Assembly: GCA_031549365.1 (NCBI GenBank)
Contig: JAVBPX010000007.1
Location: forward strand, 10,502-74,501
Direction: 5' to 3'
Length of the DNA: 64,000 nucleotides
Source of the DNA: Alphaproteobacteria bacterium
Lineage (GTDB): Bacteria; Pseudomonadota; Alphaproteobacteria; Rs-D84
Part shown: positions 1 through 64,000 of the stretch, piece by piece
Numbering within the stretch: the first letter of the stretch is position 1
Layout of the letters: every line of letters begins with the position of its first letter
Program-made: the position numbers and the translations under genes
Notes under the pieces: model-generated
Database searches by the model: none
Told to the model about the DNA's origin: nothing
Seen by the model: the letters and a program-made list of their open reading frames with translations, nothing else

Positions 1-1071
1 CACAGTCGATCCTTCAACCGATTGCGGCGCCAAATACGAATCAACATATGACCCAACATTTGTCTGTTGCTGAATTTGAATTGATGTGGGCGTAATTGGA
101 TCCCCTGAAATACTCCATTCTGCAATACTGGTCAAAACTTGTAAATGCGTACCAGAAACAACCGTAACAACTTTTTGCTGTTGATGCGATAATAACATTA
201 ATGAAATCGCATCATCATCCAATCCGTTTCCTACATTAAAATTAAAATGATTCCCTGTTTTTGATAACCAAACACCACAAGGCACATCCCGCGTCCCGCC
301 AAAAACCAATCTATTTTGATGAAATGTAACGGACGACGGGAAACCACGGCGTGGTGAAAAAACGCCCTCCTGCCAATCTGGGAAAAATCCAGTCGGACAA
401 TCTTTCAGCGGCCGATTCTGGGAAACATCAATATACTCATCCGTAACAACGCGAATAATAAATTCCCCATCATAAAATCTTAAATGCGATCCAATATCAG
501 ATTGCTTAAAATGATTTTTCTCGGACACATATAAACGAACATGCCCCAATAATTCAGACGTCCCCAATTTTAATGAAACCCCCGAATTATCATCAAATTT
601 CGCGAATGGAATGCAGCGCATACTATCAACCAAATCAAAATAAATATTCGCAATTGAAAATTTTCCATCAGCATTTCGTTTTAAAACTTGCGGCATATAA
701 TCGGTATGAACAAAAATCATTTGGGAAAATCGTTGCGCTGATTGAATTTGGTTCAAATCCTTTTCATCCCAAATCGTATCCAGTTCGGCAATTTTAATAT
801 CATCATCGTAAATTGTTAATTTGCGATCTGTTAAAACACATAAATAATCCATATCATCACGGAATACGAATGAAAACAACCGCGCCTTTCCAACAATTTC
901 ATCAACCAAAACTGTCCCAGATCTACGACGAATACCCCCAGAAACCAAAACATCCATATTTTGTAATTTTGAAACACCATTGATAACATTTTTCAAATCG
1001 TTACGAACATGAGCAAATTTGCTAATTTCCCCAGACGAAAAATTAGATTGCGTTTTGATAAAACGTCCCAC
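1..1071 (-). CDS. Podophage tail tubular protein B-like (T7 gp12/P22 gp10-like); runs off the window start
   Basis: Not in the ORF track. GTG start at 1071 after SD AAGGAG. Manual translation of parts gives MGRFIKTQSNFSSGEIS and GFPSSVTFHQNRLVFGG...WLSKTG, typical tubular-B motifs. Follows the tubular-A gene. Confidence 0.8.
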   Translation of the reverse strand, partial: MGRFIKTQSNFSSGEISKFAHVRNDLKNVINGVSKLQNMDVLVSGGIRRRSGTVLVDEIVGKARLFSFVFRDDMDYLCVLTDRKLTIYDDDIKIAELDTIWDEKDLNQIQSAQRFSQMIFVHTDYMPQVLKRNADGKFSIANIYFDLVDSMRCIPFAKFDDNSGVSLKLGTSELLGHVRLYVSEKNHFKQSDIGSHLRFYDGEFIIRVVTDEYIDVSQNRPLKDCPTGFFPDWQEGVFSPRRGFPSSVTFHQNRLVFGGTRDVPCGVWLSKTGNHFNFNVGNGLDDDAISLMLLSHQQQKVVTVVSGTHLQVLTSIAEWSISGDPITPTSIQIQQQTNVGSYVDSYLAPQSVEGSTV

Positions 1072-1082
1072 ATTTAACTCCT

Positions 1083-1625
1083 TTAATACCTAACATCCAA
1101 TAACGAAAAATGAATTCCCCCATCTCTTGACACTTGGGAACTGTCTATAAATTTTGCCTGACGTAATTCGGCCTCGAACAAAGAAACCAGAGTCCGGTAT
1201 AAATTATAATTCTCGGTCAGAGGCAAACAAAATTCGCACGCCAACTTTAAAACAGCAATTGATTGAAAATATGGAGGATAGTCGGAAACATCGACTCGCC
1301 GAATATAATTCAAATTAATCGAAGATGTATTTGCAAAAATATTTGCACCCATAACTTCATAATTATTTGTTTCATCCACACTTATAATCCGCAAACAATC
1401 AGACGGGATTAAAAAACAATTTTTCCTATCCTCACCTGCAACAGGGATCAATCTTTTTGAAACTCTGGCAAAATTCCAAGGATGCATCGCCACCAAACCA
1501 TCAACAACGCCTGGAAATATTGCATGCGCCATAACGGCCGCAACCGATTCTTCCGACATGGAAACAATCGGTTTTTCACCAATTTTTAATAATGCTTGCG
1601 CGCATAAATCTATTTTGGTTAACAT
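1083..1625 (-). CDS. Podophage tail tubular protein A-like (T7 gp11-like)
   Basis: IDLCAQALLKIGE, HPWNFA and FLIPSDCLRI motifs; 180 aa; lies between the capsid and tubular-B genes. Confidence 0.8.
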   Translation of the reverse strand: MLTKIDLCAQALLKIGEKPIVSMSEESVAAVMAHAIFPGVVDGLVAMHPWNFARVSKRLIPVAGEDRKNCFLIPSDCLRIISVDETNNYEVMGANIFANTSSINLNYIRRVDVSDYPPYFQSIAVLKLACEFCLPLTENYNLYRTLVSLFEAELRQAKFIDSSQVSRDGGIHFSLLDVRY

Positions 1626-1715
1626 TTAAAAACCTCTCTATTAATAAGGGCAACCATAATGGCACCAAACAGCCCATCGCCAAATCGAACACTTGAATCA
1701 GCAATGGGCACAAAA

Positions 1716-1943
1716 TTATAACGCAACCGTTTTAACAACTTCATCCGTGCTTGTTACAACCAATATTCTAGTGGCATCAGTTCCGTTTGTTAAAATCATA
1801 TCGCCCTTGTTCATCAATCCAGAAACAGTATTAAAAAAACCATCGACCTGAATATTTGCAATCGCTTCACGACCGGCATAATGCCACAAAGTAAAGCCAT
1901 TTGCATATGCAATGACCGACAAACATTTATTTGAAAAAGACAT
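1716..1943 (-). CDS. Small phage-associated protein (possible capsid decoration protein)
   Basis: 75 aa with LSVIAYANGFTLWHY; SD AAGGAG; directly downstream of the capsid gene. Confidence 0.65.
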   Translation of the reverse strand: MSFSNKCLSVIAYANGFTLWHYAGREAIANIQVDGFFNTVSGLMNKGDMILTNGTDATRILVVTSTDEVVKTVAL

Positions 1944-2051
1944 AAATAACTCCTTATTTAATTATTAAAAATCCTATCGGTTCGATCTGAAATTCAATAT
2001 ATTATTTTCATTGCAATAATTTATAAAATCTGACCGAACCGGTAAAATTAA

Positions 2052-2873
2052 CTATTGTGCGTCTTCACATTTCAAACGAACAACACCAGATCCATCAACC
2101 ATAATGGCCCCTTGGGACATACTGTTTGATACGAAATGCGCTGCACGTTCACCATGCCAAGAAATATCGGATTTCACATCCTGACCACATGCATGACCAA
2201 TGGCCGAACGGTGATAAATGAAACAATCACGCTCATCTCCATTAATTGGTAACGCATTATGTAAAACCCAAATAATCCCCATCCATTTTTTGGACTCGGA
2301 TCCACTCAATAATGGATATTGATTTCCAACATATTCTGATGATACAAATTCATCCATGGACAATAATTGGTTCCATTGATTAACACCAACAACAGCAAAT
2401 CTCTGACCATCATCTGGCACATCATTTTGATTTAATTTTGCAATTGCGGATAAAATCAAATCCTTGGACAAACCGGTTGAATAATCCCCAACAAATGCGG
2501 TCGCAGAATTCATAGCATTAATAATTAATTCATCGGTTTTTCGACCCAACGCATACGCCCCAGCGGACGCAACAACACGACGTTCATCAACATTGGTTTT
2601 TAATTCATCCAATGCATCAACCCAATCCCCTGCATAAAAATCATTCAACAAACATTCAACTGGCTCATGATCCAAATTCATCACAGGCACCAACCCATGA
2701 CGCGATTTTGAACTGGCAATACCTTTGCCTACTTTTTGAAAAGTTGTGCTTGCGCCAACAACTCCATTTTTTGATCTAACCGTAGCACGCAATTTTGTAC
2801 CAATTTGTTGATACGCCAAATGCACATCGGCTTCGAACTGTTTAACAAACGCTTGGTCAATTGACAAAGACAT
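2052..2873 (-). CDS. Phage major capsid protein, podophage-like
   Basis: SIDQAFVKQFEADVHLAYQ...KLRATVR, AYALGRKTDELII and DVPDDGQRF motifs; SD AAGGAG. Confidence 0.85.
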   Translation of the reverse strand: MSLSIDQAFVKQFEADVHLAYQQIGTKLRATVRSKNGVVGASTTFQKVGKGIASSKSRHGLVPVMNLDHEPVECLLNDFYAGDWVDALDELKTNVDERRVVASAGAYALGRKTDELIINAMNSATAFVGDYSTGLSKDLILSAIAKLNQNDVPDDGQRFAVVGVNQWNQLLSMDEFVSSEYVGNQYPLLSGSESKKWMGIIWVLHNALPINGDERDCFIYHRSAIGHACGQDVKSDISWHGERAAHFVSNSMSQGAIMVDGSGVVRLKCEDAQ

Positions 2874-3026
2874 CTATAACTCCTTTATTAAATTAAAAAA
2901 CCGGGAATGAACCCCACTCCCGGCAAACACAAATACTCTCACAGTTGTACAGGAAATATTAAAAACCAAACGTCAAACAAATCACGATTTTCTGATAATT
3001 CGAAACCCTATAATTTATCTAAATTA

Positions 3027-3097
3027 ATATAAATATATTTATTTCTACATTTTATTTTTCAAATAAAATGCCCCAACAATCGTTGGGACAACAAATA
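3027..3097. repeat. Diverged ~70 bp direct repeat, copy 1 (copy 2 at ~3953-4025)
   Basis: ATATAAATAyATTTATTyCTACATTTT...AAATAAAATGCC..CAACA.TCGTTGGG is present on both sides of the GNAT gene. Confidence 0.7.
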
Positions 3098-3202
3098 ATC
3101 CAATATCAAAATTAATGTTATATTTTTAATAAAATCTCGCGCTGCAAAAATATACTTCTAAACACTCGGGCCCAACTGGGTTCCCCGAAAAACTCACTTA
3201 TT

Positions 3203-3790
3203 TTATTTGAATTCTTTTGCTAATTTTGAAAACAATGCCGAAGTTCTGAATCTATTTTCTTTTCTTACAAATACATCTTCGCGCAATTCGCCCTCAAATA
3301 CATAACCGCAACGGCTGGCTACTTTTTTGCTTTGTTCATTTTCCCTATCGCACCGTATAAAAATTCTATTCATTTTAAAATCATTAAACAGCTCTTTTTC
3401 CAGTGCCGAAATTGCATATTTGATAATCCCTTTGCCTGTCATATCTTTATCCAGCCAATATCCCAATCCACACAACCTGTCTTGCGTATTTATCTTGTGA
3501 ACATCAATCCATCCGCACATAGCGCCATCAAAAAAAATCCCAAACTCAAAATTTTTACAATCCTCCCAATCAGACTTTGCAGCATATAAAAACGCCAAAG
3601 AATCATTAACATCTTTTACAACATCGTCATTTGCCCACTGAACAAATGGCAACAGATGATGCCGATTTCTTTCCGTCATATTAAAAAGCAATCGCGCATT
3701 TTCCAAATCGGGTTCGACAAATCTCAATTCCAAACCTTTGACGTCCGTTGAAATTACTTTTGGAAACATCTTTAAATCAATAACATCCAT
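3203..3790 (-). CDS. RimJ/RimL-family GNAT N-acetyltransferase
   Basis: LGYWLDKDMTGKGI and NEQSKKVASRCGYVFEG motifs; likely ATG at 3790 with SD AAGGA. Confidence 0.85.
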   Translation of the reverse strand: MDVIDLKMFPKVISTDVKGLELRFVEPDLENARLLFNMTERNRHHLLPFVQWANDDVVKDVNDSLAFLYAAKSDWEDCKNFEFGIFFDGAMCGWIDVHKINTQDRLCGLGYWLDKDMTGKGIIKYAISALEKELFNDFKMNRIFIRCDRENEQSKKVASRCGYVFEGELREDVFVRKENRFRTSALFSKLAKEFK

Positions 3791-3952
3791 CAAAAATCCT
3801 TTTATATTTTGTACCAATCGCTTGAAGAATAGCATAAAATTTATATTTTTCAAACTATTAACATATGATTGGCAGAATTGAACTTCGTCTACTTGACGAC
3901 CCACCCACCAGAATTTTAACACAAGGAAAACTCAACGATGCAATCTCAACTA

Positions 3953-4025
3953 TATAAATACATTTATTCCTACATTTTTATTTACCAAAATAAAAATGCC
4001 ACAACACTCGTTGGGCAAAAAATAA
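3953..4025. repeat. Diverged ~70 bp direct repeat, copy 2
   Basis: Aligns by eye with 3027-3097. Confidence 0.7.
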
Positions 4026-4113
4026 AATATTTTAAAGGCTAAATACTCTCTTTCAAAAATCCCCGAACTTTTTTATTGTCCGGGGATCACTCTCTAACAA
4101 GAAATCAAAATTA

Positions 4114-4875
4114 TTACTTCTTGGCAAACATAAATGATAATTCACTATAAATTGCTCGGAACGAAGTAATTGTTAATGTCAAAATAAATGACACTATTGC
4201 GAAACGACGAACTGCAAACCAAACCATATCCCATGAAAACCAACATACTTGGTCCGATAAACAGTATTCCGACAAACTACGTCCAATTATATGCCCAGCA
4301 TCCAAATAATACAGAATTCCCGCTACAAATCCCAATCCCAAAGAAATCACAACGTTTTGTTTTAATTCCTTGGAAACTCTTGGACGACGTTTTTCTGTGT
4401 AATTTCCATAAACAAACAAAAATACACATGCAATAACAAACAAAAACATAGGAATAAAAAATTTCATAAACAACGAAATCCAAACAAAAAATTGGTCAAT
4501 TAAAAACAAATCTAATGAAAACACATCTGTGTATCTATAAACAGCAACCGCATTCATAACACCAAAATAAGTTGCAACAAATGCTGACACCATCATCCAA
4601 AATGCCATAAACCGTCTGGCACCAATATAACCCGCAATATTTGTAATTTCATGCCCAATATTGCTAACTGAATTTTGTGTTTCTTTTAACAACTTTTGCT
4701 CCGCAGCACCCTTTTTTTCAGGCACCACAGAATTTAAATCTTTTTCAACAGCTTCAACCACCTTAACAGGCTTAACAACTTTCTCCGCCTTAACTGATTT
4801 AACAGCCTTAATCTTTTTAACTTTTTTGACCTTAATTTCTCTTGCCAATGAAACTTTCTTTTTTGGTCTTGCCAT
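4114..4875 (-). CDS. Hypothetical membrane protein with Lys/Val-rich N-terminus
   Basis: Likely start MARPKKK after GAGGA; about 4 hydrophobic segments. Confidence 0.7.
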   Translation of the reverse strand: MARPKKKVSLAREIKVKKVKKIKAVKSVKAEKVVKPVKVVEAVEKDLNSVVPEKKGAAEQKLLKETQNSVSNIGHEITNIAGYIGARRFMAFWMMVSAFVATYFGVMNAVAVYRYTDVFSLDLFLIDQFFVWISLFMKFFIPMFLFVIACVFLFVYGNYTEKRRPRVSKELKQNVVISLGLGFVAGILYYLDAGHIIGRSLSEYCLSDQVCWFSWDMVWFAVRRFAIVSFILTLTITSFRAIYSELSFMFAKK

Positions 4876-4954
4876 AATCCAATCCTCTCTATTCTCTCGA
4901 ACTCTCCTAAACAAAAAACGGGTTCAACCAAATGGCCGAACCCGCACAACCATC

Positions 4955-5530
4955 TTATTTTTTCTTTGCTACTTTTTTAACAGCTGGTTTTTTGGCTGCT
5001 GGTTTTTTAACAGCAACTTTTTTTGCAACTGGTTTTTTCGCAGGGGCTTTTTTTGCCACTACTTTCTTAGCAACTGGTTTTTTTGCTGCTGGTTTTTTTG
5101 CAACTACTTTTTTAACAGCTGGTTTTTTGGCTGCTGGTTTTTTAACAGCAACTTTTTTTGCAACTGGTTTTTTCGCAGGGGCTTTTTTAACAGCAACTTT
5201 TTTTGCAACTGGCTTTTTTGCGGCTACAGGTTTTTTTGCAACAGCTTTTTTAACAGCCAATTTTGCAACTTTTTTTGCAACTGGTTTTTTCGCAGGAGCT
5301 TTTTTAACAGCAACTTTTTTGGCCACTGGTTTCTTAGCAACTGGTTTTTTAACAGCTACAACTTTTTTTGCAACTGGTTTCTTAGCGGCTGGTTTTTTCG
5401 CAGCTACTTTTTTAACAGCTGGTTTTTTAACAGCTGGTTTTTTTGCAGCAGCTTTAACAGCAGGTTTCGCAGCTACTTTTTTTGCAGCTGGTTTTTTCCC
5501 TTCGCTAAAGAACTTTGATAATACGGACAT
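4955..5530 (-). CDS. Histone H1-like Lys/Ala/Pro/Val-rich nucleoid protein (HctB/BpH1-like)
   Basis: Pentapeptide repeats [15 protein letters not shown] over about 180 aa; SD-like AAGGA upstream. Confidence 0.8.
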
Positions 5531-5649
5531 TCCTTTCTCCTTCCTTATTTATCTCAGATCATTTTTTAATGATCTTAAAACAATTGTAATGGATCTGGAA
5601 ATTTTAGTAAAGCACTTTTTAATAAATTCTAAAAAATAATTTCAAAAAA

Positions 5650-6306
5650 TTACGAATATAATTTTTTAAAACCCGATTCAATTTTTTTTACATACTCTTG
5701 ATCGTGTTCTCTCCAATATTTTGGATCACGCATCATCGTTCGTAAATCATTTTCATTTAATGATGAATCAAAATTTTCACCAGTTGAAATTTTTGGCTCA
5801 ACCGATTGCATCATATTGTATAACGCTTGTATTCCCTTGGCGCTGGAACACATTGTATTCATAACATCTTCCGGCAAAAACTTTTCGCCCCACGCTTGAA
5901 TTGATTCACATGATGAAATCATTTTATCTTTTGAACCAAAAATTTTTTCTAATTCACTTAATTCTTCCAACTCGGATCGAATTTGAAAAATATTATCCAA
6001 CTCTGGTTTTAAAATTTCATCCGCCAACAAATAAATCTGTTCAACTTGATTTTTATTCAAACCAATTTTTTTAAACGTATTTCGAATCGAATCATTATTT
6101 TCAAACATCGGATGTATCGGATATTCTGAAACATCATCCGGCACACCAATTGCTTTGAAAAACTTCTGACGACATTCATCATCCATATCATTATTTGGGA
6201 TTGAAATCATCCCACCCATCTTTTTTTCCAACGCCAAATATGAATTCATCAATGAATCCACATTCAACTCACCATTTTCATTTTTAAATTTTTCTGGAAT
6301 ATCCAT
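5650..6306 (-). CDS. Phage capsid assembly scaffolding protein (T7 gp9-like)
   Basis: N-terminal IPEKF...SYLALEKK and C-terminal LRTMMRDPKYW...GFKKLY; acidic; SD GGAGG. Confidence 0.7.
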   Translation of the reverse strand: MDIPEKFKNENGELNVDSLMNSYLALEKKMGGMISIPNNDMDDECRQKFFKAIGVPDDVSEYPIHPMFENNDSIRNTFKKIGLNKNQVEQIYLLADEILKPELDNIFQIRSELEELSELEKIFGSKDKMISSCESIQAWGEKFLPEDVMNTMCSSAKGIQALYNMMQSVEPKISTGENFDSSLNENDLRTMMRDPKYWREHDQEYVKKIESGFKKLYS

Positions 6307-6469
6307 AACCCCTCCACAGTAAAAGTATTACCCACTTAATGAACGAACTAAAATAACGTCAAAATGGGATGAGTATAAAGAATTCCAAAAATTTTAGGGC
6401 CGCGATGTACATAGTGGTACATAAGGTTCTAAAATTTTTGGAACTTGTTTTTAATCGCCCATTTTCACG

Positions 6470-6658
6470 TTATTTTGCAATACTGGAACGCAGAAAAAAT
6501 ATCCCAGCCAACGGAAACACCGTCTGCAATAAATCAATCAAACCTAAATCTCCGACAAAAAACGCACCGATTGCGGAAATAATTCCAACCCCGGTTGTAA
6601 TATATGTCTTTTTACCTTTAAATAACCCACCATTAATAATGCTTAAAATTGTATTCAT
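6470..6658 (-). CDS. Small holin-like membrane protein
   Basis: 62 aa; LFKGKKTYI followed by two hydrophobic segments; SD AAGGAG; next to a cell-wall hydrolase. Confidence 0.55.
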   Translation of the reverse strand: MNTILSIINGGLFKGKKTYITTGVGIISAIGAFFVGDLGLIDLLQTVFPLAGIFFLRSSIAK

Positions 6659-6783
6659 AATAACTCCTTATATATAATGTCTAAAACACACCAACCTTTG
6701 ACTCTAAAAAAATACCCGTACCAACAAAAGTATTTCAAAATCAATCAAAACGTACTAGTTGGCTTCGCTTTTCATTGATTTTT

Positions 6784-7239
6784 CTATAAATAAAATAACA
6801 AATTCCCAACTTCATAAATATACCCCAACGCTCTGGCCCAATCCGGATCCATATCATTTCGATGAAACCGAACCGCTGAAAATATATTATTTGAAATTTG
6901 TCCTAACATCATCCGCCGAATTGTTCTTAAACAAACCAAAAATTCTTCATCAGTGTTATCAACAAACAAATACGAATGATGATTCGATTCCCGATCTAAC
7001 GATTCAAATAGTGCCGCATCCTCACCAATTGCTTCAAAAGATTGTCCCAACAATTTATGTCGATTTAAAATCATAGCAGCCAATGCTTCCTTAACCGCTA
7101 AATCTTCACCACTTGTTTCCGCATACATTACTCGGGCCAATTTATATTGAATCCTCTTTTCATCATCATAATTTTCAATAATTGTAAAAATCGGCTTTGA
7201 AATTTGTGAAACCATTTCTGTTTTTAAAACAACATTCAT
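6784..7239 (-). CDS. Cell wall hydrolase, SleB/Hydrolase_2-like (endolysin candidate)
   Basis: LARVMYAETSGE...AAMILNR and AVRFH...PDWA...VGNLLFY motifs. Confidence 0.7.
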   Translation of the reverse strand: MNVVLKTEMVSQISKPIFTIIENYDDEKRIQYKLARVMYAETSGEDLAVKEALAAMILNRHKLLGQSFEAIGEDAALFESLDRESNHHSYLFVDNTDEEFLVCLRTIRRMMLGQISNNIFSAVRFHRNDMDPDWARALGYIYEVGNLLFYL

Positions 7240-7523
7240 AAATTGTCTCCTCTCTCTAATTTTTTTTCAATCCTCAACAAATGATCCGTCAACCTAGTTT
7301 CCAAATCCTTCATAGCGGACATACTTGCGTAATTCCTTGCAACATCTAATTTATAATCAGCCAAATCTTTGCGAATTGCATCTACATGAAACGCATAATT
7401 CTCGCGTAAACGTTCAACCAAATGTTCGACTGCCGAAATCTGATTTCGAATCCATAAAAAAAAGCCCCCGATCAAGGGAACTTCTACAACCTGTATCCAC
7501 CAGGCCAAATCCATATTCTCCAT
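7236..7523 (-). CDS. Phage-associated membrane-anchored coiled-coil protein
   Basis: N-terminal hydrophobic segment, then LADYKLDVARNYAS...LLRIEKKL; 4-bp overlap with the hydrolase gene. Confidence 0.6.
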   Translation of the reverse strand: MENMDLAWWIQVVEVPLIGGFFLWIRNQISAVEHLVERLRENYAFHVDAIRKDLADYKLDVARNYASMSAMKDLETRLTDHLLRIEKKLERGDNL

Positions 7524-7537
7524 ACAAAACTCTTATT

Positions 7538-7571
7538 TGTCATTGCGAGGAGCTATGGCTCCGTGGCAATC
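7538..7571. repeat. Palindromic repeat family B (TGTCATTGC...GCAATC); other copies 49157-49183, 51249-51282, 54021-54054, 59214-59247
   Basis: Five intergenic copies with an internal hairpin. Confidence 0.8.
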
Positions 7572-7742
7572 TTTGCAATTATTAAAAAAGTATAAAAAAA
7601 TCGGCCCAGGGCCGATCAAATACACTTCTACTGTTAATGGAAACATAGTACCACATTTCAACCTGAAAGTCAAGACATTTTTTAATAGACAACACGCAAT
7701 TTTCGTTTTATCCTACATCGCTTAAACATGAAAGGCTTAAAA

Positions 7743-9587
7743 ATGAAGATCCGCAATATCGCAATTATCGCACACGTTGACCACGGCAAAACAACCTTGG
7801 TTGATAATATGTTAAAACAATCCGGCACATTCCGCGAAAACGAAAAGGTTGCTGAACGCATGATGGATTCGGGCGACATTGAACGCGAACGCGGCATTAC
7901 AATCAGTGCGAAACCAACATCCATTATATGGAATGATTATAAAATTAATATTATCGACACACCTGGGCACGCAGACTTTGGCGGCGAAGTAGAACGAATT
8001 TTATCAATGGTTGATGGCGTTGTATTATTGGTCGACAGTGCCGAAGGCCCAATGCCACAAACAAAATTCGTACTGGGCAAGGCTTTAAAACTGGACCTCC
8101 ACCCGATTGTTGTGATTAATAAAATCGACCGAAACGATCAACGCGCGGACGAAGTATTAACCGAAGTATTCGACCTGTTCGACAAAATGGGCGCGACAAA
8201 TTCTCAATTGGACTTTCCACATTTATATGCTGTCGGCCGCGAAGGCTGGGCCATCCGTAATCTAAACGATGAACGCAAAGATTTAACACCATTATTTAAC
8301 ATGATCATTGATCACGTACCTGCCCCTGACTGTATTGCGGGCCGTTGCGAATTAAACGCACCATTTAAAATGTTGGCAACCACATTGGAATCAGATCCAT
8401 ATGTTGGACGAATCTTGACTGGTAAAATTGAATCTGGAACGGTAAAAATCAACCAACCAGTACATGCAATTGATATGAACGGCAACATTGTTGAACGTGC
8501 CAAGGTTACAAAAATCATTGAACATCGCGGCATGCAAAAGGTTACCCTGGAATCCGCCAACGCCGGCGACATCGTTGTAATCGCTGGATTTACCAAAGCT
8601 ACTGTTTCTGATACACTATGTGATACAACTGTAACCGAACCGATTCCTGCATTACCAATTGATCCTCCAACACTGTCGATGACATTTTCTGTGAATACAT
8701 CACCCTTGGCTGGGCGCAGTGGCGGGAAAAAATTAACATCTCGCATGATCGGCGACCGTTTATTCAAAGAAGCCGAAACAAACATTGCATTAAAGGTCAA
8801 CGTCAGTGAGAGCAACGAATCATTCGAAGTATCTGGCCGTGGCGAATTACAATTGGGAATTTTAATTGAAACAATGCGCCGCGAAGGATTCGAATTATCC
8901 GTATCCCGCCCACGTGTTATGTTCAAATACGATGAAAACGGCGCACGCCTTGAACCAATCGAAGACGTTGTAATTGATGTCGACGAAGAATACTCTGGCG
9001 TTGTTGTTGAAAAATTATCAAAACGTCGTGCAACTCTGTTGGAAATGAAACCATCGGGATCTGGAAAACTACGTTTAATTTTCTCGGCACCATCCCGTGG
9101 ATTAATCGGATACTTATCCGAATTCCGCACAGACACACGCGGATCAGGAATCATGAACCGAGTATTTAATGGTTACGAACCATACCGTGGCGACATTGAA
9201 CATTACCGTAACGGCGTATTGGTATCCATGGAAACCGGCATGGCCGTAACATACGCACTATATAATTTGGAATCACGCGGAACCTTGTTTGTTGAACACG
9301 GGACATCGGTATATTCAGGTATGATTATCGGCGAAAATGCCAAAGACAATGATTTGGAAGTAAACCCAATCAAAGGCAAAGAATTAACCAACATGCGCGC
9401 ATCTGGATCCGATGAAAAACAATTCTTGGCTCCTCCTCGCCGCATGTCATTGGAAGAATCACTTTCATACATCTTGGACGATGAATTGGTCGAAGTAACT
9501 CCAGACGTAATCCGCCTCCGCAAAAAAGAATTGGATTCGGTCATTCGCAAAAAGAACCTCGGCCGTAAAAACAAAATCGGAGAATAA
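7743..9587 (+). CDS. typA: Translational GTPase TypA/BipA
   Basis: [31 protein letters not shown] and [18 protein letters not shown] motifs. Confidence 0.97.
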
Positions 9588-9600
9588 AAATCCCTTATAA

Positions 9601-9673
9601 AAACCATCTCTCCCCGTTGGGGAGAGATCATAAAACATATGATCTTCGATCATCATGTTTTATAGAGAGGGGG
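9601..9673. repeat. Palindromic repeat family A; other copies 51326-51398 and 59259-59330
   Basis: Near-identical ~73 bp copies: ATCTC.CCCC...GGGGAGAGAT.ATAAAACATATGATCTTyGATCATCATGTTTTATAGAGAGGGG. Confidence 0.9.
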
Positions 9674-9759
9674 ATAGCAACAAAACTATTAACACATTAT
9701 TGCATCCTTTAAAAAAATATGCTATAAATCCAAACGAAAATAAGACCAAAGGACAAAAA

Positions 9760-10311
9760 ATGAAAGACTTCATGAAATCATTCCGCGCATTTTCGGAAAG
9801 CCGTAATATATTGGGCGTTGGAATCGGTGTGGCCCTGGGTGCCAGCTTTGCAAAAATCGTCGAATCCATGGTCCGCGATATTATAATGCCACCATTGGGA
9901 TTAATTTTCGGAACGGTGGATTTATCGAATATATTCTTTACAATATATCCCGGCAACGATGGCAAAATGATTTATAAAACCCTGGCCGATGCACAATCCG
10001 CGCACGCAATAACAATGAACGTCGGATCATTTTTAAATACAATAATCAGCTTTACTCTTGCCGCCATCGCGGTATTCTTGGTCATCCGCTGGCTCAGCCG
10101 CACAAACATAATGATTGATTCCACTGCATCCCGCACAAAATCATGCCCGTTTTGTTTATCGGACATTCCGTACCGCGCAACCAAATGTAAATTTTGCACA
10201 TCAACTCAACCGGAATTAAAACCATCAAAACAAAAACGCGAAAAATCAATTGATGAAAAACTGGTCCACGAAATAAAACGCAGCGTCAAAAAAATCAAAA
10301 AACATATCTAA
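9760..10311 (+). CDS. mscL: Large-conductance mechanosensitive channel with C-terminal zinc ribbon
   Basis: GVALGASFAKIVESMVRDIIMPPLG and GSFLNTIISF motifs; CPFC...CKFC tail. Confidence 0.85.
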   Translation: MKDFMKSFRAFSESRNILGVGIGVALGASFAKIVESMVRDIIMPPLGLIFGTVDLSNIFFTIYPGNDGKMIYKTLADAQSAHAITMNVGSFLNTIISFTLAAIAVFLVIRWLSRTNIMIDSTASRTKSCPFCLSDIPYRATKCKFCTSTQPELKPSKQKREKSIDEKLVHEIKRSVKKIKKHI

Positions 10312-10313
10312 AC

Positions 10314-10338
10314 AAAAATCCCCATCTGGGGATTTTTT
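10314..10338. terminator. Bidirectional intrinsic terminator
   Basis: AAAAATCCCC-ATCT-GGGGATTTTTT between convergent genes. Confidence 0.8.
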
Positions 10339-10417
10339 AATCAATAGTTTCACTCCATTATACAAACATCGTCCGCAATCGATAATAATACAAATAAAAA
10401 AGCAAATCCGATAAAAA

Positions 10418-11356
10418 TCACATCCTGGTCAATAAAAATGCGAAATAAACTCCATACGCACCTAAATATAAAAACGCATCCTGCTTTGTGATTTTTTTAC
10501 GAACAATCATGGACCAAGCCAATAATCCCACGGCCATCAACAAAACCCAAATATCAAATGTCTGAATTGAACCTGAAATTTTCAATGGGCTGATAATGCC
10601 GGCCAATCCCAATAATAAAACTATACGAATAAAACTTGAACCCAAAATATTTCCAAACGCAATATTAGTCTTGTTATTCTTGACCGCCATCAACGTAATA
10701 ATAAATTCTGGCATGGATGTCGCCATTGCCACAACAAACGTACCAACAAATGCCTGACTTAAATTATACTGACTTAAAATCTCCATCAAAGCATCAAAAA
10801 ATACATGTCCTCCAACGATTAAAACTAAACCACCCATCCCAATATATAACCAAATCATTTTCCAAGTCATAAATATCGTCGGCACCAAATCACATGACAA
10901 ACAAATAACAACCTGCTTTCTACTGGATAAATATTCACGTAATAAAAATCCGCCAAATAATAACAATAACGCAAATGCTCCAATCCGCGAAACTTCTCCA
11001 TCAATAACCATCAACGTCAACAACGCCGCGGCCAATCCTAAAAATATCATATATGATTTATATCGACCAATTGGAATATCCAACGTACGAATTAACCCGG
11101 CCAATCCTAATAATAATAAAATCGCAATTAAATTTGCCCCAATAACGCCACCAACTGCAACATCCCCTAAACCTCGTGCTGCTGCGCCAATTGTTACAAC
11201 CAATTCCGGCAAGCACCCGCCCAATCCTATAACCAGTACCGCCACACAAAACTCGGGCCATCCTAAACGCGCCGACAAACGACACGTTCCTCGAACTAAA
11301 TACTCGGCACCAAAAAACATAGCAGCCATTCCCAAAATCAACCACACCCAAGCCAT
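10418..11356 (-). CDS. Ca2+/Na+ (cation:Ca2+) antiporter, YrbG-like
   Basis: Two alpha repeats, GGCLPEL...GANL and ATSMPEF...GNILGSS; about 10 hydrophobic segments. Confidence 0.88.
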   Translation of the reverse strand: MAWVWLILGMAAMFFGAEYLVRGTCRLSARLGWPEFCVAVLVIGLGGCLPELVVTIGAAARGLGDVAVGGVIGANLIAILLLLGLAGLIRTLDIPIGRYKSYMIFLGLAAALLTLMVIDGEVSRIGAFALLLLFGGFLLREYLSSRKQVVICLSCDLVPTIFMTWKMIWLYIGMGGLVLIVGGHVFFDALMEILSQYNLSQAFVGTFVVAMATSMPEFIITLMAVKNNKTNIAFGNILGSSFIRIVLLLGLAGIISPLKISGSIQTFDIWVLLMAVGLLAWSMIVRKKITKQDAFLYLGAYGVYFAFLLTRM

Positions 11357-11379
11357 AATCTCTCTCCCTATAAAATATA

Positions 11380-12300
11380 TTATCCGTGAATTAAGCGACC
11401 AATTTTTCTAATAATCGGCATATCAATTTTATATCGATCTGCCAAAATTAAAATTGCTTTAATTGCTTCGACACCTTCGGATAACATTGGTTTTTCATCA
11501 TGAATTTGTTGCATAGTTTTACCCTGCCCCAACATAAACCCAGTTAAATAATTTCGACCTGTCACCGACGTAGCGGACAAAACCAAATCCCCTAAACCTG
11601 GAATATCCAAAAAAGTTTCCATTTTGGCGCCCATCACTAATCCTAAATTAACAATCTCTTTCCACGCCAATGCCATCTGACCGGCACGTGCATTTTCACC
11701 ACCACCGGCTCCGGCAATATAGCCAACAGCCAAAGCAACAACATTTTTACCAGCCCCGCACAATTGAACACCAACAACATCGTCTGATAAAACAACATGA
11801 AAATTGTCGCTATCCACTGCTTGCTTTGCCAATTCATTTAACTTTTTATCTTTGGCCGCAATCATTGTCCAGGTTTCCATTCCCTGGGCAACTTCACCGG
11901 CGAATTGTGGCCCGCCCAACACGGCAACCGAAACGTCGGGCAATTCTTCACGAACAACATCCGCCATAAAATGGGCAGTATTCGCCTCAATTCCCTTGGT
12001 ACACATAACAATTGATGGACATTTTTCCCATTTCGCCATTTCCTTTAAAACACCACGGGAAAAACGCGAAGGCACAACAAACAATAATAAATCCATATAT
12101 TGCAATTCGGACAAATCATTCGTCGCAACAATTGCGAAATCCAATTTAACATCAGACAAATAAGGTGTTTCATGCATCTGATTAATTCCATCTGCAATCT
12201 CTTGTTCACGAACCCAAACTAAAACCGAATTTCCTGCACGCACCACAGCGGTTGATAACCCAGTCCCCCAAGCACCACCACCAATAACACCAACTTTCAT
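11380..12300 (-). CDS. gpsA: NAD(P)H-dependent glycerol-3-phosphate dehydrogenase
   Basis: GGGAWGT, CTKGIE, GAGKNVVA and GLGDLVLS motifs. Confidence 0.95.
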   Translation of the reverse strand: MKVGVIGGGAWGTGLSTAVVRAGNSVLVWVREQEIADGINQMHETPYLSDVKLDFAIVATNDLSELQYMDLLLFVVPSRFSRGVLKEMAKWEKCPSIVMCTKGIEANTAHFMADVVREELPDVSVAVLGGPQFAGEVAQGMETWTMIAAKDKKLNELAKQAVDSDNFHVVLSDDVVGVQLCGAGKNVVALAVGYIAGAGGGENARAGQMALAWKEIVNLGLVMGAKMETFLDIPGLGDLVLSATSVTGRNYLTGFMLGQGKTMQQIHDEKPMLSEGVEAIKAILILADRYKIDMPIIRKIGRLIHG

Positions 12301-12473
12301 AACAACTCCTTTTGAATTGACGACATTATATCAAAACCACCCCCATTAATCCAAGACAATAAAACACCCGCCTAAATAGAAACAGCATTTTAAAAAAATT
12401 CGATATAAAATTACAAAATCTTCAAATTAAGAAAACAAAACTGTTGAAAACATTGCTAAACCCCAAAGCTATG

Positions 12474-12902
12474 CTAACGGGCGCGACACAAAGTTTTTTC
12501 AATTATTGCGACAATACTTTTAAAATCTTTTGATTCAATATTTACATTTGGTAAATTTGCAGGTTTATACATTCCAGATTTTTTCATAAATAATGCTAAA
12601 TTATTTTCAATAAAAATCGGTCCACCAATCGTTCCAACAGGATAAACCTCAATTATATTATCAAACGGGGATTGTTCCCCAAAAGAGGTTGTCATCAACC
12701 AAGAATGCTCAAAACCCGGCATATAATACCCTGTTTCAACCCTTAAATTGTATATTTTCGCAACCGCATGACAGATTTCATGGCACGAAATCAAATGATC
12801 CTCAGGCAGATTAAATTTATCCACAGAATCAAGAACCCTCTTGATACTTTTAAAAATATCAAGCTCTTGTTGTTTTACAATATATTCTGTACGTGTTTTC
12901 AT
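12474..12902 (-). CDS. Hypothetical protein
   Basis: Open frame with SCHEICHA and GFEHSWL; start uncertain. Confidence 0.55.
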   Translation of the reverse strand: MKTRTEYIVKQQELDIFKSIKRVLDSVDKFNLPEDHLISCHEICHAVAKIYNLRVETGYYMPGFEHSWLMTTSFGEQSPFDNIIEVYPVGTIGGPIFIENNLALFMKKSGMYKPANLPNVNIESKDFKSIVAIIEKTLCRAR

Positions 12903-13080
12903 TACAAAGACAATCTTATTATAATTATTATGATATTCAAGAAAAATAAAACCCAACCCAAAACAAATAGATCTCGGTAAAATCATATATTAATTGCGCC
13001 CAAACAATTATAATTTGATACAAATGCCCATTTATGATAAAATACACCACATAACCATTTATACACACAGGAATATAATC

Positions 13081-15789
13081 ATGCAGAAAATTTTAACATC
13101 CATGGCGATATTGATTCTGACTGCACCAACGTTACAATCTGCAACTATTACTATCGATTCTTCTAATTCTCCTTATACTTCTGACATAACTGCGGGCAAC
13201 ATTGGCAACATTAATGCCACGGGTTCAACCTCTGGAATATCCGTTACCGGCACCGGCACAGCCGCCGCAACCCAAGGCTTGGCAAACAACGTCGGCGGCA
13301 CGATGAACAACACGACGATTTATGGCACTGGAACTGGCGCAAACCAGGGTTTTGTTGTTAACTCTGGCGGCGGCACTATGAACAACACAACCATTACTTT
13401 CGGCGGCCAACTGACTGCCAAGGCAAGGTCTATTATTGACGGTGGATCATTAAATACCGGCGGCACATTGGTTTTTGACAATACATCAAACAGTGCGATC
13501 AATCGTTCAACTTTGCGCAATTTTACAATTGCTGACGGCACAATCACTACAAATGCGGCCAATTATTATAATTTTGAAAATTTACTTATAACAAAAACTG
13601 CCAAAACAACCATCTTGAATACAAACATTATCGGCAATAACATCCAGGTAATAAATAATTCCGCAACGCATTCTGACGATAATAACTACAGGCTGGAAAT
13701 GTCAACCGCTGGCGCACTAGAAGCAGATGGCTTGTTGTTACACAGCGCACGCATTAATAACGCCACCAGATTTGCATTAACAAATGTTACAGTTGATCAA
13801 AACGATCAAAATGCCCGCGCATCGCTTCTTATCAGCGGAACAACAAAAATTAATACGCTTGAAAATTTGACTATTATGGCGAACGATTTCTACCCTGTTG
13901 GCACATACAATATTGATTTTCTGATGTCCGGGATTACCGGATCCACATTAACAAACGCGAATGTAACTGGGGCCAGCATCAGATTCATTGCTCAAAACGA
14001 TGTTGTGTTGACCGGCCTTAATTTTGACGCCCAGGAATCAAAAATACAATTCAAAAACAATACTGTTGTGTCAAATTCCACTTTTGTTATTTTCAATTCC
14101 ACATCTGGCGAAAGATTCGACTTGAACGACAACGCAACTCTTCGCGATTCCAGCATTTCTGGCACCGGGGAATTATGGGCCAATTCAAATTCAAAAGTTT
14201 TAAACACCGAACTGTCCGGAATCAGATTCCAACTTAACGGTTCGACATCAATTGCCCAAGGAATTACATTTAACAATGGAGCATCTGTTTATTTTGGCAC
14301 TGTCGGATCAGTATTAAAAGACGTAACTGTAAATTCCGGATCTTTTGTTGAACTGGCAAATGCCGCCAATTCTTTAACTGGCACAAATGTTTTTAACTCG
14401 GGCAGTTATTTAAACATCATTTCAAACGTCACCACCAATTATCTTTTAACCGACTCTGGATCTTCATTGGAATTGAATGGTGCAAAAATATTTATAACAG
14501 CAGGTACGACATATCAGCACAACATCAGAAATGTAACAATAAACAACCTGTCGGGAAATGGAACTTTGGATCTTGCCATTTCTGGGGCAAATTCAGATCA
14601 GATTGATTTAAAATATATAATGCAAGGAAATCTTTCTGGCGATTATGTTTTTACTTACTCCGGCGACCTTGCCAGCAACTTGCTTAATGCAGACATTCTG
14701 GACGTATCCGGCGCCACCGTTTCAAATGCAACTTTTTCATTTTTTGACACAGTAAATGGTTATCAATATTTATTACGCGAAAATCCCAATTCACCAGGAG
14801 TATTCCAAATTTATCAGGCAGGCATCGCGGATTCAGTTTACAATGTTGCCGCCATGCGTTCAGCATTGTTGGCGTACACACGCAGCTTGAATAACGCATT
14901 GCACAAACGCAGCGGCGAAATCCAAGAAATGGTGCATAACATAAAATCCGATGAAAACGACAATCACAAGCATTATCATTCGTCAAAACGCAATTCACTG
15001 TGGGCACGTCCTGTGGCCGGGATTGGCAATGTTTCAGACAATCAGAATACAGACATACAGTTCTATGGATTCGAATTGGGATATGATCATGATATATGGT
15101 CCGGAAAAACATTCGATATTTTCCTAGGCGGGCTGTATGGTTATAACAATGGAAAATTTGATTTTGACCAACACTTTGACTTTAACACTGCGTCGGCTAA
15201 AATTGATACTCAATACACAGGCATATATTTAACATATTTATCAGACAATGGTTTTTATGTCGACACCACAGTACGTTATTATTGGTTTGATTATGATATG
15301 ACCAATACATCACCTTCTGTTGATACAATGGAAACTGGTAAAACCGACGCTGTTTCCGCCAGCCTAGAAGCCGGGAAACAAATATCGCTTGGCATATTCG
15401 GGAACAAGGAATATTTCATTCAACCACGCACAGAATTAACGTTCACAAAAATAAACGCAGAATCCGGATTGAATGCAATTATTGATACGACGAAATCGCT
15501 GGTTGGCGACCTTGGACTTATGATTGGCTGGCGCGATTTTGGTTACAACGAAAATGTTTTTGAACCATACCTTTGGCTTGGTTACAAATATGAATTCATG
15601 GGCAAGACAGACGTAACAAACAGCGGCATACAAATGATCAGCGATCTAAACGGTGGCGCTCTGAATACAGGGATTGGAATTACAGCTCAACTATCGAACA
15701 GCATACGAATTTACGGCCACATAAACTATGATTATTCTTCTGAATACGACATGCTAAACGGCAGCATCGGATTACGTTACCAGTTCTAA
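13081..15789 (+). CDS. Autotransporter (type Va) with beta-helical passenger
   Basis: Signal peptide MQKILTSMAILILTAPTLQSA; Asn/Thr/Gly-rich passenger with repeated GGTMNNTTI; C-terminal barrel ending IGLRYQF. Confidence 0.9.
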   Translation: MQKILTSMAILILTAPTLQSATITIDSSNSPYTSDITAGNIGNINATGSTSGISVTGTGTAAATQGLANNVGGTMNNTTIYGTGTGANQGFVVNSGGGTMNNTTITFGGQLTAKARSIIDGGSLNTGGTLVFDNTSNSAINRSTLRNFTIADGTITTNAANYYNFENLLITKTAKTTILNTNIIGNNIQVINNSATHSDDNNYRLEMSTAGALEADGLLLHSARINNATRFALTNVTVDQNDQNARASLLISGTTKINTLENLTIMANDFYPVGTYNIDFLMSGITGSTLTNANVTGASIRFIAQNDVVLTGLNFDAQESKIQFKNNTVVSNSTFVIFNSTSGERFDLNDNATLRDSSISGTGELWANSNSKVLNTELSGIRFQLNGSTSIAQGITFNNGASVYFGTVGSVLKDVTVNSGSFVELANAANSLTGTNVFNSGSYLNIISNVTTNYLLTDSGSSLELNGAKIFITAGTTYQHNIRNVTINNLSGNGTLDLAISGANSDQIDLKYIMQGNLSGDYVFTYSGDLASNLLNADILDVSGATVSNATFSFFDTVNGYQYLLRENPNSPGVFQIYQAGIADSVYNVAAMRSALLAYTRSLNNALHKRSGEIQEMVHNIKSDENDNHKHYHSSKRNSLWARPVAGIGNVSDNQNTDIQFYGFELGYDHDIWSGKTFDIFLGGLYGYNNGKFDFDQHFDFNTASAKIDTQYTGIYLTYLSDNGFYVDTTVRYYWFDYDMTNTSPSVDTMETGKTDAVSASLEAGKQISLGIFGNKEYFIQPRTELTFTKINAESGLNAIIDTTKSLVGDLGLMIGWRDFGYNENVFEPYLWLGYKYEFMGKTDVTNSGIQMISDLNGGALNTGIGITAQLSNSIRIYGHINYDYSSEYDMLNGSIGLRYQF

Positions 15790-15797
15790 AAAACCAA

Positions 15798-16238
15798 ATG
15801 TACGAAAGAATTGGTAATGCACATGAAATCGCATCCCATGAAAAAGTGTCCCCAAAGTTGAATCACCACAAAGGCATAAATCTCCCAGAAAATATCGTTC
15901 CTTATTCTGAGTACTGGATTATTTATAATAATGAATATGCCGGTTTTATAACCCTCCGCCATGAATTAAATAGCTTTCTTAAACAACGTGCTGGAAACAT
16001 AGGGTACAATATCCGACCATCCATGCGTGGTCATGGTCTTGCAAAGAAATCATTATTTCTTGTTTTGAAAAAAGCAAAAAATACAGGGTTAAACAAAGTT
16101 TTTATAACTTGTATGGAAACTAACATTGGATCGTTAAAAACAATACTCGTGGCAAAGAAAAAATTTGGTGGTCTAGAATCAACTAAACTTACCGACAAAG
16201 ACGGAACATTCCGACGGTTTTGGATTAATACACACTAA
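15798..16238 (+). CDS. GNAT acetyltransferase, possibly N-terminally truncated
   Basis: ITLRHELN...GNIGYNIRPSMRGHGLA...NIGS motifs; begins just after the autotransporter stop with no clear SD. Confidence 0.7.
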   Translation: MYERIGNAHEIASHEKVSPKLNHHKGINLPENIVPYSEYWIIYNNEYAGFITLRHELNSFLKQRAGNIGYNIRPSMRGHGLAKKSLFLVLKKAKNTGLNKVFITCMETNIGSLKTILVAKKKFGGLESTKLTDKDGTFRRFWINTH

Positions 16239-16445
16239 TTCCATAATAATATATACCACAAGATATAAGATTTATTAAAATTACAATTCCGCAATTACAG
16301 GCATAACAAAACGTTCATAATATTCGCATAAATTATCAAAATACAAATATTTTTTTGCATCCAAATCCCAAAACTTTGCCGAACAGGAAAAATTGTTTTT
16401 TAACAATCATTGACTTTTTATAGTAAAACCAATAGAGTTTTAATC

Positions 16446-16865
16446 ATGAGAAATGTATTCTGGATTTTTGGCGCAAGCCTATTATTTATATGTAACAATG
16501 CAAACGCAGATCAATGTGCTTACATAGATAAAAACACAAGAGATAATGCGTATAACATATTGAAATCCACAGATACCTACATAGATTTTTGTGCGCCATG
16601 CCAAGATATCGAACCAATAGAAAAAAAGATAAATAAAGTCGAATACAAAAAAGTCGATTATATTAAAAACAATATCCAGTTCTATCAAATATATATAAAC
16701 GACGAACCTATAGATATCGCATATATCTATGTTGGCGGGCGAAATCTGGGGGTAGCTGCAAACTGTGAACCATTTGTAGGTCAGCAAGTACAAAATGTTC
16801 CAGAATATATAGCGGATTATTTGTCCGGAAAATGGACTTTGCCACCTGAACGCGAACCAGAATAA
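16446..16865 (+). CDS. Secreted Cys-containing hypothetical protein
   Basis: Signal peptide ending ANA; DQCAY and FCAPC motifs. Confidence 0.7.
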   Translation: MRNVFWIFGASLLFICNNANADQCAYIDKNTRDNAYNILKSTDTYIDFCAPCQDIEPIEKKINKVEYKKVDYIKNNIQFYQIYINDEPIDIAYIYVGGRNLGVAANCEPFVGQQVQNVPEYIADYLSGKWTLPPEREPE

Positions 16866-16885
16866 CCTGGCTCGCGTTTTACATT

Positions 16886-18109
16886 TTAATAATTATTTGT
16901 TCTGATTGTCCATCCGCCTTTTGCTGTTGGCCAATTCGTAGTTGAACGTAAATAATCAAACCTTACCGCCTTTAAGGTATCCATAAATTCTGGGACTTTG
17001 TTTTCTGGAATTGAATTAATAGCTTTTATTGTATTAGCACCTATTTTGCCATCAACTTTTAACCCTGCATCGGCATAAGAATTTAATGCATTCTGTGTAA
17101 CGCGACCCGCGCCACCCATTACATTCATATCAAATACAGCATTTCTGATACGATCATTTTCTATTTTTGGTATATCCGTTTTATCCCAATATGCATCCTT
17201 ATAAATTTCACGCGCTTGTTCTTGCTTCAAATCTTTCACATCTTTTGGGAATTCCTTATCAGGGTGTTTTGCGCTGTAATCATCAAGGGTGCTTTGCTTG
17301 ATACCCATATTTGTAGGCTCATCTTTTTTCTGATTCTTTCCATCTGTATAACCACCTTCGGGCTCCTTAAGGTTTTTATACGCTGTTTCAAAGTTTTTAT
17401 CTTTATCCACTTCCTTCTCTTTCCATTCTTTTTTCTTTTCGTTTAACTCTGCCAGTTTAGCTTGTTTCTCAGGATCTGGTTTTCCGTACTCCGCCTCATA
17501 TTCTTCCTTGGTCATTTCTTCTGCATAACATGCACAATTTGGATGCATCCCACCCGCTTCATTTGGATCGCTTAAAATTGTGCCGGCCATTGATGCGCAT
17601 GCATCACAGCCACCGCCACTGCACCAGACATATACTACCTCTTTATCACAGATGCATACTTCAATTGGCCAACCACAATCTTGGCAATTGGCCTCGTTCT
17701 CTTCCCCTGAATCCAGGATTTCAACATCATAAATTTCAAGATTTTTTGTCTCGATAACATCGTCATTCATCAAAACTCTTACTGGGATTATTTCAGACAA
17801 AATAATCTTGAACTCTGTTTCAGATTCTTCTGCATCCTCATCATTTTCATCGTCACCTTTTTTTATTTGTTTAATTTTCTCATCCAGTTCGACTTTTATT
17901 TGGGCTTCCGCTTCCTCAAACTGCTCAAGCGTCATATCGTATTCAGGTTCTGCCATACGACCAGTCGCGTCATATTCCAAAGTTCCCGGATAGAACCTTT
18001 GCAATTGCTTTGTAACTTCTGCATTTGTTTTCGAATGGGATGGATTATCTTTATTTATGTACGCGTCCGACCGCATTAGTTTTCTTAAAAACTGTGGTGT
18101 TTTTATCAT
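16886..18109 (-). CDS. Multidomain muramidase: scaffold-like N-terminal peptide, MuF-like Cys motif and GH108 lysozyme with PG-binding domain
   Basis: ATG at 18109 with SD AAGGA; CDAC...G...HPNCAC; EGGY...PTNMGI; VFDMNVMGG, LKVDGKIGANT and GWTIR motifs. Confidence 0.8.
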   Translation of the reverse strand: MIKTPQFLRKLMRSDAYINKDNPSHSKTNAEVTKQLQRFYPGTLEYDATGRMAEPEYDMTLEQFEEAEAQIKVELDEKIKQIKKGDDENDEDAEESETEFKIILSEIIPVRVLMNDDVIETKNLEIYDVEILDSGEENEANCQDCGWPIEVCICDKEVVYVWCSGGGCDACASMAGTILSDPNEAGGMHPNCACYAEEMTKEEYEAEYGKPDPEKQAKLAELNEKKKEWKEKEVDKDKNFETAYKNLKEPEGGYTDGKNQKKDEPTNMGIKQSTLDDYSAKHPDKEFPKDVKDLKQEQAREIYKDAYWDKTDIPKIENDRIRNAVFDMNVMGGAGRVTQNALNSYADAGLKVDGKIGANTIKAINSIPENKVPEFMDTLKAVRFDYLRSTTNWPTAKGGWTIRTNNY

Positions 18110-18119
18110 TGGTTTTTCC

Positions 18120-18442
18120 TTTGTTAAATAAAAAGCCCCGCACAATGGCGGGGCAATAAAAAACGGCGGCAAATCCGCCTCAATATGCTTTGCATTGTAC
18201 CACAAATCGTCAAAAAAATCAATAATAAACACCCTTAAAATTCCGACGCACCAATGAACAGTGCACTGCCAAAAACGGGCATTGTATGTAAACATCAAAA
18301 TATCGCCGTATTTTCACATATAAAATTACATACCATTGCAATAACCTTAAAAACACATCAAAAAATCCCCGGATTCCGGGGATAATTCAAGGGCTATTGA
18401 TTTTGTTAAAAATTACAGCAAAATCAACAAGTTATCTGGCGG
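18120..18442. repeat. Diverged ~320 bp element-end repeat ending in att-like TTATCTGGCGG
   Basis: Aligns with 41780-42112 up to the tRNA-Ser 3' end; a partial third copy lies at 40335-40393. Confidence 0.9.
18194..18222 (-). promoter_or_regulatory. Sigma70-type promoter with extended -10
   Basis: TTGATT, 17 bp spacer ending TGG, then TACAAT; conserved in the copy at 41862-41890. Confidence 0.7.
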
Positions 18443-18481
18443 GTGACTAAACTTTTATCAACTGCCCCACACAAGAATTTA

Positions 18482-18694
18482 TCACATTAATAGACCTTTT
18501 GCTCTCATTGACACAATAGTACCAAGACATTTTCTTTGATACTCCTCGTTGATTTTTTCCATACCTTCAGCAATTTTGCTGTCTAATTCATAGCTTTCCT
18601 CTACAGTAAGCTGTGTTATCTTGCCTTGGGCGTATAACTCACGAAAAATCTTAGCTGATCTACTGTTATAATTCAATCTTCTCACGTATTTCAT
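18482..18694 (-). CDS. Small hypothetical protein
   Basis: 70 aa open frame with AAAGGG upstream. Confidence 0.45.
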   Translation of the reverse strand: MKYVRRLNYNSRSAKIFRELYAQGKITQLTVEESYELDSKIAEGMEKINEEYQRKCLGTIVSMRAKGLLM

Positions 18695-18804
18695 GTCTAG
18701 CCCTTTATCTAAATTTCAACTGAATTGACTCTGTGTTTTATGGCATTATATAGAATGGTAATAAAAATAGCAAGTTTTGCGTATATGTTCCATTGTATAT
18801 AATC

Positions 18805-18831
18805 ACAAAGCCCGCTGTACGCGGGCTTTGT
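18805..18831. terminator. Terminator-like hairpin
   Basis: ACAAAGCCCGC-TGTAC-GCGGGCTTTGT. Confidence 0.65.
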
Positions 18832-19000
18832 TTGATATTTATACTAAAACACCAGATTACTGGCGGTGGTGTAAATGTTATTGGTGTAGAGCATACTAAA
18901 CGTGATGAACCACTTATAAATTGATCATTTTAAACATTCGGCCATAATCAGCCAAAAGTCAGCGTTTTGCCCTAATACCTTATAAAACCCAACTTCATTA

Positions 19001-19180
19001 ACAGGGAAAATACAGGGAATATTTTCGATTTACACCGAATAACCTACCCTTATCGTCATTACCGCACAGGTGGGGATCTATTGACCCGACACTTTACCTA
19101 CTTACCCACAGAAAATTCCCTGCCAAAATAACAGGGAATTTGTTTCAAATATCTGGGAATACCTCATAGTAAACAAGGAT
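19001..19180. repeat. ACAGGGAA motif cluster (direct and inverted)
   Basis: Copies at 19001, 19012 and 19131, inverted at 19116, degenerate at ~19152 and 19173. Confidence 0.7.
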
Positions 19181-19289
19181 AAATTCATAACTTCTTATGA
19201 AACTAGAATTCCGCTTAACTTTCAACCAAATACACGGTTGACTTCATAACACATCAATTATACCATAATCATAACGAACGGAGGCCTCC

Positions 19290-20378
19290 ATGAAACCATT
19301 AATCAAACCATCCCCACTAAAACCCGGGGACACAGTCGCCACAGTATCTCTTTCTTGGGGTGGTGCTGGTATATTGCGAGATAGATATGAACAAGGTAAA
19401 CGCCAATTCATGGAAGCATTCGGAGTTAACATCATCGAAATGCCAAATTCATTAAGAACTCCGTCTGAATTATATGAACATCCGGAATTACGCTTGAACG
19501 ATTTAATGGATGCTTTTCAAAACTCGGAAATCAAAGCAATTTTGTGCAATATCGGTGGCGATGACACCATTCGTTTGTTGCGTTTGATGAATGATAAACA
19601 TTTTGAAATTATGCGCAACAATCCAAAAATATTTATGGGTATGTCAGACACAACCGTTAACCACTTTATGTGTTTAAAGGCTGGAATTTCATCTTTTTAC
19701 AGCCCGGCAACAATGTTCGGATATGCTGAAAATTGCGGCATCCCGGAATTGATAGTGGAAAACACCAAAAAAACATTATTCTCAACCGAACCAATTGGCG
19801 AATTACCACACGCATCAGAATTCATGGTTGATAGGATTGATTGGGAATCTGGTAACGATATTTGTCGCCCACGTATCCCAACCACACCTTGGCGTTTTAT
19901 CCAAGGTGACAAACCAGCAACGGGCCGGTTATTGGGTGGATGCACAGATGTTTTAAATATGTTAAATGGAACACCATTATGGCCGGAAATTGATGAATGG
20001 AACAATACAATTTTATTCTTGGAGAACAGCGAAGAACGCCCATCGCCAGATTATATGTTATATACCCTGCGCTGTTTTGGTGCCCAAGGAATATTGGATC
20101 GCATCAAAGGAATTATGTTTGCTCGTCCAGGCGGTGAGTTCAAACCGGGCGAAAAATCCGAAAAAGAAGAATGGTTAAAACTTTATCCAAAATTCGATGA
20201 CAAAATTTTAAAAGCATGTCGTGAATATGGGCGCACAGATATTCCAATTGTAACCAATATGGATTTTGGACACACCGTTCCACAATTTATATTACCATAC
20301 GGCGCCATGACCGAGATCGACCCCACAAAGAAAACCATATCAATATTAGAAAGCGCAGTCGATCAAAAGGATAAATAA
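19290..20378 (+). CDS. S66 family peptidase (LD-carboxypeptidase / MccF-like)
   Basis: LKPGDTVATVS, IGGDD, KIFMGMSDTT (Ser), ILFLENSE (Glu) and DFGHT (His). Confidence 0.92.
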   Translation: MKPLIKPSPLKPGDTVATVSLSWGGAGILRDRYEQGKRQFMEAFGVNIIEMPNSLRTPSELYEHPELRLNDLMDAFQNSEIKAILCNIGGDDTIRLLRLMNDKHFEIMRNNPKIFMGMSDTTVNHFMCLKAGISSFYSPATMFGYAENCGIPELIVENTKKTLFSTEPIGELPHASEFMVDRIDWESGNDICRPRIPTTPWRFIQGDKPATGRLLGGCTDVLNMLNGTPLWPEIDEWNNTILFLENSEERPSPDYMLYTLRCFGAQGILDRIKGIMFARPGGEFKPGEKSEKEEWLKLYPKFDDKILKACREYGRTDIPIVTNMDFGHTVPQFILPYGAMTEIDPTKKTISILESAVDQKDK

Positions 20379-21337
20379 TGCTCGCAAAAAAATATCTGAA
20401 TAAAATTGTAACTGTAAAAATGGATCGTCCTTTGGGTTCGAAACATCCAAAACATGGGTTTATTTATGAAACAAATTACGGCTTTATCCCAAACACAATT
20501 TCCGGCGATGGCGAAGAATTGGATGCGTATGTTTTGGGGCCAGATAAACCACTGGATGAATTCACAGGACGCTGTATTGCCATTATCCACAGAACCGATG
20601 ATGACGATGATAAATTAGTGATCGTTCCCGATGGTCTGGATTTGGATGATGAAACAATAGAATCTGAAACCGCATTCCAAGAAAAATGGTTCAAGCATAT
20701 AATTATTCGTGGCGGAGCTTATATTTTTGTCGCTGGTGGTGGCGATCGCGAAGATAGCGCAGAACTTGATAAACACTTCTTCGATTGCATCCCAACAAAT
20801 GGAAAAATTCTTTATTGCCCCGCGGCATTGGATTCGGATAAATATATGGGGGCATTGAAATGGTTCACCGACCTGGTTCGTCATTATCATGAAACAGCAA
20901 TAATAGAAATGCTGACCGAAGATAATGCAACCACAATCAATCTTAACGATTATGACGCAGTATATATTGGTGGTGGAAATACTTATAAACTGATGGACTT
21001 TATTGTAACCAAGGGTATGGACGTAAAATTAAAAGAATATATCAAATCCGGTGGTGTTATTTACGGAGGCAGTGCCGGTGCAATTATATTCGGAAAGTCA
21101 ATCGATACAGCGCGTCAGGCAGATGACTCAACTGGATATAACCACACCAAGGGATTAAACCTATTAAACGAAGTCAGTATCGCATGCCATTGGCCGGAAC
21201 ACGAAGAGTATGTCCGCCAATTTTCGATTGATAATTTTATGGCGCGAATTTATTGCCTCCCCGAAAATTGCGGAATGATTTTCGATGACCAAGGAGAATT
21301 ATTAATGACCATCGGAAACGGGATAGAGATTTTATAA
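20378..21337 (+). CDS. Fusion of inorganic pyrophosphatase-like domain and peptidase S51 (peptidase E-like)
   Basis: N-terminal DRPLGSKHP...NYGFI...DGEELDAY...DDKL; C-terminal GGGNT and GGSAGA. Confidence 0.8.
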   Translation: MLAKKYLNKIVTVKMDRPLGSKHPKHGFIYETNYGFIPNTISGDGEELDAYVLGPDKPLDEFTGRCIAIIHRTDDDDDKLVIVPDGLDLDDETIESETAFQEKWFKHIIIRGGAYIFVAGGGDREDSAELDKHFFDCIPTNGKILYCPAALDSDKYMGALKWFTDLVRHYHETAIIEMLTEDNATTINLNDYDAVYIGGGNTYKLMDFIVTKGMDVKLKEYIKSGGVIYGGSAGAIIFGKSIDTARQADDSTGYNHTKGLNLLNEVSIACHWPEHEEYVRQFSIDNFMARIYCLPENCGMIFDDQGELLMTIGNGIEIL

Positions 21338-21366
21338 AGATAAAATAACACCATAGAATATATAAA

Positions 21367-21891
21367 ATGACAGATTTTAAAATAAGAAATGCCAAGCCAG
21401 AAGATGCATCGGAAATCGCAAAGGTTATCCAAAGCGCAAGCAACATAGTTTATCGCGGCGTAATGTCGGATGAGCTTTTAAATCAAATGGCCACACCCGA
21501 ATATTTAGAAGTTAGTACAGAAAAATTTAAAAATCGCATAGAAGATCAAAACAATGTCTCGCTAGTCGCCGTTGATAGTTCTGGTCGTATTTTGGGGTTC
21601 GTTTATGGCGGTAAAAGCAATGAGCAACTTAAAACAGATTGTGAACTTCATGCTCTCTATGTCCGTCCATCGGCTCAGAGTTCGGGTATTGGTCGAGAAC
21701 TTATGATGCAGTTTGCAAAACAAATGAAAATCCGTGGAGCAAAGACATTCGGTCTAGGCTGCCTCACCGCCAATAAAAGTTATAAATTTTATGAACGGAT
21801 GGGCGGTAAACCAATTTTGGAAACCATAAGCTCACGTGAAAACCTCCCAGAAACGTATTTTGAATATTCAATTGAAAAGTTAATTAACTAA
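21367..21891 (+). CDS. GNAT N-acetyltransferase
   Basis: IRNAKPEDA, ELHALYVRPSAQSSGIG and FYERMGG motifs. Confidence 0.9.
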   Translation: MTDFKIRNAKPEDASEIAKVIQSASNIVYRGVMSDELLNQMATPEYLEVSTEKFKNRIEDQNNVSLVAVDSSGRILGFVYGGKSNEQLKTDCELHALYVRPSAQSSGIGRELMMQFAKQMKIRGAKTFGLGCLTANKSYKFYERMGGKPILETISSRENLPETYFEYSIEKLIN

Positions 21892-22116
21892 GATATAAGA
21901 AACACCTAAACAGGCGGTTTATTTAAAAACATAGGAAATGCCTAGCTAAAGCATAAAACAACCAACACTCTCATAATACTAATGATTTTACAAAATAAAC
22001 AACTGAAAATTAACAGATTTTAACTGATGCTAGAATATTTCACATATTTTTCAACTTGACTTATTCGTCAAATCTGCATAATAGAATATATAATATTTCA
22101 GCCAAATGAGACGCTT

Positions 22117-23421
22117 ATGAGCAGACACATCGTGATCAGAAAAGAAACATATGGAACTATTGTTTTCTCTCCAGATAAAGCTTGTTTTTATGAAATAAAA
22201 GATACAACCTTAAAAGATTTATTGATCAAAGACCCAAATTTTTTGTCCGCAGTGGAAAAGACGAAATACGCCAATGAGCTTCAAACTCTTGGCGTTTTTT
22301 CTTATCCAGTCCGAATTATTGATAATACAAATAGTAATTCATTTATCCCATTAGAGGCTTATTTTGATTACACATCAAAATGCAACCGAACATGTAGGTA
22401 TTGTTATAACAAAGATTTTATTAACCAAACAACTATGAAACCATCAATTGTTCAAAAAGTTTTCAATGATTTTTATGATCTTGGAATAATGAGAGTTCAT
22501 TTAGCCGGAGGAGAGCCAACGATAGATTATGACGGTATCAAAAACTATATTGAATATGGGAACAAAAAAGGAATGGTCATTTCTATGGCTACAAATGGTA
22601 CTCTTTTGGATGATAAAATGTGCGATCTGCTGACCTCAAATGATTTACTGTCTGTTAGTTTTAGCATTGATTCCGCATCCAAAGAAAAAAATGATGAACG
22701 CAGAGGTGTTGGAACATTTGATAAATTAATCTCCGGAGTAGAAACATTGGGCAGATATAAAATATTGAATAACAGTTCAGTAGAGATTTGCTTTAAACCC
22801 GTTTATTCCCCAAGCTTTACGAAGCAAGAAGCAATAGATTTAATTGATTTAGCAATAAGTTTAGGTGTTGAAAAAGTTAAATTTGCAAATCCTGAGCGCT
22901 GTTTGTTTCATGAACAAAGATACTATGGAAAGATAAGTTCTGAGTATTATAACACATCTGAAATGCTTCAATCTGTCATTGATGACTATAAACTTAAAAT
23001 CGCATTAACAAACATTACTAATCCCGTATTTTGTAATGCAGATATTGGAATTTTTGAAAATAAAGGATGTATTGGCGCTCAAGAGCTTATAACAATAAAT
23101 CCAGATGGAAGAATTACACCATGTTTAATGAACCACACATTACTGGGTAATTATTATGATTATGAATCTCTATCTCGGTTTCTGGATACATCCAAAGAAT
23201 TAAAAGAATATAGAAAGTCAATAATTACAAAATCTTGTTTCAGTTGCCAATCTTACAAACAATGTCGTGGTGGCTGCCAGGTCAGAAAAATAGTCGAGTT
23301 TGGAAAAATTCAAGGTATTGACCCCCTGTGCCCAATAAAAATGGTTCAACATAAAATAAAACAAACAAATGTAATAAAAAATGAAGCAATCAAAAGAATA
23401 AACGTTTTTCATTCTCTATAA
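22117..23421 (+). CDS. Radical SAM/SPASM protein
   Basis: CNRTCRYC, GGEP and TNG motifs; SPASM cysteines GC...PC...CFSC...CRGGC...C. Confidence 0.92.
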   Translation: MSRHIVIRKETYGTIVFSPDKACFYEIKDTTLKDLLIKDPNFLSAVEKTKYANELQTLGVFSYPVRIIDNTNSNSFIPLEAYFDYTSKCNRTCRYCYNKDFINQTTMKPSIVQKVFNDFYDLGIMRVHLAGGEPTIDYDGIKNYIEYGNKKGMVISMATNGTLLDDKMCDLLTSNDLLSVSFSIDSASKEKNDERRGVGTFDKLISGVETLGRYKILNNSSVEICFKPVYSPSFTKQEAIDLIDLAISLGVEKVKFANPERCLFHEQRYYGKISSEYYNTSEMLQSVIDDYKLKIALTNITNPVFCNADIGIFENKGCIGAQELITINPDGRITPCLMNHTLLGNYYDYESLSRFLDTSKELKEYRKSIITKSCFSCQSYKQCRGGCQVRKIVEFGKIQGIDPLCPIKMVQHKIKQTNVIKNEAIKRINVFHSL

Positions 23422-23430
23422 GGAAACACA

Positions 23431-24735
23431 ATGAAGATTTTTCTCATCAGACATGCTTTATCAGAAGGAAATGTAAATCACATAATTCAAGGAAATGAGT
23501 ATGATTATGGAATAAGCCAACAAGGGAAAAACAATCTGAATTCGGTCAAAGAAAATTTAAAAGACAAAGGAATTTCATTCATCCTTCACAGCCCTTCTGC
23601 AAGAACTCTGGAAACAGCAGAATATATTTCCAAAAGTCTGAATATTCCAAAACAATCTGTTTCTGAATTAAGGGAATTTGATTCAGGAGTTTTGGCAGGA
23701 TTAACACATGAACAAGCAAAAAAGGACTTTCCTAAATATTATGATGAATGGATAAAAAGAGGAGATTTAGACTTTATTCCGGGTGCAGAGAAAGGGGATA
23801 ACTTACAAGCAAGATCGATTTATATAGCAAAAATACTCCAACAGTACAAAGATGAAACTATTTTAATAATATCGCACGCTGGGTTTATGAGATCTCTTAT
23901 AAATCTGCTATCATCAAAGGCCAGAATATCGCCTATCAATGTTGAGCATGAATATATCCATGAATTAAATATTGATTTAGATGAACATGAAGAAATAATA
24001 AAAAATCTTCCAAACAAATCATTATCTAAAGTAAAAACACACGAAAAAACATACGTTATTAAAACACGTAAAAGCACAGAATCCCTACCTGATGTTTTAT
24101 ACTATAAGCTATCAGAAGTGGGATTAATTCCAAGATTATGTTTCCTAAAATTAGAACATAATAATTTCACTTCTGTATCTATATGGGAAGATGGATATCA
24201 TTTACACGGAAAACTCGAATACAGCAATTTAATCCGGCTTATAAAAGCAGTAGCGACTTTATTCAATATTATAAATGAAAATAATTATAGTAATATACGA
24301 AAGTTTTCAGACATCGTTAATTGCACTTTATCTAAAAATTTATCTTACTCGGAAGTTTTAAAGATATGCCTTAATAAATTGCCAGTAGAAAACAAAATAA
24401 TTCACTATGATTTACATAGAGACAACATCTTATTTCAAAAAGATTTAATAAAAATTCTTGATGTTGACTCTTTGACTATGGGTAGTAAATTACTGCAAAT
24501 TGGAAGCTTTATCGTATCTTCATTTTTAATAGAAGATTATGATGAAAGTATCATTGATAATGTGTTGTATATCTGGAACTCCGATTATTCAAAAGAAGAT
24601 TTAATCCCGGCTATTATAGCTAAGGCTATCTTGTCATACAATTATTTTGAAAAAAATAAAGATGCTCAAAATAGAGAACATTACTTGCAAAAATATAATA
24701 GCGTAATAAAACATTTTATAGGAAGTATCACATGA
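23431..24735 (+). CDS. Histidine phosphatase fused to APH/choline-kinase-like phosphotransferase
   Basis: N-terminal RHA.SEGN, SPSART, LRE and SHAG; C-terminal HYDLHRDNIL...ILDVD. Confidence 0.8.
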   Translation: MKIFLIRHALSEGNVNHIIQGNEYDYGISQQGKNNLNSVKENLKDKGISFILHSPSARTLETAEYISKSLNIPKQSVSELREFDSGVLAGLTHEQAKKDFPKYYDEWIKRGDLDFIPGAEKGDNLQARSIYIAKILQQYKDETILIISHAGFMRSLINLLSSKARISPINVEHEYIHELNIDLDEHEEIIKNLPNKSLSKVKTHEKTYVIKTRKSTESLPDVLYYKLSEVGLIPRLCFLKLEHNNFTSVSIWEDGYHLHGKLEYSNLIRLIKAVATLFNIINENNYSNIRKFSDIVNCTLSKNLSYSEVLKICLNKLPVENKIIHYDLHRDNILFQKDLIKILDVDSLTMGSKLLQIGSFIVSSFLIEDYDESIIDNVLYIWNSDYSKEDLIPAIIAKAILSYNYFEKNKDAQNREHYLQKYNSVIKHFIGSIT

Positions 24736-25967
24736 AAATTGCAATAGTCTCTTTTTATCATCGATACCAGGAATACCCAACTCAATACAGTTTGGCATCA
24801 CTACGCCTCCATCAATATATTTCCCATCATGGTTTTGATAGTCAAATAGTACCATTTTATCTGGACCAAGATAATATTGATATTGCCATTAAGGAGTTAA
24901 GCGACCAGCTTTCAAAATTTGATATCATCGGGTTATCATCATATCATTGGACAAAGAAATATGTAAAAGAAATTTCATCTTTATTAAAAATTAAAAATAA
25001 TAAATCCCAAGTTATCATAGGTGGACCAGAAGCAGAGAATGTAAACCCAAATGAATGGGAAAATGAAATATTTGTAGTTGGAGAAGGTGAGAACTCACTA
25101 ATGCAAACCATCAACTATATAAAACGCGGTAAAAAAGATCTCTTGTTTTTCCAAGAGAATACTAATATTTTTGATAAAAATAACCCTGCAAATGAAAAAA
25201 TTGAAACTGAAATTCCATGTTTTAAAAGCCTATTCTCTGGCCTCTCATTTTATGATAGATCTTTCGCATGGTATGAAACAAATCGCGGATGTAGTTATTC
25301 TTGTGGGTATTGTGGACATAAAACTAGGAATAAAGTTGCCTTCTTTAACGACAAAATTATCGAAGATGAAATCAAACAAATTGGCACTATTGGATTTGAA
25401 AAAGTCTTTGTTATTGACCCTAATTTCGGAGGCAATAAAGAGAAAGGGAAACAAATTTTAAAGAAGTTTCATCAATTTGCACCAGATTCAAAATTAACAA
25501 TATATTTAAGACCCGAATTTATTGATGATGAATACATAAATCTTCTTAAAAAAACAAAATTAGCCGAAGTCCGCATAGGAATTCAAACAATTAATGAAAA
25601 CGTTCCCATGTGGGTTCGTTTCAATTCTATGAAGCATGTTCGACAAGAGCTACCAAAACTTTCACAAAATAACATAGAATGGAAAGCCGAACTAATTGTT
25701 GGTTTGCCAGGGGATAATGTGAATGGGTTGCTTCACAGCATTGATTTTGTTGAAAATTCCCTCAAACCATTTTCTTATATGTGCTATCATCTAACCATTA
25801 TAAAAAATACCAAAATAAACAAACTTGTAAATAACTTTAGTAACCCATTATGGCTAAAAATTGATCAAGACAGAAAAGTCAAAGAAGCATCAACCTACTC
25901 AAGTAATGAACTTCAATTGATGCTAGATATCTCCAAAGAAAAAGTATTAAAATACAACCACCGATAG
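24732..25967 (+). CDS. Cobalamin-binding (class B-like) radical SAM protein
   Basis: IIGGPEA...VGEGE B12-domain motifs; ETNRGCSYSCGYC; IVGLPGD. Confidence 0.88.
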   Translation: MKIAIVSFYHRYQEYPTQYSLASLRLHQYISHHGFDSQIVPFYLDQDNIDIAIKELSDQLSKFDIIGLSSYHWTKKYVKEISSLLKIKNNKSQVIIGGPEAENVNPNEWENEIFVVGEGENSLMQTINYIKRGKKDLLFFQENTNIFDKNNPANEKIETEIPCFKSLFSGLSFYDRSFAWYETNRGCSYSCGYCGHKTRNKVAFFNDKIIEDEIKQIGTIGFEKVFVIDPNFGGNKEKGKQILKKFHQFAPDSKLTIYLRPEFIDDEYINLLKKTKLAEVRIGIQTINENVPMWVRFNSMKHVRQELPKLSQNNIEWKAELIVGLPGDNVNGLLHSIDFVENSLKPFSYMCYHLTIIKNTKINKLVNNFSNPLWLKIDQDRKVKEASTYSSNELQLMLDISKEKVLKYNHR

Positions 25968-25968
25968 A

Positions 25969-27807
25969 TTATTTTAAAAAATCATTCAATCTATCGGCAA
26001 TTTTCTTATCAATCAGATTTTTTTTTAAGGAAACGATTTCATCTATTGGCAAACCTTTAAGACCATTTGCAACAGTCATTATTTTTTCATTCTCAGCTTT
26101 AAGCCAATTTTTTGCCATAGATACAACCTGGTCGATTTTAACCATTCCTTTTTCACCAGTTGATCTTACTTTCCATTCAGCAGAACCCTGTTCCAAAGTC
26201 CGTTGACTAATAACAAACTGCAGAGGAACACCCAATAAGTCTATATCGGCAAACTTTTCACCGGCACTGGTGTTTCTGTCATCCAAGATAACTTCAATGC
26301 CTTCTTTTTGCATTTGTTTATACAAATCATTCGCTTGGTTTTCAATGGTTTTGTCTTCTGATTTTCCTGCCAGTGCAACGATGGATACTTTCCATGGTGC
26401 AATCGATACTGGCCAAATAGGACCACGCTCATCATATCTTGCTTCAACTACACTTGCCATTAATCGTCCAATTCCAATGCCATAGCATCCCATAATGGGC
26501 GTTTGAATCTTTGTATTTTCATCCATATATGACATTTTCATAGATTTGGTATATTTATCACCCAATTGGAATATATTACCAACCTCGATACCTCTGTGAA
26601 CTTTGATTGGGCTTCCACATTTTTGACATAAATCACCATCTTGCACGGATACTAAATCAAACAACTCTGCTGTTGGAATATCTCGCTTGATATTGAAATT
26701 AGCAAAATGATATCCTTCTTCATTGGCTCCTGTAACAAGGTTCTTTTCTAAAGTCAAACCTTCATCAACAATAACTCTCGCGTTTTTTAATTTATACCCA
26801 GAAGCATATCCAGGGACTACTCCAGAATTATCAAATGCAATATCATCTGCGAATTCGGGCATCGCTTGCAAAATTTTCGACAATTTACTTTCATTTACAT
26901 CTCTGTCGCCACGAATCATAACTACAATAGTTCTTTTGTCCCCATCAACAGGTTTATAAACGACAGTCTTTGCAAAACGATTTGATGGCATTTTTAACAA
27001 TTTTGAAACTTCTTCGATTGTTTCTGCATTTGGTGTATAGATTTTTTCCAATGGCTTTTCTGTGTCATTTTCATTAACTACGGTAATCTTTGAGTTTGCA
27101 ACTTCTTTGTTTGCTTTGTAATCGCAGTCTGAGCAAGTGATAATTGTGTCCTCTCCGGATGAGGTTAACAACATGTACTCGTGGGCAACTTTACCACCCA
27201 TCATACCACTGTCTGATTTAATAGCAATGACTTCTGGAATCCCAGCCCTCGCAAAAATACGACTGTATGCAATAGCTGCCCTTGCATAGTAGCCTTCCAA
27301 ATCTTCCTGAGAGGTATGGAAAGAATATGCATCTTTCATGGTGAATTCCTTAACTCGGATTAACCCTCCGCGTGGACGAGCTTCGTCCCTGAACTTCTTC
27401 GCGAATTGGTATATTGTAAATGGATAATCTTTATAGCTGGTAGCCTCAGTCCTTGCCAAAGCAACAGCAGTCTCTTCATGAGTCATGGCCAAAACCATGT
27501 CATGTTCGTTTCTGTCTTTGAAACGAGCCAATTCATCATTAATGGCGAAATAACGGCCAGATTCTTCCCAAAGCTCTTTTGGTTGAACCAAAGGCATTTC
27601 AACTTCTTGCCCATCAATATTATTCATCTCTTCACGGACAATAGCTTCTATATTCTTTAAAACCTTTAAACCAGGCAATAATGAAGAAAATATCCCACTG
27701 AAAACAGGACGAACATACCCACCACGAATGAGTAACTCATGGCTTTTTAATTTGGTATCACTTGGCTTTTCTTTATAACGTTTGCCAAGAAGTTGATTTA
27801 TCTTCAT
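25969..27807 (-). CDS. proS: Proline-tRNA ligase with editing insertion domain (island-borne)
   Basis: LWEESGR, THEE, KFRDEARPRGGL, GIEVGNIFQLG and MGCYGIG motifs. Confidence 0.95.
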   Translation of the reverse strand: MKINQLLGKRYKEKPSDTKLKSHELLIRGGYVRPVFSGIFSSLLPGLKVLKNIEAIVREEMNNIDGQEVEMPLVQPKELWEESGRYFAINDELARFKDRNEHDMVLAMTHEETAVALARTEATSYKDYPFTIYQFAKKFRDEARPRGGLIRVKEFTMKDAYSFHTSQEDLEGYYARAAIAYSRIFARAGIPEVIAIKSDSGMMGGKVAHEYMLLTSSGEDTIITCSDCDYKANKEVANSKITVVNENDTEKPLEKIYTPNAETIEEVSKLLKMPSNRFAKTVVYKPVDGDKRTIVVMIRGDRDVNESKLSKILQAMPEFADDIAFDNSGVVPGYASGYKLKNARVIVDEGLTLEKNLVTGANEEGYHFANFNIKRDIPTAELFDLVSVQDGDLCQKCGSPIKVHRGIEVGNIFQLGDKYTKSMKMSYMDENTKIQTPIMGCYGIGIGRLMASVVEARYDERGPIWPVSIAPWKVSIVALAGKSEDKTIENQANDLYKQMQKEGIEVILDDRNTSAGEKFADIDLLGVPLQFVISQRTLEQGSAEWKVRSTGEKGMVKIDQVVSMAKNWLKAENEKIMTVANGLKGLPIDEIVSLKKNLIDKKIADRLNDFLK

Positions 27808-27850
27808 TTCATGCCCTTTTTTTGATGTATTCTAGTCATATTCTACGGCA

Positions 27851-27878
27851 ATTATAAATCTAAATCACGTAAAGTCAA
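27851..27878 (-). promoter_or_regulatory. Sigma70-type promoter of the island proS
   Basis: TTGACT-16 bp-TATAAT on the minus strand. Confidence 0.55.
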
Positions 27879-27924
27879 CAAAATACAAGTGTTATTAACA
27901 TAATCCTATAAGCCGAAAACTCAA

Positions 27925-29307
27925 TCACATAAAGAATCGGTATTGATACTTTTGCCTAATAATTTCTGGGACATCCCTAACTACTTGGGCAAAAAGACTA
28001 GAATAGTGCAGCGTTATTGGGATTGACTTATACAAAGTATTATTGTTCCAATCAACCTTGGTCAATCCCAATATTGCGCTACACGTATCATGCCAGCCAT
28101 TTGATCCCAAAAACTTTTTTACAAGTACAGGCCGTGGCATAGGAGTTAAAGCGCCTTCTTTAAAAACAGAACGACCAGAAAGATCAACTGTGCCCTGAAT
28201 CCATAAAAGACATTCATTGTTTTTAAATGGTATATAACAACCACGGTTAATCGGATATCCGTCCGCTTGTTTTGCTGCCCTTATCTTTATTCCTTGCCAG
28301 TCAGTATGCTGTATTTGTATTAACTCTAGTTCAATTCCACTGCCAAGCGCCTTTCTACAACCATTTATTTCATCAGAGGAAAAAGGTATTGTTTTATGTA
28401 TGGTAATTTTTTTTGGTATTTTACCAGAGTGAGTATTTTGATATACCTGCAGACTTCTAGACATAATGTTCATGGTCTCTTGTTCGCTAAGATATGGATT
28501 TCTGTTATTCTCATCCATTGTAAAGTCGGTAACATCATATGCGATAAATTCAAACCCGATACCCGCGGAGTCAAAAATTTGGCTGCAACATGTTATATAG
28601 CTCGAACCTTCAGACTGTTTATTCATCGCATAACTGAGTCCAACAAAAGCCTCATCATTAGTGGTAACATCTAATTTCCAGGGGATTCCGCCAGCTTTTG
28701 CATAAGTAGCTATGCTTATTCCCCACATAACATTAGCTCGGCAATTTCCACTGGATTTATCGGTAATTATTTGAATAGGCACCCCTAATGGTGCTGCAAT
28801 AGCTTTTATGAAATTATGAAGATCAAAATCAGGCGTTTTAAAAATCCCATGCCATGTATCTGGCAAATAAAGAAATAAAACTTCAAATCTCATCTTTTGT
28901 TGATTTATAGATATCAAAACCTCTTTGAATTTTTGTTTGAAAGAGCATATGTCACCACTCCTGGCAAAAACATCAATCTCAGAATCAAATTCAAAGTTTA
29001 AAGAGCTGTCCAAAACTATTTTGGTTCTGAAAATATTTTCAAAACCTATATAATCTGGATAATATTCTGGTGCATATAATGGTTTGATCGTTGAGGATAA
29101 TTCTGTCATAACTCCAGAAATTTTACCATTTCCACCAATAGGGGTCAGGCTGGCAATACGTATTGTATCTAAATATTTTAAATCCAAACTGTATGGTCCA
29201 AATGCTTTCAAGCCCAAAAGAGGATTTACAGATTTATTGCCGCCAGCAAATACCAATTCAGGTTCTTTAACCTGTGAATATGCAGATAATCTAGAGGTAG
29301 TAGTCAT
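27925..29307 (-). CDS. Short prokaryotic Argonaute (MID-PIWI)
   Basis: EPELVFAG, GLKAFGPYS, YAKAGGIPWKL, AFVGLSYA and GLTKVDWNN motifs; 460 aa with no PAZ domain. Confidence 0.92.
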   Translation of the reverse strand: MTTTSRLSAYSQVKEPELVFAGGNKSVNPLLGLKAFGPYSLDLKYLDTIRIASLTPIGGNGKISGVMTELSSTIKPLYAPEYYPDYIGFENIFRTKIVLDSSLNFEFDSEIDVFARSGDICSFKQKFKEVLISINQQKMRFEVLFLYLPDTWHGIFKTPDFDLHNFIKAIAAPLGVPIQIITDKSSGNCRANVMWGISIATYAKAGGIPWKLDVTTNDEAFVGLSYAMNKQSEGSSYITCCSQIFDSAGIGFEFIAYDVTDFTMDENNRNPYLSEQETMNIMSRSLQVYQNTHSGKIPKKITIHKTIPFSSDEINGCRKALGSGIELELIQIQHTDWQGIKIRAAKQADGYPINRGCYIPFKNNECLLWIQGTVDLSGRSVFKEGALTPMPRPVLVKKFLGSNGWHDTCSAILGLTKVDWNNNTLYKSIPITLHYSSLFAQVVRDVPEIIRQKYQYRFFM

Positions 29308-31007
29308 TACATCTCCCCTTTTGCTGTAAAGGCTGTTATTGGGGAAATTTCAAATTTAATATCGTTGTTTTCACTAAAAACAGGAAAACTAACAGCTTCC
29401 GTAGCGTTGCCAAATATTATTCTCTTCCAAATATCCAAAAGGGTATTTTGCTTGTTGTTATATCTAGTCTTCTTCCGTCCTCTAAGAAATCTAATCTGTT
29501 TTTCTCTTTCCGTTAATGGTTCTATCCATGTTTCAGGTTGTACAACTAACCAAAATACACCGTTTCTAAAATCAATTTTTATTTTTAAGCATTCAGTCCA
29601 TGATGCTGATGGCAACATTGTTCCAGCGATTTGACCTGCAAAAGTTTTTAATTCTGCAAACAAAGGGTCGTTAATGCTTCTCTCTTTTGGTACAATATAA
29701 TATGTATTTCTAATCTTCCTGAAGCTTAAAGGTTTATCTTTACATAAAGCGGTTACCAAGCCTCTATATATAAAATCTTTTAAATAACCATGTTTCACAA
29801 CATCGTCAGGAGAAAATTCAAAATCAGAAATTATACTCGGTTTAGGAAAAACCTTTTTTATTTCCTCTATTGAACCCCAAGCCAAAACGTTATCTTTTTT
29901 TGTCATTATAGCGCAAGTTCGTGCCATTTTGCACTTGTCTTTCAGATCTTTGATGCCTAAAATACTGTTATCTACTATTTGTTTGGCATTTTGTGGTAGA
30001 CCTGTTATTGGAAATGCATTAAGTCTTATTACTGGGAAATTTGTTCCTGGTTGTGGCAACGAAATATTCAAAGGTTGCTCTTCGATCTTTAATTTTTCTG
30101 ATAATTCTACCGATTTTCCAGGGACACTAGCCCATATAAAATTCATAAGGCTGTCAAAAGAATCGATCTCTATAATTTCAGCATTAATACCTTTCGATTT
30201 TGCTCTATCAATAAAATCATACACTGACTGTAAACACCTAGATTTATCAGATGCCATCCAAAAAATTCCCTGGGGAAAAGGGTTCACAGTATCCAAGGCA
30301 GAATTTAGCATTCTCATAACATTGTTATCACGGCCACTGTATCCCGCGATTATCAGTCCCATACGTGTAGCAGATGCCAAAAAACATCTTTCTAATTCTT
30401 CACAATTACTGATTAAATCTTCCGATAAGTTTTTTACACTTTGATATCGATAATCGCCATGTAGTTTAACGTAAAAAGGGAAAGAGCTATTATTTATAGC
30501 GTTAATTGCCCCCTCAGCACCTTCTATATTATAAACCTGTAAAGGCTGTCCGATTACATCAGCATATGACCGTTCAAAAATATTATCAAAATTAGTTGTA
30601 AATACCAACCTCGATTTATCCATGTGCACTAATGCAGACAATATTTTAAAACCGATATTCGGGTCAACGTTTTCAGCAATAAGCATCCTATTTAAATATT
30701 GTCTTTGTAAATTCCGATTATCACCAAACAATAATTCAAAGTAAAAGGAATATTCCTCAATAGAATCTTCAGCAGGAGCGCCCTTAGAATCCAAATAATT
30801 TTGGATATTTCTCTTTATTGAACTTTCACCTATGTTTAAATCATCTATATTTAGATTTTCTTCAGTGGCATAGTAAATTTTCTTTAAATCCCATGTAATA
30901 TCCCAAGCGGTAGGTAGCCCGGCAGATCTTGGCGCACCAGCCCCCAATAACCACATAAAATTTGGAGAATAATTGTTAAAATGTGTTAAAAATTCGGATA
31001 TTTTCAC
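29307..31007 (-). CDS. SIR2-APAZ NADase partner of short pAgo (SPARSA-type)
   Basis: LGAGA.RSAGLPT, TTNFD, KLHGD and GYSGRD; C-terminal APAZ-like region with RYN; 1-bp overlap with pAgo; GTG start after SD AAGGAG. Confidence 0.9.
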   Translation of the reverse strand: MKISEFLTHFNNYSPNFMWLLGAGAPRSAGLPTAWDITWDLKKIYYATEENLNIDDLNIGESSIKRNIQNYLDSKGAPAEDSIEEYSFYFELLFGDNRNLQRQYLNRMLIAENVDPNIGFKILSALVHMDKSRLVFTTNFDNIFERSYADVIGQPLQVYNIEGAEGAINAINNSSFPFYVKLHGDYRYQSVKNLSEDLISNCEELERCFLASATRMGLIIAGYSGRDNNVMRMLNSALDTVNPFPQGIFWMASDKSRCLQSVYDFIDRAKSKGINAEIIEIDSFDSLMNFIWASVPGKSVELSEKLKIEEQPLNISLPQPGTNFPVIRLNAFPITGLPQNAKQIVDNSILGIKDLKDKCKMARTCAIMTKKDNVLAWGSIEEIKKVFPKPSIISDFEFSPDDVVKHGYLKDFIYRGLVTALCKDKPLSFRKIRNTYYIVPKERSINDPLFAELKTFAGQIAGTMLPSASWTECLKIKIDFRNGVFWLVVQPETWIEPLTEREKQIRFLRGRKKTRYNNKQNTLLDIWKRIIFGNATEAVSFPVFSENNDIKFEISPITAFTAKGEM

Positions 31008-31269
31008 AAAGTTTCTCCTTCTTTAGTATTAAAGATAACTCTTTTTATTAAAAAATCAATCATTAGTTGCAATTAATAATTCATAAACATAAACACCAAA
31101 TGAATTATTAAGCGCCTATAGAAAGGGCCGCGGGCCTTAATATGAAGAAGTTTGCTTGACTTTTGGGGTGGCATAAGCCATCATTAACGTGATATCGGGA
31201 GTTCCGATATTGGGGTATAAAAACCTCTTCGTGTACGTCTGCAGACGTTAAATGCCCCCAACCGATTTA

Positions 31270-31344
31270 TGGTTGGAGGGCTGGTGAAATAAGGCTTGCC
31301 AAATACACCGCACTATTTACACGATAGTTCTTAACCTCCAACCA
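31270..31344 (+). ncRNA. C4-antisense-like structured RNA
   Basis: Closing stem TGGTTGGAGG/CCTCCAACCA; inner GGTG/CACC stem with a GGC/GCC hairpin; ACTAT/ATAGT hairpin whose loop region TACACGA is complementary to upstream TCGTGTA (31229-31235). Confidence 0.65.
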
Positions 31345-31397
31345 CCATTTCCTTGATCTGGTGGTCTTTTAATTAATAAACCAAGGAGGACCTTTTA

Positions 31398-31715
31398 ATG
31401 AGAAAAATGCTTTTAATACTATCATTAATTTTATGTGCATGCGTTTCAGATGCAAAATCTGCAGATATAGATAAATCATTCACATATCATACGGGTGTAG
31501 TTGATTGCGGTTTCAAACATCAAGGATATATAAATCTCAAAAATTTCTTGAATTGCGAGAAAGATATAAGAAAATCTCTCTCCGGGCTAACACAAAAAGA
31601 ATTAGATGCATTAGATAAAGAAATACATAAAAAACTTAGATTTGATAAAACTGCTTATTCTCAAATGGAAGAAGCTGTTAAAAAAATCGGAATGTCATAC
31701 ACCAACTGTTTCTAA
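31398..31715 (+). CDS. Putative lipoprotein
   Basis: Lipobox-like LCAC; SD AAGGAGG. Confidence 0.65.
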   Translation: MRKMLLILSLILCACVSDAKSADIDKSFTYHTGVVDCGFKHQGYINLKNFLNCEKDIRKSLSGLTQKELDALDKEIHKKLRFDKTAYSQMEEAVKKIGMSYTNCF

Positions 31716-31729
31716 ACAAAGGAATAAAA

Positions 31730-32143
31730 ATGAAAAAAATAATATTAGCTTCTATAATAAGTTCTATATTAACTGCCTGCGTTGGCATTACGCAACAAGA
31801 AACTCGGCAGATAAATCCCGCATGTATAGGCCGAGGATCTGGAAATAAATTTTCGCCAATTCACACAATACATATTAGGCATGTTTTGAAAGATGGTGTA
31901 ATAATTAGTTATGCCAGGACACATCAGGGCAATTATAGTATGTTGGCTTTCGTAAAAGCGGATGGCACAAAAGGCAATATTGTTGATGGTCAGGAGGTTC
32001 CAATAAATGAAAATTCATGTTTAGCAAAAACTGGAACATATCAATATAAGGCAAAGTCAACAGATACTCAACTTACCACCATCGAAAAATGGGAAGTTGT
32101 AAATCGTTACCTTGATGAGCCTAAAGCAGAAAAGACTAAATAA
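31730..32143 (+). CDS. Putative lipoprotein
   Basis: Lipobox LTAC; SD AAGGA. Confidence 0.7.
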   Translation: MKKIILASIISSILTACVGITQQETRQINPACIGRGSGNKFSPIHTIHIRHVLKDGVIISYARTHQGNYSMLAFVKADGTKGNIVDGQEVPINENSCLAKTGTYQYKAKSTDTQLTTIEKWEVVNRYLDEPKAEKTK

Positions 32144-32153
32144 TCCTAAAACG

Positions 32154-32177
32154 AACCCCGGAATTAACTCCGGGGTT
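32154..32177. terminator. Hairpin between convergent genes
   Basis: AACCCCGGA-ATTAAC-TCCGGGGTT. Confidence 0.6.
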
Positions 32178-32185
32178 GGCAATAT

Positions 32186-33643
32186 TTAATCGATTGGTTT
32201 CAATGCATAGATCATACATTGAGATAAGGCATCAACCTGATCTTTATATTTAGTTCCTGGAAATCCCAGCAACTCTTTTTTAAACTCTGGCCACCATTCA
32301 AGTTCATTTTGAGGGAATAACAATTCACCTCGTTCTATGCAAACACTCACCCCATACAGACGAGATACTTTATCTGTATCAGGTTTTATTGCCTTCATAT
32401 TAAAATGCCATCCACATTGATCCACATCATTATTTAACAATTGTATCAATTGGGTTCCGCTCGCCTTGTCTTCTATTAACATTTCAACGGGGTAACTAGA
32501 TCCCACATTGTATTTCCATACGTTATAAGCTTTCTTTACAAGATCCACTAATTCAGGCATTTCCCATTTGCCTCTATAAACCTCGACCAAATAAAATTTA
32601 TACGCATTTCGCTCTCGAATTTGGGCAACCACACAACAAGCAGAATAAGCATTATTTTCTCCAACCTTACAGGCCGTATCCCAACTGAGGAATATTTTAT
32701 GAATTTTTCGCCCGTCCACCTTTTGCAACTTTTCGATATCAAAATATTTTAACCATTTTTCTTTTACTATGCCACCTTCTGGCGGGCAAGGTTCTTGTTG
32801 ATGTTGGGCTTCGAATAGGTATTCGCCTTGGATGTCTTTTATTTCGTTAACCATATCCATATTCTCACGTACAGGGTGTAACAGTTCTCCTCTCATGCGA
32901 ACAAAAGATTTTTGAATATTAAAAATGCGATCTTCCCATTTCCACGTTTCATCTTCCGTTGCAATAGTTGGCAACTTTATCAATTTAAACCCAATGTTTG
33001 ATTCTAATAAAAATCCGGTCAAATCATCCTGATGCAGGCGTTGCATTATCAGCATAATCTTGCCATTCGTTTTATCATTCAAACGTGTACAAAGAGTTGA
33101 CCCATACCATTCATTTACTTTGTTTCGCTGAGTATCTGACATTGCATCCGATGGTTTCAATGGATCGTCTATTATAATCCAATCCGCACCACGACCGGTA
33201 AGTGTACCACCAATTGATGTGGACATACGTCCACCCCCACGCGTTGTTTCAAAATCATTAACGGAACGTCTGGATTGCTCAATCTTTGTTCTCGGGAACA
33301 ACTCTTGATACCATGGTTGCATCATGACACGCCGACAATCACGGGCAAACTTTTCAGCCAATTCATCATTATAACTGATACAAATAATGTTTGTTTCCGG
33401 ATTGTGACCTAGCAAAAAGGCCGGCAATGCCACAGAACAGATTATCGATTTCGTATACCGCGGTGGGATATTAACAATAAGGCGATTATTCTTGCTCTCT
33501 ATCATATACATAATTTCATGGCAAATTATATCAATATGCCAATTGTCCAGATATGTATCCGATGACACTTCGCCAAAAACCTTGCGTACAAACTGTTTAA
33601 ATTCAGTACGTAAAATTGCATTTAAAATTTGATTTTCATTCAT
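32186..33643 (-). CDS. Phage terminase large subunit
   Basis: PPRYTKS (Walker A), GRGADWIIIDD (Walker B), IMQRLHQDD, SWDTA, IEDKASG and FPGTKYKDQVDA. Confidence 0.92.
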   Translation of the reverse strand: MNENQILNAILRTEFKQFVRKVFGEVSSDTYLDNWHIDIICHEIMYMIESKNNRLIVNIPPRYTKSIICSVALPAFLLGHNPETNIICISYNDELAEKFARDCRRVMMQPWYQELFPRTKIEQSRRSVNDFETTRGGGRMSTSIGGTLTGRGADWIIIDDPLKPSDAMSDTQRNKVNEWYGSTLCTRLNDKTNGKIMLIMQRLHQDDLTGFLLESNIGFKLIKLPTIATEDETWKWEDRIFNIQKSFVRMRGELLHPVRENMDMVNEIKDIQGEYLFEAQHQQEPCPPEGGIVKEKWLKYFDIEKLQKVDGRKIHKIFLSWDTACKVGENNAYSACCVVAQIRERNAYKFYLVEVYRGKWEMPELVDLVKKAYNVWKYNVGSSYPVEMLIEDKASGTQLIQLLNNDVDQCGWHFNMKAIKPDTDKVSRLYGVSVCIERGELLFPQNELEWWPEFKKELLGFPGTKYKDQVDALSQCMIYALKPID

Positions 33644-34022
33644 TGTCTTCCCCTTCATTTTTTTCTTTATTAAAATAAGCACTCAAAATTTCTTTATCAT
33701 CCGGTGCCATAATGTGATTCTTCACGGCTTCCCGATCAGCATTTTTCTCATCAATTACCAACATATGCGTAAGCAAAGTCTGAATAGCTTTGATGTCTCC
33801 TTTGATGGCCTTGTTCACCGTTTGTAACAAGATCAGTGCCTTTTTGCTAATTTTCACAGTTTTTCCGTCCCGAACAACTTGCGCTTTTTCGGACAACAGA
33901 TCATCTAATAACCTGTATGTATTCTTACTGCCACGTGTTCGGCCTTTGACATTGCCGGATTGACCGGGTTTAAATTGATTTTCTTTGGGTGGTTTCATGT
34001 AACCAACTTCATATTTTTTCAT
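33636..34022 (-). CDS. DUF5681 protein (terminase small subunit candidate)
   Basis: YEVGYMKPPKENQFKPGQSGN.KGR motif; overlaps the terminase start. Confidence 0.8.
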   Translation of the reverse strand: MKKYEVGYMKPPKENQFKPGQSGNVKGRTRGSKNTYRLLDDLLSEKAQVVRDGKTVKISKKALILLQTVNKAIKGDIKAIQTLLTHMLVIDEKNADREAVKNHIMAPDDKEILSAYFNKEKNEGEDNE

Positions 34023-35326
34023 TGTGTCACCTCTTGCTTTTCGGCCAGTAATTCGGAATATTTTTTACCGTCACTAACACGCACGGCATCAATCGAAAAC
34101 ATATCAAAAAACCGCCTGATGGCGGTGTCAACATACAACGGTTCCAATTCTATCCCATAACATATTCGTCTTGATTGCTGCGTGGCAATCAATGTTGATC
34201 CCGAACCCAGGAAAGAATCCAACACAATATCGCCACGTTTGGTAACGTCCAAAATTGCGTCTTTCAACATCTCGACTGGTTTAACGGTCGGATGTAATTT
34301 AATGTCGTTTTTATGATGACCGAACGAATTCACGCCAGCATAATTCCAAACATTGGTGCGATATCGTCCATGGCGTCCAAGTTCAACATTATTGATGTGG
34401 CTTTCTTTGCCATTACGGAATATAAAACAAAGCTCATGTTGCGACCTATAAAGCGAACCCATACCACCGGACGATTTACACCAAACACACATGTTGATAG
34501 GATTACCGAACACATCGCCACCCGCAGCGGTAATTTCGCGAACGTGCCTCCAGTCGGTGAAGTTGTAGTGTAATGACCCCAGGCGAGAGAACTTAGCACA
34601 CAATTCAAAATTCTTGCGCAGAAATTCTGTAAATTCATCGGACTTCATCTCACCCGATGCCATAGCAAATTCTTTGTGCTGAATACTGCCAGACCCACAA
34701 ACATGTCCAGATATTTTTACGTTATACGGCGGATCTTGCAAAATCATATCTGCACGTTTATCGCCCATCAACTTTTCAAGCGTGTCGGATTCCAAGCTGT
34801 TTCCGCAAATAATTCGATGTTCACCAATTTGCCAAATATCACCGACATTCGTCACGATTTCGTCTTCCGAAATAAACGGAATGGCATTGGCTTTCGGGTC
34901 GGCGTGCTTTTCATCCGGATTCATCAATACATCAATTTCGATATCATCAAACCCGGTAATCGAAATATCAAAATCATCGCATATTGTTTCCAATTCTGAA
35001 ATTTCCATCCGCAACAGGTCTTCGTTCCATCCGCCATTCATGCAAATTTTGTTATCGGATAGGCGATACGCTCGCTTCTGTGCGGCCGTCAGATGCGACA
35101 GGCGTATAGCCGGCACAGTATCCATCCCAATTACCTGTGCCGCAGCCAACCGACCATGGCCAGCAATAATCTCGCCATCTTCGTCAATCAATATCGGATT
35201 ATTAAAACCAAACTCTCGAATTGATGCAGCAATCTGCTGCACCTGTTTTTCCGGATGGTTCTTTGCATTTTTAGCATACGATCGAATTTGATCAATTGCG
35301 ACTTGTTCAACTGATAGGTTTTTCAT
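34019..35326 (-). CDS. ParB-like domain fused to N6/N4 DNA methyltransferase
   Basis: N-terminal FGFNNPILID...IAGHGR; DPPYN, HPTVKP and DSFLGSGST motifs; SD AAGGAGG. Confidence 0.92.
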   Translation of the reverse strand: MKNLSVEQVAIDQIRSYAKNAKNHPEKQVQQIAASIREFGFNNPILIDEDGEIIAGHGRLAAAQVIGMDTVPAIRLSHLTAAQKRAYRLSDNKICMNGGWNEDLLRMEISELETICDDFDISITGFDDIEIDVLMNPDEKHADPKANAIPFISEDEIVTNVGDIWQIGEHRIICGNSLESDTLEKLMGDKRADMILQDPPYNVKISGHVCGSGSIQHKEFAMASGEMKSDEFTEFLRKNFELCAKFSRLGSLHYNFTDWRHVREITAAGGDVFGNPINMCVWCKSSGGMGSLYRSQHELCFIFRNGKESHINNVELGRHGRYRTNVWNYAGVNSFGHHKNDIKLHPTVKPVEMLKDAILDVTKRGDIVLDSFLGSGSTLIATQQSRRICYGIELEPLYVDTAIRRFFDMFSIDAVRVSDGKKYSELLAEKQEVTQ

Positions 35327-35437
35327 TTTATACCTCCTTTTATACTGTTTACAGAGGCCTGCATTTTTAAGCACGCCTCGATAATATACCCTAATTTGAA
35401 TTCACAATGTTAAAATGGCTAAAATTTGACGGTTTCA

Positions 35438-35484
35438 CTTATTGCTAGTTTTAATATCTACTAGCAAAAAGAACTAGCAATAAG
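35438..35484. promoter_or_regulatory. 13-bp perfect inverted repeat with a third half-site, in a divergent intergenic region
   Basis: CTTATTGCTAGTT-21 bp-AACTAGCAATAAG, with ACTAGCAA in the spacer. Confidence 0.5.
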
Positions 35485-35528
35485 ATTATTTATTAGCTAT
35501 ACTAAGAGTATAAATAAAGGGGCAGAAC

Positions 35529-36563
35529 ATGGCAGATTTTTCAGAATATAAAAAACTGGGCGAGCCAGATAAAACCGCAAAAAGCGAAATATGGGAAATG
35601 GCCACTGGTCTGCAAAAAGTCGACGGATTAAAAACATCTGAATATTTGCGAGATTTGGCACGTAAAAACATCGAGGGCAAGCTTTCCATTTACCAAGTCC
35701 AAGAATCTGTGCGTCAGTATTATAAAACTCCAAAAGGAAGGTCAGAGTTTTGGGGTTCAGAGGAAGCAGACCTTGTTTCTGCGCATATAAGCGAAATACT
35801 CTCAGAACAAACATTTGCTTTCAGTCCTGCGGAATACATCTCTATTCATGGGCGTCTATTTGCAGGTATTTTGGACGACAAAATTACTGGAAAAATTCGC
35901 GATTATAATATAATCAAAGACGAATGGGTATTGGGCGGAGAGTCCGTAAGTTACGCCAGTGCAAACAGTATCGCGACAACATTAGAATACGACTTTGATC
36001 GTGAAAAGTCTTTTGATTATAAAGAATTGAGTGAACGCGAAATGGCCGAGCATATCGCAAAATTTGTATCTGGAATATGGCAAATTCACGCATTTGGCGA
36101 AGGCAACACACGAACAACAGCCGTATTCATTATAAAATATTTGCGCACACTTGGCTTTGACGTAAATAACGACCCATTTGCCAAACATTCTGATTATTTC
36201 AGAAACGCATTAGTACGTGCAAATTATACCAACATTAAACTTGGTGTTCATGCGACCATAGAATATCTAAATAAGTTTTTTTATAACCTGTTACTGGGTG
36301 AGAAAAATATGCTCCATAATAGTAGTCTGGTTATTATACCTGGCAAAACTAAAGAAAAGACTGCGAAACCAAAGAAAACAAAAGCACGAGATACATTGTT
36401 AATGCTAATCGCTGAAAAGCCGGACATATCAATAGAGGAAATGTCCAAAAAGACAGGTCTTTCCGTCGGTGGCGTGCGGTGGAATATTGATAAATTAAAA
36501 TCCGATGGCGTTATCCATCGTGTAGGTGCCAGAAAATTGGGTCATTGGAAAATATTAAAATAA
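35529..36563 (+). CDS. Fic-domain protein with N-terminal VbhA-like region and C-terminal HTH
   Basis: GLQKVDGL; Fic motif HAFGEGNTRT; C-terminal winged HTH ending GHWKI. Confidence 0.88.
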   Translation: MADFSEYKKLGEPDKTAKSEIWEMATGLQKVDGLKTSEYLRDLARKNIEGKLSIYQVQESVRQYYKTPKGRSEFWGSEEADLVSAHISEILSEQTFAFSPAEYISIHGRLFAGILDDKITGKIRDYNIIKDEWVLGGESVSYASANSIATTLEYDFDREKSFDYKELSEREMAEHIAKFVSGIWQIHAFGEGNTRTTAVFIIKYLRTLGFDVNNDPFAKHSDYFRNALVRANYTNIKLGVHATIEYLNKFFYNLLLGEKNMLHNSSLVIIPGKTKEKTAKPKKTKARDTLLMLIAEKPDISIEEMSKKTGLSVGGVRWNIDKLKSDGVIHRVGARKLGHWKILK

Positions 36564-36616
36564 GTATGGTCGAATAACTTATTTAGCTTAAAGATTCATC
36601 CACCAATCTTATCAAC

Positions 36617-36649
36617 TTGACTTCCCAGGCCGTGTAAGCGTTAGTATGG
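36617..36649 (+). promoter_or_regulatory. Promoter-like motif TTGACTTCCCA-N6-GTAAGCRTT, copy 1
   Basis: Same motif and spacing at 38727. Confidence 0.6.
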
Positions 36650-36909
36650 ACATGTATAAACAACCGCCAAAACATAGCCAATTTAAGCCTGGACAATCGG
36701 GGAATCCACGTGGCCGACCACGACGTTTGAACAAAGACTTTATGGACTTGACTTCTCGCTTCTTTGAAGCAGTAATGAACGCAAAGGCCGGGAAACCGAA
36801 TGCCATCATCAAAATAAATCAGATACGAAGGATATTGCATGAAACCAAAAATATACCTGCCAAAAACTCTGGACGAACTACAAAAACTAAGCCACGAGAA
36901 AAAATCTGA
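36646..36909 (+). CDS. Short DUF5681 protein
   Basis: YKQPPKHSQFKPGQSGNPRGRP motif. Confidence 0.7.
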   Translation: MDMYKQPPKHSQFKPGQSGNPRGRPRRLNKDFMDLTSRFFEAVMNAKAGKPNAIIKINQIRRILHETKNIPAKNSGRTTKTKPREKI

Positions 36910-37297
36910 ATTATGGTCGCGATATGTACCACATCCATACAAACGGCAAATCCGTGCATTATGGTATTACGTTCGGTGTGAAAATATGAACCTAAAAATC
37001 GAATCCAAACACATGACAAAGATTAGGAAATATTTGGATAACCCAGAACGATGCACAGACCGCGCATACAAAATAAAATACAGCCTGCACCCGGGAACGG
37101 AAATCACAAAAACATTCCGTGGTTTGGAATTCAAAGTGTTGGTCGCCGATAATGGCGACTTTCTTTATGACGGGAAACGATACAAAACATTATCACCAAT
37201 CGCCAAAGAAATCTGTGGGATAAAAGTATCCGGCCCAGACTTCTTTGGCCTGCGAACAAAAAGGATAAGGAATACAAACAAAACGACAGATGTTTAG
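36839..37297 (+). CDS. DUF2924 protein
   Basis: PGTEITKTFRG...YDGKRYKTLSPIAKEICG...GPDFFGL. Confidence 0.8.
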   Translation: MKPKIYLPKTLDELQKLSHEKKSELWSRYVPHPYKRQIRALWYYVRCENMNLKIESKHMTKIRKYLDNPERCTDRAYKIKYSLHPGTEITKTFRGLEFKVLVADNGDFLYDGKRYKTLSPIAKEICGIKVSGPDFFGLRTKRIRNTNKTTDV

Positions 37298-38490
37298 TTT
37301 GTTCTGAAAAATCCCAACTTTCCAATTCTTATTTGATGTGGGGCTTGAACGACCCATTTTGGGTCACTCATTTTTACATCATCAAATAAAACTGCGCCTT
37401 GATTAATCAATCGCCGAATATCAGAATTTGATTTGTCTGGCATACATAATTTCACAATATCAAATACAGAATGATTTCCGACCGTTAGGTGAATAGTTGG
37501 TGCGTCTTTTGGAAACTCATTTTTTGAAAACGTATCAATAAAATTCTGTTTCGCGTTTTCCGCTGCTACGTCGCCACGAAACAACCGAACGATTTCAGTC
37601 GCAGCAAAAACTTTTGCATTCCGTGGATTATTTTGAATATCCAACGTTTTAATTTGTTCCAATGGAATCCGTGTGTTCCAACGTAAAATCATATCAATTG
37701 CAACATCTGGCATTGCCATAATTTCACCAAACATTTGATCTGAATTCGAATCCAAAAACACACCTTTGCGAAATGATTTTGACATCATCGGTTCGCCCGT
37801 ATTTGGATTGGTCATTAATTGCAAAATCAGGCAAAACTTTTCCTTACCCAACTTTGTTTTAACCAATTGACGACCCAACAATGCATTAAAAGTTTGATCG
37901 GTCCCACAAACCTCAACATCTGCATTTAACGCCACGGAATCGAACCCTTGTAATAACGGGTACAGAAATTCATGCAGATGAACAGGTTTACAATCATTAA
38001 TCCTTTTTTGAAACATATCTCGTTCCAACATTCGTTGCACCGTTGTTTCAGACGCCAATGTTATAAATTCGGACAATGAAATCTTATCCAACCATTCGCT
38101 GTTGAATACGATTTGTGGTGGGTTGATCGGATCGTCGAAATCCATCAAATTTTTAACTTGTTCGCGCCAACGCATTGCGTTTTCGGTTGTCTCTGCTCGT
38201 GTTAAACACTTGCGCGCACAACTGCGATCACTGGGGTCGCCGATGCATGCTGTAAAATCTCCAAAAACCAAAAACACTTTGTGCCCCAATTTGCGAAACT
38301 CTTCCATCAACATAAAGTTTTGCGCATGCCCAAGGTGCAAAGCACTAAATGTTGGATCAAACCCGATAAACATATTTAATTTATGCGTCAACGCATGTTC
38401 AATAAATTCGTCTTTTGATGGCAAAGCATCAACAATAAGTCCTCGACTGAAAATTTCTTCCAGTTTTTGGCGTTCATTAATTTTATTCAT
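37294..38490 (-). CDS. tyrS: Tyrosine-tRNA ligase (island-borne)
   Basis: GFDPT...HLGH, YPLLQGFD, GTDQTFN and MSKS motifs; C-terminal S4 domain. Confidence 0.93.
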   Translation of the reverse strand: MNKINERQKLEEIFSRGLIVDALPSKDEFIEHALTHKLNMFIGFDPTFSALHLGHAQNFMLMEEFRKLGHKVFLVFGDFTACIGDPSDRSCARKCLTRAETTENAMRWREQVKNLMDFDDPINPPQIVFNSEWLDKISLSEFITLASETTVQRMLERDMFQKRINDCKPVHLHEFLYPLLQGFDSVALNADVEVCGTDQTFNALLGRQLVKTKLGKEKFCLILQLMTNPNTGEPMMSKSFRKGVFLDSNSDQMFGEIMAMPDVAIDMILRWNTRIPLEQIKTLDIQNNPRNAKVFAATEIVRLFRGDVAAENAKQNFIDTFSKNEFPKDAPTIHLTVGNHSVFDIVKLCMPDKSNSDIRRLINQGAVLFDDVKMSDPKWVVQAPHQIRIGKLGFFRTN

Positions 38491-38726
38491 AATATTATCC
38501 CTTGTTTTGTTGTTTTATCATATCGAAAGTTTGGTATTTATTCCCTTAAGCGCGAAACTTCCGTATGACAGACAACGCCTAAGGGCAGATATAGTAATAG
38601 TTACCTACATACATCGGCGAAGATGCAACAAAACAAGGTTTAAAAAAGGTTTCATGTGATGACATGATAATTCCTTGGTTTCCGCATCAATATATTCCAG
38701 ATTTCCCCAAAAGTCAAGTATTCCAT

Positions 38727-38759
38727 TTGACTTCCCACACAACGTAAGCATTCATTGTG
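38727..38759 (+). promoter_or_regulatory. Promoter-like motif, copy 2, upstream of the recombinase
   Basis: TTGACTTCCCA-CACAAC-GTAAGCATT. Confidence 0.6.
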
Positions 38760-38777
38760 GTAACCAAGGGGGTAAAT

Positions 38778-40277
38778 ATGCCAAAAATTAAATGCGCGAT
38801 ATATGTTCGTAAATCGACCGAGAAAGGTTTGGATATGGAATTTAATTCATTACATAACCAAGAAGATTCTTGCCGATCATACATCGCATCGCAATCATTC
38901 AACAACTGGGAATATTACAAAACATACACTGATGGTGGAATATCTGGTGGCACCATGGAGCGCCCCGCATTACAACAAATGTTGAACGACATCGAACACG
39001 GATTGATACAAATTGTGGTGGTTTACAAAGTCGACCGCCTGTCACGACCCATCATGGATTTTCATAATATGATAAAACGTTTTGAAAAATATAATTGTGA
39101 TTTTGTTTCAATTACCCAGGCTTTTGACACATCCTCATCAATGGGAAAACTGACGCTGAATATGTTATTGTCGTTTGCCCAATTCGAACGCGAAGTATCA
39201 TCGGAACGTGTCCGCGATAAAATCCGAGCCAGCAAAGCCAAAGGCCTGTGGACTGGCGGAATGCCAAAATTGGGATACGATATTATCAATCGTAAATTGG
39301 AAATAAATCTGGACGAAGCCGATCAGGTTAAATTCATATTTGAAACATATTTGATTGTTGGATCATTGTCTGAATTATCCGAAATTACCCGCGGCCGAAA
39401 TATCACTATGAAAAAATGGACAACCCAAACCGGTCACATTATGGGTGGTGGAATATTTTCAACCAGTTCATTAAACCGATTATTGCACGAAAAATTATAC
39501 ATTGGAAAAATTGAAAACAAACGCACAAAACAATTCTTTGACGGTCAACACGCGGCCATTATTTCGCCGGAATTGTTTGATGCTGTTCAACAAAAATTAT
39601 CCGACCAAAATCGCCGAAAAACTGAAACCACTAAACAATCAAACAATTTATTATCTGGTAAAATATTCAATGCCAATGGTCGGGCATTCACCAACCAATC
39701 AACAACGGGCAGTGATAAACGATATTACGCCAGTCCTGGGTTTTACATTCCCGCCCACGATGCCGAAAGAATTGCCACAGAAACCATTGTTGAATTATTG
39801 GACGCAGACCTTTCAAAACTGCCGCCCAACACAGCGATGTCCATGAAGCAAATTGATTTCAACGGATTGGAATATTTACAGCAACGCGAATTAATCAAGT
39901 CGTTAATCGCCAAAATCATATATGCAAATAATCAAATGACATTCTTCATAAAGCCCGACCCCGCTGTAATCCGACAATTCGCAACCAACACAATCAATGA
40001 AAACAATACACCAATGGATTTCATCATCGACAACAATACAATCATTATAAAACGTGATATAGTCTTTATGAAAGGCATCAGCAGCAATAAGTATAATGCC
40101 GGTAAAACAGGAATGCTGACTATCACCGACAACAACCACCTTATCACCCGGGCATTCGTGATTGCTTGGCGATTCCGTAAAATATATGAAGAACATGGCG
40201 ACACGAAACTACTGGCTAAAATGGAAAAAACATCATTGCGAAATGTTTTTAAATATTTGAATATTGCATATCTGTAA
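38778..40277 (+). CDS. Large serine recombinase; probably nonsense-truncated (frame continues to 40355)
   Basis: CAIYVRKS, DGGISG, YKVDRLSR and FAQFERE motifs; ends IAYL* followed in frame by PDKVNEIMSG. Confidence 0.92.
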   Translation: MPKIKCAIYVRKSTEKGLDMEFNSLHNQEDSCRSYIASQSFNNWEYYKTYTDGGISGGTMERPALQQMLNDIEHGLIQIVVVYKVDRLSRPIMDFHNMIKRFEKYNCDFVSITQAFDTSSSMGKLTLNMLLSFAQFEREVSSERVRDKIRASKAKGLWTGGMPKLGYDIINRKLEINLDEADQVKFIFETYLIVGSLSELSEITRGRNITMKKWTTQTGHIMGGGIFSTSSLNRLLHEKLYIGKIENKRTKQFFDGQHAAIISPELFDAVQQKLSDQNRRKTETTKQSNNLLSGKIFNANGRAFTNQSTTGSDKRYYASPGFYIPAHDAERIATETIVELLDADLSKLPPNTAMSMKQIDFNGLEYLQQRELIKSLIAKIIYANNQMTFFIKPDPAVIRQFATNTINENNTPMDFIIDNNTIIIKRDIVFMKGISSNKYNAGKTGMLTITDNNHLITRAFVIAWRFRKIYEEHGDTKLLAKMEKTSLRNVFKYLNIAYL

Positions 40278-40334
40278 CCCGATAAAGTAAACGAAATCAT
40301 GTCGGGCACAAAGTGTTACAGCCTTAACGATTTG

Positions 40335-40393
40335 TTCGAAATATCTACTCAATAATAAAACAGTGCACTGCCGAAAATGGGCATTGTATGTAA
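40335..40393. repeat. Element-end repeat, partial copy
   Basis: TTCGAAATATCTACTCAATAATAAAACAGTGCACTGCCGAAA..GGGCATTGTATGTAA, near-identical to 41902-41960. Confidence 0.9.
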
Positions 40394-40528
40394 CATGGTT
40401 AAAATCATCGACAATCAGGCAAAACCGCACATACGCAGTTCACTATACGAAAATAAAGGAGATAAAAATGGCTGAAACCTGCCACAACAAAAAAAGATAC
40501 TCAAACTGAGTATCTTTTTAATAAAACC

Positions 40529-40562
40529 TGGCGGAGGAGAAGGGATTTGAACTAGCGATACC
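40529..40562 (-). other. Degenerate tRNA-Ser 3' fragment (att-like scar)
   Basis: TGGCGGAGGAGAAGGGATTTGAAC..CGATACC versus the tRNA's TGGCGGAGAGAGGGGGATTCGAAC..CGATACC. Confidence 0.7.
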
Positions 40563-40691
40563 TTCGCTAGTTTTTGTCGCTTTTGTGGCGACAAACGTGG
40601 CTGAACGTCGAGGTTCCATGGGTTTTGCCCATAACCTGCCACAGAATTTCAATCCCTCACAAAAGCCAACATTGTGGCAATACCAGGCGTC

Positions 40692-41117
40692 TTAAATATG
40701 CACGATTTCGATATCTGGAAAATGTGTTGCCAAATATTCCGCAATCAAACGGCGATGGCATTTATCGGCGGTCTTTTCAGAACACAAAAAACACGCACCA
40801 TCCAAATCATCGGGTTTAAATAAATTCTCGACTTTTCGCGTCGCCAAAATTCCATTAAAAGTCTGTTCGTATTCTGGCCAACCGATTTCGTCGTCTTTAT
40901 AGTCTGACAACAGTTCTTTGGTCGGAGCCAGTTCCGGCATATAACAATATTTATCGCCCAATAATTTTTGCAAATTTGCGCCACTTGCCCATGGCACAAA
41001 TCGTGCCACCCGCCACATCCGAATATCAATCAATTTTTTGACGCGCACGGCATCCAGGATATCTGTAAAAATATCCTGACTTTTGCCACTGAAACCGATT
41101 GTATAAATCTTTGTCAT
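40692..41117 (-). CDS. DUF488 family protein
   Basis: IYTIGFS, LIDIR, ELAPTKELL and LCSEK...CHRRLIAE motifs. Confidence 0.85.
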   Translation of the reverse strand: MTKIYTIGFSGKSQDIFTDILDAVRVKKLIDIRMWRVARFVPWASGANLQKLLGDKYCYMPELAPTKELLSDYKDDEIGWPEYEQTFNGILATRKVENLFKPDDLDGACFLCSEKTADKCHRRLIAEYLATHFPDIEIVHI

Positions 41118-41118
41118 A

Positions 41119-41766
41119 TTAGTACAAGAATATGCCATTCAGCATCAAATAACAATGGTTTTCTTGCATTAAAAATGGTCGCGCCAGACCAATACGACAA
41201 TGTGCAAATTGTGATGCGGCAACCACTTCGTTCAATTTTTCAACATCATTGGTTTTATCAAAAATATCGCGGATGAATTTACAGCTGACTTTCAAATTAT
41301 ATTCTTTTTTTGAATAATCTGTAACCTTGGCGCGTAATTTCCCATTTTCGGTATGAAACTCAACATTTGCAGACGGGATCAAAATTGCACCCAAAGACGC
41401 ACATTTTGTCTGCTTTGGCACATATGAATTTTCTTTTACTTTGTGATTAAAAATACTCTGAATGTCCTTGGATACACTGTCGCGCAACAAGTTGGCGATT
41501 TTCTTACCCGGTTCAAAAACCTCCTGTACTTTGATTGATTCAAATTCAATATCCACATCTTCGGTTCGATGAGGATAGTCACGCGGTTCTTTAAATAGCT
41601 CATTATTCACAATGATTGATGAATATTGTGGCAACTGGTCTGCTTCCCATTATTTACCATCAATCATCAGCCGCTTCATCAGTCGTTCGTGCGTATCCCA
41701 ACCAGCCACACAAAATTTATCTTTCATACATGTAATGTCCGAGATAATAATATTTGATTTTATCAT
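41119..41766 (-). pseudogene. Dual-OB-domain-like gene with an in-frame stop at codon 39
   Basis: ATG at 41766 after SD AAGGAG reads MIKSNIIISDITCMKDKFCVAGW...DGK*WEADQLPQY; TAA at 41650-41652 is in frame with ORF 41119-41634. Confidence 0.7.
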
Positions 41767-41779
41767 AATAACTCCTTTA

Positions 41780-42112
41780 TCAAATAAAAAAAAAGCCCTG
41801 CCAGAAATAGCAGGACTAAAATTAAAAAAAGACGGATAAAATCCGCCTAAACATGTCCCATATTATATCATAAATCGTCAAAAAAATCAATCATAAATTT
41901 CTTCGAAATATCTACTCAATAATAAAACAGTGCACTGCCGAAATAGGGCATTGTATGTAAAGATCGAAATATCTAGGTGTTCCGGCAGATAAAATTACAT
42001 ACCATTGCAATAACCTTAAAAACGCATCAAAAAAATCCCCGGATTCCGGGGATAATTCAAGGGTTATCGACTTTGTTAAAAATTGCAGTAAAATCAACAA
42101 CTTATCTGGCGG
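41780..42112. repeat. Element-end repeat adjoining tRNA-Ser, with promoter (41862-41890) and tRNA terminator (42035-42053)
   Basis: Aligns with 18120-18442; the ATCCCCGGATTCCGGGGAT hairpin is identical in both. Confidence 0.9.
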
Positions 42113-42196
42113 AGAGAGGGGGATTCGAACCCCCGATACCGTTGCCAGTATACACGCTTTCCAAGCGGGCGCGATCAACCACTCTGCCACCTCTCC
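42107..42196 (-). tRNA. tRNA-Ser (GGA)
   Basis: GGAGAGGTGGCAGAGTGG...CTTGGAAAG...long variable arm...GGTTCGAATCC...CTCTCCGCCA; 90 nt with encoded CCA. Confidence 0.97.
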
Positions 42197-42264
42197 GGAT
42201 TTCTGGGATTACTATAACCACAAAACTCTAAACTTTCAAGCATAAAATCCATCCATTAAAAAAC

Positions 42265-42297
42265 AAAAAGCCCCAGGACAAATCCAAGGGGCTTTTT
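42265..42297. terminator. Intrinsic terminator of the outer-membrane protein gene
   Basis: AAAAAGCCCC...GGGGCTTTTT. Confidence 0.7.
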
Positions 42298-42319
42298 TAC
42301 AAGACCCGTTTCTAAAAGC

Positions 42320-43045
42320 TTAGAAATCAATTCCCATTTTAACACCAAATGACAATTGGTCTACGTCCAAATCCATCATTTCCGGAGCATACCCAACATA
42401 ACCAAACATTGTCATATTTTGGTTAAACATATATGTTGCGCCAGCACGAAAGTCCATAACTGCTGCATCGTCAGACACATCATCTTCCCCGAACATGTTG
42501 TATTCAATTTCACCCTTTACGCCAACTTTATCAGATGTTTTAATCATCAATTCGCCCAAGATTTTGTAATCCCAGCGCCCGCCATTAACATCAACATAAC
42601 GTGCGGCACCAGTTAATCCCCATGACAAATCTGTTCCACCATAGATTTTCGCTCCAAAGGTTCCTTCTTGTTCTTCGCTATCTTGGAATCCGATTCCCCA
42701 CATACCAAATACATTCAATCCGAACTCTTCGGTATTAACTAAACGGTAATCCAATCCGACTGTTGGCGTTGCTTCTGAACCACCAAAACGGAAATAATCA
42801 GATGTTGAAAAAGTTACTGACAAATCGTTTGTAATACCATATGCGCCATAAACATCCGTCATCCAATCATCCGCTTGACGTCCGTTGATATCGCCCAAGA
42901 ATTCTTCATTTTGAACAACATATTTTGTATCAACAACAACGTTGAAATGATTTTCAGCTGGACGGTATGTTGGCATCATTGTATTCGCAGCCATTGCAGA
43001 TGTCGCCATCAAAGCAAAAACTGAAGTTAACAATATTTTTTTCAT
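42320..43045 (-). CDS. Outer membrane beta-barrel protein
   Basis: Signal peptide MKKILLTSVFALMATSAMA; alternating beta-strand pattern; C-terminal Phe. Confidence 0.8.
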   Translation of the reverse strand: MKKILLTSVFALMATSAMAANTMMPTYRPAENHFNVVVDTKYVVQNEEFLGDINGRQADDWMTDVYGAYGITNDLSVTFSTSDYFRFGGSEATPTVGLDYRLVNTEEFGLNVFGMWGIGFQDSEEQEGTFGAKIYGGTDLSWGLTGAARYVDVNGGRWDYKILGELMIKTSDKVGVKGEIEYNMFGEDDVSDDAAVMDFRAGATYMFNQNMTMFGYVGYAPEMMDLDVDQLSFGVKMGIDF

Positions 43046-43199
43046 TCCTTTCTCCTTGTTTTTTATTACATAGCTATTGCTACATAACGAATCGTTGCAC
43101 ACATCAACAACAAAAGTCAACGGGTAAAAAATCCCATTGCTTTATGGTAAAATTAGATTATAATTTCATTCCACAAAAAGAATTATGAGGGAAATAAAA

Positions 43200-44093
43200 A
43201 TGTCATTTAAATCAGCATTGGAACCCGTTGTGCGCGACGTAAATTCTGCACTTGATAACTATCTAATAATTCCGAACAAACCATTTGATTTAATATATCA
43301 CGCAACTCGATACAGCGTCCTTGACGCAGGAAAAAGATTACGCGCATTTATGACTGTTGAATCTGGGAAATTATTTAACGTTTCATACGATTCCTGTATA
43401 CGTGCTGGCGCCACAATTGAAATGGTCCACGCATTTTCTTTAATACACGATGACTTGCCCGCATTGGATAACGATGACATACGCCGAGGCAAACCATCAT
43501 CACATAAAAAGTGGGGCGAATCGACTGCAATCCTCGCTGGCGACGCTTTGTTGAATCAGGCTTTCTATATTTTATCCTCTGACGAAAAAATATCGCCAAA
43601 CCCGGCAACCCGCCTGGAACTTGTTCGTGTACTTTCCGAATGCACAGGCATGATGGGAATGATATCCGGCGAATTAATGGATTTAATGGCCGAAGATGGC
43701 AAATCGTTCCAAACCATTGCCGATGTCGACATGATTCAATTTTATAAAACCGGACAAATCTTTACATCCACTTTGCTGTTTGGCGCGACACTTGGCAACG
43801 CAACGGATCAGCAAAAAAACGCATTAAAAACTTATGCTCGTACATTCGGTCTGGCGTTTCAAATTACCGATGATATTTTGGATGTCGAAGGCGACCCAGA
43901 ACTAGTTGGCAAAACTTTGCACAAAGACGCAAAATCCGGCAAAGCCACATACATATCAATCATGGGCTTGGAACCTGCCCGCAATACTGCAAAAAAATTA
44001 ATTGACGACGCAATAAACGCTCTATCAATTTTTGATGAACGTGCGGATAATTTACGTGAATTGGCAAAATATACTCTAACTCGGAAATCATAA
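43200..44093 (+). CDS. ispA: Farnesyl/geranyl diphosphate synthase
   Basis: GKRLR, HDDLPALDND..RRG and FQITDDILD motifs. Confidence 0.93.
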   Translation: MSFKSALEPVVRDVNSALDNYLIIPNKPFDLIYHATRYSVLDAGKRLRAFMTVESGKLFNVSYDSCIRAGATIEMVHAFSLIHDDLPALDNDDIRRGKPSSHKKWGESTAILAGDALLNQAFYILSSDEKISPNPATRLELVRVLSECTGMMGMISGELMDLMAEDGKSFQTIADVDMIQFYKTGQIFTSTLLFGATLGNATDQQKNALKTYARTFGLAFQITDDILDVEGDPELVGKTLHKDAKSGKATYISIMGLEPARNTAKKLIDDAINALSIFDERADNLRELAKYTLTRKS

Positions 44094-44095
44094 TC

Positions 44096-44653
44096 ATGGC
44101 GGAAAAAATTGATGTATTAAATTCATTCGGCGAAAAAACATGGGACATCCTCGATCGCGACACAATACACAAACTTGGCAAATGGCATCGGGGCATTCGC
44201 GTTTTTATTTTAAATGATAAAAACCAAGTTTTGTTACAACAACGCTCGGCAAACAAAGAGAGCTATCCAAACATATGGGACCTATCTGCGGCGGGTCACG
44301 TTGAATCTGGATCAACATCCATCGATACTGCAATCCGCGAAGTATCCGAAGAATTGGGCCTCACAATAACTCGCGATGAATTAAATTATTTGGGCACACA
44401 TACAGACTCGGATAATATCTCGGAAAATTTCATAGGTAACGCATTTTATGATATTTTCTTTGTTCAAAAAAATGTTGATATAACTACTTTAACATTACAG
44501 CCAGACGAAGTATCAAATGTCAAATGGCTACCATTTTCTGAATTGGTTGACCTTGTTAATTCTGATCACCCAGAATACATAATTGATCTTATTGAAATTG
44601 CCATGCTTTCAAAAAAATTAAATTATGCTTCAACCCGCCCCACCTGCGAATAA
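44096..44653 (+). CDS. NUDIX hydrolase (Idi-like)
   Basis: WHR...LLQQRS...WD; Nudix box GHVESG...AIREVSEELG; coupled to ispA. Confidence 0.85.
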   Translation: MAEKIDVLNSFGEKTWDILDRDTIHKLGKWHRGIRVFILNDKNQVLLQQRSANKESYPNIWDLSAAGHVESGSTSIDTAIREVSEELGLTITRDELNYLGTHTDSDNISENFIGNAFYDIFFVQKNVDITTLTLQPDEVSNVKWLPFSELVDLVNSDHPEYIIDLIEIAMLSKKLNYASTRPTCE

Positions 44654-44700
44654 AATAAAAAATGCCCCGACATATGCCGGGGCTACAATTATCCCTTATA

Positions 44701-45078
44701 CTACTTAAAATTTTGAACCTTTTTCTTGACAGCATCCGACACAACACTGGAAGCTCCTGTTTCATTTTTAATAGCCTCCATCAATATTTCTTTATCCTTA
44801 TTATTACCAATTGATGAATATACTGAATAAAAATCATCAAAATTAAAATCTTTAACCGATATTTTTAAAATCTCGATATAATTATTTTCTTCCAATAAAC
44901 GTATCAATAACTCAATATTTTCATCCATAAATTTATAACTGACACCAGCATACACAGCCAACGTTTTCATATCTGCGCGATCAAGAGCATCTTCTAAACG
45001 TTTTTGCTGCTCTAAATGCTTTACAGCTTTTTTTAAACGTCTTCTTCCAAAAATTGATAACATCACCATATCTAGCAT
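44701..45078 (-). CDS. Hypothetical protein
   Basis: 125 aa open frame, SD GAGG. Confidence 0.55.
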   Translation of the reverse strand: MLDMVMLSIFGRRRLKKAVKHLEQQKRLEDALDRADMKTLAVYAGVSYKFMDENIELLIRLLEENNYIEILKISVKDFNFDDFYSVYSSIGNNKDKEILMEAIKNETGASSVVSDAVKKKVQNFK

Positions 45079-45213
45079 TTACCTCATAAAGCCATTATAT
45101 CATACATACTATCTCCAAAACAAATATTTCCATTCATTGTGAAAAAATCCCCAAATTTGCTTTAATTTTTGCAACATGATATAATTCGTTAAAATAAACA
45201 ACGGAAATACGCA

Positions 45214-45864
45214 ATGATAAAAAACAATCCACTCCGCCACGCACTAATCCTCAGCCTGCCCTATCTAATCGCCATAATGGTCGCAGTAATATTATTTATA
45301 ATATCTGACCTCTACATTGAACATCCTGGCATAAACAACATGTTCATCAGTGTGGCCTCCACCCTGATCGGTGTTCCGACGGTGTTTTTATGCTATGACA
45401 TCATCCGGCACTTTACAACAATGGATCTGCGTCGTTCTTTGTTTAATCATTTTTCATTGGAAATGAACAAATCGATCCATGAAATTTTATTAACATTTCA
45501 ACGAATGCTCCGAAAATCAAGCGGCAAAACAGATGAACTCTATATCTTAAAATCATTAAACAAATCGGAAATCCAAAAACGCTTACGCATAAATGATTTG
45601 GACGTAAAAACATTGCATAATCAATCGATACACTTAAATTCTATCATACACGGCAACGCATACCGCTCGGCCCTATCGCGCGAAGAAATGCTAATGCTCG
45701 TAAACTTTTCGCGTACATTAAATGCGTTGATCCACGAAATGACTTTGAACGATAACAAACATCGCAACCTGGACGTAATCGCCACATTAATGATTGAATT
45801 ATTGAACATGATGGACGAACTCTCTGGCCTGGGCGAAACCGAAGGCCTCATCGAAATAAACTAA
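45214..45864 (+). CDS. Hypothetical protein with two N-terminal transmembrane segments
   Basis: 216 aa; two hydrophobic helices followed by a soluble domain. Confidence 0.7.
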   Translation: MIKNNPLRHALILSLPYLIAIMVAVILFIISDLYIEHPGINNMFISVASTLIGVPTVFLCYDIIRHFTTMDLRRSLFNHFSLEMNKSIHEILLTFQRMLRKSSGKTDELYILKSLNKSEIQKRLRINDLDVKTLHNQSIHLNSIIHGNAYRSALSREEMLMLVNFSRTLNALIHEMTLNDNKHRNLDVIATLMIELLNMMDELSGLGETEGLIEIN

Positions 45865-46144
45865 AACCAAACAACAAAACACCTATCCTAAAAATCGTTC
45901 ATATACCTAAAACAAAAAAACAATGGTTTCAAACTAAAAAATCGCGTCCGAATGTGGAATAAAATAAATAGTAAATATTTATTTTATGGAACAGAAACAA
46001 CAAATTTTTAATTTGTATGTTTCGCCGTTTGAATGGAAAAATTTATCGTTTTTCAAGGCCCGCTGTGTATATAAACATACATGACCGAGCCCAGGTCCGA
46101 AAAAATCATCAGCCACAGGATCCCCAATAATTTTTCCCACGGTT

Positions 46145-46271
46145 AAATCGTTTCAAAATGCGATGATTGGGTGAATTGCCGAAGTTTTTTGACGCGACGG
46201 AGCATATATAGACATATGTGACCCGCGCAAAAAACTAGCAATGCGCCCAAGGGCGCATTTTCAAACGATTT
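46145..46271. repeat. Palindromic MITE-like family C (RPE-like); other copies ~46045-46105, 47360-47486, ~49261-49367, 51639-51758, 56052-56179, remnant 61764-61782
   Basis: 17/18 terminal inverted repeat AAATCGTTTsAAAATGCG; central bulged hairpin with ATArAC loop. Confidence 0.8.
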
Positions 46272-47220
46272 CTGTAACGGCGCGCAACGCCCCATCCCTG
46301 GCCAACTGCACCACATGAATCTTTTTCTTCATTTCGGCCATTAATTCGGATCTGTTTAAACTCGGCTTGGTATGCAAAATTCTGTCTGCAAATGCGGCAT
46401 ATGCTGCCTCGGCTGATTCTGCATGAATGGTTGTATAAAAATGATCATGACCTGTGCCCATCATTTCCCACAAAATCCCGGCATTATCTGTCGAAATTTC
46501 ACCACCGATGATCACATCTGGGGTCATACGCACAACCAAATCCAATAATTTTGCATAATTAAAATTATTGTTTTGTTCGGTACGTGATAAAATAAAATGA
46601 ACCCGGTTTTCTTGCGGCACTTTAACCTCACGCGCATCTTCAACTGTAATAACGCGCAAATTTCTGTCCAACAAAGTCAACAAATGATTTAAAAACGTGG
46701 TTTTACCGGTGGACGTAGCCCCAGAAATCAAAATCGGCGACCCATCGTTAATGGCCGCCATCAAACGTTCATACGGATCATCTGGTCGAACCTTGCCGCG
46801 CTTTTTAATTGACTTCAAAGCCTCGCCTTTTTTCAAATGATAATTTTCAAAAGATGTATCTTTCGCCATAGTCCCACGAATATTTAACGCAACACCACCC
46901 GTAACATCATTATCGTCATACATAACATTTGGTCCCGCAATCCCAGTAAATCTGTGATTCCCGGGTAACGTAGCATAAACAACCGGATTCCCATGAATCG
47001 GATCAAACGGACGTTCGTAAATATTTGCAACTGTATGAATTAAATCGACCAAATATTGCTTTGATAACTTGTCGGACATATGACGCACCCACGGAACTTT
47101 TGTTCCATGCAAACGCATCCAAACCTCGCCCGCCCGATTAATTGCGATTTCCTCGACAAATTCAGGCTCAAAAAACTCGGCCAACGGTTTTATCAAAGTA
47201 TCTAAAACAATATCCGCCAT
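46261..47220 (-). CDS. virB11: Type IV secretion ATPase VirB11
   Basis: EEIAINRAGEVW, Walker A GATSTGKTT, ITVEDAREV, RMTPDVIIGGE and TTIHA. Confidence 0.88.
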   Translation of the reverse strand: MADIVLDTLIKPLAEFFEPEFVEEIAINRAGEVWMRLHGTKVPWVRHMSDKLSKQYLVDLIHTVANIYERPFDPIHGNPVVYATLPGNHRFTGIAGPNVMYDDNDVTGGVALNIRGTMAKDTSFENYHLKKGEALKSIKKRGKVRPDDPYERLMAAINDGSPILISGATSTGKTTFLNHLLTLLDRNLRVITVEDAREVKVPQENRVHFILSRTEQNNNFNYAKLLDLVVRMTPDVIIGGEISTDNAGILWEMMGTGHDHFYTTIHAESAEAAYAAFADRILHTKPSLNRSELMAEMKKKIHVVQLARDGALRAVTEIV

Positions 47221-47483
47221 AAAAATCCTCTCTCTGGCATATTTTACCACACCCTAATAAAAAACACAAAAGATAAAAATACCCAAAGGCACGCCACAAC
47301 TCCATAATCGCGTCAGAATCTAACAGTCATAATTAATTCAGACAACATTCACACTGTATAAAAACATTCAAAATGTGTCGAATGAGCGTGTTTACGAAGT
47401 TTTTTCAGCGGGAGGAGCGTATACAGACAGACATACCCCTAAAAAACGAGAAACGCGCCACAGACGGCGCGTTTTCAACGTTT

Positions 47484-49073
47484 TTACTCTTTGCGATCTG
47501 GATACTCACCCCTATCCAACTTCTCACGAATCTCGTGATGCTTCACTTTTTTCGTGCTGGTCTGTGGTAATTCATCCGTTGTCATCGCGTAATGTGTAAC
47601 CCATTTGTACGGCGCAATTTTAACATTTGACGAAGCAATATCAATCGCCAATTTTTGCATTGTTACCTCTGGTTTAACTTGGAATACTCCGTATGCAACC
47701 ATTTTGCCACGAATAACTCGTTCCAAAACAGCAGCCGATAAAATATCAGGATTCTGCAAATACAAATCTTCCAATTCATCTGGATAAACGTTTTTACCGC
47801 TGTCCAAAACGATGACTTGTTTTTTACGTCCTTTTACAACCAAACGGCCTTTTTTATCAAACATCCCCAAATCACCGGTTTTATACCAACCGTCTTCTGT
47901 GAATGAATCTGCATTTGCTTCCGGGTTATTAATGTACCCAGGCATAACAACACGCCCACGAACATAAATTTCTCCAATTCCTTGCTTATTCGGTTCATTA
48001 ATCTTGACTTCGTTTCCAATTAATGGTCCGGCATAAACACGTTTTCCATCAGCATTAACGAATTCCAAATTAAAATTACTTGGCCCAGTTGTTTCTGTCA
48101 ATCCATAACAATCGCCGACTGTCATACCCAATGCTTCGTAAAATTTACGAATAGTTGGTTTTAACGTGGCCCCAGCTGAAATTAAAACAGAAACACGTCC
48201 ACCAAACATTTCATGAACTGGCTTGGTAATTCCTTTAACAATGAATCCTAAACCAATGGCACGCAAAAATCCGCGCATAGCCATAACAGTTTTGAACAAC
48301 CAATACACGCGTTTTTCTCTGTAACCATCAATAATTTTTTTGTAAAACACTTCCCACATGCGTGGCACAGCCGGAATAACTTGCGGACGATATTTTTTGA
48401 AATCAGCCAAAAATTCTTTTGGATTCATGCCCGGCTGTAATAACAATGAACCATCCAGCGCGATTGGAGCAATAATATTAATCACAAATCCATAAATATG
48501 GTACAGAGGCAAAAACCCATAAAATATAAACCCAGTCTTAATAACAGATCTATAATATTGTGCCCCATCATAAATACCCAAAATATTGTCATGCGTTAAG
48601 CCAACAATCTTTGGATTCCCAGTCGATCCCGAAGTAAATGATAATGACGCCAAATCATCCAATTCTACATCGGCGGCAACAAAATCTTTTTCATCGCCTG
48701 TATCTTTGGAATTAATGTCATACATTTCCGGTCCGCCTTCAACGAACAAGTTTTTCTCGGCCAGAGCAATTGAACAATTCGTACGTGCCATCATGTTCAA
48801 ATGTTCTGTTTTGGCCAATGATGTGTCCAACATTAAAACTCTGGCTCCTTGTGAAACCACGGCAAAATATGAAACCAAAAATTGTGGAGAATTTGAACAT
48901 AACAAAGCAACAGTATCGCCTTTTTTAATCCCCAATTTTTTTGACAAAGTAACCGCACGCAATTTAACCAAGCGCAACAAGTCAGCATATGTCAAATTTT
49001 CCCTTACAAAAAACAAACGCTCTTTATTCTTCTCGCATGTTTCTTGTAACATTTGATATATATTTTTAAACAT
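47484..49073 (-). CDS. Long-chain acyl-CoA synthetase / AMP-binding enzyme (paralog 2)
   Basis: FTSGSTGNPK, YGLTET, TGD and GRKK...GKNVYPDE motifs. Confidence 0.9.
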   Translation of the reverse strand: MFKNIYQMLQETCEKNKERLFFVRENLTYADLLRLVKLRAVTLSKKLGIKKGDTVALLCSNSPQFLVSYFAVVSQGARVLMLDTSLAKTEHLNMMARTNCSIALAEKNLFVEGGPEMYDINSKDTGDEKDFVAADVELDDLASLSFTSGSTGNPKIVGLTHDNILGIYDGAQYYRSVIKTGFIFYGFLPLYHIYGFVINIIAPIALDGSLLLQPGMNPKEFLADFKKYRPQVIPAVPRMWEVFYKKIIDGYREKRVYWLFKTVMAMRGFLRAIGLGFIVKGITKPVHEMFGGRVSVLISAGATLKPTIRKFYEALGMTVGDCYGLTETTGPSNFNLEFVNADGKRVYAGPLIGNEVKINEPNKQGIGEIYVRGRVVMPGYINNPEANADSFTEDGWYKTGDLGMFDKKGRLVVKGRKKQVIVLDSGKNVYPDELEDLYLQNPDILSAAVLERVIRGKMVAYGVFQVKPEVTMQKLAIDIASSNVKIAPYKWVTHYAMTTDELPQTSTKKVKHHEIREKLDRGEYPDRKE

Positions 49074-49374
49074 TACTACTCCTTACTTGCATTCCACCAG
49101 CAAACCATTCGCTGGCGAATTTTTATGTGCGGTCCCCCACACAAACTATCATTTATTGTCATTGCCAATGTAACAAAGCAATCTCGGCAATACAAACATT
49201 TCCTCTTACATACTCCAAAATCTGTAACTACACAATTCTCACAAACTATAAATCGTGTCAGAATTATGTAGTTACAAAGAATTTATTGTTTTTTATGGCC
49301 CGCGGTTTACATAAACGTAAATAAGGGTCATAAAAACAATAAACTTGTTGGTAAATGCGTGATTATCACACGAT

Positions 49375-50964
49375 TTACTCTTTACGTTGGGAATACTCAC
49401 CTTTTTCCAACATCTTCCTAACTTCATGATGCTTTACCTTTTTTGTACTTGTCTGTGGTAATTCATCATTCGTCATCGCATAATGTGTAACCCATTTATA
49501 TGACGCGACACGCATATTTTGCTTGGCAATACCCTTACCCAATTGCTCCAATGTAACATCAGGCTTAACTTGAAATACGCCATATGACACAGTCTTATTC
49601 TTGACCTTATGTTCAAACACAGCAACATTTTCAACCCCAGGTATTTCCATATATAATGCTTCCAATTCGTCTGGATATACATTTTTACCGCTATCTAAAA
49701 CAATAACTTGTTTTTTACGTCCACGGAAAAATAAATCTCCCTTTTCATCCATGACAGCCAAATCCCCGGTATTAAACCAACCATCTTTGTCAAACACTTC
49801 TGAATTGGCCAATTCGTTGTCCAAATATCCTTTGAATACAGAATGCCCACGAACCCACAATTCGCCAACGCCTTCGTTGTTTTTGTTACGAATTTGACAT
49901 TCATTGTTTGACAACGATCCGCCAATTGAAAACGGCTTTCTATGCTTTGTTGGCTTACTGATACAGATTGGTCCCACGGTTTCGGTCAAACCATAGCCCT
50001 GAATAAATCCAAATCCCAACCGGGTATAGAATAATTCGATTTCAGGTTTCGTAGCGGCCCCACCAGCAATTAATAAACGAACACGTCCGCCGAACAAATC
50101 ATGAACCGGCCCAGTTAATTTGCGAACAACAAAACCCAACCCCATTGCTTTTAAAAATTTTTGTGATTTTAAAATAAACTTCAATACGCCGTACATATGC
50201 TTTGCTTTGTAGTTTTCAACAATCTTGTTATAAAATACTTCCCACAATCTTGGCACCGCAGGAATAACATGTGGCCTATATTGTTTAAAATCGGCCATAA
50301 TATCTTTTGGGTTCATCCCTGGCTGTAACAAAATATTTGCACGATAATGTAACGTCGCCAAAATTTCTACAGCAAATCCATACACATGATACATTGGCAA
50401 AAATCCATATAAACAAGCACCATGATGAATGTATTCGGACATATCTTCCAACGAATTGGCCGTTTCAACCAAATTGAAATGTGTCAAAGGCACAACCTTT
50501 GGCATCCCAGTAGATCCAGAAGTAAATGATAACGAAGCAATTTCACAAGACGCAGCTTCATATGGTTTAAATACAAACCCTTTTTCCAACGCTGGATCTT
50601 TTTCTGTAATATCGTGAAATTTAAAATTCTTGCTTTCAAAGAAAAAACTTTTCTCGGCCAAAATCAATTTACAATTAACAATCTTGGTCATATTTTCATA
50701 TTCATATGGTGTTAAATTGGTATCCAACATCAAGACACGACCCCCGGCCGCCAAAATCGCAAAATACGACAATGGGAATTCTGGAATATTATGCGCCAAA
50801 ATACCAACAGTATCACCTGGCTGAACTTTATATTTTTTTTGTAAATTTACGGCTCTGGCATTAACCAATTCCAAAAATTCACCATACGTAGTTCCCTCAC
50901 GGGTTAAAAACACATTGCTTGGGACTTCCCTAACAACCTGTTCCAAAAATTGATACATATTCAT
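49375..50964 (-). CDS. Long-chain acyl-CoA synthetase / AMP-binding enzyme (paralog 1)
   Basis: FTSGSTGMPK, GYGLTET and TGD motifs; ATG at 50964 with SD AAGGA. Confidence 0.9.
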   Translation of the reverse strand: MNMYQFLEQVVREVPSNVFLTREGTTYGEFLELVNARAVNLQKKYKVQPGDTVGILAHNIPEFPLSYFAILAAGGRVLMLDTNLTPYEYENMTKIVNCKLILAEKSFFFESKNFKFHDITEKDPALEKGFVFKPYEAASCEIASLSFTSGSTGMPKVVPLTHFNLVETANSLEDMSEYIHHGACLYGFLPMYHVYGFAVEILATLHYRANILLQPGMNPKDIMADFKQYRPHVIPAVPRLWEVFYNKIVENYKAKHMYGVLKFILKSQKFLKAMGLGFVVRKLTGPVHDLFGGRVRLLIAGGAATKPEIELFYTRLGFGFIQGYGLTETVGPICISKPTKHRKPFSIGGSLSNNECQIRNKNNEGVGELWVRGHSVFKGYLDNELANSEVFDKDGWFNTGDLAVMDEKGDLFFRGRKKQVIVLDSGKNVYPDELEALYMEIPGVENVAVFEHKVKNKTVSYGVFQVKPDVTLEQLGKGIAKQNMRVASYKWVTHYAMTNDELPQTSTKKVKHHEVRKMLEKGEYSQRKE

Positions 50965-50985
50965 TTTTTTTCCTTTTTTATGTTC

Positions 50986-51053
50986 CACCTGCGTTTATAA
51001 CGGACCAGGCGTGTATCATAACTTCATCTGCGTTTATAACGGGCCAGACGTGT
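50986..51053 (-). promoter_or_regulatory. Tandem 29-nt bulged hairpins in the 5' leader of the acyl-CoA synthetase
   Basis: ACACGyCTGGyCCGTTATAAACGCAGrTG twice, 10 nt apart; promoter TTGACT-17 bp-TATCAT at 51088-51116. Confidence 0.6.
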
Positions 51054-51758
51054 TTTGGATTTGCCATTTATACAAAATGACCTCGATATGATAACTATCC
51101 GCGGGAAAAAAGTCAACATCCCAAGAATAAATTACCACTCACCAAAACACACGTAAAATTTTTATTCCAAATTATACCTCTCTCAAAATCCCAACCATAT
51201 TAAAACCTCACTCCTGGCGCCCCCGCACCAATCCCAACCATTATATTATGTCATTACTAGGGGCCAAGGCTCCGTGGCAATCTTTATCTCGGCGAAACAA
51301 CGTGCCGACGGATCATTGCAATTAAAAACCATCTCGCCCCTCCGGGGAGAGATAATAAAACATATGATCTTCGATCATCATGTTTTATAGAGAGGGGGAA
51401 ATAAAAACAATAACCACAATTAAACCATCCCAAACCCCTGGTCATCCGGATCGCGCAGCCGAGAGGATCCAGTAAAACAAACGTTGCGACAGCAACTTTT
51501 TATTGTCATCCCTCGAAACCACAACTCCGCTCGAATTCCAACGATATAAAAAACTCAACCATTAAAAATTAATAAACATAAACAAGGGTTCTAAAAAACG
51601 ACGAACCTGTTCCGAGGCGATACGTTTTCATTGATTTAAAACATTTCAAAATGCGATGATATGGCGGGTTCTTTTTATTTCCGAGTGGGCCGAGCATATA
51701 TAAACATATGTGATGTCCCCGATGAAAATGAAAAAACGCGCCATTGCGCGCATTTTCA

Positions 51759-53909
51759 TTAATTTTTATTGGTATATCCCATTGACGCTCTGTGCTTCTC
51801 TACTAAAAACTCTGGCACAGCAGGGCTCGGCGGAATCGCGGATTTTTCTATTAATTTTGCATCTTCATATGAACGAACATGATCTGCCTTAATCGGACGA
51901 TTTGCATACCCCTGCAATATTACCAACTGATTTTTTGTACTCATCGTAACAATATCCATTGGGGAAAACAAAACAGATTCTTTTTTCTCGTCTTTTCCAT
52001 CTTTTGTTTCAATCTTAATTTTTGTACCCATCATTTCGGAAAATATTTTTGCAGTCTCTAAATTATTCTGGCGCAATACAATCTTCGCCGCGGTGGTTGA
52101 CATTAAAATTTCCATATTTTCTTTTGAATACTTGGCGGCAATCTGTTGCAAATCTTGCCCAATTAATAAATAAGAAACCTTCTGCCCACGACCCAAATCC
52201 GGCCCTTCGATAACAGCTTGTAATTTCGCCATCTTTGGAAATTCGTCCAACACAAATAACACAGGGCAAGGTCCTAACTTTTTACCCGCATGTTCAAATT
52301 CTGGCGGATTCGCAATTAAAAATCTGGACATCAAAGTAACAAAAATCCCAGTAATTGGATTCAAAGCATCTGCATCAACCTGATTAATGGACAAATAAAC
52401 AGTAACAGGTTTCATTTTTCCATCACGCGGATCAATCATTCCACGCAAATCTTCGAAATGGAAATCGGAATGCGAAGTCCTCGCACGCACGGCCGAATTT
52501 TTGAAAATCGCCATTGATGCGGCAACGGTGGACAAAATGGATCCACGTTCACGATCTGGCGTATTTGCCAACTGTGTTAATTCTTGAATCGAGCGATGCG
52601 CATAACCAAATTGACGCCCTTCGTTCACAGCATCTTGGAACAAATCTTTCATCGGATCTGCCAACGCCACCATTTGATCTCCTTGGCGGCGACGATTTTC
52701 CAATTCTTCTGTAATATTAATCTGACTGGTTGTAATCCAATCCAATAACATAGACAACGAAGCTTCCTTACCAACCCACTGCGGCGGAATCCCTTTCCAG
52801 GTCCCAACCGGCACATAATTCATAATATTCATCTGACCGTTGTTTAATAAATTCCAAGCCCCTTCGGCATTTAAATCATTCATTTTCATATAATAACTTG
52901 ATAATAAAACCTTGTCCTCGGCATCAAAAGTATTTGTTTTAAACCGATGATAAAAATAATCATTTGCGCGCGCACGTTCACACTTGGAAACAATGAATTG
53001 AATCAAACCTGATAAAGCTGCACGCCCTGATAATGTCCAATGTGGATCGGCGGACGACGCAGCCTTGTCTTCAACCAATACAGCCACCATACTGTCCACA
53101 TACAAATCGCGCTCGGCCGGATCTTGCGGCACATGCGATGGCGACAAAGGATTCCAACTCGGATAATAAATCCCGGCATCTGGATTATCCTGGCCCGCCC
53201 AATTGATAATAAACACGGGCCCAACTGTTGAACGATACCCGGACGTCAAATGCGCCAATTCCGGCTTTGGATCATTAACAATCATGGACACAGTATCACA
53301 CTCAAAAATTGTTGGCATAACAACACCCTTGGTTTTACCTGTCCCCGGGGGTGCCACGCATAATACAGATAACGTTTCATCCAACTTTAACCACTTTTTT
53401 TTGAATTGCCCCAACACAACCATAAACCCTTTGAATAAACCCATTTTTTCAACATCTTTTTCCGCCGCTTCCAAAGAACTCTTTTCATCAAACTTATCCT
53501 TACCATATGGATTGAATTCTTTGACCACCTCGGAATCGCGTAACATATAAATAACAATCTGCCCAACCAATGGAACAATCATATAAATATCAGTGCGAAA
53601 AAAAGCACGCTCAAACCAAGCGGGAATTTCCGCAAATACAGACATTCCAAAACTGCTGACAATATGATTAAAATATAATCCCAACCAAGCCGTGGTGGCC
53701 GTCGAAAATCCGTAACGAAAAATATGTTCAACTGGAAATGATAATGCCAAAACAATGTATGCCAATATTGTTAACGCAAGGCTATACCGCATACGCCAAA
53801 ACATTTGGGCCATTGGGGCTTTTTCATGATCCTTGTACGCAGCAGACGAAAAGATCTTAAACCCTTTTCCCTTACCACCCACAGATAATAAATTTGGTAA
53901 TTTTGCCAT
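51759..53909 (-). CDS. virD4: Type IV secretion coupling protein VirD4/TraG
   Basis: N-terminal TM segments; APPGTGKTKGVVMP, DPKPE, WNPL, LDEFP and QDLQQI motifs. Confidence 0.92.
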   Translation of the reverse strand: MAKLPNLLSVGGKGKGFKIFSSAAYKDHEKAPMAQMFWRMRYSLALTILAYIVLALSFPVEHIFRYGFSTATTAWLGLYFNHIVSSFGMSVFAEIPAWFERAFFRTDIYMIVPLVGQIVIYMLRDSEVVKEFNPYGKDKFDEKSSLEAAEKDVEKMGLFKGFMVVLGQFKKKWLKLDETLSVLCVAPPGTGKTKGVVMPTIFECDTVSMIVNDPKPELAHLTSGYRSTVGPVFIINWAGQDNPDAGIYYPSWNPLSPSHVPQDPAERDLYVDSMVAVLVEDKAASSADPHWTLSGRAALSGLIQFIVSKCERARANDYFYHRFKTNTFDAEDKVLLSSYYMKMNDLNAEGAWNLLNNGQMNIMNYVPVGTWKGIPPQWVGKEASLSMLLDWITTSQINITEELENRRRQGDQMVALADPMKDLFQDAVNEGRQFGYAHRSIQELTQLANTPDRERGSILSTVAASMAIFKNSAVRARTSHSDFHFEDLRGMIDPRDGKMKPVTVYLSINQVDADALNPITGIFVTLMSRFLIANPPEFEHAGKKLGPCPVLFVLDEFPKMAKLQAVIEGPDLGRGQKVSYLLIGQDLQQIAAKYSKENMEILMSTTAAKIVLRQNNLETAKIFSEMMGTKIKIETKDGKDEKKESVLFSPMDIVTMSTKNQLVILQGYANRPIKADHVRSYEDAKLIEKSAIPPSPAVPEFLVEKHRASMGYTNKN

Positions 53910-54080
53910 TCATTCCTCTTCTCGCGCCTAATTATATCACATTTCGTGAAAAAAGACAGTGGAAAATCATCCCCATTTAATGTTATGATATGTACAAACA
54001 ATGTCATCAAAATTAATAATTGTCATTGCGAGGAGTCATAACTCCATAGCAATCATTGCAATTAAACAACGAGGATTTCA

Positions 54081-54374
54081 ATGCGATCTGACTTCAAACT
54101 TTTTTGGATTGGCTGGGGAATGTTGGCAATCTCTGCCTTAACAGTCATGTTATTACAGGTCGGCTCTCAACAACAATTGGACGAATTAACAAAACTAAAA
54201 CGCGACATTGTAAAATCCCAGCAATACAAAACGGAATTGGAAGCAACCTTTGCATCCCTAACCCGCCCCGAAGTATTACGTTCCGTGGTATCATCCGTAT
54301 ATCCAAATTTTGAACCAATATCATTTACAAAAATTGTTGATGTTGAACAATTGCCTCTGCGGGGTCAAATTTAA
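54081..54374 (+). CDS. ftsL: Cell division protein FtsL-like
   Basis: TM segment plus coiled coil ending LEATFASLTRPE; overlaps the ftsI start. Confidence 0.7.
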   Translation: MRSDFKLFWIGWGMLAISALTVMLLQVGSQQQLDELTKLKRDIVKSQQYKTELEATFASLTRPEVLRSVVSSVYPNFEPISFTKIVDVEQLPLRGQI

Positions 54375-56026
54375 TGGTTAAACGTAAAAAATTCACTGTT
54401 GGGTCCGACGTAATCACCGACATATTGGGCGGCACAAAATCCCACAAATTACAGGTCGTCGAAAACCCATGGGTTTCACGGATCCAGGTTTTATTGCTCG
54501 CCTTTACAATTATATTCGTCGCATTCGCAATTAAATTATTGATACTCGGATCTGACACATCTTTTCATCGCACACGTGGTGGGGTTGGCAATGCAAACTG
54601 GGATTTTATGCGTGCAGCAATCGTTGATCGACATGGTGAATTATTGGCCGTAAATGTACCGGCAGGACATATCATTGTCCGTCCAAATTTGGTCCGCGAT
54701 CGTGACGAAGTGGTCAAAACAATCCGCACCGTTTTTCCAAATGAATCTTACGATTCCTTATTGAAACAAATCACAACTGATTCCAAATATGTATACATAA
54801 AAAAATTCACCTCTGAAACAAACGCGAACAAGATCAAGTCCGCCCGAATCCCAGGCCTCGACGTTGAAATGACAGAAAAGCGCTTGTATCCAAAACGCAA
54901 TTTATTCGCGCATGTTGTTGGTTTTGTTGGATCCGACGGTCGCGGACTCGAAGGTGCTGAAAAATGGTTCGACTCTGATTTACGCGGAAAATCGGATCCA
55001 GTCGCAATTTCAATTGATTCCCGGGTCCAGGCAGTAATGCACCAAGAATTGATGAAATCCGTCCAAAAATTTCATGCAAATTATGCAATGGGCATGTTAA
55101 TTAAATCCGAAACAGGCGAAATGATTGCAATGGTATCCGTACCCGATTTTGATCCTGAAAATCCACTGAATTCTCCTGTCGAAAACCGTTTCTTTAAACC
55201 ATTACAAGGCGCCTATGAAATGGGATCCGTCTTTAAAATTTTCAATACCGCATTGGCAATCGAAACTGGCATTGGACTTCGCCGTGAATACGACGTATCT
55301 AAACCATATACAATCCGTGGAAAAACAATCCGCGACGTCCCATCATTCAAACCACCACGCCCTCATATTTCTGTTGCTGAAATTATGTTGCACTCATCAA
55401 ACGTTGGGTCCGCCCAAATCGCATCCGATCTTCCGGACAATGCACAACGCGAAATGATGAAACGCCTCGGATTTATGGACGCCCTCGAAACAGATTTTGT
55501 AACAACCGCAAAACCAGTATTGCCTCGCCAATGGGGCCCTGTTGAACGCGCAACAATTTCATTCGGACACGGTATTGCGATAACACCAATGCATTTATTA
55601 ACCGCGGTTAACGCAATGGTAAACGGCGGAATTTATGTAACGCCAACATTGAAAAAACAGGAACAAAATGGCGTTGTTCACGGCCGCCGTGTTGTAACAC
55701 CAGAAGTATCCTCTCAAATCCGTCAAATCATGTATTTGATTGCTGAAAAAACCACCGCAAAAAAGGCTCGCATCGCAGGCATCGACATCGGCGGAAAAAC
55801 CGGTACCGCTGAAAAATTGGTAAACGGCAAATATGATTCCGGCCGTGTTTTCACAGTATTCGTTGGCGCTTTTCCAATCAACGCACCACAATATACTTTG
55901 ATAATAATGTTGGACGAGCCCAAGGGAATCTCGGAAACCTGGGGCTTTAAAACAGCCGCCTGGAACGCCGTCCCAACCGCAGGCGCGGTAATGGATACGG
56001 TCCTTCCTCTCCTCTTCAACGAATAA
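54374..56026 (+). CDS. ftsI: Peptidoglycan transpeptidase PBP3
   Basis: RAAIVDRHG, GSVFK (SxxK), SSNVG (SxN) and GKTGT motifs. Confidence 0.93.
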   Translation: MVKRKKFTVGSDVITDILGGTKSHKLQVVENPWVSRIQVLLLAFTIIFVAFAIKLLILGSDTSFHRTRGGVGNANWDFMRAAIVDRHGELLAVNVPAGHIIVRPNLVRDRDEVVKTIRTVFPNESYDSLLKQITTDSKYVYIKKFTSETNANKIKSARIPGLDVEMTEKRLYPKRNLFAHVVGFVGSDGRGLEGAEKWFDSDLRGKSDPVAISIDSRVQAVMHQELMKSVQKFHANYAMGMLIKSETGEMIAMVSVPDFDPENPLNSPVENRFFKPLQGAYEMGSVFKIFNTALAIETGIGLRREYDVSKPYTIRGKTIRDVPSFKPPRPHISVAEIMLHSSNVGSAQIASDLPDNAQREMMKRLGFMDALETDFVTTAKPVLPRQWGPVERATISFGHGIAITPMHLLTAVNAMVNGGIYVTPTLKKQEQNGVVHGRRVVTPEVSSQIRQIMYLIAEKTTAKKARIAGIDIGGKTGTAEKLVNGKYDSGRVFTVFVGAFPINAPQYTLIIMLDEPKGISETWGFKTAAWNAVPTAGAVMDTVLPLLFNE

Positions 56027-56218
56027 AAAACCAATAATAAAACACCACGCTCGAAACATTTCAAACTGTGATAATTGGCACGAATTTTTAAATTTTCAGA
56101 CCCGTGGTGTATATAAACATACATAAGGGTTTGAAAATTTAAAAACTTGTTGTCCCAGGGCGCATTTTCAAATGTTTCGCTCTTTACAAACAACCTGTAT
56201 TTATGCTAAACTTAATGC

Positions 56219-56911
56219 ATGGAAAATCGTGGAATTTTGTTTTGGTCTACTATGACCCTCACTCTGATACTTGCAATATATGTATCCGTGCGGGTAATGA
56301 TGGTAACGGCGGGTTCTTCTCCCATCACACGCATATCGAACATAACGTTTTCTCCAGATCCAACAATCATTGATAAACGCCGCGTGGTTCAATTAATGAA
56401 TTTACAAAACAATGTATCTGTATATGAATTGGATATGGATATTATGGTTGAACACATTCAAACAATTCCTGAAATTGAATACGTTTCAATTGCCCGCCAC
56501 CCTAATGGAAATCTAACAATCCGCATCCGCGAACGCGCCACAGTTGCTTTCTGGAAATCGGATAACAAATATTATCCCTTGGATGAAATGGGTCGATTAA
56601 TTGACCGCCCAATTTCTGAACGTCCTGAAAATTTACCTCTTTTTATTGGTGCCCAACCAACTGATGTTTCCAAGATAATTAAAACAATAAACAACCACGC
56701 AATTTTAATGGATCGGGTTGCTTCCATCGAATTGGTCGAAGACCGCCGTTGGAACATTAACTTATCATCCGGCACAACAATTATGCTACCCGAAACAGAC
56801 ATCGATACTGTATTAAAAAACCTTGCAAAATATCAACAACGCGCATTACTGTTGGATCGCGAAATTGAAAGAATTGATCTACGTGATAAAAACCGCATAT
56901 TGGTACGATAA
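56219..56911 (+). CDS. ftsQ: Cell division protein FtsQ/DivIB
   Basis: TM segment, POTRA-like region, RRWN and C-terminal IDLR; precedes ftsA. Confidence 0.85.
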   Translation: MENRGILFWSTMTLTLILAIYVSVRVMMVTAGSSPITRISNITFSPDPTIIDKRRVVQLMNLQNNVSVYELDMDIMVEHIQTIPEIEYVSIARHPNGNLTIRIRERATVAFWKSDNKYYPLDEMGRLIDRPISERPENLPLFIGAQPTDVSKIIKTINNHAILMDRVASIELVEDRRWNINLSSGTTIMLPETDIDTVLKNLAKYQQRALLLDREIERIDLRDKNRILVR

Positions 56912-58783
56912 ATGATTAACCTGAACGAGGATTTTTTCTGCGTCTTGGATCTCGGGCATTCTGGCGTACGCGCCATAGGGGCCGAAGTTTTACACGGAAA
57001 AATCCAACGTATCCGGGTTGAATGCTATGACTACGATTCAACGGACATGGAATCATTTTTACAAAACGCCTCAACTGGAATTGCCCACACTGTGGACCGA
57101 TTGGAAGATGCCTTTTCCTGCCGCTATCAACGCGTATGGGTATCCGGAAATTTTGGACCAATTAAATCCCGCGTATTTCCAGTCGAAATGAATTTTGAAT
57201 CGGATAAAAAAGTCACTCCATCCGATGTAATAAAATTAATATCCAGTCGCGAAAATATCTTGAATAACGAAAACGAACACGTACTACATGTAATCCCAAC
57301 ATATTACATCGTTGATAATTTCCGCGATTTAAATTCAATCGTTGGAATGCGGGGTTCCCGCATTGGCGCCATATTCCACAGCATATCTGCTGGCCGCGAT
57401 CAAATCCGTGACATTGCATCATGTTTACGTCGTGTGCATTTGGAATCTGAACAATTTTTAGATGTGATGATGGTTGTCGGTTCAACTGAATTAACCGACG
57501 AACAACGCGAAAATGGGACATTAATAATTGATTTGGGCGCGGGCGCAACACACCTCGGCATTTGGTTTAAAAATCGTTTGGTTTATTCCGAAAAAATACC
57601 ACTCGGTGGAAATAATTTAACCGAAACAATTTCTGACGCAATCGGCGTAAACAAATCAATTGCCGAACGCCTGAAACTGGAAATTGGAACAGCAATCCAA
57701 AACGATATGGACGCATTTAAATCAATCACTTTTTCTGTCCCAGACGAAAGCGGAATCCCAACCGAACGAATTATCACACGATCCGAAATAACATCCGTAA
57801 TATCTGATTGGTTGGTTGATTTGTTTGATACAATCGACAAACATTTGGTTGCTCGTAAAAAAGATGGTTATATAAATAACATCGTCCTAATGGGTGGCGG
57901 CGCAAAAATTGGCGATATTGAAACAATCGTCCAAAACATATTTGACAAACCAACAACAATTTTATCCGATTCGGACTTGGTATTAATTAATTCATTATAT
58001 AAATTCGTTTGGGGTTCAATGAAAAACGAAATCACAGATTATGAAAATAATCGCCAACAATGGGATTACCGCTGGGTCCAAATTAAAAATTGGTTTGAAA
58101 AACATTTAACCCCTAAAAACAAAATTCGATTGATAAAAAACCCTGTAATGCCCAGCACACTTGCCTTTGACATGACATCTGAAAAAACTTATCAAACATT
58201 TAGATCTGGAAAAATCGATACAATCCATGTTGACGTAATGGACGGAATGTATGTTGAAAATACAGCCTCTGGAATATCGGAAATCGCATCCATCCGAAAA
58301 ATGACTGATGCACACCTACACGTCCATTTAATGGTAAACAATCCAATGGATTGGATTGAATCCACAGCAAACGCCGGCGCAGATTCAATTTTAATTTCCA
58401 TGGACACTGACGGCGCAATCACATCCCTGAACAAAATAAAATCATTAAAATTACGATGTGGTGTTGCCCTGCATCCAAACAGTCCACTATCTCTATTATT
58501 GCCAATACTTCCGCTTGTGGACGAGGTTATGATAATGTCAGTAATCCCAGGATCTGGCGGCCAACCATTTATCCCAACCTCAATTAACCGCATAACGAAA
58601 CTACGCGCCTACCGTGAAAAACATAAATTAAGCTTTAAAATTTCCGTGGATGGGGGCATAAACGCGGATTCCGCCCCGCTTTGTTGGGCATCTGGGGCTG
58701 ATTTATTGGTTGCCGGCTCATTTCTGGCAAAATCAGAATCTTTTCCATCTGCGGTCCGCCAATTATTACCAAAAAAGGCTTGA
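56912..58783 (+). CDS. ftsA: FtsA fused to ribulose-phosphate 3-epimerase (FtsA-Rpe)
   Basis: FtsA motifs LDLGHS, IDLGAGAT, AERLK and GGGAKI; Rpe motifs HVDVMDG, HVHLMV, MSVIPGSGGQ and VDGGIN in one frame. Confidence 0.88.
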   Translation: MINLNEDFFCVLDLGHSGVRAIGAEVLHGKIQRIRVECYDYDSTDMESFLQNASTGIAHTVDRLEDAFSCRYQRVWVSGNFGPIKSRVFPVEMNFESDKKVTPSDVIKLISSRENILNNENEHVLHVIPTYYIVDNFRDLNSIVGMRGSRIGAIFHSISAGRDQIRDIASCLRRVHLESEQFLDVMMVVGSTELTDEQRENGTLIIDLGAGATHLGIWFKNRLVYSEKIPLGGNNLTETISDAIGVNKSIAERLKLEIGTAIQNDMDAFKSITFSVPDESGIPTERIITRSEITSVISDWLVDLFDTIDKHLVARKKDGYINNIVLMGGGAKIGDIETIVQNIFDKPTTILSDSDLVLINSLYKFVWGSMKNEITDYENNRQQWDYRWVQIKNWFEKHLTPKNKIRLIKNPVMPSTLAFDMTSEKTYQTFRSGKIDTIHVDVMDGMYVENTASGISEIASIRKMTDAHLHVHLMVNNPMDWIESTANAGADSILISMDTDGAITSLNKIKSLKLRCGVALHPNSPLSLLLPILPLVDEVMIMSVIPGSGGQPFIPTSINRITKLRAYREKHKLSFKISVDGGINADSAPLCWASGADLLVAGSFLAKSESFPSAVRQLLPKKA

Positions 58784-58841
58784 CTTCCACCGCAACATCG
58801 TATAAATTACAACGGCAATAAGAATACCAAAGGATACAACT

Positions 58842-59123
58842 ATGTCAAGATTGTGCCAAGTAACAGGCAAAAAAACCGAAGTCGGAATGAACGTTTCTCA
58901 CTCGAATCGTCGCACAAAACGTACATTCAAACCAAATTTGCAAACATTAAAATTTCACAGCGAAATTTTAAACCGTGATTTCACATTGAAAATTTCAACA
59001 CGTGGTTTGCGCACTATAACAAAACATGGTGGCTTGGATGAATACTTGATGTCCAAGGGAAATTCCAAATTAACCCCAGACATGTTGGTTATCAAAAAAT
59101 TATTGGTTAAAAAGGCCGCTTAA
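58842..59123 (+). CDS. rpmB: 50S ribosomal protein L28
   Basis: MSRLCQVTGK...NVSHSNRRTKRTFKPNLQ. Confidence 0.97.
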   Translation: MSRLCQVTGKKTEVGMNVSHSNRRTKRTFKPNLQTLKFHSEILNRDFTLKISTRGLRTITKHGGLDEYLMSKGNSKLTPDMLVIKKLLVKKAA

Positions 59124-59140
59124 TTCAAACCAAAATCATT

Positions 59141-59168
59141 AAAAAAACTCCCAAACGGGAGTTTTTTT
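59141..59168 (+). terminator. Intrinsic terminator after rpmB
   Basis: AAAAAAACTCCC-AAAC-GGGAGTTTTTTT. Confidence 0.85.
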
Positions 59169-59431
59169 AATTGCCATTGCAGCACAGCACGACGATAATT
59201 ACAATTAATAATATGTCATTGCAAGAAGCTATGGCTTCGTGGCAATCATTGCAATTAAAAACCATCTCGCCCCAACGGGGAGAGATAATAAAACATATGA
59301 TCTTTGATCATCATGTTTTATAGAGAGGGGAAAATAAAAACAATAACCACAATTAAAATCCACCATCAAACCAACTTAAAAACTAAATAAACTGTTGCAT
59401 TACAATCCAATAATGCACTATCATATACCTC

Positions 59432-59815
59432 ATGAAATACTTGTCGCTCATTTTCACAACATTACTATTATTCGGCTGCACCTCTATCCAAGAGGGTTCC
59501 ATCGACCAAGCTACCGTGCTACACTGGGAAAACGACCGTGTAACCTTGGACCAATTTACCCGCGATCACAAAGAATGCTTGGGCGTAACCAAACCTTCAT
59601 ACACGCCACGCACGCGCCTTGAAAAATTCTTGATGCCAAACGCAGCAACCACCATGCCGAAATGGGATGGACTCTGGGTAACATTCCAATCAAACGAATA
59701 TTCCGAGGGTGGACAACGCATCGTCATGTCCGTCCCATCAAATCAAACTGCAAACTCTGTCGGGGCATACCGCAAATGTATGTTCGGACGCAATTATTTA
59801 CTCAGGTCTGAATAA
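59432..59815 (+). CDS. Putative lipoprotein
   Basis: Lipobox LFGC; RDHKEC...YRKCM cysteine pair. Confidence 0.75.
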   Translation: MKYLSLIFTTLLLFGCTSIQEGSIDQATVLHWENDRVTLDQFTRDHKECLGVTKPSYTPRTRLEKFLMPNAATTMPKWDGLWVTFQSNEYSEGGQRIVMSVPSNQTANSVGAYRKCMFGRNYLLRSE

Positions 59816-59817
59816 AA

Positions 59818-60951
59818 ATGAAAAAAACCATAACTGTTCTGCACTTACTACCGAACTTGAACGCCGGCGGCGTTGAACGTATGGTAATTGAATTGTCAAA
59901 AAATTTAAAGAAACAAAACGTAAATGTAATTGTCGCATCAAACGGTGGACGCGGTGTTGATTATTTACGCGCGGCCGAGGTTGAACACATAAAAATGCCG
60001 CTGCACAAAAAAAATCCACTTTCAATCTGGCGGAATATTTCACGTTTAAAAAAATTAATTAACGAACGCGAAATTGATATTGTACACGCGCATTCTCGGG
60101 CTCCTGCTTGGACTGGATATTACGCGGCAAAAAAAACAAATAAACAATTCGTAACAACATTCCATGGATTTCATAAAACAGGTTGGCTAAAAAAATATTA
60201 TAATCGTGTAATGTCATACGGCCGCCCAACAATCGCAGTATCCAAATTCATGCGCAAATACATAATCGAAAACTATCCAAACATCGACCAAAAAAATATA
60301 ACTGTTGTACACGATGGAATTGATTTGCGAATCTTTAATCCAAAAATGGTAACCGCGCGTCGCCAAATTGATGTATTGCGTGAATATAACATTTCACCTG
60401 ATAAAAAGCTGATAACTCTGGTTGGCCGCATCACCGGGTGGAAGGGTCAACACATCCTAATCTCTGCCTGCGCAAAATTAAAACGTGATGATTATGTTTG
60501 CGTACTTGCCGGCCCGGCCCAGGGTAACGGCACATATTTCCGGGAAATCAAAAAAATGATTAACGACAATTGCCTTAACGACAAAATCGCAATGATTGGA
60601 AACGTAACTGACATCCCAACATTAATGCGCATTTCTCATGTTGCGTTAAACACATCTGTCCGGGCCGAAGCATTTGGCCTAACCACACTGGAAGCATCTG
60701 CATTGGGAACCCCAATCATCGCAACAAAAATCGGCGGATCATTGGAAATTGTAATTGATGGCACAACTGGATTCTTGGTTGAACCAAATGATCCTGACGC
60801 ATTGGCAAATGCACTGAATAAAATTTTGGATATGTCGGTTTCGGAACACCACAAAATGGGGGATGCCGGCGTGGCCCAGGCATCAAATTTCTCATCCGAA
60901 AAAATGGCTCGCGGTTATTTATCAGCATACAAAAAAATCCTGTCGGAATGA
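59818..60951 (+). CDS. Glycosyltransferase family 4
   Basis: GGVER, HAHSR and EAFGLTTLEA (EX7E) motifs. Confidence 0.92.
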   Translation: MKKTITVLHLLPNLNAGGVERMVIELSKNLKKQNVNVIVASNGGRGVDYLRAAEVEHIKMPLHKKNPLSIWRNISRLKKLINEREIDIVHAHSRAPAWTGYYAAKKTNKQFVTTFHGFHKTGWLKKYYNRVMSYGRPTIAVSKFMRKYIIENYPNIDQKNITVVHDGIDLRIFNPKMVTARRQIDVLREYNISPDKKLITLVGRITGWKGQHILISACAKLKRDDYVCVLAGPAQGNGTYFREIKKMINDNCLNDKIAMIGNVTDIPTLMRISHVALNTSVRAEAFGLTTLEASALGTPIIATKIGGSLEIVIDGTTGFLVEPNDPDALANALNKILDMSVSEHHKMGDAGVAQASNFSSEKMARGYLSAYKKILSE

Positions 60952-61733
60952 AACACGTACGAATTTATTCACCTGAAAAATTAACAGAAAATCAAATCAT
61001 AACATTTGACGCACCAACATCACATTATTTAACAAATGTAATGCGCCTACAAAACGGTTCTGAAATCGCAATTTTCAATGGCGGCATTGAACACGCCGCA
61101 ACAATTGAAATTCAAAAAAAACAAACCGTCGCACACATTGGTAAAATCACAAATACAAATGATCCAATAACAAACGCAACACTTGCATTTGCACCAATTA
61201 AACAATCGAACATGGAATGGATGCTAGAAAAATCAACTGAACTGGGCGTTAAATACCTACAACCAGTTATCACAGAATTCACAGACCAGCCAAAAATGCG
61301 CCTGGATCGCTTTGAAAAAATTCTGGCGGACGCAGCAGAACAATCCGAACGCTTGTCTGTTCCGGAAATATTGCCAACTAAAACTCTGACTCAATTTTTA
61401 TCTGAAAATAAATTACCACTATATTATGGCGACGAACGCTCTGCCCACAATCAACATGATAATTGTCCTTGTCTGGGGTCCAGCCCCCATGACAATCATT
61501 TCGATATTAACTCTCACACATCAACAGGGCCAAACACCAACGAATTATTCCAAAATTCAAAATCTTTAACGAACCAACCCTTCGTCGTATTAATCGGCCC
61601 AGCTGGTGGTTTTTCCGAATCCGAATTTAAAATGCTGGAACAATCAAACGCAATCCCTATGAATTTGGGCAAAACGATACTGCGTGCAGAAACGGCCGCC
61701 ATCGCCGCCCTATCTATCTTATCAATAAAATAA
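60948..61733 (+). CDS. rsmE: 16S rRNA m3U1498 methyltransferase with an internal insertion
   Basis: HYLTNVMRL, EKSTELGV, AAEQSER, IGPAGGFS and ILRAETA motifs. Confidence 0.93.
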   Translation: MKHVRIYSPEKLTENQIITFDAPTSHYLTNVMRLQNGSEIAIFNGGIEHAATIEIQKKQTVAHIGKITNTNDPITNATLAFAPIKQSNMEWMLEKSTELGVKYLQPVITEFTDQPKMRLDRFEKILADAAEQSERLSVPEILPTKTLTQFLSENKLPLYYGDERSAHNQHDNCPCLGSSPHDNHFDINSHTSTGPNTNELFQNSKSLTNQPFVVLIGPAGGFSESEFKMLEQSNAIPMNLGKTILRAETAAIAALSILSIK

Positions 61734-61780
61734 ATAATCAAATTTCAATTATACAACCTATTGAAACATTTCAAAATGTT

Positions 61781-62470
61781 TTATACTGTGATTTCATCTC
61801 CATAAACCAACATATAATCCGCCCCTCGGCGCAAAACCAAAACACCATCATCATTAATTCCGCACAAAATTACTTCATGTCCTTGGTACTTAACAGTATG
61901 ACCAATAAAATCAGCACGCAACATCCATTCACGACGAATAGGATCAAAACCTTTACTCTTTAATTTGTTCATCCAAAAATCAACCCGATCCAATAATTTT
62001 GTTAAAACATCTTCTAATTTAACATTTTTTGAATACTTTGAAATATAGGTTGTATCGTATTTTACAATATCACCTTTTGCTGGCGACGAAACAACATTAA
62101 CACCAATTCCAATAATTACAAAATCGCGAACATGCTCAATTAATATCCCTGATATTTTTTTACCTTTAACCAAAACATCATTGGGCCATTTAATCATAGA
62201 ATCAATTCCGAAACTGTCCACAACCTCGGCAACCGCGACAGCAATAGCATATGCAACTAACGAAGATCTTTCTTCCATCTTATACAACAGCGAAATATAT
62301 AAATTGCCCTTTGGACTGATCCACTGACGCTTATAACGACCGCGTCCTCTTGTTTGTTCTTCGGCCATAATTGCCATACGATCTATAGCCTTGTTGTCAT
62401 CAACAAATTTGCGAGCCTTTGATTGCGTACTATCCAAACTCGGATAAATTTTTAATTTAAATCCTGCCAA
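61781..62470 (-). CDS. birA: Biotin-protein ligase (no HTH)
   Basis: QTRGRGR...W.SP.GNLY, KWPND and KISGIL motifs; TTG start after GGAGG. Confidence 0.92.
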   Translation of the reverse strand: MAGFKLKIYPSLDSTQSKARKFVDDNKAIDRMAIMAEEQTRGRGRYKRQWISPKGNLYISLLYKMEERSSLVAYAIAVAVAEVVDSFGIDSMIKWPNDVLVKGKKISGILIEHVRDFVIIGIGVNVVSSPAKGDIVKYDTTYISKYSKNVKLEDVLTKLLDRVDFWMNKLKSKGFDPIRREWMLRADFIGHTVKYQGHEVILCGINDDGVLVLRRGADYMLVYGDEITV

Positions 62471-62936
62471 TTTTGTACCTCCCTGAATCAAAGACTAAAA
62501 ACTGATCACCAAATTGTTTTCTTAAAGCATAAATCATGGTTTCAACAGTATGACTCTTTGCTTTTTCATCATATCCGATCCTAACCATTAAATCATGCCC
62601 AGAAACACCATCATCTCCGGCCAAATACAACAAAACAATTAATTGGCGACCACTCTCGGAAATTGAATTTTTATCAATACCTAATAAATTTAAAATTTTT
62701 TCTTCATGATCACGTATTGCAAAGAACACAGCCTGTTCAAATTCATCAATTGTCATTTTTTTCTTGGGATAAAATATTGCCCTTCGCTCATTTTTACTGA
62801 TACGATTCGCAAACACAATATCTGCTAATTTATAATCTTTATCAACAATCTTGGCTCCTAAATTTTTCAAAACAGAAACCCAGATTTCTCGATCTGGAAT
62901 ATTTAATACAGAACAAATAATTTGGTTTATCGCCAT
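62457..62936 (-). CDS. Protein with OmpR-type C-terminal winged helix
   Basis: SHTVETMIYALRKQF...GRYKI. Confidence 0.65.
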   Translation of the reverse strand: MAINQIICSVLNIPDREIWVSVLKNLGAKIVDKDYKLADIVFANRISKNERRAIFYPKKKMTIDEFEQAVFFAIRDHEEKILNLLGIDKNSISESGRQLIVLLYLAGDDGVSGHDLMVRIGYDEKAKSHTVETMIYALRKQFGDQFLVFDSGRYKIGRI

Positions 62937-62985
62937 AAAAAACCTCTTTCATGAAACATAGCAAACTAGCCTAAACAATGTCCAG

Positions 62986-63801
62986 CTATTTTGAAAAAAT
63001 CAAAACCCTTTGAATCCCGGCCAAATCATCGCGCCCATCAATAAATTTCCAACCATGATTGTTAAAAATCCTTCGAACATCATCTGCCTGCCCCTGACCA
63101 ATCTCTAAAAATATATGCCCATTTTCATTTAACATCTTGCTGGCGGAATTTGCCAAAGCACGATATGCATCCAAACCATCAACCCCTGCATACAAGGCCA
63201 TATGGGGATCAAATTGCGCTGACCTATCCACTCTATCATCACCCTCTGGAATATACGGAGGATTTGAAACAATCACATCAAATTTTTCCAATAACTGAAT
63301 CTTAAAATCACGACGTGAAATATGCACACGATTGTATAATCCTAAATTCATAATGTTCCGCATAGCAATCCGAATTGCAGCAAAAGAAATATCAATCCCA
63401 ACACCGGTTGAATTTGGATATACATGGGCCAGAGCACCAATCAAACACCCAGTGCCAGTCCCACAATCTAAAAACCGTAATTTTAAATTCGTATCCGGAT
63501 AAAACTGTTTCACAGCTTCAATGATTGTCTCGGAATCCGGTCTCGGATCCAGAGTCCCTCGTGCTGTTTCAAACCACAAACCATAAAATTCACGTCCACC
63601 AACAATCTTTGCAACAGGCATTCCACGCTTTAATTGCCTAACACGACGGCGAACTTTAAACGCCTGCCACCATGTTAATTCTTTCTTGGCTGCATCAATT
63701 AAACCAACACTATCAACACCTAATAAATGTTTTAAAACTACCTTGGCCTCTAACGGGCCCGCAGCATCACGCAACATTAAAAAAGCATCATTAACCAACA
63801 T
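62986..63801 (-). CDS. prmC: Release factor glutamine methyltransferase
   Basis: TLDPRPDSE, DCGTGTG, SNPPY and EIGQGQ motifs. Confidence 0.95.
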   Translation of the reverse strand: MLVNDAFLMLRDAAGPLEAKVVLKHLLGVDSVGLIDAAKKELTWWQAFKVRRRVRQLKRGMPVAKIVGGREFYGLWFETARGTLDPRPDSETIIEAVKQFYPDTNLKLRFLDCGTGTGCLIGALAHVYPNSTGVGIDISFAAIRIAMRNIMNLGLYNRVHISRRDFKIQLLEKFDVIVSNPPYIPEGDDRVDRSAQFDPHMALYAGVDGLDAYRALANSASKMLNENGHIFLEIGQGQADDVRRIFNNHGWKFIDGRDDLAGIQRVLIFSK

Positions 63802-63946
63802 AAATAAACTCTACCATAAAACAAACCAGAACATCCATAATTTTATTACACACCCCCTGAAATATATCCCATGTCTATACACTTTTTCTATTTACACGGC
63901 ATGATTGTTTTTGCTATTGTCTGAACAAGAGGTAGGAAATCTTTTA

Positions 63947-64000
63947 ATGAATTATGCAAAATTGCTTGATTTTCAACGAATTGCCAACGGTATGCAATTT
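63947..64000 (+). CDS. Start of a CDS truncated by the window end
   Basis: ATG after GAGGTAGGA, open to the end (MNYAKLLDFQRIANGMQF). Confidence 0.4.
   Translation, partial: MNYAKLLDFQRIANGMQF

Follow-up and report, generated by a model that had tools for sequence, protein, structure and literature searches.

Podophage genes lie at one end of a long stretch of DNA from a gut bacterium of the order Rs-D84 / Candidatus Enterousia, interleaved with genes of host type. Are they a prophage, or a particle system that the host has domesticated? The stretch analysed (the window, 64,000 nucleotides) comes from a 0.91-Mb genome (G000), and the podophage genes at its positions 1-7523 all read from the minus strand and show neither stops nor frameshifts (Table 1). 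The initial annotation had listed co-oriented, intact genes for tubular B, tubular A, a small protein, capsid, scaffold, a holin-like protein, a hydrolase and membrane proteins, and all of these are present. Its impression of mostly strong SD sites agrees with the SD-like motifs that we observed upstream of 13 of the 18 system genes examined. The cluster also ends beside typA as described, with no integrase, att site, portal or replication gene in the window. The proposed span holds at this right end but not at the left, where the cluster runs 3.7 kb further.

Table 1. Features of the cluster region, with positions counted from the first letter of the window.
Feature	Position	Strand	Evidence and remarks
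Nozzle/tubular protein B (gp12-like)	1..1071	-	phrog_376 1.2e-63 (window part); C-terminal 357 aa of 578-aa gene
Tail adaptor/tubular protein A (gp11-like), 180 aa	1083..1625	-	phrog_394 9.5e-38
Conserved 75-aa protein (p75)	1716..1943	-	phrog_18004 1.5e-10
Major capsid protein, 273 aa	2052..2873	-	PF19821 7.2e-71
Two terminator-like hairpins, GNAT-capsid gap	3090-3069 and 2924-2900 (L001 13591-13570, 13425-13401)	-	pattern scan
GNAT acetyltransferase (RimJ/RimL type)	3203..3922	-	PF13302 1.8e-16; likely start M45, window 3790
266-aa membrane protein (p266), Lys-rich N-terminus, several TM segments	4114..4914	-	likely start M, window 4875
Terminator-like hairpin after H1-like gene	4945-4918	-	pattern scan
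Histone-H1-like Lys/Ala/Pro-repeat protein (Hc2-like), 191 aa	4955..5530	-	PF07382 6.8e-34
Scaffolding protein (T7 gp9-like), 218 aa	5650..6306	-	PF05396 1e-11
Holin-like protein, 62 aa, two TM	6470..6658	-	tblastn
Cell-wall hydrolase (SleB/Hydrolase_2-like), 151 aa	6784..7239	-	phrog_938 endolysin 1.7e-7
95-aa protein (p95), one N-terminal TM + coiled coil	7236..7523	-	phrog_29007 6.2e-23
typA/bipA, host gene bounding cluster, outside system	7728..9587	+	Pfam GTP_EFTU, BipA_C

The nozzle and adaptor genes were recovered in 101 of 101 related loci. In G000 the nozzle gene starts left of the window (G000:C8:11572); its full 578 aa match phrog_376 at 5.9e-94 and PF25675 Phage_nozzle at 28 bits (cut-off 27), while the adaptor scores 21.3 bits against PF17212, slightly below the cut-off of 22.3. 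The p75 gene always follows the capsid gene and occurs in 97/101 loci (dN/dS 0.19), and the scaffold gene is found in 87/101 (dN/dS 0.25). At the other end, the cluster opens with p95, whose stop overlaps the start of the hydrolase gene, which is present in 68/101 loci (dN/dS 0.34). The hydrolase matches PF07486 weakly in G000 (E 0.004) and at 3.2e-20 in outgroup orthologues, and is the probable endolysin. Among outgroup loci in which both genes were detected, p95 and the hydrolase are paired in most (35-46% identity), and p95 is predicted to be a lysis accessory of the spanin or holin type. A tblastn search placed the holin-like ORF in 61 of 101 related loci, on the capsid strand in all 61 and within the hydrolase-scaffold gap in 57; a 102-aa ORF on the plus strand was rejected as a gene, being a shadow of this 62-aa ORF. 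Together the holin-like, hydrolase and p95 genes make up a three-gene lysis cassette. None of the 100 other loci has typA adjoining the cluster.

Left of the window, the contig encodes a 150-aa protein (p150), a 191-aa fibre stub, a split TerL and a pilin-like gene, beyond which follow a tRNA-Ser (~420 bp past the left end of the cluster) and genes for a DEAD-box helicase, Skp/OmpH, LpxD and FabZ. The gene set also includes a Bbp19-like protein. A search for dispersed portal and terminase genes located the portal (PF12236, 338 bits) on contig C4, with the rest of the system on C8; at least ~11 kb of host genes separate the two, giving at least two loci in the genome. TerL consists of two genes in G000, of 203 aa and ~272 aa, that lie 426 bp apart. 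Its N half aligns to T7 gp19 residues 29-210 (E 1.4e-26) and carries GKS and DDVE, the C-half profile matches gp19 258-483, and all 15 sequences share the C-half residues D96, E161, D238, D239 and D242. The Walker A/B motifs and nuclease acidic residues that the T7 gp19 type has in a single polypeptide are intact but spread over two genes, and the halves are separate in 15 of the 15 Rs-D84 loci where both were found. The PF12236 portal, the PF05396 scaffold and the gp11- and gp12-like tail proteins identify a module of T7/HTVC010P type, the canonical gene order of which is seen in the outgroups.

The gp14 family matched p150 below threshold in four of ten orthologues (E 0.0044-0.9), not including G000's own protein, and the gp14 assignment of p150 is an Atlas lead at 0.93. 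With ORFs of Pelagibacter phage Hodr as queries, no homologue of gp15 or gp16 was found. A small terminase was likewise not found, and the ~100-aa ORFs ahead of TerL in two outgroup loci (L170 and L171) have no homologue in G000. Compared with the outgroup tailspikes of 708-771 aa, the fibre is reduced to a stub of 191 aa, and a receptor-binding domain was not found.

We looked for a complete prophage continuing to the left and found host genes instead, with no integrase and no replication module. A search for att repeats at the nearby tRNA-Ser found none, tyrosine recombinases occur in G000 only on contigs C14 and C15, and Pfam searches of 122 ORFs from five relatives' loci and of 108 ORFs from five outgroup loci returned no integrase, polymerase or primase. 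The marks of a prophage (integrase, att repeats, a replication/lysogeny module and a patchy strain-level distribution) were not observed. As expected of a GTA, the chromosomal cluster has phage genes for structure, packaging and lysis and none for integration or replication.

The capsid gene is carried by 46 of 61 relatives and, across the order, by 213 of the 227 genomes with a completeness of 90% or more; it occurs in 20 of 21 genera. This is not the patchy presence that would have spoken against vertical inheritance. The orthologues are mostly single-copy and intact, with no internal stop in nearly all matches listed, in genomes that are strongly reduced (0.7-1.1 Mb). Fourteen of the 227 lack the capsid gene, and the portal is also absent in all five of these tested; hosts can therefore do without the system. 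Each copy is single and has host genes around it, on long contigs and on closed chromosomes, and identity falls with host kinship. The tree built from capsid, tubB, tubA and terL_N agrees with the typA tree (18 genomes): in each, families f1 and f3 are recovered, the branching within f3 is identical, G013 and G024 are sisters and G000 is basal. For nine cluster proteins, pairwise distances are correlated with those of typA (Pearson 0.65-0.94), and capsid conservation is similar to that of typA (71-81% vs 79-81% identity within a family).

Inheritance with the host lineage is accompanied by purifying selection, again as in a GTA. Median dN/dS for 12 cluster genes lies at 0.07-0.34 (terL_N 0.071, portal 0.087, capsid 0.108, the other nine 0.11-0.34), compared with 0.041 for host dnaB and 0.052 for priA, values that come from NG86 on divergent sequences and from pairs that are not independent. 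Tail and lysis genes reach 5-8 times the dnaB value, and relaxed selection, which would have spoken against the initial reading, was not found. At otherwise invariant columns of seven proteins, G000 has two private changes in total (0-1 per protein), with none at the 96 invariant columns of the capsid; the G000 copy shows no decay.

Scaffold and capsid genes are indeed separated in G000 by H1-like, membrane-protein and GNAT genes, as the initial annotation had noted. The GNAT gene is an insert specific to G000, absent from all 100 other loci, and in 14 of 30 relatives the sole homologues are weak (23-38%) and lie at other places in the genome. In two other genera (G012 and G039), homologues of p266 immediately precede the capsid gene. 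A K-rich ORF occupies the scaffold-capsid slot in 66 of 87 loci, only in f1 and f3 among loci of known family, and in no outgroup locus. In f1 and f3 the H1-like gene is fixed in this slot, and its product probably serves to condense DNA, either in producer cells or within the head. Terminator-like hairpins, which are consensus matches only, interrupt the G000 cluster; the second of those in the GNAT-capsid gap ends 27 nt ahead of the capsid ATG. In one metatranscriptome run, from the study to which the probable source sample also belongs, we found contigs identical to the window over p75, capsid, p266 and typA; as assembled contigs they give neither strand nor level. Cover is very uneven in the RNA run and even, at about 31, in the DNA run.

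The nearest isolate among HTVC010P-type/T7-like podophages is Pelagibacter phage EXVC031P Hodr (OQ414635.1), with the same order of portal, small protein, scaffold, capsid, small protein, tubular A and tubular B. Its capsid is 44.5% and its portal 29.9% identical to those of G000, the scaffold, tubular A and B and hydrolase are homologous as well, and the remaining Hodr ORFs have no match in the G000 cluster. Hodr differs in its replication and early genes, its large internal virion proteins and its terminase in one piece, and the G000 genes evolve with the host tree. The same T7-like module occurs in Micavibrio, Geminicoccaceae and Rhodospirillaceae MAGs, which belong to other alphaproteobacterial orders, and of 200 genomes sampled from the class, 33 have orthologous capsids (41-69% identity). 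These outgroup loci share the core genes and keep the canonical order, portal first and lysis last. They differ from the Rs-D84 copies in having no H1-like gene, a TerL in one ORF of 487-526 aa (4/4 loci checked) and, in two of five loci each, a 708-771-aa tailspike, an S24 repressor-like gene and a GTA_holin_3TM gene. Capsid distance tracks typA distance among the outgroups too (Pearson 0.65; 0 of 2000 permutations as high). The system is conserved at the level of the order, and probably more widely.

No description of this system was found in the literature searched. RcGTA/CcGTA-type elements (Rhodogtaviriformidae) resemble it in having head, tail, packaging and lysis genes of phage origin and no integration or replication functions, in vertical inheritance under purifying selection in alphaproteobacterial hosts, and in genes that may lie in several loci. 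RcGTA delivers DNA to the recipient periplasm, and import is finished by ComEC and DprA. Both proteins are present in the 0.91-Mb genome, and by analogy the present system is likely to depend on them in the same way. The two have unrelated origins: RcGTA is of siphovirus type and its capsid belongs to the HK97 family (PF05065), which has no match in G000 and was detected in the control genomes, including Caulobacter, so that G000 does not fall within the RcGTA type. The module described here is T7/HTVC010P-like (PF12236 portal, PF05396 scaffold, PF19821 capsid, gp11/gp12 tail), has a two-gene terminase and an H1-like gene in its head module, and is known from its genes. Reduced forms of the RcGTA type are described as persisting in very small genomes (George et al. 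2022, PMC9254644).

Of published systems, FpGTA of Faecalibacterium prausnitzii comes closest. As described by Borodovich et al. (2026, PMC12946183), it is likewise an element of a gut bacterium with podovirus-type structural genes, no replication genes, two loci and a near-ubiquitous presence in its host group, a likeness by description. Its host is a Gram-positive Firmicute, whereas ours belongs to the Alphaproteobacteria. According to the same text, FpGTA has a TerS candidate and baseplate, fibre and RBP genes, and its particles, ~8.5-9 kb of packaged DNA and proteome have been demonstrated, whereas the present system is described from its genes.

Trees, dN/dS and flanks support the initial reading of a vertically inherited, fragmented, podophage-derived set rather than a prophage; the particle itself we infer. 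Our favoured interpretation, which we hold to be reasonably probable, is that the module is a domesticated, GTA-like morphogenesis set of a T7/HTVC010P-type podovirus that has been chromosomal since before Rs-D84 diversified. Since structural, packaging and lysis genes are kept in a set unable to make virus, it is probably a device for packaging and releasing the cell's own DNA. The genes would be switched on in some cells, and a prohead would be built from scaffold, capsid and portal. The two terminase halves may join as one motor that fills the head with cellular DNA by headful, after which adaptor, nozzle and fibre stubs would close it and the holin-like protein, hydrolase and p95 would lyse the cell. 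With gp15, gp16 and a receptor-binding fibre domain missing and only a gp14-like candidate left, we infer that the DNA would reach the recipient periplasm and go no further; the retained ComEC and DprA would complete import. Counting against this interpretation are the small terminase, gp15, gp16 and receptor-binding domain that our searches did not find, the below-threshold gp14 match, the faster evolution of tail and lysis genes, the absence of the capsid gene from 14 of 227 genomes and the hairpins that interrupt the G000 cluster.

An active element would be a temperate podophage or phage satellite common in the order, with its other genes elsewhere or supplied by a helper. Hodr, with its 44.5% capsid identity and the same portal-to-nozzle order, and a 5-kb 'Bacteriophage sp.' record at 66% identity fit such a phage. 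We nevertheless give it almost no credence: the copies are single, among host genes and diverge along with their hosts, no integrase, excisionase, replication gene or att repeat was found, host dnaB or the portal lies within the split terminase, and one genome holds the parts at different loci. Neither does it seem at all likely that these genes are the functionless, decaying remnant of a defective prophage, captured once or often and persisting by chance. Such a remnant would account for the restriction to structural and lysis genes, the rearranged state of G000, where the portal is on a different contig and scaffold and capsid are parted by foreign genes, the tRNA-Ser close to the left end and the loss of the system from some genomes. 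It sits poorly with retention of the capsid in 213 of 227 reduced genomes, nearly all listed matches being free of internal stops, with dN/dS of 0.07-0.34, invariant catalytic residues and a tree congruent with typA, and with the lack of excess private changes in G000.

Conservation and selection would be equally expected if the domesticated particle had a function other than gene transfer, its heads, filled with DNA or empty, leaving the cell at lysis to serve as a phage decoy, in DNA export or protection, or as a protein vehicle, a PBSX-like case in which DNA goes undelivered. The missing recognition and injection parts (a fibre stub only, gp15 and gp16 not found) suit this reading, and the authors of the FpGTA study leave the same question for their element (PMC12946183). 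Terminase ATPase and nuclease residues, portal, nozzle and adaptor are all kept, however, and selection therefore acts on a tailed particle that is closed and filled with DNA; ComEC and DprA are also retained in a very small genome. A short non-contractile tail is not known to have a killing action, which also counts against this reading, and on balance we regard a non-transfer role as unlikely.

Returning to the GTA-like interpretation, we tentatively suggest that this may be a second ancient alphaproteobacterial GTA lineage, unrelated to RcGTA, derived from a podovirus, inherited vertically across many orders and minimal in Rs-D84, where it would hand DNA to the periplasm for ComEC. If so, the Rs-D84 particle would be a streamlined one, its fibre reduced to a stub and its ejectosome to a gp14-like outer-membrane piece. 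Its terminase would act as two separate polypeptides, and an H1-like DNA condenser would have been recruited into the head module. Host DNA would be handed to the periplasm of sister cells and imported by ComEC.

Every gene that the initial annotation had listed for the cluster was recovered, all on the minus strand and uninterrupted, in the source genome G000 (911,163 bp in 15 contigs, 97.6% complete). The Shine-Dalgarno sites it had reported were borne out as well: SD-like motifs precede 13 of the 18 system genes examined. We rejected a plus-strand 102-aa ORF (window 6369-6677) as a gene, since it is the shadow of the conserved 62-aa holin-like gene that overlaps it on the minus strand; the latter is the real one because its tblastn matches, present in 61 of 101 related loci, all lie on the capsid strand.

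Features of the G000 system in transcription order, with median dN/dS among relatives (L001, locus on contig C8; contig coordinate = window coordinate + 10,501)
Feature	Location	Strand	Identification	Median dN/dS
typA	window 7728-9587	opposite to cluster	host gene bounding the cluster	
p95	window 7236-7523	-	single-TM/coiled-coil; phrog_29007, 6.2e-23; first in transcription order; stop overlaps hydrolase start	
Hydrolase	window 6784-7239	-	151 aa; Hydrolase_2, E 0.004; phrog_938 endolysin, 1.7e-7	0.338
Holin-like	window 6470-6658	-	62 aa, two TM	
Scaffold	window 5650-6306	-	PF05396, 1e-11	0.251
H1-like	window 4955-5530	-	191 aa, Lys/Ala/Pro repeats; PF07382, 6.8e-34	
Membrane protein	window 4114-4914	-	lysine-rich N-terminus	
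GNAT	window 3203-3922	-	PF13302, 1.8e-16	
Capsid	window 2052-2873	-	PF19821, 7.2e-71	0.108 (527 pairs)
p75	window 1716-1943	-	75 aa; phrog_18004	0.189
Tubular A (tubA, gp11-like)	window 1083-1625	-	phrog_394, 9.5e-38	0.257
Tubular B (tubB, gp12-like)	runs off window at base 1; remainder first to the left	-	phrog_376; full gene 578 aa, 5.9e-94	0.244
p150	left of window, after tubular B		150 aa	0.237
Fibre stub	left of window		191 aa; first 106 residues = T7-type fibre N-terminal domain	0.111
Terminase ATPase (terL_N)	left of window		203 aa; phrog_38, 1.9e-39; followed by 426-bp gap	0.071
RNA-like unit in gap	L001:7715-7930		promoter-to-terminator-like, ~160-180 nt	
Terminase nuclease (terL_C)	left of window		294-aa ORF, probable start residue 23; phrog_38, 7.6e-36; PF22530, 1.4e-8	0.170
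Pilin-like	L001:6302-6823		173 aa, type-IVb-pilin-like; after terminase nuclease gene	
tRNA-Ser(GCT)	L001:5791-5879		host side, left end	
DEAD-box helicase, Skp/OmpH, 360-aa ORF, LpxD, FabZ	left of window		host side, left end	
Portal	G000:C4:4225-5625		intact 466-aa frame; PF12236, 338 bits	0.087
Bbp19-like	C4, after portal		69 aa	0.210
Acidic protein	C4, 5' of portal		441 aa	
GH108 protein	C4, 5' of portal		PG_binding_3 domain	
Host dnaB			comparison	0.041
Host priA			comparison	0.052

A prophage continuing to the left of the window had been named beforehand as speaking against domestication. We did not find one: the 10.5 kb of C8 to the left hold no integrase, repressor, excisionase or replication gene, and the rest of the particle genes there give way to host genes. 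The three tyrosine-recombinase matches in the genome are located on contigs C14 and C15, and a blastn-short search with the tRNA-Ser as a potential attachment site against the whole genome returned no partial copy near the cluster. The same holds for relatives, where no integrase, polymerase or primase was found by Pfam among 122 ORFs of five loci, and their host flanks differ each time (e.g. miaA/priA, mlaC/transketolase, carbonic anhydrase, macAB-tolC, lpxI). None of the G000 flanking genes occurs in the 100 other loci, making its position unique among the loci compared; these unique flanks carry no weight for or against vertical descent.

The initial annotation had also proposed looking for a dispersed portal gene, and a family search of the whole assembly located a single T7-type portal on contig C4, with a UDG-like gene, clpB and serS as neighbors. 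With the portal and the Bbp19-like gene on C4 and the rest on C8, the G000 system occupies at least two loci. The tRNA-Ser gene is located ~420 bp past the pilin-like gene, at the position that portal and Bbp19 would take in relatives; it possibly marks where the chromosome broke in the rearrangement by which the portal came to C4. The two genes 5' of the portal, encoding the acidic protein and the GH108 protein, were rejected as core parts (present in 0/100 and 1/100 other loci, respectively).

The capsid gene is widespread in the order. Matches occur in 46 of 61 relatives from six families, usually as a single copy (two copies in 2/61) and nearly all without internal stops. Among Rs-D84 genomes at least 90% complete, 213 of 227 have a match (211/224 high-quality genomes; 20/21 genera), counts that are not independent since 184 of these genomes belong to one genus. 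The portal family is missing as well from all five capsid-less genomes searched, one of them a single 0.7-Mb contig; loss of the whole system therefore happens. We used tblastn to profile 101 loci (G000, 20 fetched relatives and 80 from a public scan, some cut by contig ends) and found capsid, tubA and tubB in all 101, p75 in 97, terL_N in 94, scaffold in 87, terL_C in 82, portal in 78, p150 in 71, hydrolase in 68, Bbp19 in 60 and the fibre stub in 48.

To compare gene and host trees, we set concatenated capsid, tubB, tubA and terL_N proteins against typA for 18 genomes. Both trees recover families f1 (support 100/96) and f3 (100/100), as expected for the vertical inheritance that had been proposed. 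The topology within f3 is identical (G047 and G053 sisters, G052 next), and G013 and G024 form a sister pair in both trees; the cluster tree pairs G058 with G059 as sisters, a relationship that the typA tree leaves unresolved. Within f1, G000 and G004 branch off first in the cluster tree; the typA tree places them outside a clade formed by the remaining seven f1 genomes. Family labels require no more than the minimum of four changes on either tree. For nine cluster genes, protein distances between pairs of genomes correlate with the typA distances (Pearson 0.65-0.94). Relative to G000, capsids are 71-81% identical within the family and 62-72% identical beyond it, compared to 79-81% and 67-76% for typA.

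Relaxed selection, also named beforehand as speaking against domestication, is not seen. Median dN/dS of the cluster genes ranges from 0.071 to 0.338 (NG86; non-independent pairs with 0.1 < dS < 1.2, after dropping rows with internal stops or less than 80% coverage). Because G000 is too diverged for unsaturated dS, we scored the changes private to it at positions that do not vary among the other genomes: there are none in capsid, tubA, terL_C, scaffold and portal, and one each in tubB and terL_N. The rearranged G000 copy is thus without sign of decay.

The large terminase is encoded by two separate genes. The ATPase half aligns to residues 29-210 of T7 gp19 (PDB 8dgc_E, E 1.4e-26) and keeps its Walker A (GKS) and Walker B (DDVE) motifs. 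The nuclease half alone has no match among PDB sequences, and a 15-sequence profile was needed to match it to gp19 residues 258-483 (E 8e-4). In that alignment D96, E161, D238, D239 and D242 (numbered from the probable start) are invariant, which we take to be the RNase-H-like active site. The spacing between the halves varies: they are 175-430 bp apart in G000 and families f2, f4 and f5, most f1 loci carry host dnaB and other genes between them (dnaB lies within the locus in 65/101), and the portal sits between them in f3. The G000 gap has no dnaB. The halves are separate in all 15 Rs-D84 loci having both, whereas TerL in other alphaproteobacterial orders is one ORF of 487-526 aa (4/4 checked, frames agree), which argues that the split is old, fixed and under selection. 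The two halves would reassemble into one enzyme.

The gap between the terminase halves in G000 holds a unit that opens with the region's best sigma-70-like site (TTGACA, 16 nt, TG-TATATT; 11 of 12) and ends in a strong terminator hairpin. The core of this unit recurs with 75-100% conservation in the loci of at least 46 relatives, located ~3.7-3.9 kb upstream of the capsid gene in the opposite orientation. A 12-copy alignment contains two stem-loops with invariant C/U-rich loops followed by the terminator, with compensatory changes in 9 of 35 pairs. The element has no match in Rfam and is a candidate anti-Shine-Dalgarno-type small RNA. On the far side of the nuclease gene, the pilin-like gene keeps its place in loci of four families. 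Its Pfam matches (Bundlin, PilS, N_methyl) are all below cut-off, its Atlas scores are 0.96-0.97 with PilS clusters, and a 25% identical paralogue lies at G000:C14:109530-110003.

Five loci from other alphaproteobacterial orders, serving as outgroup, carry the same module in canonical order: portal, Bbp19, scaffold, capsid, p75, tubA, tubB, a ~170-aa protein, tailspike, a ~100-aa ORF (2/5 loci), TerL, p95 and hydrolase. The five contain neither an integrase nor a replication gene; an S24 repressor-like gene lies upstream in two, and two carry a GTA_holin_3TM gene. The tailspike, seen in 2/5 loci, is a protein of 708-771 aa with a pectate-lyase-like domain, and the G000 fibre protein matches only the first ~106 residues of these tailspikes (28%, 2.7e-16). 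p150 is homologous to the ~170-aa protein (44% over 43 aa, 1.7e-4) and adjoins T7_gp14 clusters in a language-model look-up (score 0.93); Pfam T7_gp14 gives below-threshold matches in 4/10 p150 orthologues (E 0.0044-0.9) and none in G000's own. For the large internal virion proteins, the large ORFs of Hodr (Pelagibacter phage EXVC031P, the nearest isolated phage) found no match in G000. We considered the ~100-aa ORFs 5' of TerL in two outgroup loci (L170, L171) as small terminase and rejected them; they have no G000 homologue, and no small terminase was identified.

Two side observations concern these comparisons. In two of the five outgroup loci the module ends with a match to GTA_holin_3TM (PF11351, 'holin for gene-transfer release'; E 2e-12 to 5e-13), at L171:18758-19291 and L176:963-1901, which connects the podovirus-type module with a family of holins that takes its name from RcGTA-type systems. 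Small early-region ORFs of Hodr have homologues elsewhere in G000 at C6:20787-21023 and C4:29373-29633 (42% at 1e-13; 32% at 7e-10), probably host-like genes also carried by the phage.

Of 87 loci, 66 have a lysine-rich ORF, encoded on the cluster strand, in the space between scaffold and capsid, which in outgroup loci is often just 62-141 nt. Among loci of known family this ORF occurs only in f1 and f3, and it is present in no outgroup locus. The G000 H1-like gene is the longest copy seen and is followed by a terminator-like hairpin. In two other genera (G012, G039), the gene immediately upstream of capsid encodes a homologue of the membrane protein, so this protein is a recurrent tenant of that slot. 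The GNAT gene holds this position in G000 only (0/100 other loci), and the homologues that 14 of 30 relatives carry elsewhere in their genomes are no more than 23-38% identical. In G004 the slot (L017:7793-9328) contains a DUF5131 gene preceded by a 256-aa ORF without Pfam match, and both occur together at G000:C14:148211-149753. This slot seems to receive small cargo cassettes.

To place the module in the class, we searched 201 genomes drawn evenly across it and found a capsid match in 44 (E <= 1e-10). Without G000, 33 of the remaining 200 match at 41-69% identity, 32 in single copy and one with two, at genome sizes of 0.9-6.5 Mb. Over 22 genomes from 21 families, capsid and typA distances correlate (Pearson 0.65, 231 pairs; 0/2000 label permutations as high) and have similar means (0.39 and 0.35). 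terL_N and tubB behave likewise, and the portal correlation is weaker (0.42; 158/2000). This pattern fits one old domestication, without proving it.

To our knowledge, gene transfer agents (GTAs) come from few independent domestications, and all well-studied alphaproteobacterial ones are siphovirus-like. No HK97-type capsid (PF05065) was matched in G000, with control genomes matching; the T7-like module is therefore its only particle system of the GTA kind. A domesticated T7-like module is not described for Enterousia (a group within Rs-D84), Rs-D84 or other Alphaproteobacteria in the full-text literature searched, which leaves most subscription journals outside. In a study reporting Rs-D84 genomes of mostly < 1 Mb (PMC12306168), the terms phage, capsid, terminase and gene transfer each occur zero times. 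The only podovirus-like GTA found in print is FpGTA from Faecalibacterium, in Firmicutes (2026, PMC12946183).

Within one study, of an invertebrate gut metagenome, the stretch was found in one DNA run, which may be the source of the assembly, and in one metatranscriptome run. Contigs from the RNA run match without mismatches over p75 (C8:12151-12434), capsid (12451-12903) and the membrane protein (14619-15299), as well as over typA, ompH and the DEAD helicase. This is one run of assembled contigs, which show neither strand nor level. Its cover is very uneven across 20 kb whereas that of the DNA run is even at ~31, which argues against simple DNA carry-over. RNA run X2 lacks contigs across the terminase and pilin region, and X3 covers almost none of the stretch, which is not evidence of silence. 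In the H1-like bin (window 4955-5530), summed metatranscriptome contig depth reaches 732 versus 4-10 in its neighbors and ~20 in the DNA run, only a hint of high expression, as contig depths cannot rank genes (and are not so used here) and repeats attract contigs of other organisms.

Together, these data support the initial reading of a vertically inherited podophage-derived particle system rather than a prophage. Portal, scaffold, capsid, short tail, packaging ATPase and nuclease, and a lysis set are intact, selected and vertically inherited, and the system lacks any means of self-replication or integration. It is a real and probably functional podovirus-derived GTA-like system. In producer cells, heads would be built and filled with cellular DNA by a headful mechanism, then sealed by the gp11/gp12 tail together with the fibre stubs, after which the cells would lyse. 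T7 gp14 is the outer-membrane part of the ejection channel, with gp15 and gp16 forming its periplasmic and inner-membrane part, and RcGTA leaves its DNA in the periplasm, from which import is ComEC-dependent. G000 keeps ComEC (738-aa frame) and DprA; by analogy, these genes and a gp14-like protein retained alone would fit periplasmic delivery. More speculatively, the pilin-like gene after terL_C could be part of the uptake side, and the hairpins before the capsid gene could provide control by read-through, as is reportedly the case for CcGTA, judging by the title of one paper (PMC11150451).

If true, very reduced uncultured gut and rumen bacteria (0.7-1.1 Mb) would spend ~1.3% of their genome on a DNA-packaging particle, which would bear on how such lineages escape mutational decay. 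The system would also offer natural examples of a two-polypeptide terminase and of a minimal podovirus particle that lacks both fibres and an inner-membrane tunnel.

Follow-up and report, generated by a model that had tools for sequence, protein, structure and literature searches.

A scaffold-like N-terminal hook on a MuF-type muramidase from an alphaproteobacterial lineage that retains phage-derived particle genes

The first 42 residues of a 407-aa muramidase encoded in the window (the whole stretch of 64,000 nucleotides analysed here) form, by profile comparison of the sequences, a module of three helices that is homologous to the hook at the C-terminus of scaffolding proteins of the phrog_3742/T7 type. 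The protein, which starts MIKTPQFLRKLMRSDAYI in translation, carries this hook, or tag, ahead of a linker, a MuF zinc core and a GH108 domain (Table 1) and is referred to here as the effector. With a probability of about 0.5, it is a cytoplasmically made, particle-borne peptidoglycan hydrolase of the MuF polymorphic-toxin kind, and the convergent gene beside it encodes its secreted immunity protein. We infer that the hook would load the effector into a capsid. A set of capsid, scaffold, portal and split terminase genes of phage origin is kept across the whole order (relatives of Candidatus Enterousia), and the genome under study, G000, has one such set.

Table 1 Features discussed in the text, with positions in the window
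Feature	Position	Strand	Basis
Effector gene: hook, linker, MuF zinc core, GH108 muramidase	16886..18109	-	407 aa; translation, Pfam, PHROG, 39 full-length homologues
N-terminal hook, aa 1-42, three helices	17984..18109	-	hhalign and shuffles, library search, AlphaFold2 helices
Conserved extension behind the hook, aa 43-68, DATGR and PEYDMTLEQF motifs	17906..17983	-	Homologue alignment; absent from scaffolds
Acidic helix/linker, aa 69-99, and beta hairpin, aa 100-131	17717..17905	-	AlphaFold2 model, alignment
MuF-type zinc core, aa 156-200, CxxC...HPNCxC	17510..17644	-	Invariant Cys/His; phrog_115; PF04233 positions ~60-111 in relatives
GH108 muramidase with PG_binding_3-like end, aa 246-407	16889..17374	-	PF05838; fold matches
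Convergent partner: secreted Cys-rich protein with signal peptide, candidate immunity protein or inhibitor for GH108	16410..16865	+	12/13 homologues abut a GH108 gene
Effector leader: extended -10 promoter and two terminator-like hairpins, before the ribosome site	18135..18222	-	Leader model R1; covariation
Capsid-operon leader: TTGACT, 17 nt, TGgTACTAT promoter, then terminator-like hairpin	7590..7675	-	Sequence; genome motif scan
Second copy of the effector-type leader, beside tRNA-Ser	41764..41905	-	Motif scan, model R1
Scaffolding protein, 218 aa	5650..6306	-	PF05396 1e-11; phrog_3742; AlphaFold2 model
Scaffold C-terminal hook, aa 185-218	5653-5754	-	Model
Major capsid protein	2052..2873	-	PF19821
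Tail tubular protein A	1083-1625	-	Pfam/PHROG
Nozzle/tail tubular B start, continues left of the window	1-1071	-	Pfam/PHROG
phrog_29007 protein, among the first genes of the capsid operon	7236-7523	-	PHROG
SleB-like wall hydrolase, capsid operon	6784-7239	-	Pfam/PHROG
62-aa two-helix membrane protein, capsid operon	6470-6658	-	Sequence

Architecture of the effector

The effector starts at the ATG at 18109, and the same start is found in 39 aligned homologues. In the extension that follows the hook, residues D47, G50, P55, Y57-T60 and F64 are near-invariant in the homologue alignment; library matches show the identical extension also behind internal hooks of unrelated larger proteins. The domain architecture in the original prediction is recovered. 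Its acidic linker is present as an acidic stretch at approximately aa 61-100, and the residues of its CxxC...HPNCxC motif (C168, C171, H189, N191, C192, and C194) are invariant in the homologue alignment. The effector matches the phrog_115 minor head protein (1e-5). A Pfam scan of the effector itself gave no PF04233 match at E<=0.01; its relatives match PF04233 at profile positions ~56-112 only, with 20-39 bits (cut-off 29.6).

The proposed lysozyme domain is a GH108 muramidase, as PF05838 matches aa 249-333 (6.6e-15) with 55.8 bits, above the curated cut-off of 21.2. Foldseek comparison of this fold retrieved Brucella SagA (7dnp, E 9e-6) as well as NMB1012 and Salmonella TtsA, and with the full effector model the matches were confined to the GH108 part. 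Residues E251 and G252 of the EGGY motif are invariant across 40 sequences, and the glutamate is presumably the catalytic residue of GH108. The N-terminus is not hydrophobic, in agreement with the predicted absence of a signal peptide.

Host genes separate the effector gene from the capsid operon, ~10 kb away, and the portal is on another contig, so the effector gene does not adjoin portal and terminase in a prophage. A role as the release endolysin of the particle was set aside, because the capsid operon encodes its own SleB-like hydrolase and two-helix membrane protein, which are possibly the particle's own lysis genes.

Homology of the hook to scaffold C-termini

The likeness between the N-terminus of the muramidase and the C-terminus of the scaffold, first seen by eye, is borne out at the level of family profiles and has no pairwise signal. 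BLASTP of the effector against the resident scaffold left the two ends unaligned. An HMM of the tag, searched against the 16,505 six-frame ORFs of the same genome, recovered the resident scaffold without significance, in ninth (E 5.2) or third (E 2.8) place, and the converse search of these ORFs with an HMM of scaffold C-ends, which had been suggested as a check, did not find the muramidase at E<10. None of nine tag fragments (56-60 aa) matched PF05396 at E<=10 in Pfam. A word-indexed search with region 1-70 recovered the query alone, because the tag in the window has few exact words in common with its relatives, and a sequence search of solved structures with the scaffold profile retrieved nothing relevant.

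Comparison of whole families gave a different result. Using hhalign, an alignment of 40 muramidases against one of 40 scaffolds produced a single match, between the tag and the scaffold C-end (P 9.6e-4), with a score of 34.1, whereas 100 column shuffles averaged 15.5 (sd 2.5, max 22.0). Taken by itself, the C-end block of the scaffold scored 31.2, against a maximum of 23.8 among 150 within-block shuffles. With a wider set of 57 tags and 47 scaffold ends the score was 34.3 (P 3.3e-7, probability 93%), which none of 400 shuffles reached (mean 9.7, max 18.7); the reversed alignment scored 10.1. A tag-only profile searched against 1.84 billion representative proteins matched the final 35-39 residues of three phrog_3742 scaffolds, all of them full-length, with E-values of 5.6e-4 to 6.7e-4 for the whole library. 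In IMG/VR, P0329 led to two viral loci, in one of which (L186) the effector-tag profiles match the scaffold C-end only (9758-10630) and in the other (L187) nothing; alignment A1 and P0335 had no relatives there. Chance resemblance of two short helical peptides would fit the insignificant BLASTP and own-genome single-profile searches and the missing Pfam link. It was already disfavoured and is highly improbable given that 0/100, 0/150, and 0/400 shuffles reach the real profile-profile score and that the tag profile recovers scaffold C-ends from so large a library and from a viral contig.

The AlphaFold2 models are consistent with this homology, since the tag (H6-12, H15-18, and H25-39) and the scaffold end (H185-192, H195-198, and H203-217) have in common the order of helix, short helix and long helix. 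Conserved residues of the hook are L8, L11, Y17, L39, and Y40. The tag is nearer to scaffolds of other phages, which have its loop length, than to the resident scaffold, whose C-end was found a second time in just 5 of 299 genomes of the family. The tag does not retain the basic GFKKLY end of this scaffold, and the residues in common are mostly hydrophobic and fold-defining. This leaves room for a particle-borne effector whose hook does not sit on the coat and instead associates with the portal, the scaffold core or some other internal protein, or does no more than stabilise the N-domain, so that the likeness would reflect a shared fold rather than a shared partner. Such an arrangement would be in line with the portal-held MuF protein gp7 of SPP1 (PMC5576092) and with the ejection proteins of P22, which co-assemble with the scaffold and dock on its columns (PMC12005531). 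We nevertheless consider it rather unlikely, since C-terminal scaffold hooks are described as coat-binding elements in other phages (PMC12005531, PMC5644958), including the copy of the 80alpha scaffold C-end through which SaPI1 CpmB binds coat (PMC5644958), and since the hook is retained alongside the capsid in three families of the order. A predicted complex of the capsid and tag residues 1-60 (alignments of 30 and 40 rows, respectively), run without controls, scored 0.00 and weighs neither way on binding.

Particle genes, cargo and partner genes

In addition to the particle genes in the window, a T7-type portal is encoded on another contig (C4). The capsid was found in 53 of 61 genomes (52-81% identity) and an ORF for the terminase nuclease in 35 of 41, and the five family genomes that have no scaffold are also missing capsid and portal matches. 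The first genes of the capsid operon (6470..7523) have an identical order in relatives (L105 and L106). Almost all of these scaffold, capsid and nuclease genes are single-copy and most have no internal stop, indicating that they are vertically inherited and intact in the host lineage. In this they resemble gene transfer agents and tailocins, whose phage structural genes are likewise intact, dispersed, and vertically inherited; the particle described here may move DNA, toxins, or both. That the split terminase is a pseudogene was rejected, because the half with the nuclease forms an open reading frame of its own (268-412 aa) in 35/35 matching genomes; Rfam returned no family for the gap between the halves. 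Searches of G000 for PF04860, PF05133, and PF05065 found nothing. The particle is related to HTVC010P-type podoviruses, whereas alphaproteobacterial gene transfer agents are HK97-type and siphovirus-like, and no paper on a T7-like gene transfer agent was found in the part of the literature that was accessible.

The N-module (hook, linker, and MuF zinc core) is conserved while the enzyme cargo changes. Among 22 scanned relatives the cargo is Tlde1/YkuD (8), GH24 (9), GH108 (3), or M23 (1), with one protein consisting of the MuF core only. The 36 scanned library matches comprise 10 GH24, 5 GH108, 2 Tlde1/YkuD, 1 DUF2924, and 1 Fic/DOC proteins, as well as 6 with the MuF core only and 11 with nothing recognised. 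The cargo is thus varied, as the original prediction had anticipated, and nearly all of it is peptidoglycan-directed. Tagged genes are present in about 47 of the 151 genomes of the order sample (a hand count of the match table), compared to 138 of 151 for the scaffold. Untagged zinc-core-GH108 proteins also exist (G023, G025, and G045). The expected restriction of the tag to capsid-bearing genomes has an apparent exception in G121, which has an intact tagged gene and in which searches for scaffold, capsid, and portal found none of them. No tagged relative turned up in IMG/VR or in a tblastn search of 50,697 phage records with aa 1-230 (E<=0.01). In Pelagibacter phage EXVC031P Hodr, the closest phage in culture, the scaffold bears the hook and no protein is tagged.

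Each enzyme type has its own kind of neighbour. All eight Tlde1-type genes are accompanied by a same-strand ORF for a 99-128 aa membrane protein, placed from a 3 bp overlap to 23 bp downstream, and the GH108- and GH24-type genes abut convergent signal-peptide ORFs of enzyme-specific families. The partner proteins matched no known immunity family; the product of the partner gene in the window, which matched no Pfam family, is a candidate secreted immunity protein. Its thirteenth homologue is an orphan, and G000 itself has an orphan homologue of the GH24-type partner beside the portal gene. Untagged cargo-plus-partner cassettes lie downstream of full-length genes in G066, G054, G053, and G080, an arrangement that resembles, by analogy, that of polymorphic toxin loci.

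The same genes could be read as belonging to an ordinary virion-associated wall-penetration enzyme of a gene-transfer-agent-like particle that is no weapon, with neighbours that are unrelated or have other roles. Nearly uniform peptidoglycan-directed cargo fits this reading too, as does the retention of portal and terminase. Further, large internal virion proteins of the kind present in the nearest phage relative are missing from the particle cluster, which would make a separate protein for cutting the wall necessary. However, a dedicated secreted or membrane partner for each enzyme type, together with orphan partners, cassette arrays and two to three paralogues per genome, are hallmarks of toxin-immunity systems and not of a structural lysin, and one cargo is Fic/DOC, making a purely structural enzyme quite improbable.

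A shared leader and the proposed delivery route

The leader of the effector consists of a promoter (18194-18222) followed by two hairpins (18165-18179, then 18135-18154), the first of which has compensatory changes at 6/6 pairs. Rfam gave no family above threshold for this leader, the best being GcvB with 28 bits against a threshold of 42. At E<1e-3, leader model R1 identifies seven sites in G000. One belongs to the effector, three to Mtd_N tail-fibre genes and two to other cassettes, and the last is weak. Of the 21 sites that the model finds in five relatives, 3 precede tagged toxins and 4 precede untagged wall enzymes or MuF-core genes; 5 stand before tail fibres, 2 before capsid operons, and 7 before other genes. 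The leader is thus common to effector and tail-fibre genes and is weakly shared with the capsid operons in two of the five relatives (G044 and G085), where the match is at the position of the capsid-operon leader. Some genes with no relation to particles (TcmP/DUF5131, DUF488, and methylase-like genes) also have the leader ahead of them; the second copy in the window precedes a 171-aa ORF (41119-41634) and a DUF488 gene (40692-41138).

Leaders ahead of such genes would suit a particle-independent bacteriolysin with an immunity protein, released by lysis or other export, in which the hook is a general pre-toxin or adaptor module and resembles scaffolds through shared descent only. This is also suggested by larger wall-hydrolase proteins, in which the hook is internal, as it is in G068, rather than at a scaffold C-terminus: it lies behind PG_binding_1 without a MuF core and is followed by Pesticin, CHAP, SLT, or DUF6973, so that it could indeed be a general pre-toxin module. 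Tandem-hook proteins (P0262, P0285, and P0291) and the tagged gene of G121 point the same way. We regard a particle-independent bacteriolysin as improbable, however, because the MuF zinc core belongs to a phage head-protein family (PMC5576092), the effector has no signal peptide, the leader precedes tail-fibre genes (three in G000, five in relatives), and true scaffolds end in hooks.

The capsid-delivered polymorphic toxin of the original prediction is sustained in part. Swapped cargo, partner genes, an order-wide particle set, a leader in common with tail fibres, and the homology of the hook all argue for it; a simple reading is countered by the finding that within the order the hook is always fused to the MuF core and is never a free tag. 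For a particle-borne toxin, antiterminator read-through of the leaders would allow the particle parts and the effector to be made together. The hook would then place the effector against the inside of the procapsid shell or within the scaffold core, much as the C-end of a scaffold would, and the MuF core may tether it to the portal or the DNA. The particle would be freed by its own hydrolase and holin-like protein, and its tail fibres would attach to a target cell. The effector would be ejected and cut the target wall, and cells producing the periplasmic partner would be protected. More tentatively, and on balance doubtfully, this order of tiny-genome gut Alphaproteobacteria may use a domesticated podovirus-like particle as a contact-independent toxin injector. 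Its wall effectors would be loaded by a copy of the coat-binding hook and directed by interchangeable tail fibres, effector and particle genes would be gated jointly through read-through of the twin-terminator leader, and periplasmic immunity proteins would protect kin.

Several known systems have elements of this scheme. The capsid targeting sequence of T4 is ~10 residues long and is cut off by the prohead protease after loading; family scans found no prohead protease in the particle cluster. The T4 internal proteins that carry this sequence (PMC3012670) are similar in that a short N-terminal peptide brings diverse cargo into the prohead for ejection into the target, but it directs them to the scaffolding core and no sequence relation to the hook was found. 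P22 ejection proteins and T7 gp16-type internal virion proteins with a lytic domain also travel inside the head and are ejected to pass through or cut the wall, but are encoded by single-copy structural genes in the virion module, with no immunity genes and no cargo swapping. In type VI secretion, Tlde1 is paired with a periplasmic immunity protein. The wall-targeting effector-immunity pairs of that system likewise combine periplasm-acting peptidoglycan enzymes with enzyme-specific partners, and the Tlde1 domain (Pfam) is also cargo here, but the delivery module here is a phage head protein with a hook rather than a secretion-system adaptor.

A close parallel is with the MuF polymorphic toxins of temperate phages, for which delivery within the phage head has been proposed (Jamet et al. 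2017, PMC5576092); they have an N-side MuF module, a variable C-side toxin, and an adjacent immunity gene, to which the MuF-type zinc core, the swapped cargo, and the candidate immunity gene here would correspond. In contrast to these, just the last ~50 PF04233 positions (the zinc core) are present here, the cargo is a peptidoglycan enzyme (the available text of PMC5576092 has 0 mentions of peptidoglycan, lysozyme, or scaffold), and the gene is away from the portal and outside a prophage, whereas a typical MuF gene adjoins the portal (PMC5576092). The vertically inherited, dispersed particle gene set and the extra scaffold-like hook at the N-end are further differences. CpmB of SaPI1 is a non-scaffold protein with a copy of the coat-binding end of a scaffold (PMC5644958), but it is a satellite's alternative scaffold in which the motif is C-terminal and alters capsid size, whereas here a putative coat-binding motif is N-terminal on an enzyme.

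Should the hook load proteins into the capsid, scaffold mimicry would provide a portable cargo tag of natural origin. Scaffold-based cargo tagging is known mainly from engineered P22 particles, besides which a satellite's alternative scaffold is the precedent for scaffold mimicry. Capsid loading by the hook would also provide a concrete, testable loading signal for the long-proposed delivery of MuF toxins in phage heads. Should the injector reading be true, the hook on scaffolds and on unrelated wall-hydrolase proteins would amount to a general code, of natural origin, by which cargo enters phage heads. Capsid loading by the hook would further mean that a particle of phage origin, together with three variants of the tail fibre and toxin-immunity cassettes, is retained in bacteria with genomes of <1 Mb, which would imply that competition or exchange through particles is under strong selection in the gut.

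Effector family, cargo and partner genes

The effector has a non-hydrophobic N-terminus, the three-helix tag or hook (residues 1 to 42), which is followed by an acidic helix, a beta hairpin, and an invariant CxxC...HPNCxC core (alignment and AlphaFold2 model). Its C-terminal part, based on family profiles and fold matching, is a GH108 muramidase that ends in a PG_binding_3-like segment. Every feature listed for the effector and the resident scaffold in the original prediction is present by translation, domain profiles, alignment, and modeling. Some part of the effector is matched in 83 of 151 genomes of the order (relatives of Candidatus Enterousia), and a hand count of the match table places the tag in approximately 47 of the 151, all from the family of the window. 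Short tagged forms are also present in two further families of the order.

The N-terminal module, consisting of hook, linker, and zinc core, is fused to varying cargo. Among 22 scanned relatives the cargo is GH24 (9), Tlde1/YkuD (8), GH108 (3), M23 (1), or none (1), and 36 scanned library matches include GH24 (10), GH108 (5), Tlde1/YkuD (2), DUF2924 (1), and Fic/DOC (1), with the MuF core only in 6 and nothing recognised in 11. The expectation that the tag would occur on varied toxin domains is borne out by these cargo types. In some variants (genome G074) the zinc core is joined straight to the hook, and a 264-aa variant from G068 (L030 1955-2749, G068:C3) has a 165-aa unassigned N-terminal domain, an internal hook, and a MuF zinc core at the extreme C-terminus, with no enzyme cargo recognised. 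Some zinc core-GH108 proteins are without the hook. Beyond the order, library matches carry a hook with a DATG-type extension inside larger proteins that start with PG_binding_1, end with Pesticin-like, CHAP, SLT, or DUF6973 domains, and are without the MuF core. Three library proteins from G+C-rich sources (P0262, P0285, and P0291) consist of two to four tandem hooks each. A second, distant GH108-like family (~27% identity) with a signal peptide closes two toxin cassette arrays (L067 1033-1572 and L069 4396-4929).

All eight Tlde1-type genes are followed on the same strand by an ORF for a 99 to 128 aa membrane protein, with a spacing that ranges from an overlap of 3 bp to a gap of 23 bp; these partners belong to three families and frequently form arrays. 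A convergent signal-peptide ORF directly adjoins the GH108-type genes, and GH24-type genes have a signal-peptide partner of a separate family. The window's partner has 13 homologues in the 151 genomes; 12 of them lie directly next to a GH108 gene, with or without the tag, and one is an orphan. Four relatives have, downstream of full-length tagged genes, untagged cargo cassettes that each include a dedicated partner. Pfam matched none of the partner proteins to any family. Polymorphic toxin-immunity loci are organized in this way, and the partners would accordingly be protective. A divergent, orphan homologue of the GH24-type partner lies beside the portal gene of G000, the genome carrying the window, despite the absence of any GH24-type toxin there.

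Features of the effector locus, particle genes, and leader sites in G000
Feature	Location	Strand	Description
Effector gene	window 16886-18109	-	407 aa; ATG at 18109 agrees with start of homologues
Partner gene	window 16410-16865		Adjacent, convergent signal-peptide type
Scaffold	window 5650-6306	-	T7-type capsid assembly protein; PF05396, phrog_3742
Domesticated particle gene set	window 1-7675 (-); L001 (G000:C8:1-11600); G000:C4:4231-5598		Capsid operon, tail tube, terminase, portal
Particle gene order, start	window	-	phrog_29007 protein, SleB-like hydrolase, 62-aa membrane protein, scaffold
Particle gene order, continued		-	Three inserted genes, capsid, tail tubular A, nozzle
Particle gene order, end		-	Two small proteins, terminase as ATPase and nuclease ORFs
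Inserted genes	window 3203-5530	-	GNAT acetyltransferase, family-less 266-aa protein, Lys/Ala-rich HC2-like ORF
Large terminase halves	L001 6825-7709 and 8136-8747	-	ATPase and nuclease ORFs
Orphan GH24-type partner homologue	G000:C4:3741-4160 (L002 996-1466)	-	Beside portal gene
Tail-fibre genes	G000:C4:19312-19863, 26577-27173, 39337-40116		Three paralogues
Leader sites	window 18135-18222, 41764-41905; G000:C4:19185-19314, 27337-27462, 39206-39330; G000:C14:148074-148214		

Homology of the hook and the scaffold C-terminus

The proposed resemblance between the tag and the C-terminus of the resident scaffold is not recovered in pairwise comparisons but is recovered at the family level. BLASTP of the effector against the resident scaffold did not align the two ends, a tag HMM ranked this scaffold only 9th (E 5.2) or 3rd (E 2.8) among 16,505 ORFs, and Pfam linked 0 of 9 tag fragments to PF05396. 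With 40 homologues of each protein, the sole hhalign match is that between the tag and the scaffold C-terminus, with a score of 34.1 (column-shuffle maximum 22.0, n = 100). The scaffold end alone scores 31.2 (within-block shuffle maximum 23.8, n = 150). Wider sets from three families of the order (57 tags versus 47 scaffold ends) gave a P of 3.3e-7 and a probability of 93%, and none of 400 shuffles came close to this score.

As an independent test, a profile of 19 effector N-termini only was compared with 1.84 billion representatives, resulting in 128 matches at E<=1e-3. Three of these (250, 259, and 314 aa, aligned at their final 35 to 39 residues) belong to phrog_3742 as full-length proteins (E 1e-37 to 1e-45), and for one of the three the alignment with the scaffold family of the window extends across 160 columns, with 94% probability. 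The opposite search, with a scaffold-end HMM as proposed in the original prediction, missed the muramidase among the 16,505 ORFs of its own genome. The C-terminal part of phrog_3742 alone also matches hook segments of six other proteins, and on an IMG/VR viral contig the effector-tag profiles match the scaffold C-terminus and nothing else. AlphaFold2 models of both tag and scaffold C-terminus have a helix, a short helix, and a long helix, preceded in the scaffold by a disordered linker. Given the family-level profile scores, the library search, and the matching helix patterns, we conclude that tag and scaffold C-terminus are homologous modules. Scaffolds with an equally long loop are nearer to the tag of the window than the resident scaffold is.

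A free-standing 43-codon ORF in another genome (L015 2780-2911, G049:C1) has ~71% identity to the C-terminal 31 residues of the scaffold in the window. The island around this ORF begins with a gene for a tyrosine integrase and appears, by eye, G+C-richer than its surroundings. The ORF may represent a remnant, or its product may compete with the scaffold for binding to coat.

A conserved phage-derived particle

G000 (911 kb, 15 contigs, 97.6% complete) carries the particle cluster in the window and in the adjoining 10.5 kb on the left, with the T7-type portal on a different contig (C4); profile searches of G000 with PF04860, PF05133, and PF05065 found no further portal or HK97-type capsid family. 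The scaffold is present in 138 of 151 sampled genomes of the order, its C-terminus in 266 of 299 family genomes, and the capsid in 53 of 61 genomes (52% to 81% identity). The closest phages are HTVC010P-type pelagiphages, with EXVC031P Hodr the top match (capsid identity 44.5%); unlike Hodr, the window's cluster is without large internal virion proteins. The cluster is a domesticated, dispersed, vertically inherited gene set for a podovirus-like particle. A word search of a paper on the order gave no occurrence of phage, capsid, or gene transfer agent, and a listing-level literature search found neither a paper describing this particle nor a T7-like gene transfer agent.

The ATPase and nuclease ORFs of the large terminase are ~430 bp apart, with no intron family found in the gap. 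In all 35 genomes with a match (41 searched), the nuclease half occupies a frame of its own (268 to 412 aa), so the split is ancient and has been maintained. The scaffold-capsid interval, which holds the inserted genes, is ~2.8 kb in G000 and only ~700 bp in most relatives.

Five scaffold-less family genomes also lack capsid and portal matches. All of the genomes were assembled from metagenomes, and failure to find a gene does not prove that it is absent; G025, for example, has no capsid or scaffold match, yet a terminase ORF is present. Co-occurrence of tag and particle is confounded by kinship, since tagged genes occur only within a clade in which the particle is near-universal.

Shared leader and proposed function

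Two terminator-like hairpins directly precede the ribosome site in all 26 tagged genes examined by eye, with an extended -10 promoter upstream in 25 (the upstream part of L018 differs). Hairpin 1 has compensatory changes in 6 of 6 pairs, and Rfam has no matching family for the leader. A covariance model detects seven sites in G000 at E<1e-3, which precede the effector, three Mtd_N tail-fibre genes (C4), a TcmP/DUF5131 cassette (C14), and, in the window, a DUF488 cassette next to tRNA-Ser; the seventh site is weak. Of the 21 sites in five relatives, 3 lie ahead of tagged toxins, 4 of untagged wall enzymes or MuF-core genes, 5 of tail fibres, 2 of capsid operons, and 7 of other genes. The leader is not exclusive to particle genes: the TcmP/DUF5131, DUF488, and methylase-like cassettes that it also precedes are unrelated to them. 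The window's capsid operon has a promoter and a single terminator hairpin, unlike the shared leader in sequence. The leader design suggests control by antitermination, and the genes bearing it look like an antitermination-controlled regulon. The shared design puts the effector in one class with the tail fibres. The three tail-fibre paralogues of G000 share an Mtd_N-type N-terminus, differ in their C-terminal parts, and are each located behind the leader, far from the tail-tube genes.

Several phage systems offer precedents. Coat protein is the binding partner of scaffold C-terminal hooks, and the ejection proteins of P22 assemble together with the scaffold (PMC12005531). A satellite protein carries a copy of a scaffold C-terminus (PMC5644958), and diverse T4 internal proteins have an N-terminal targeting sequence (PMC3012670). 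Head delivery has been proposed for MuF toxins, in a paper in which a word search found neither peptidoglycan, lysozyme, nor scaffold (PMC5576092).

The hook would most likely serve to load the effector into the procapsid. Gut Alphaproteobacteria with genomes below 1 Mb retain an HTVC010P-type podovirus-like gene set throughout an entire order. The best account of the effector is a MuF-type, particle-borne wall hydrolase with a cognate secreted immunity protein, whose hook derives from the coat-binding end of the scaffold. The effector would be packaged by docking of its hook at the procapsid, and would then be ejected to kill a target, with immunity provided by the partner.
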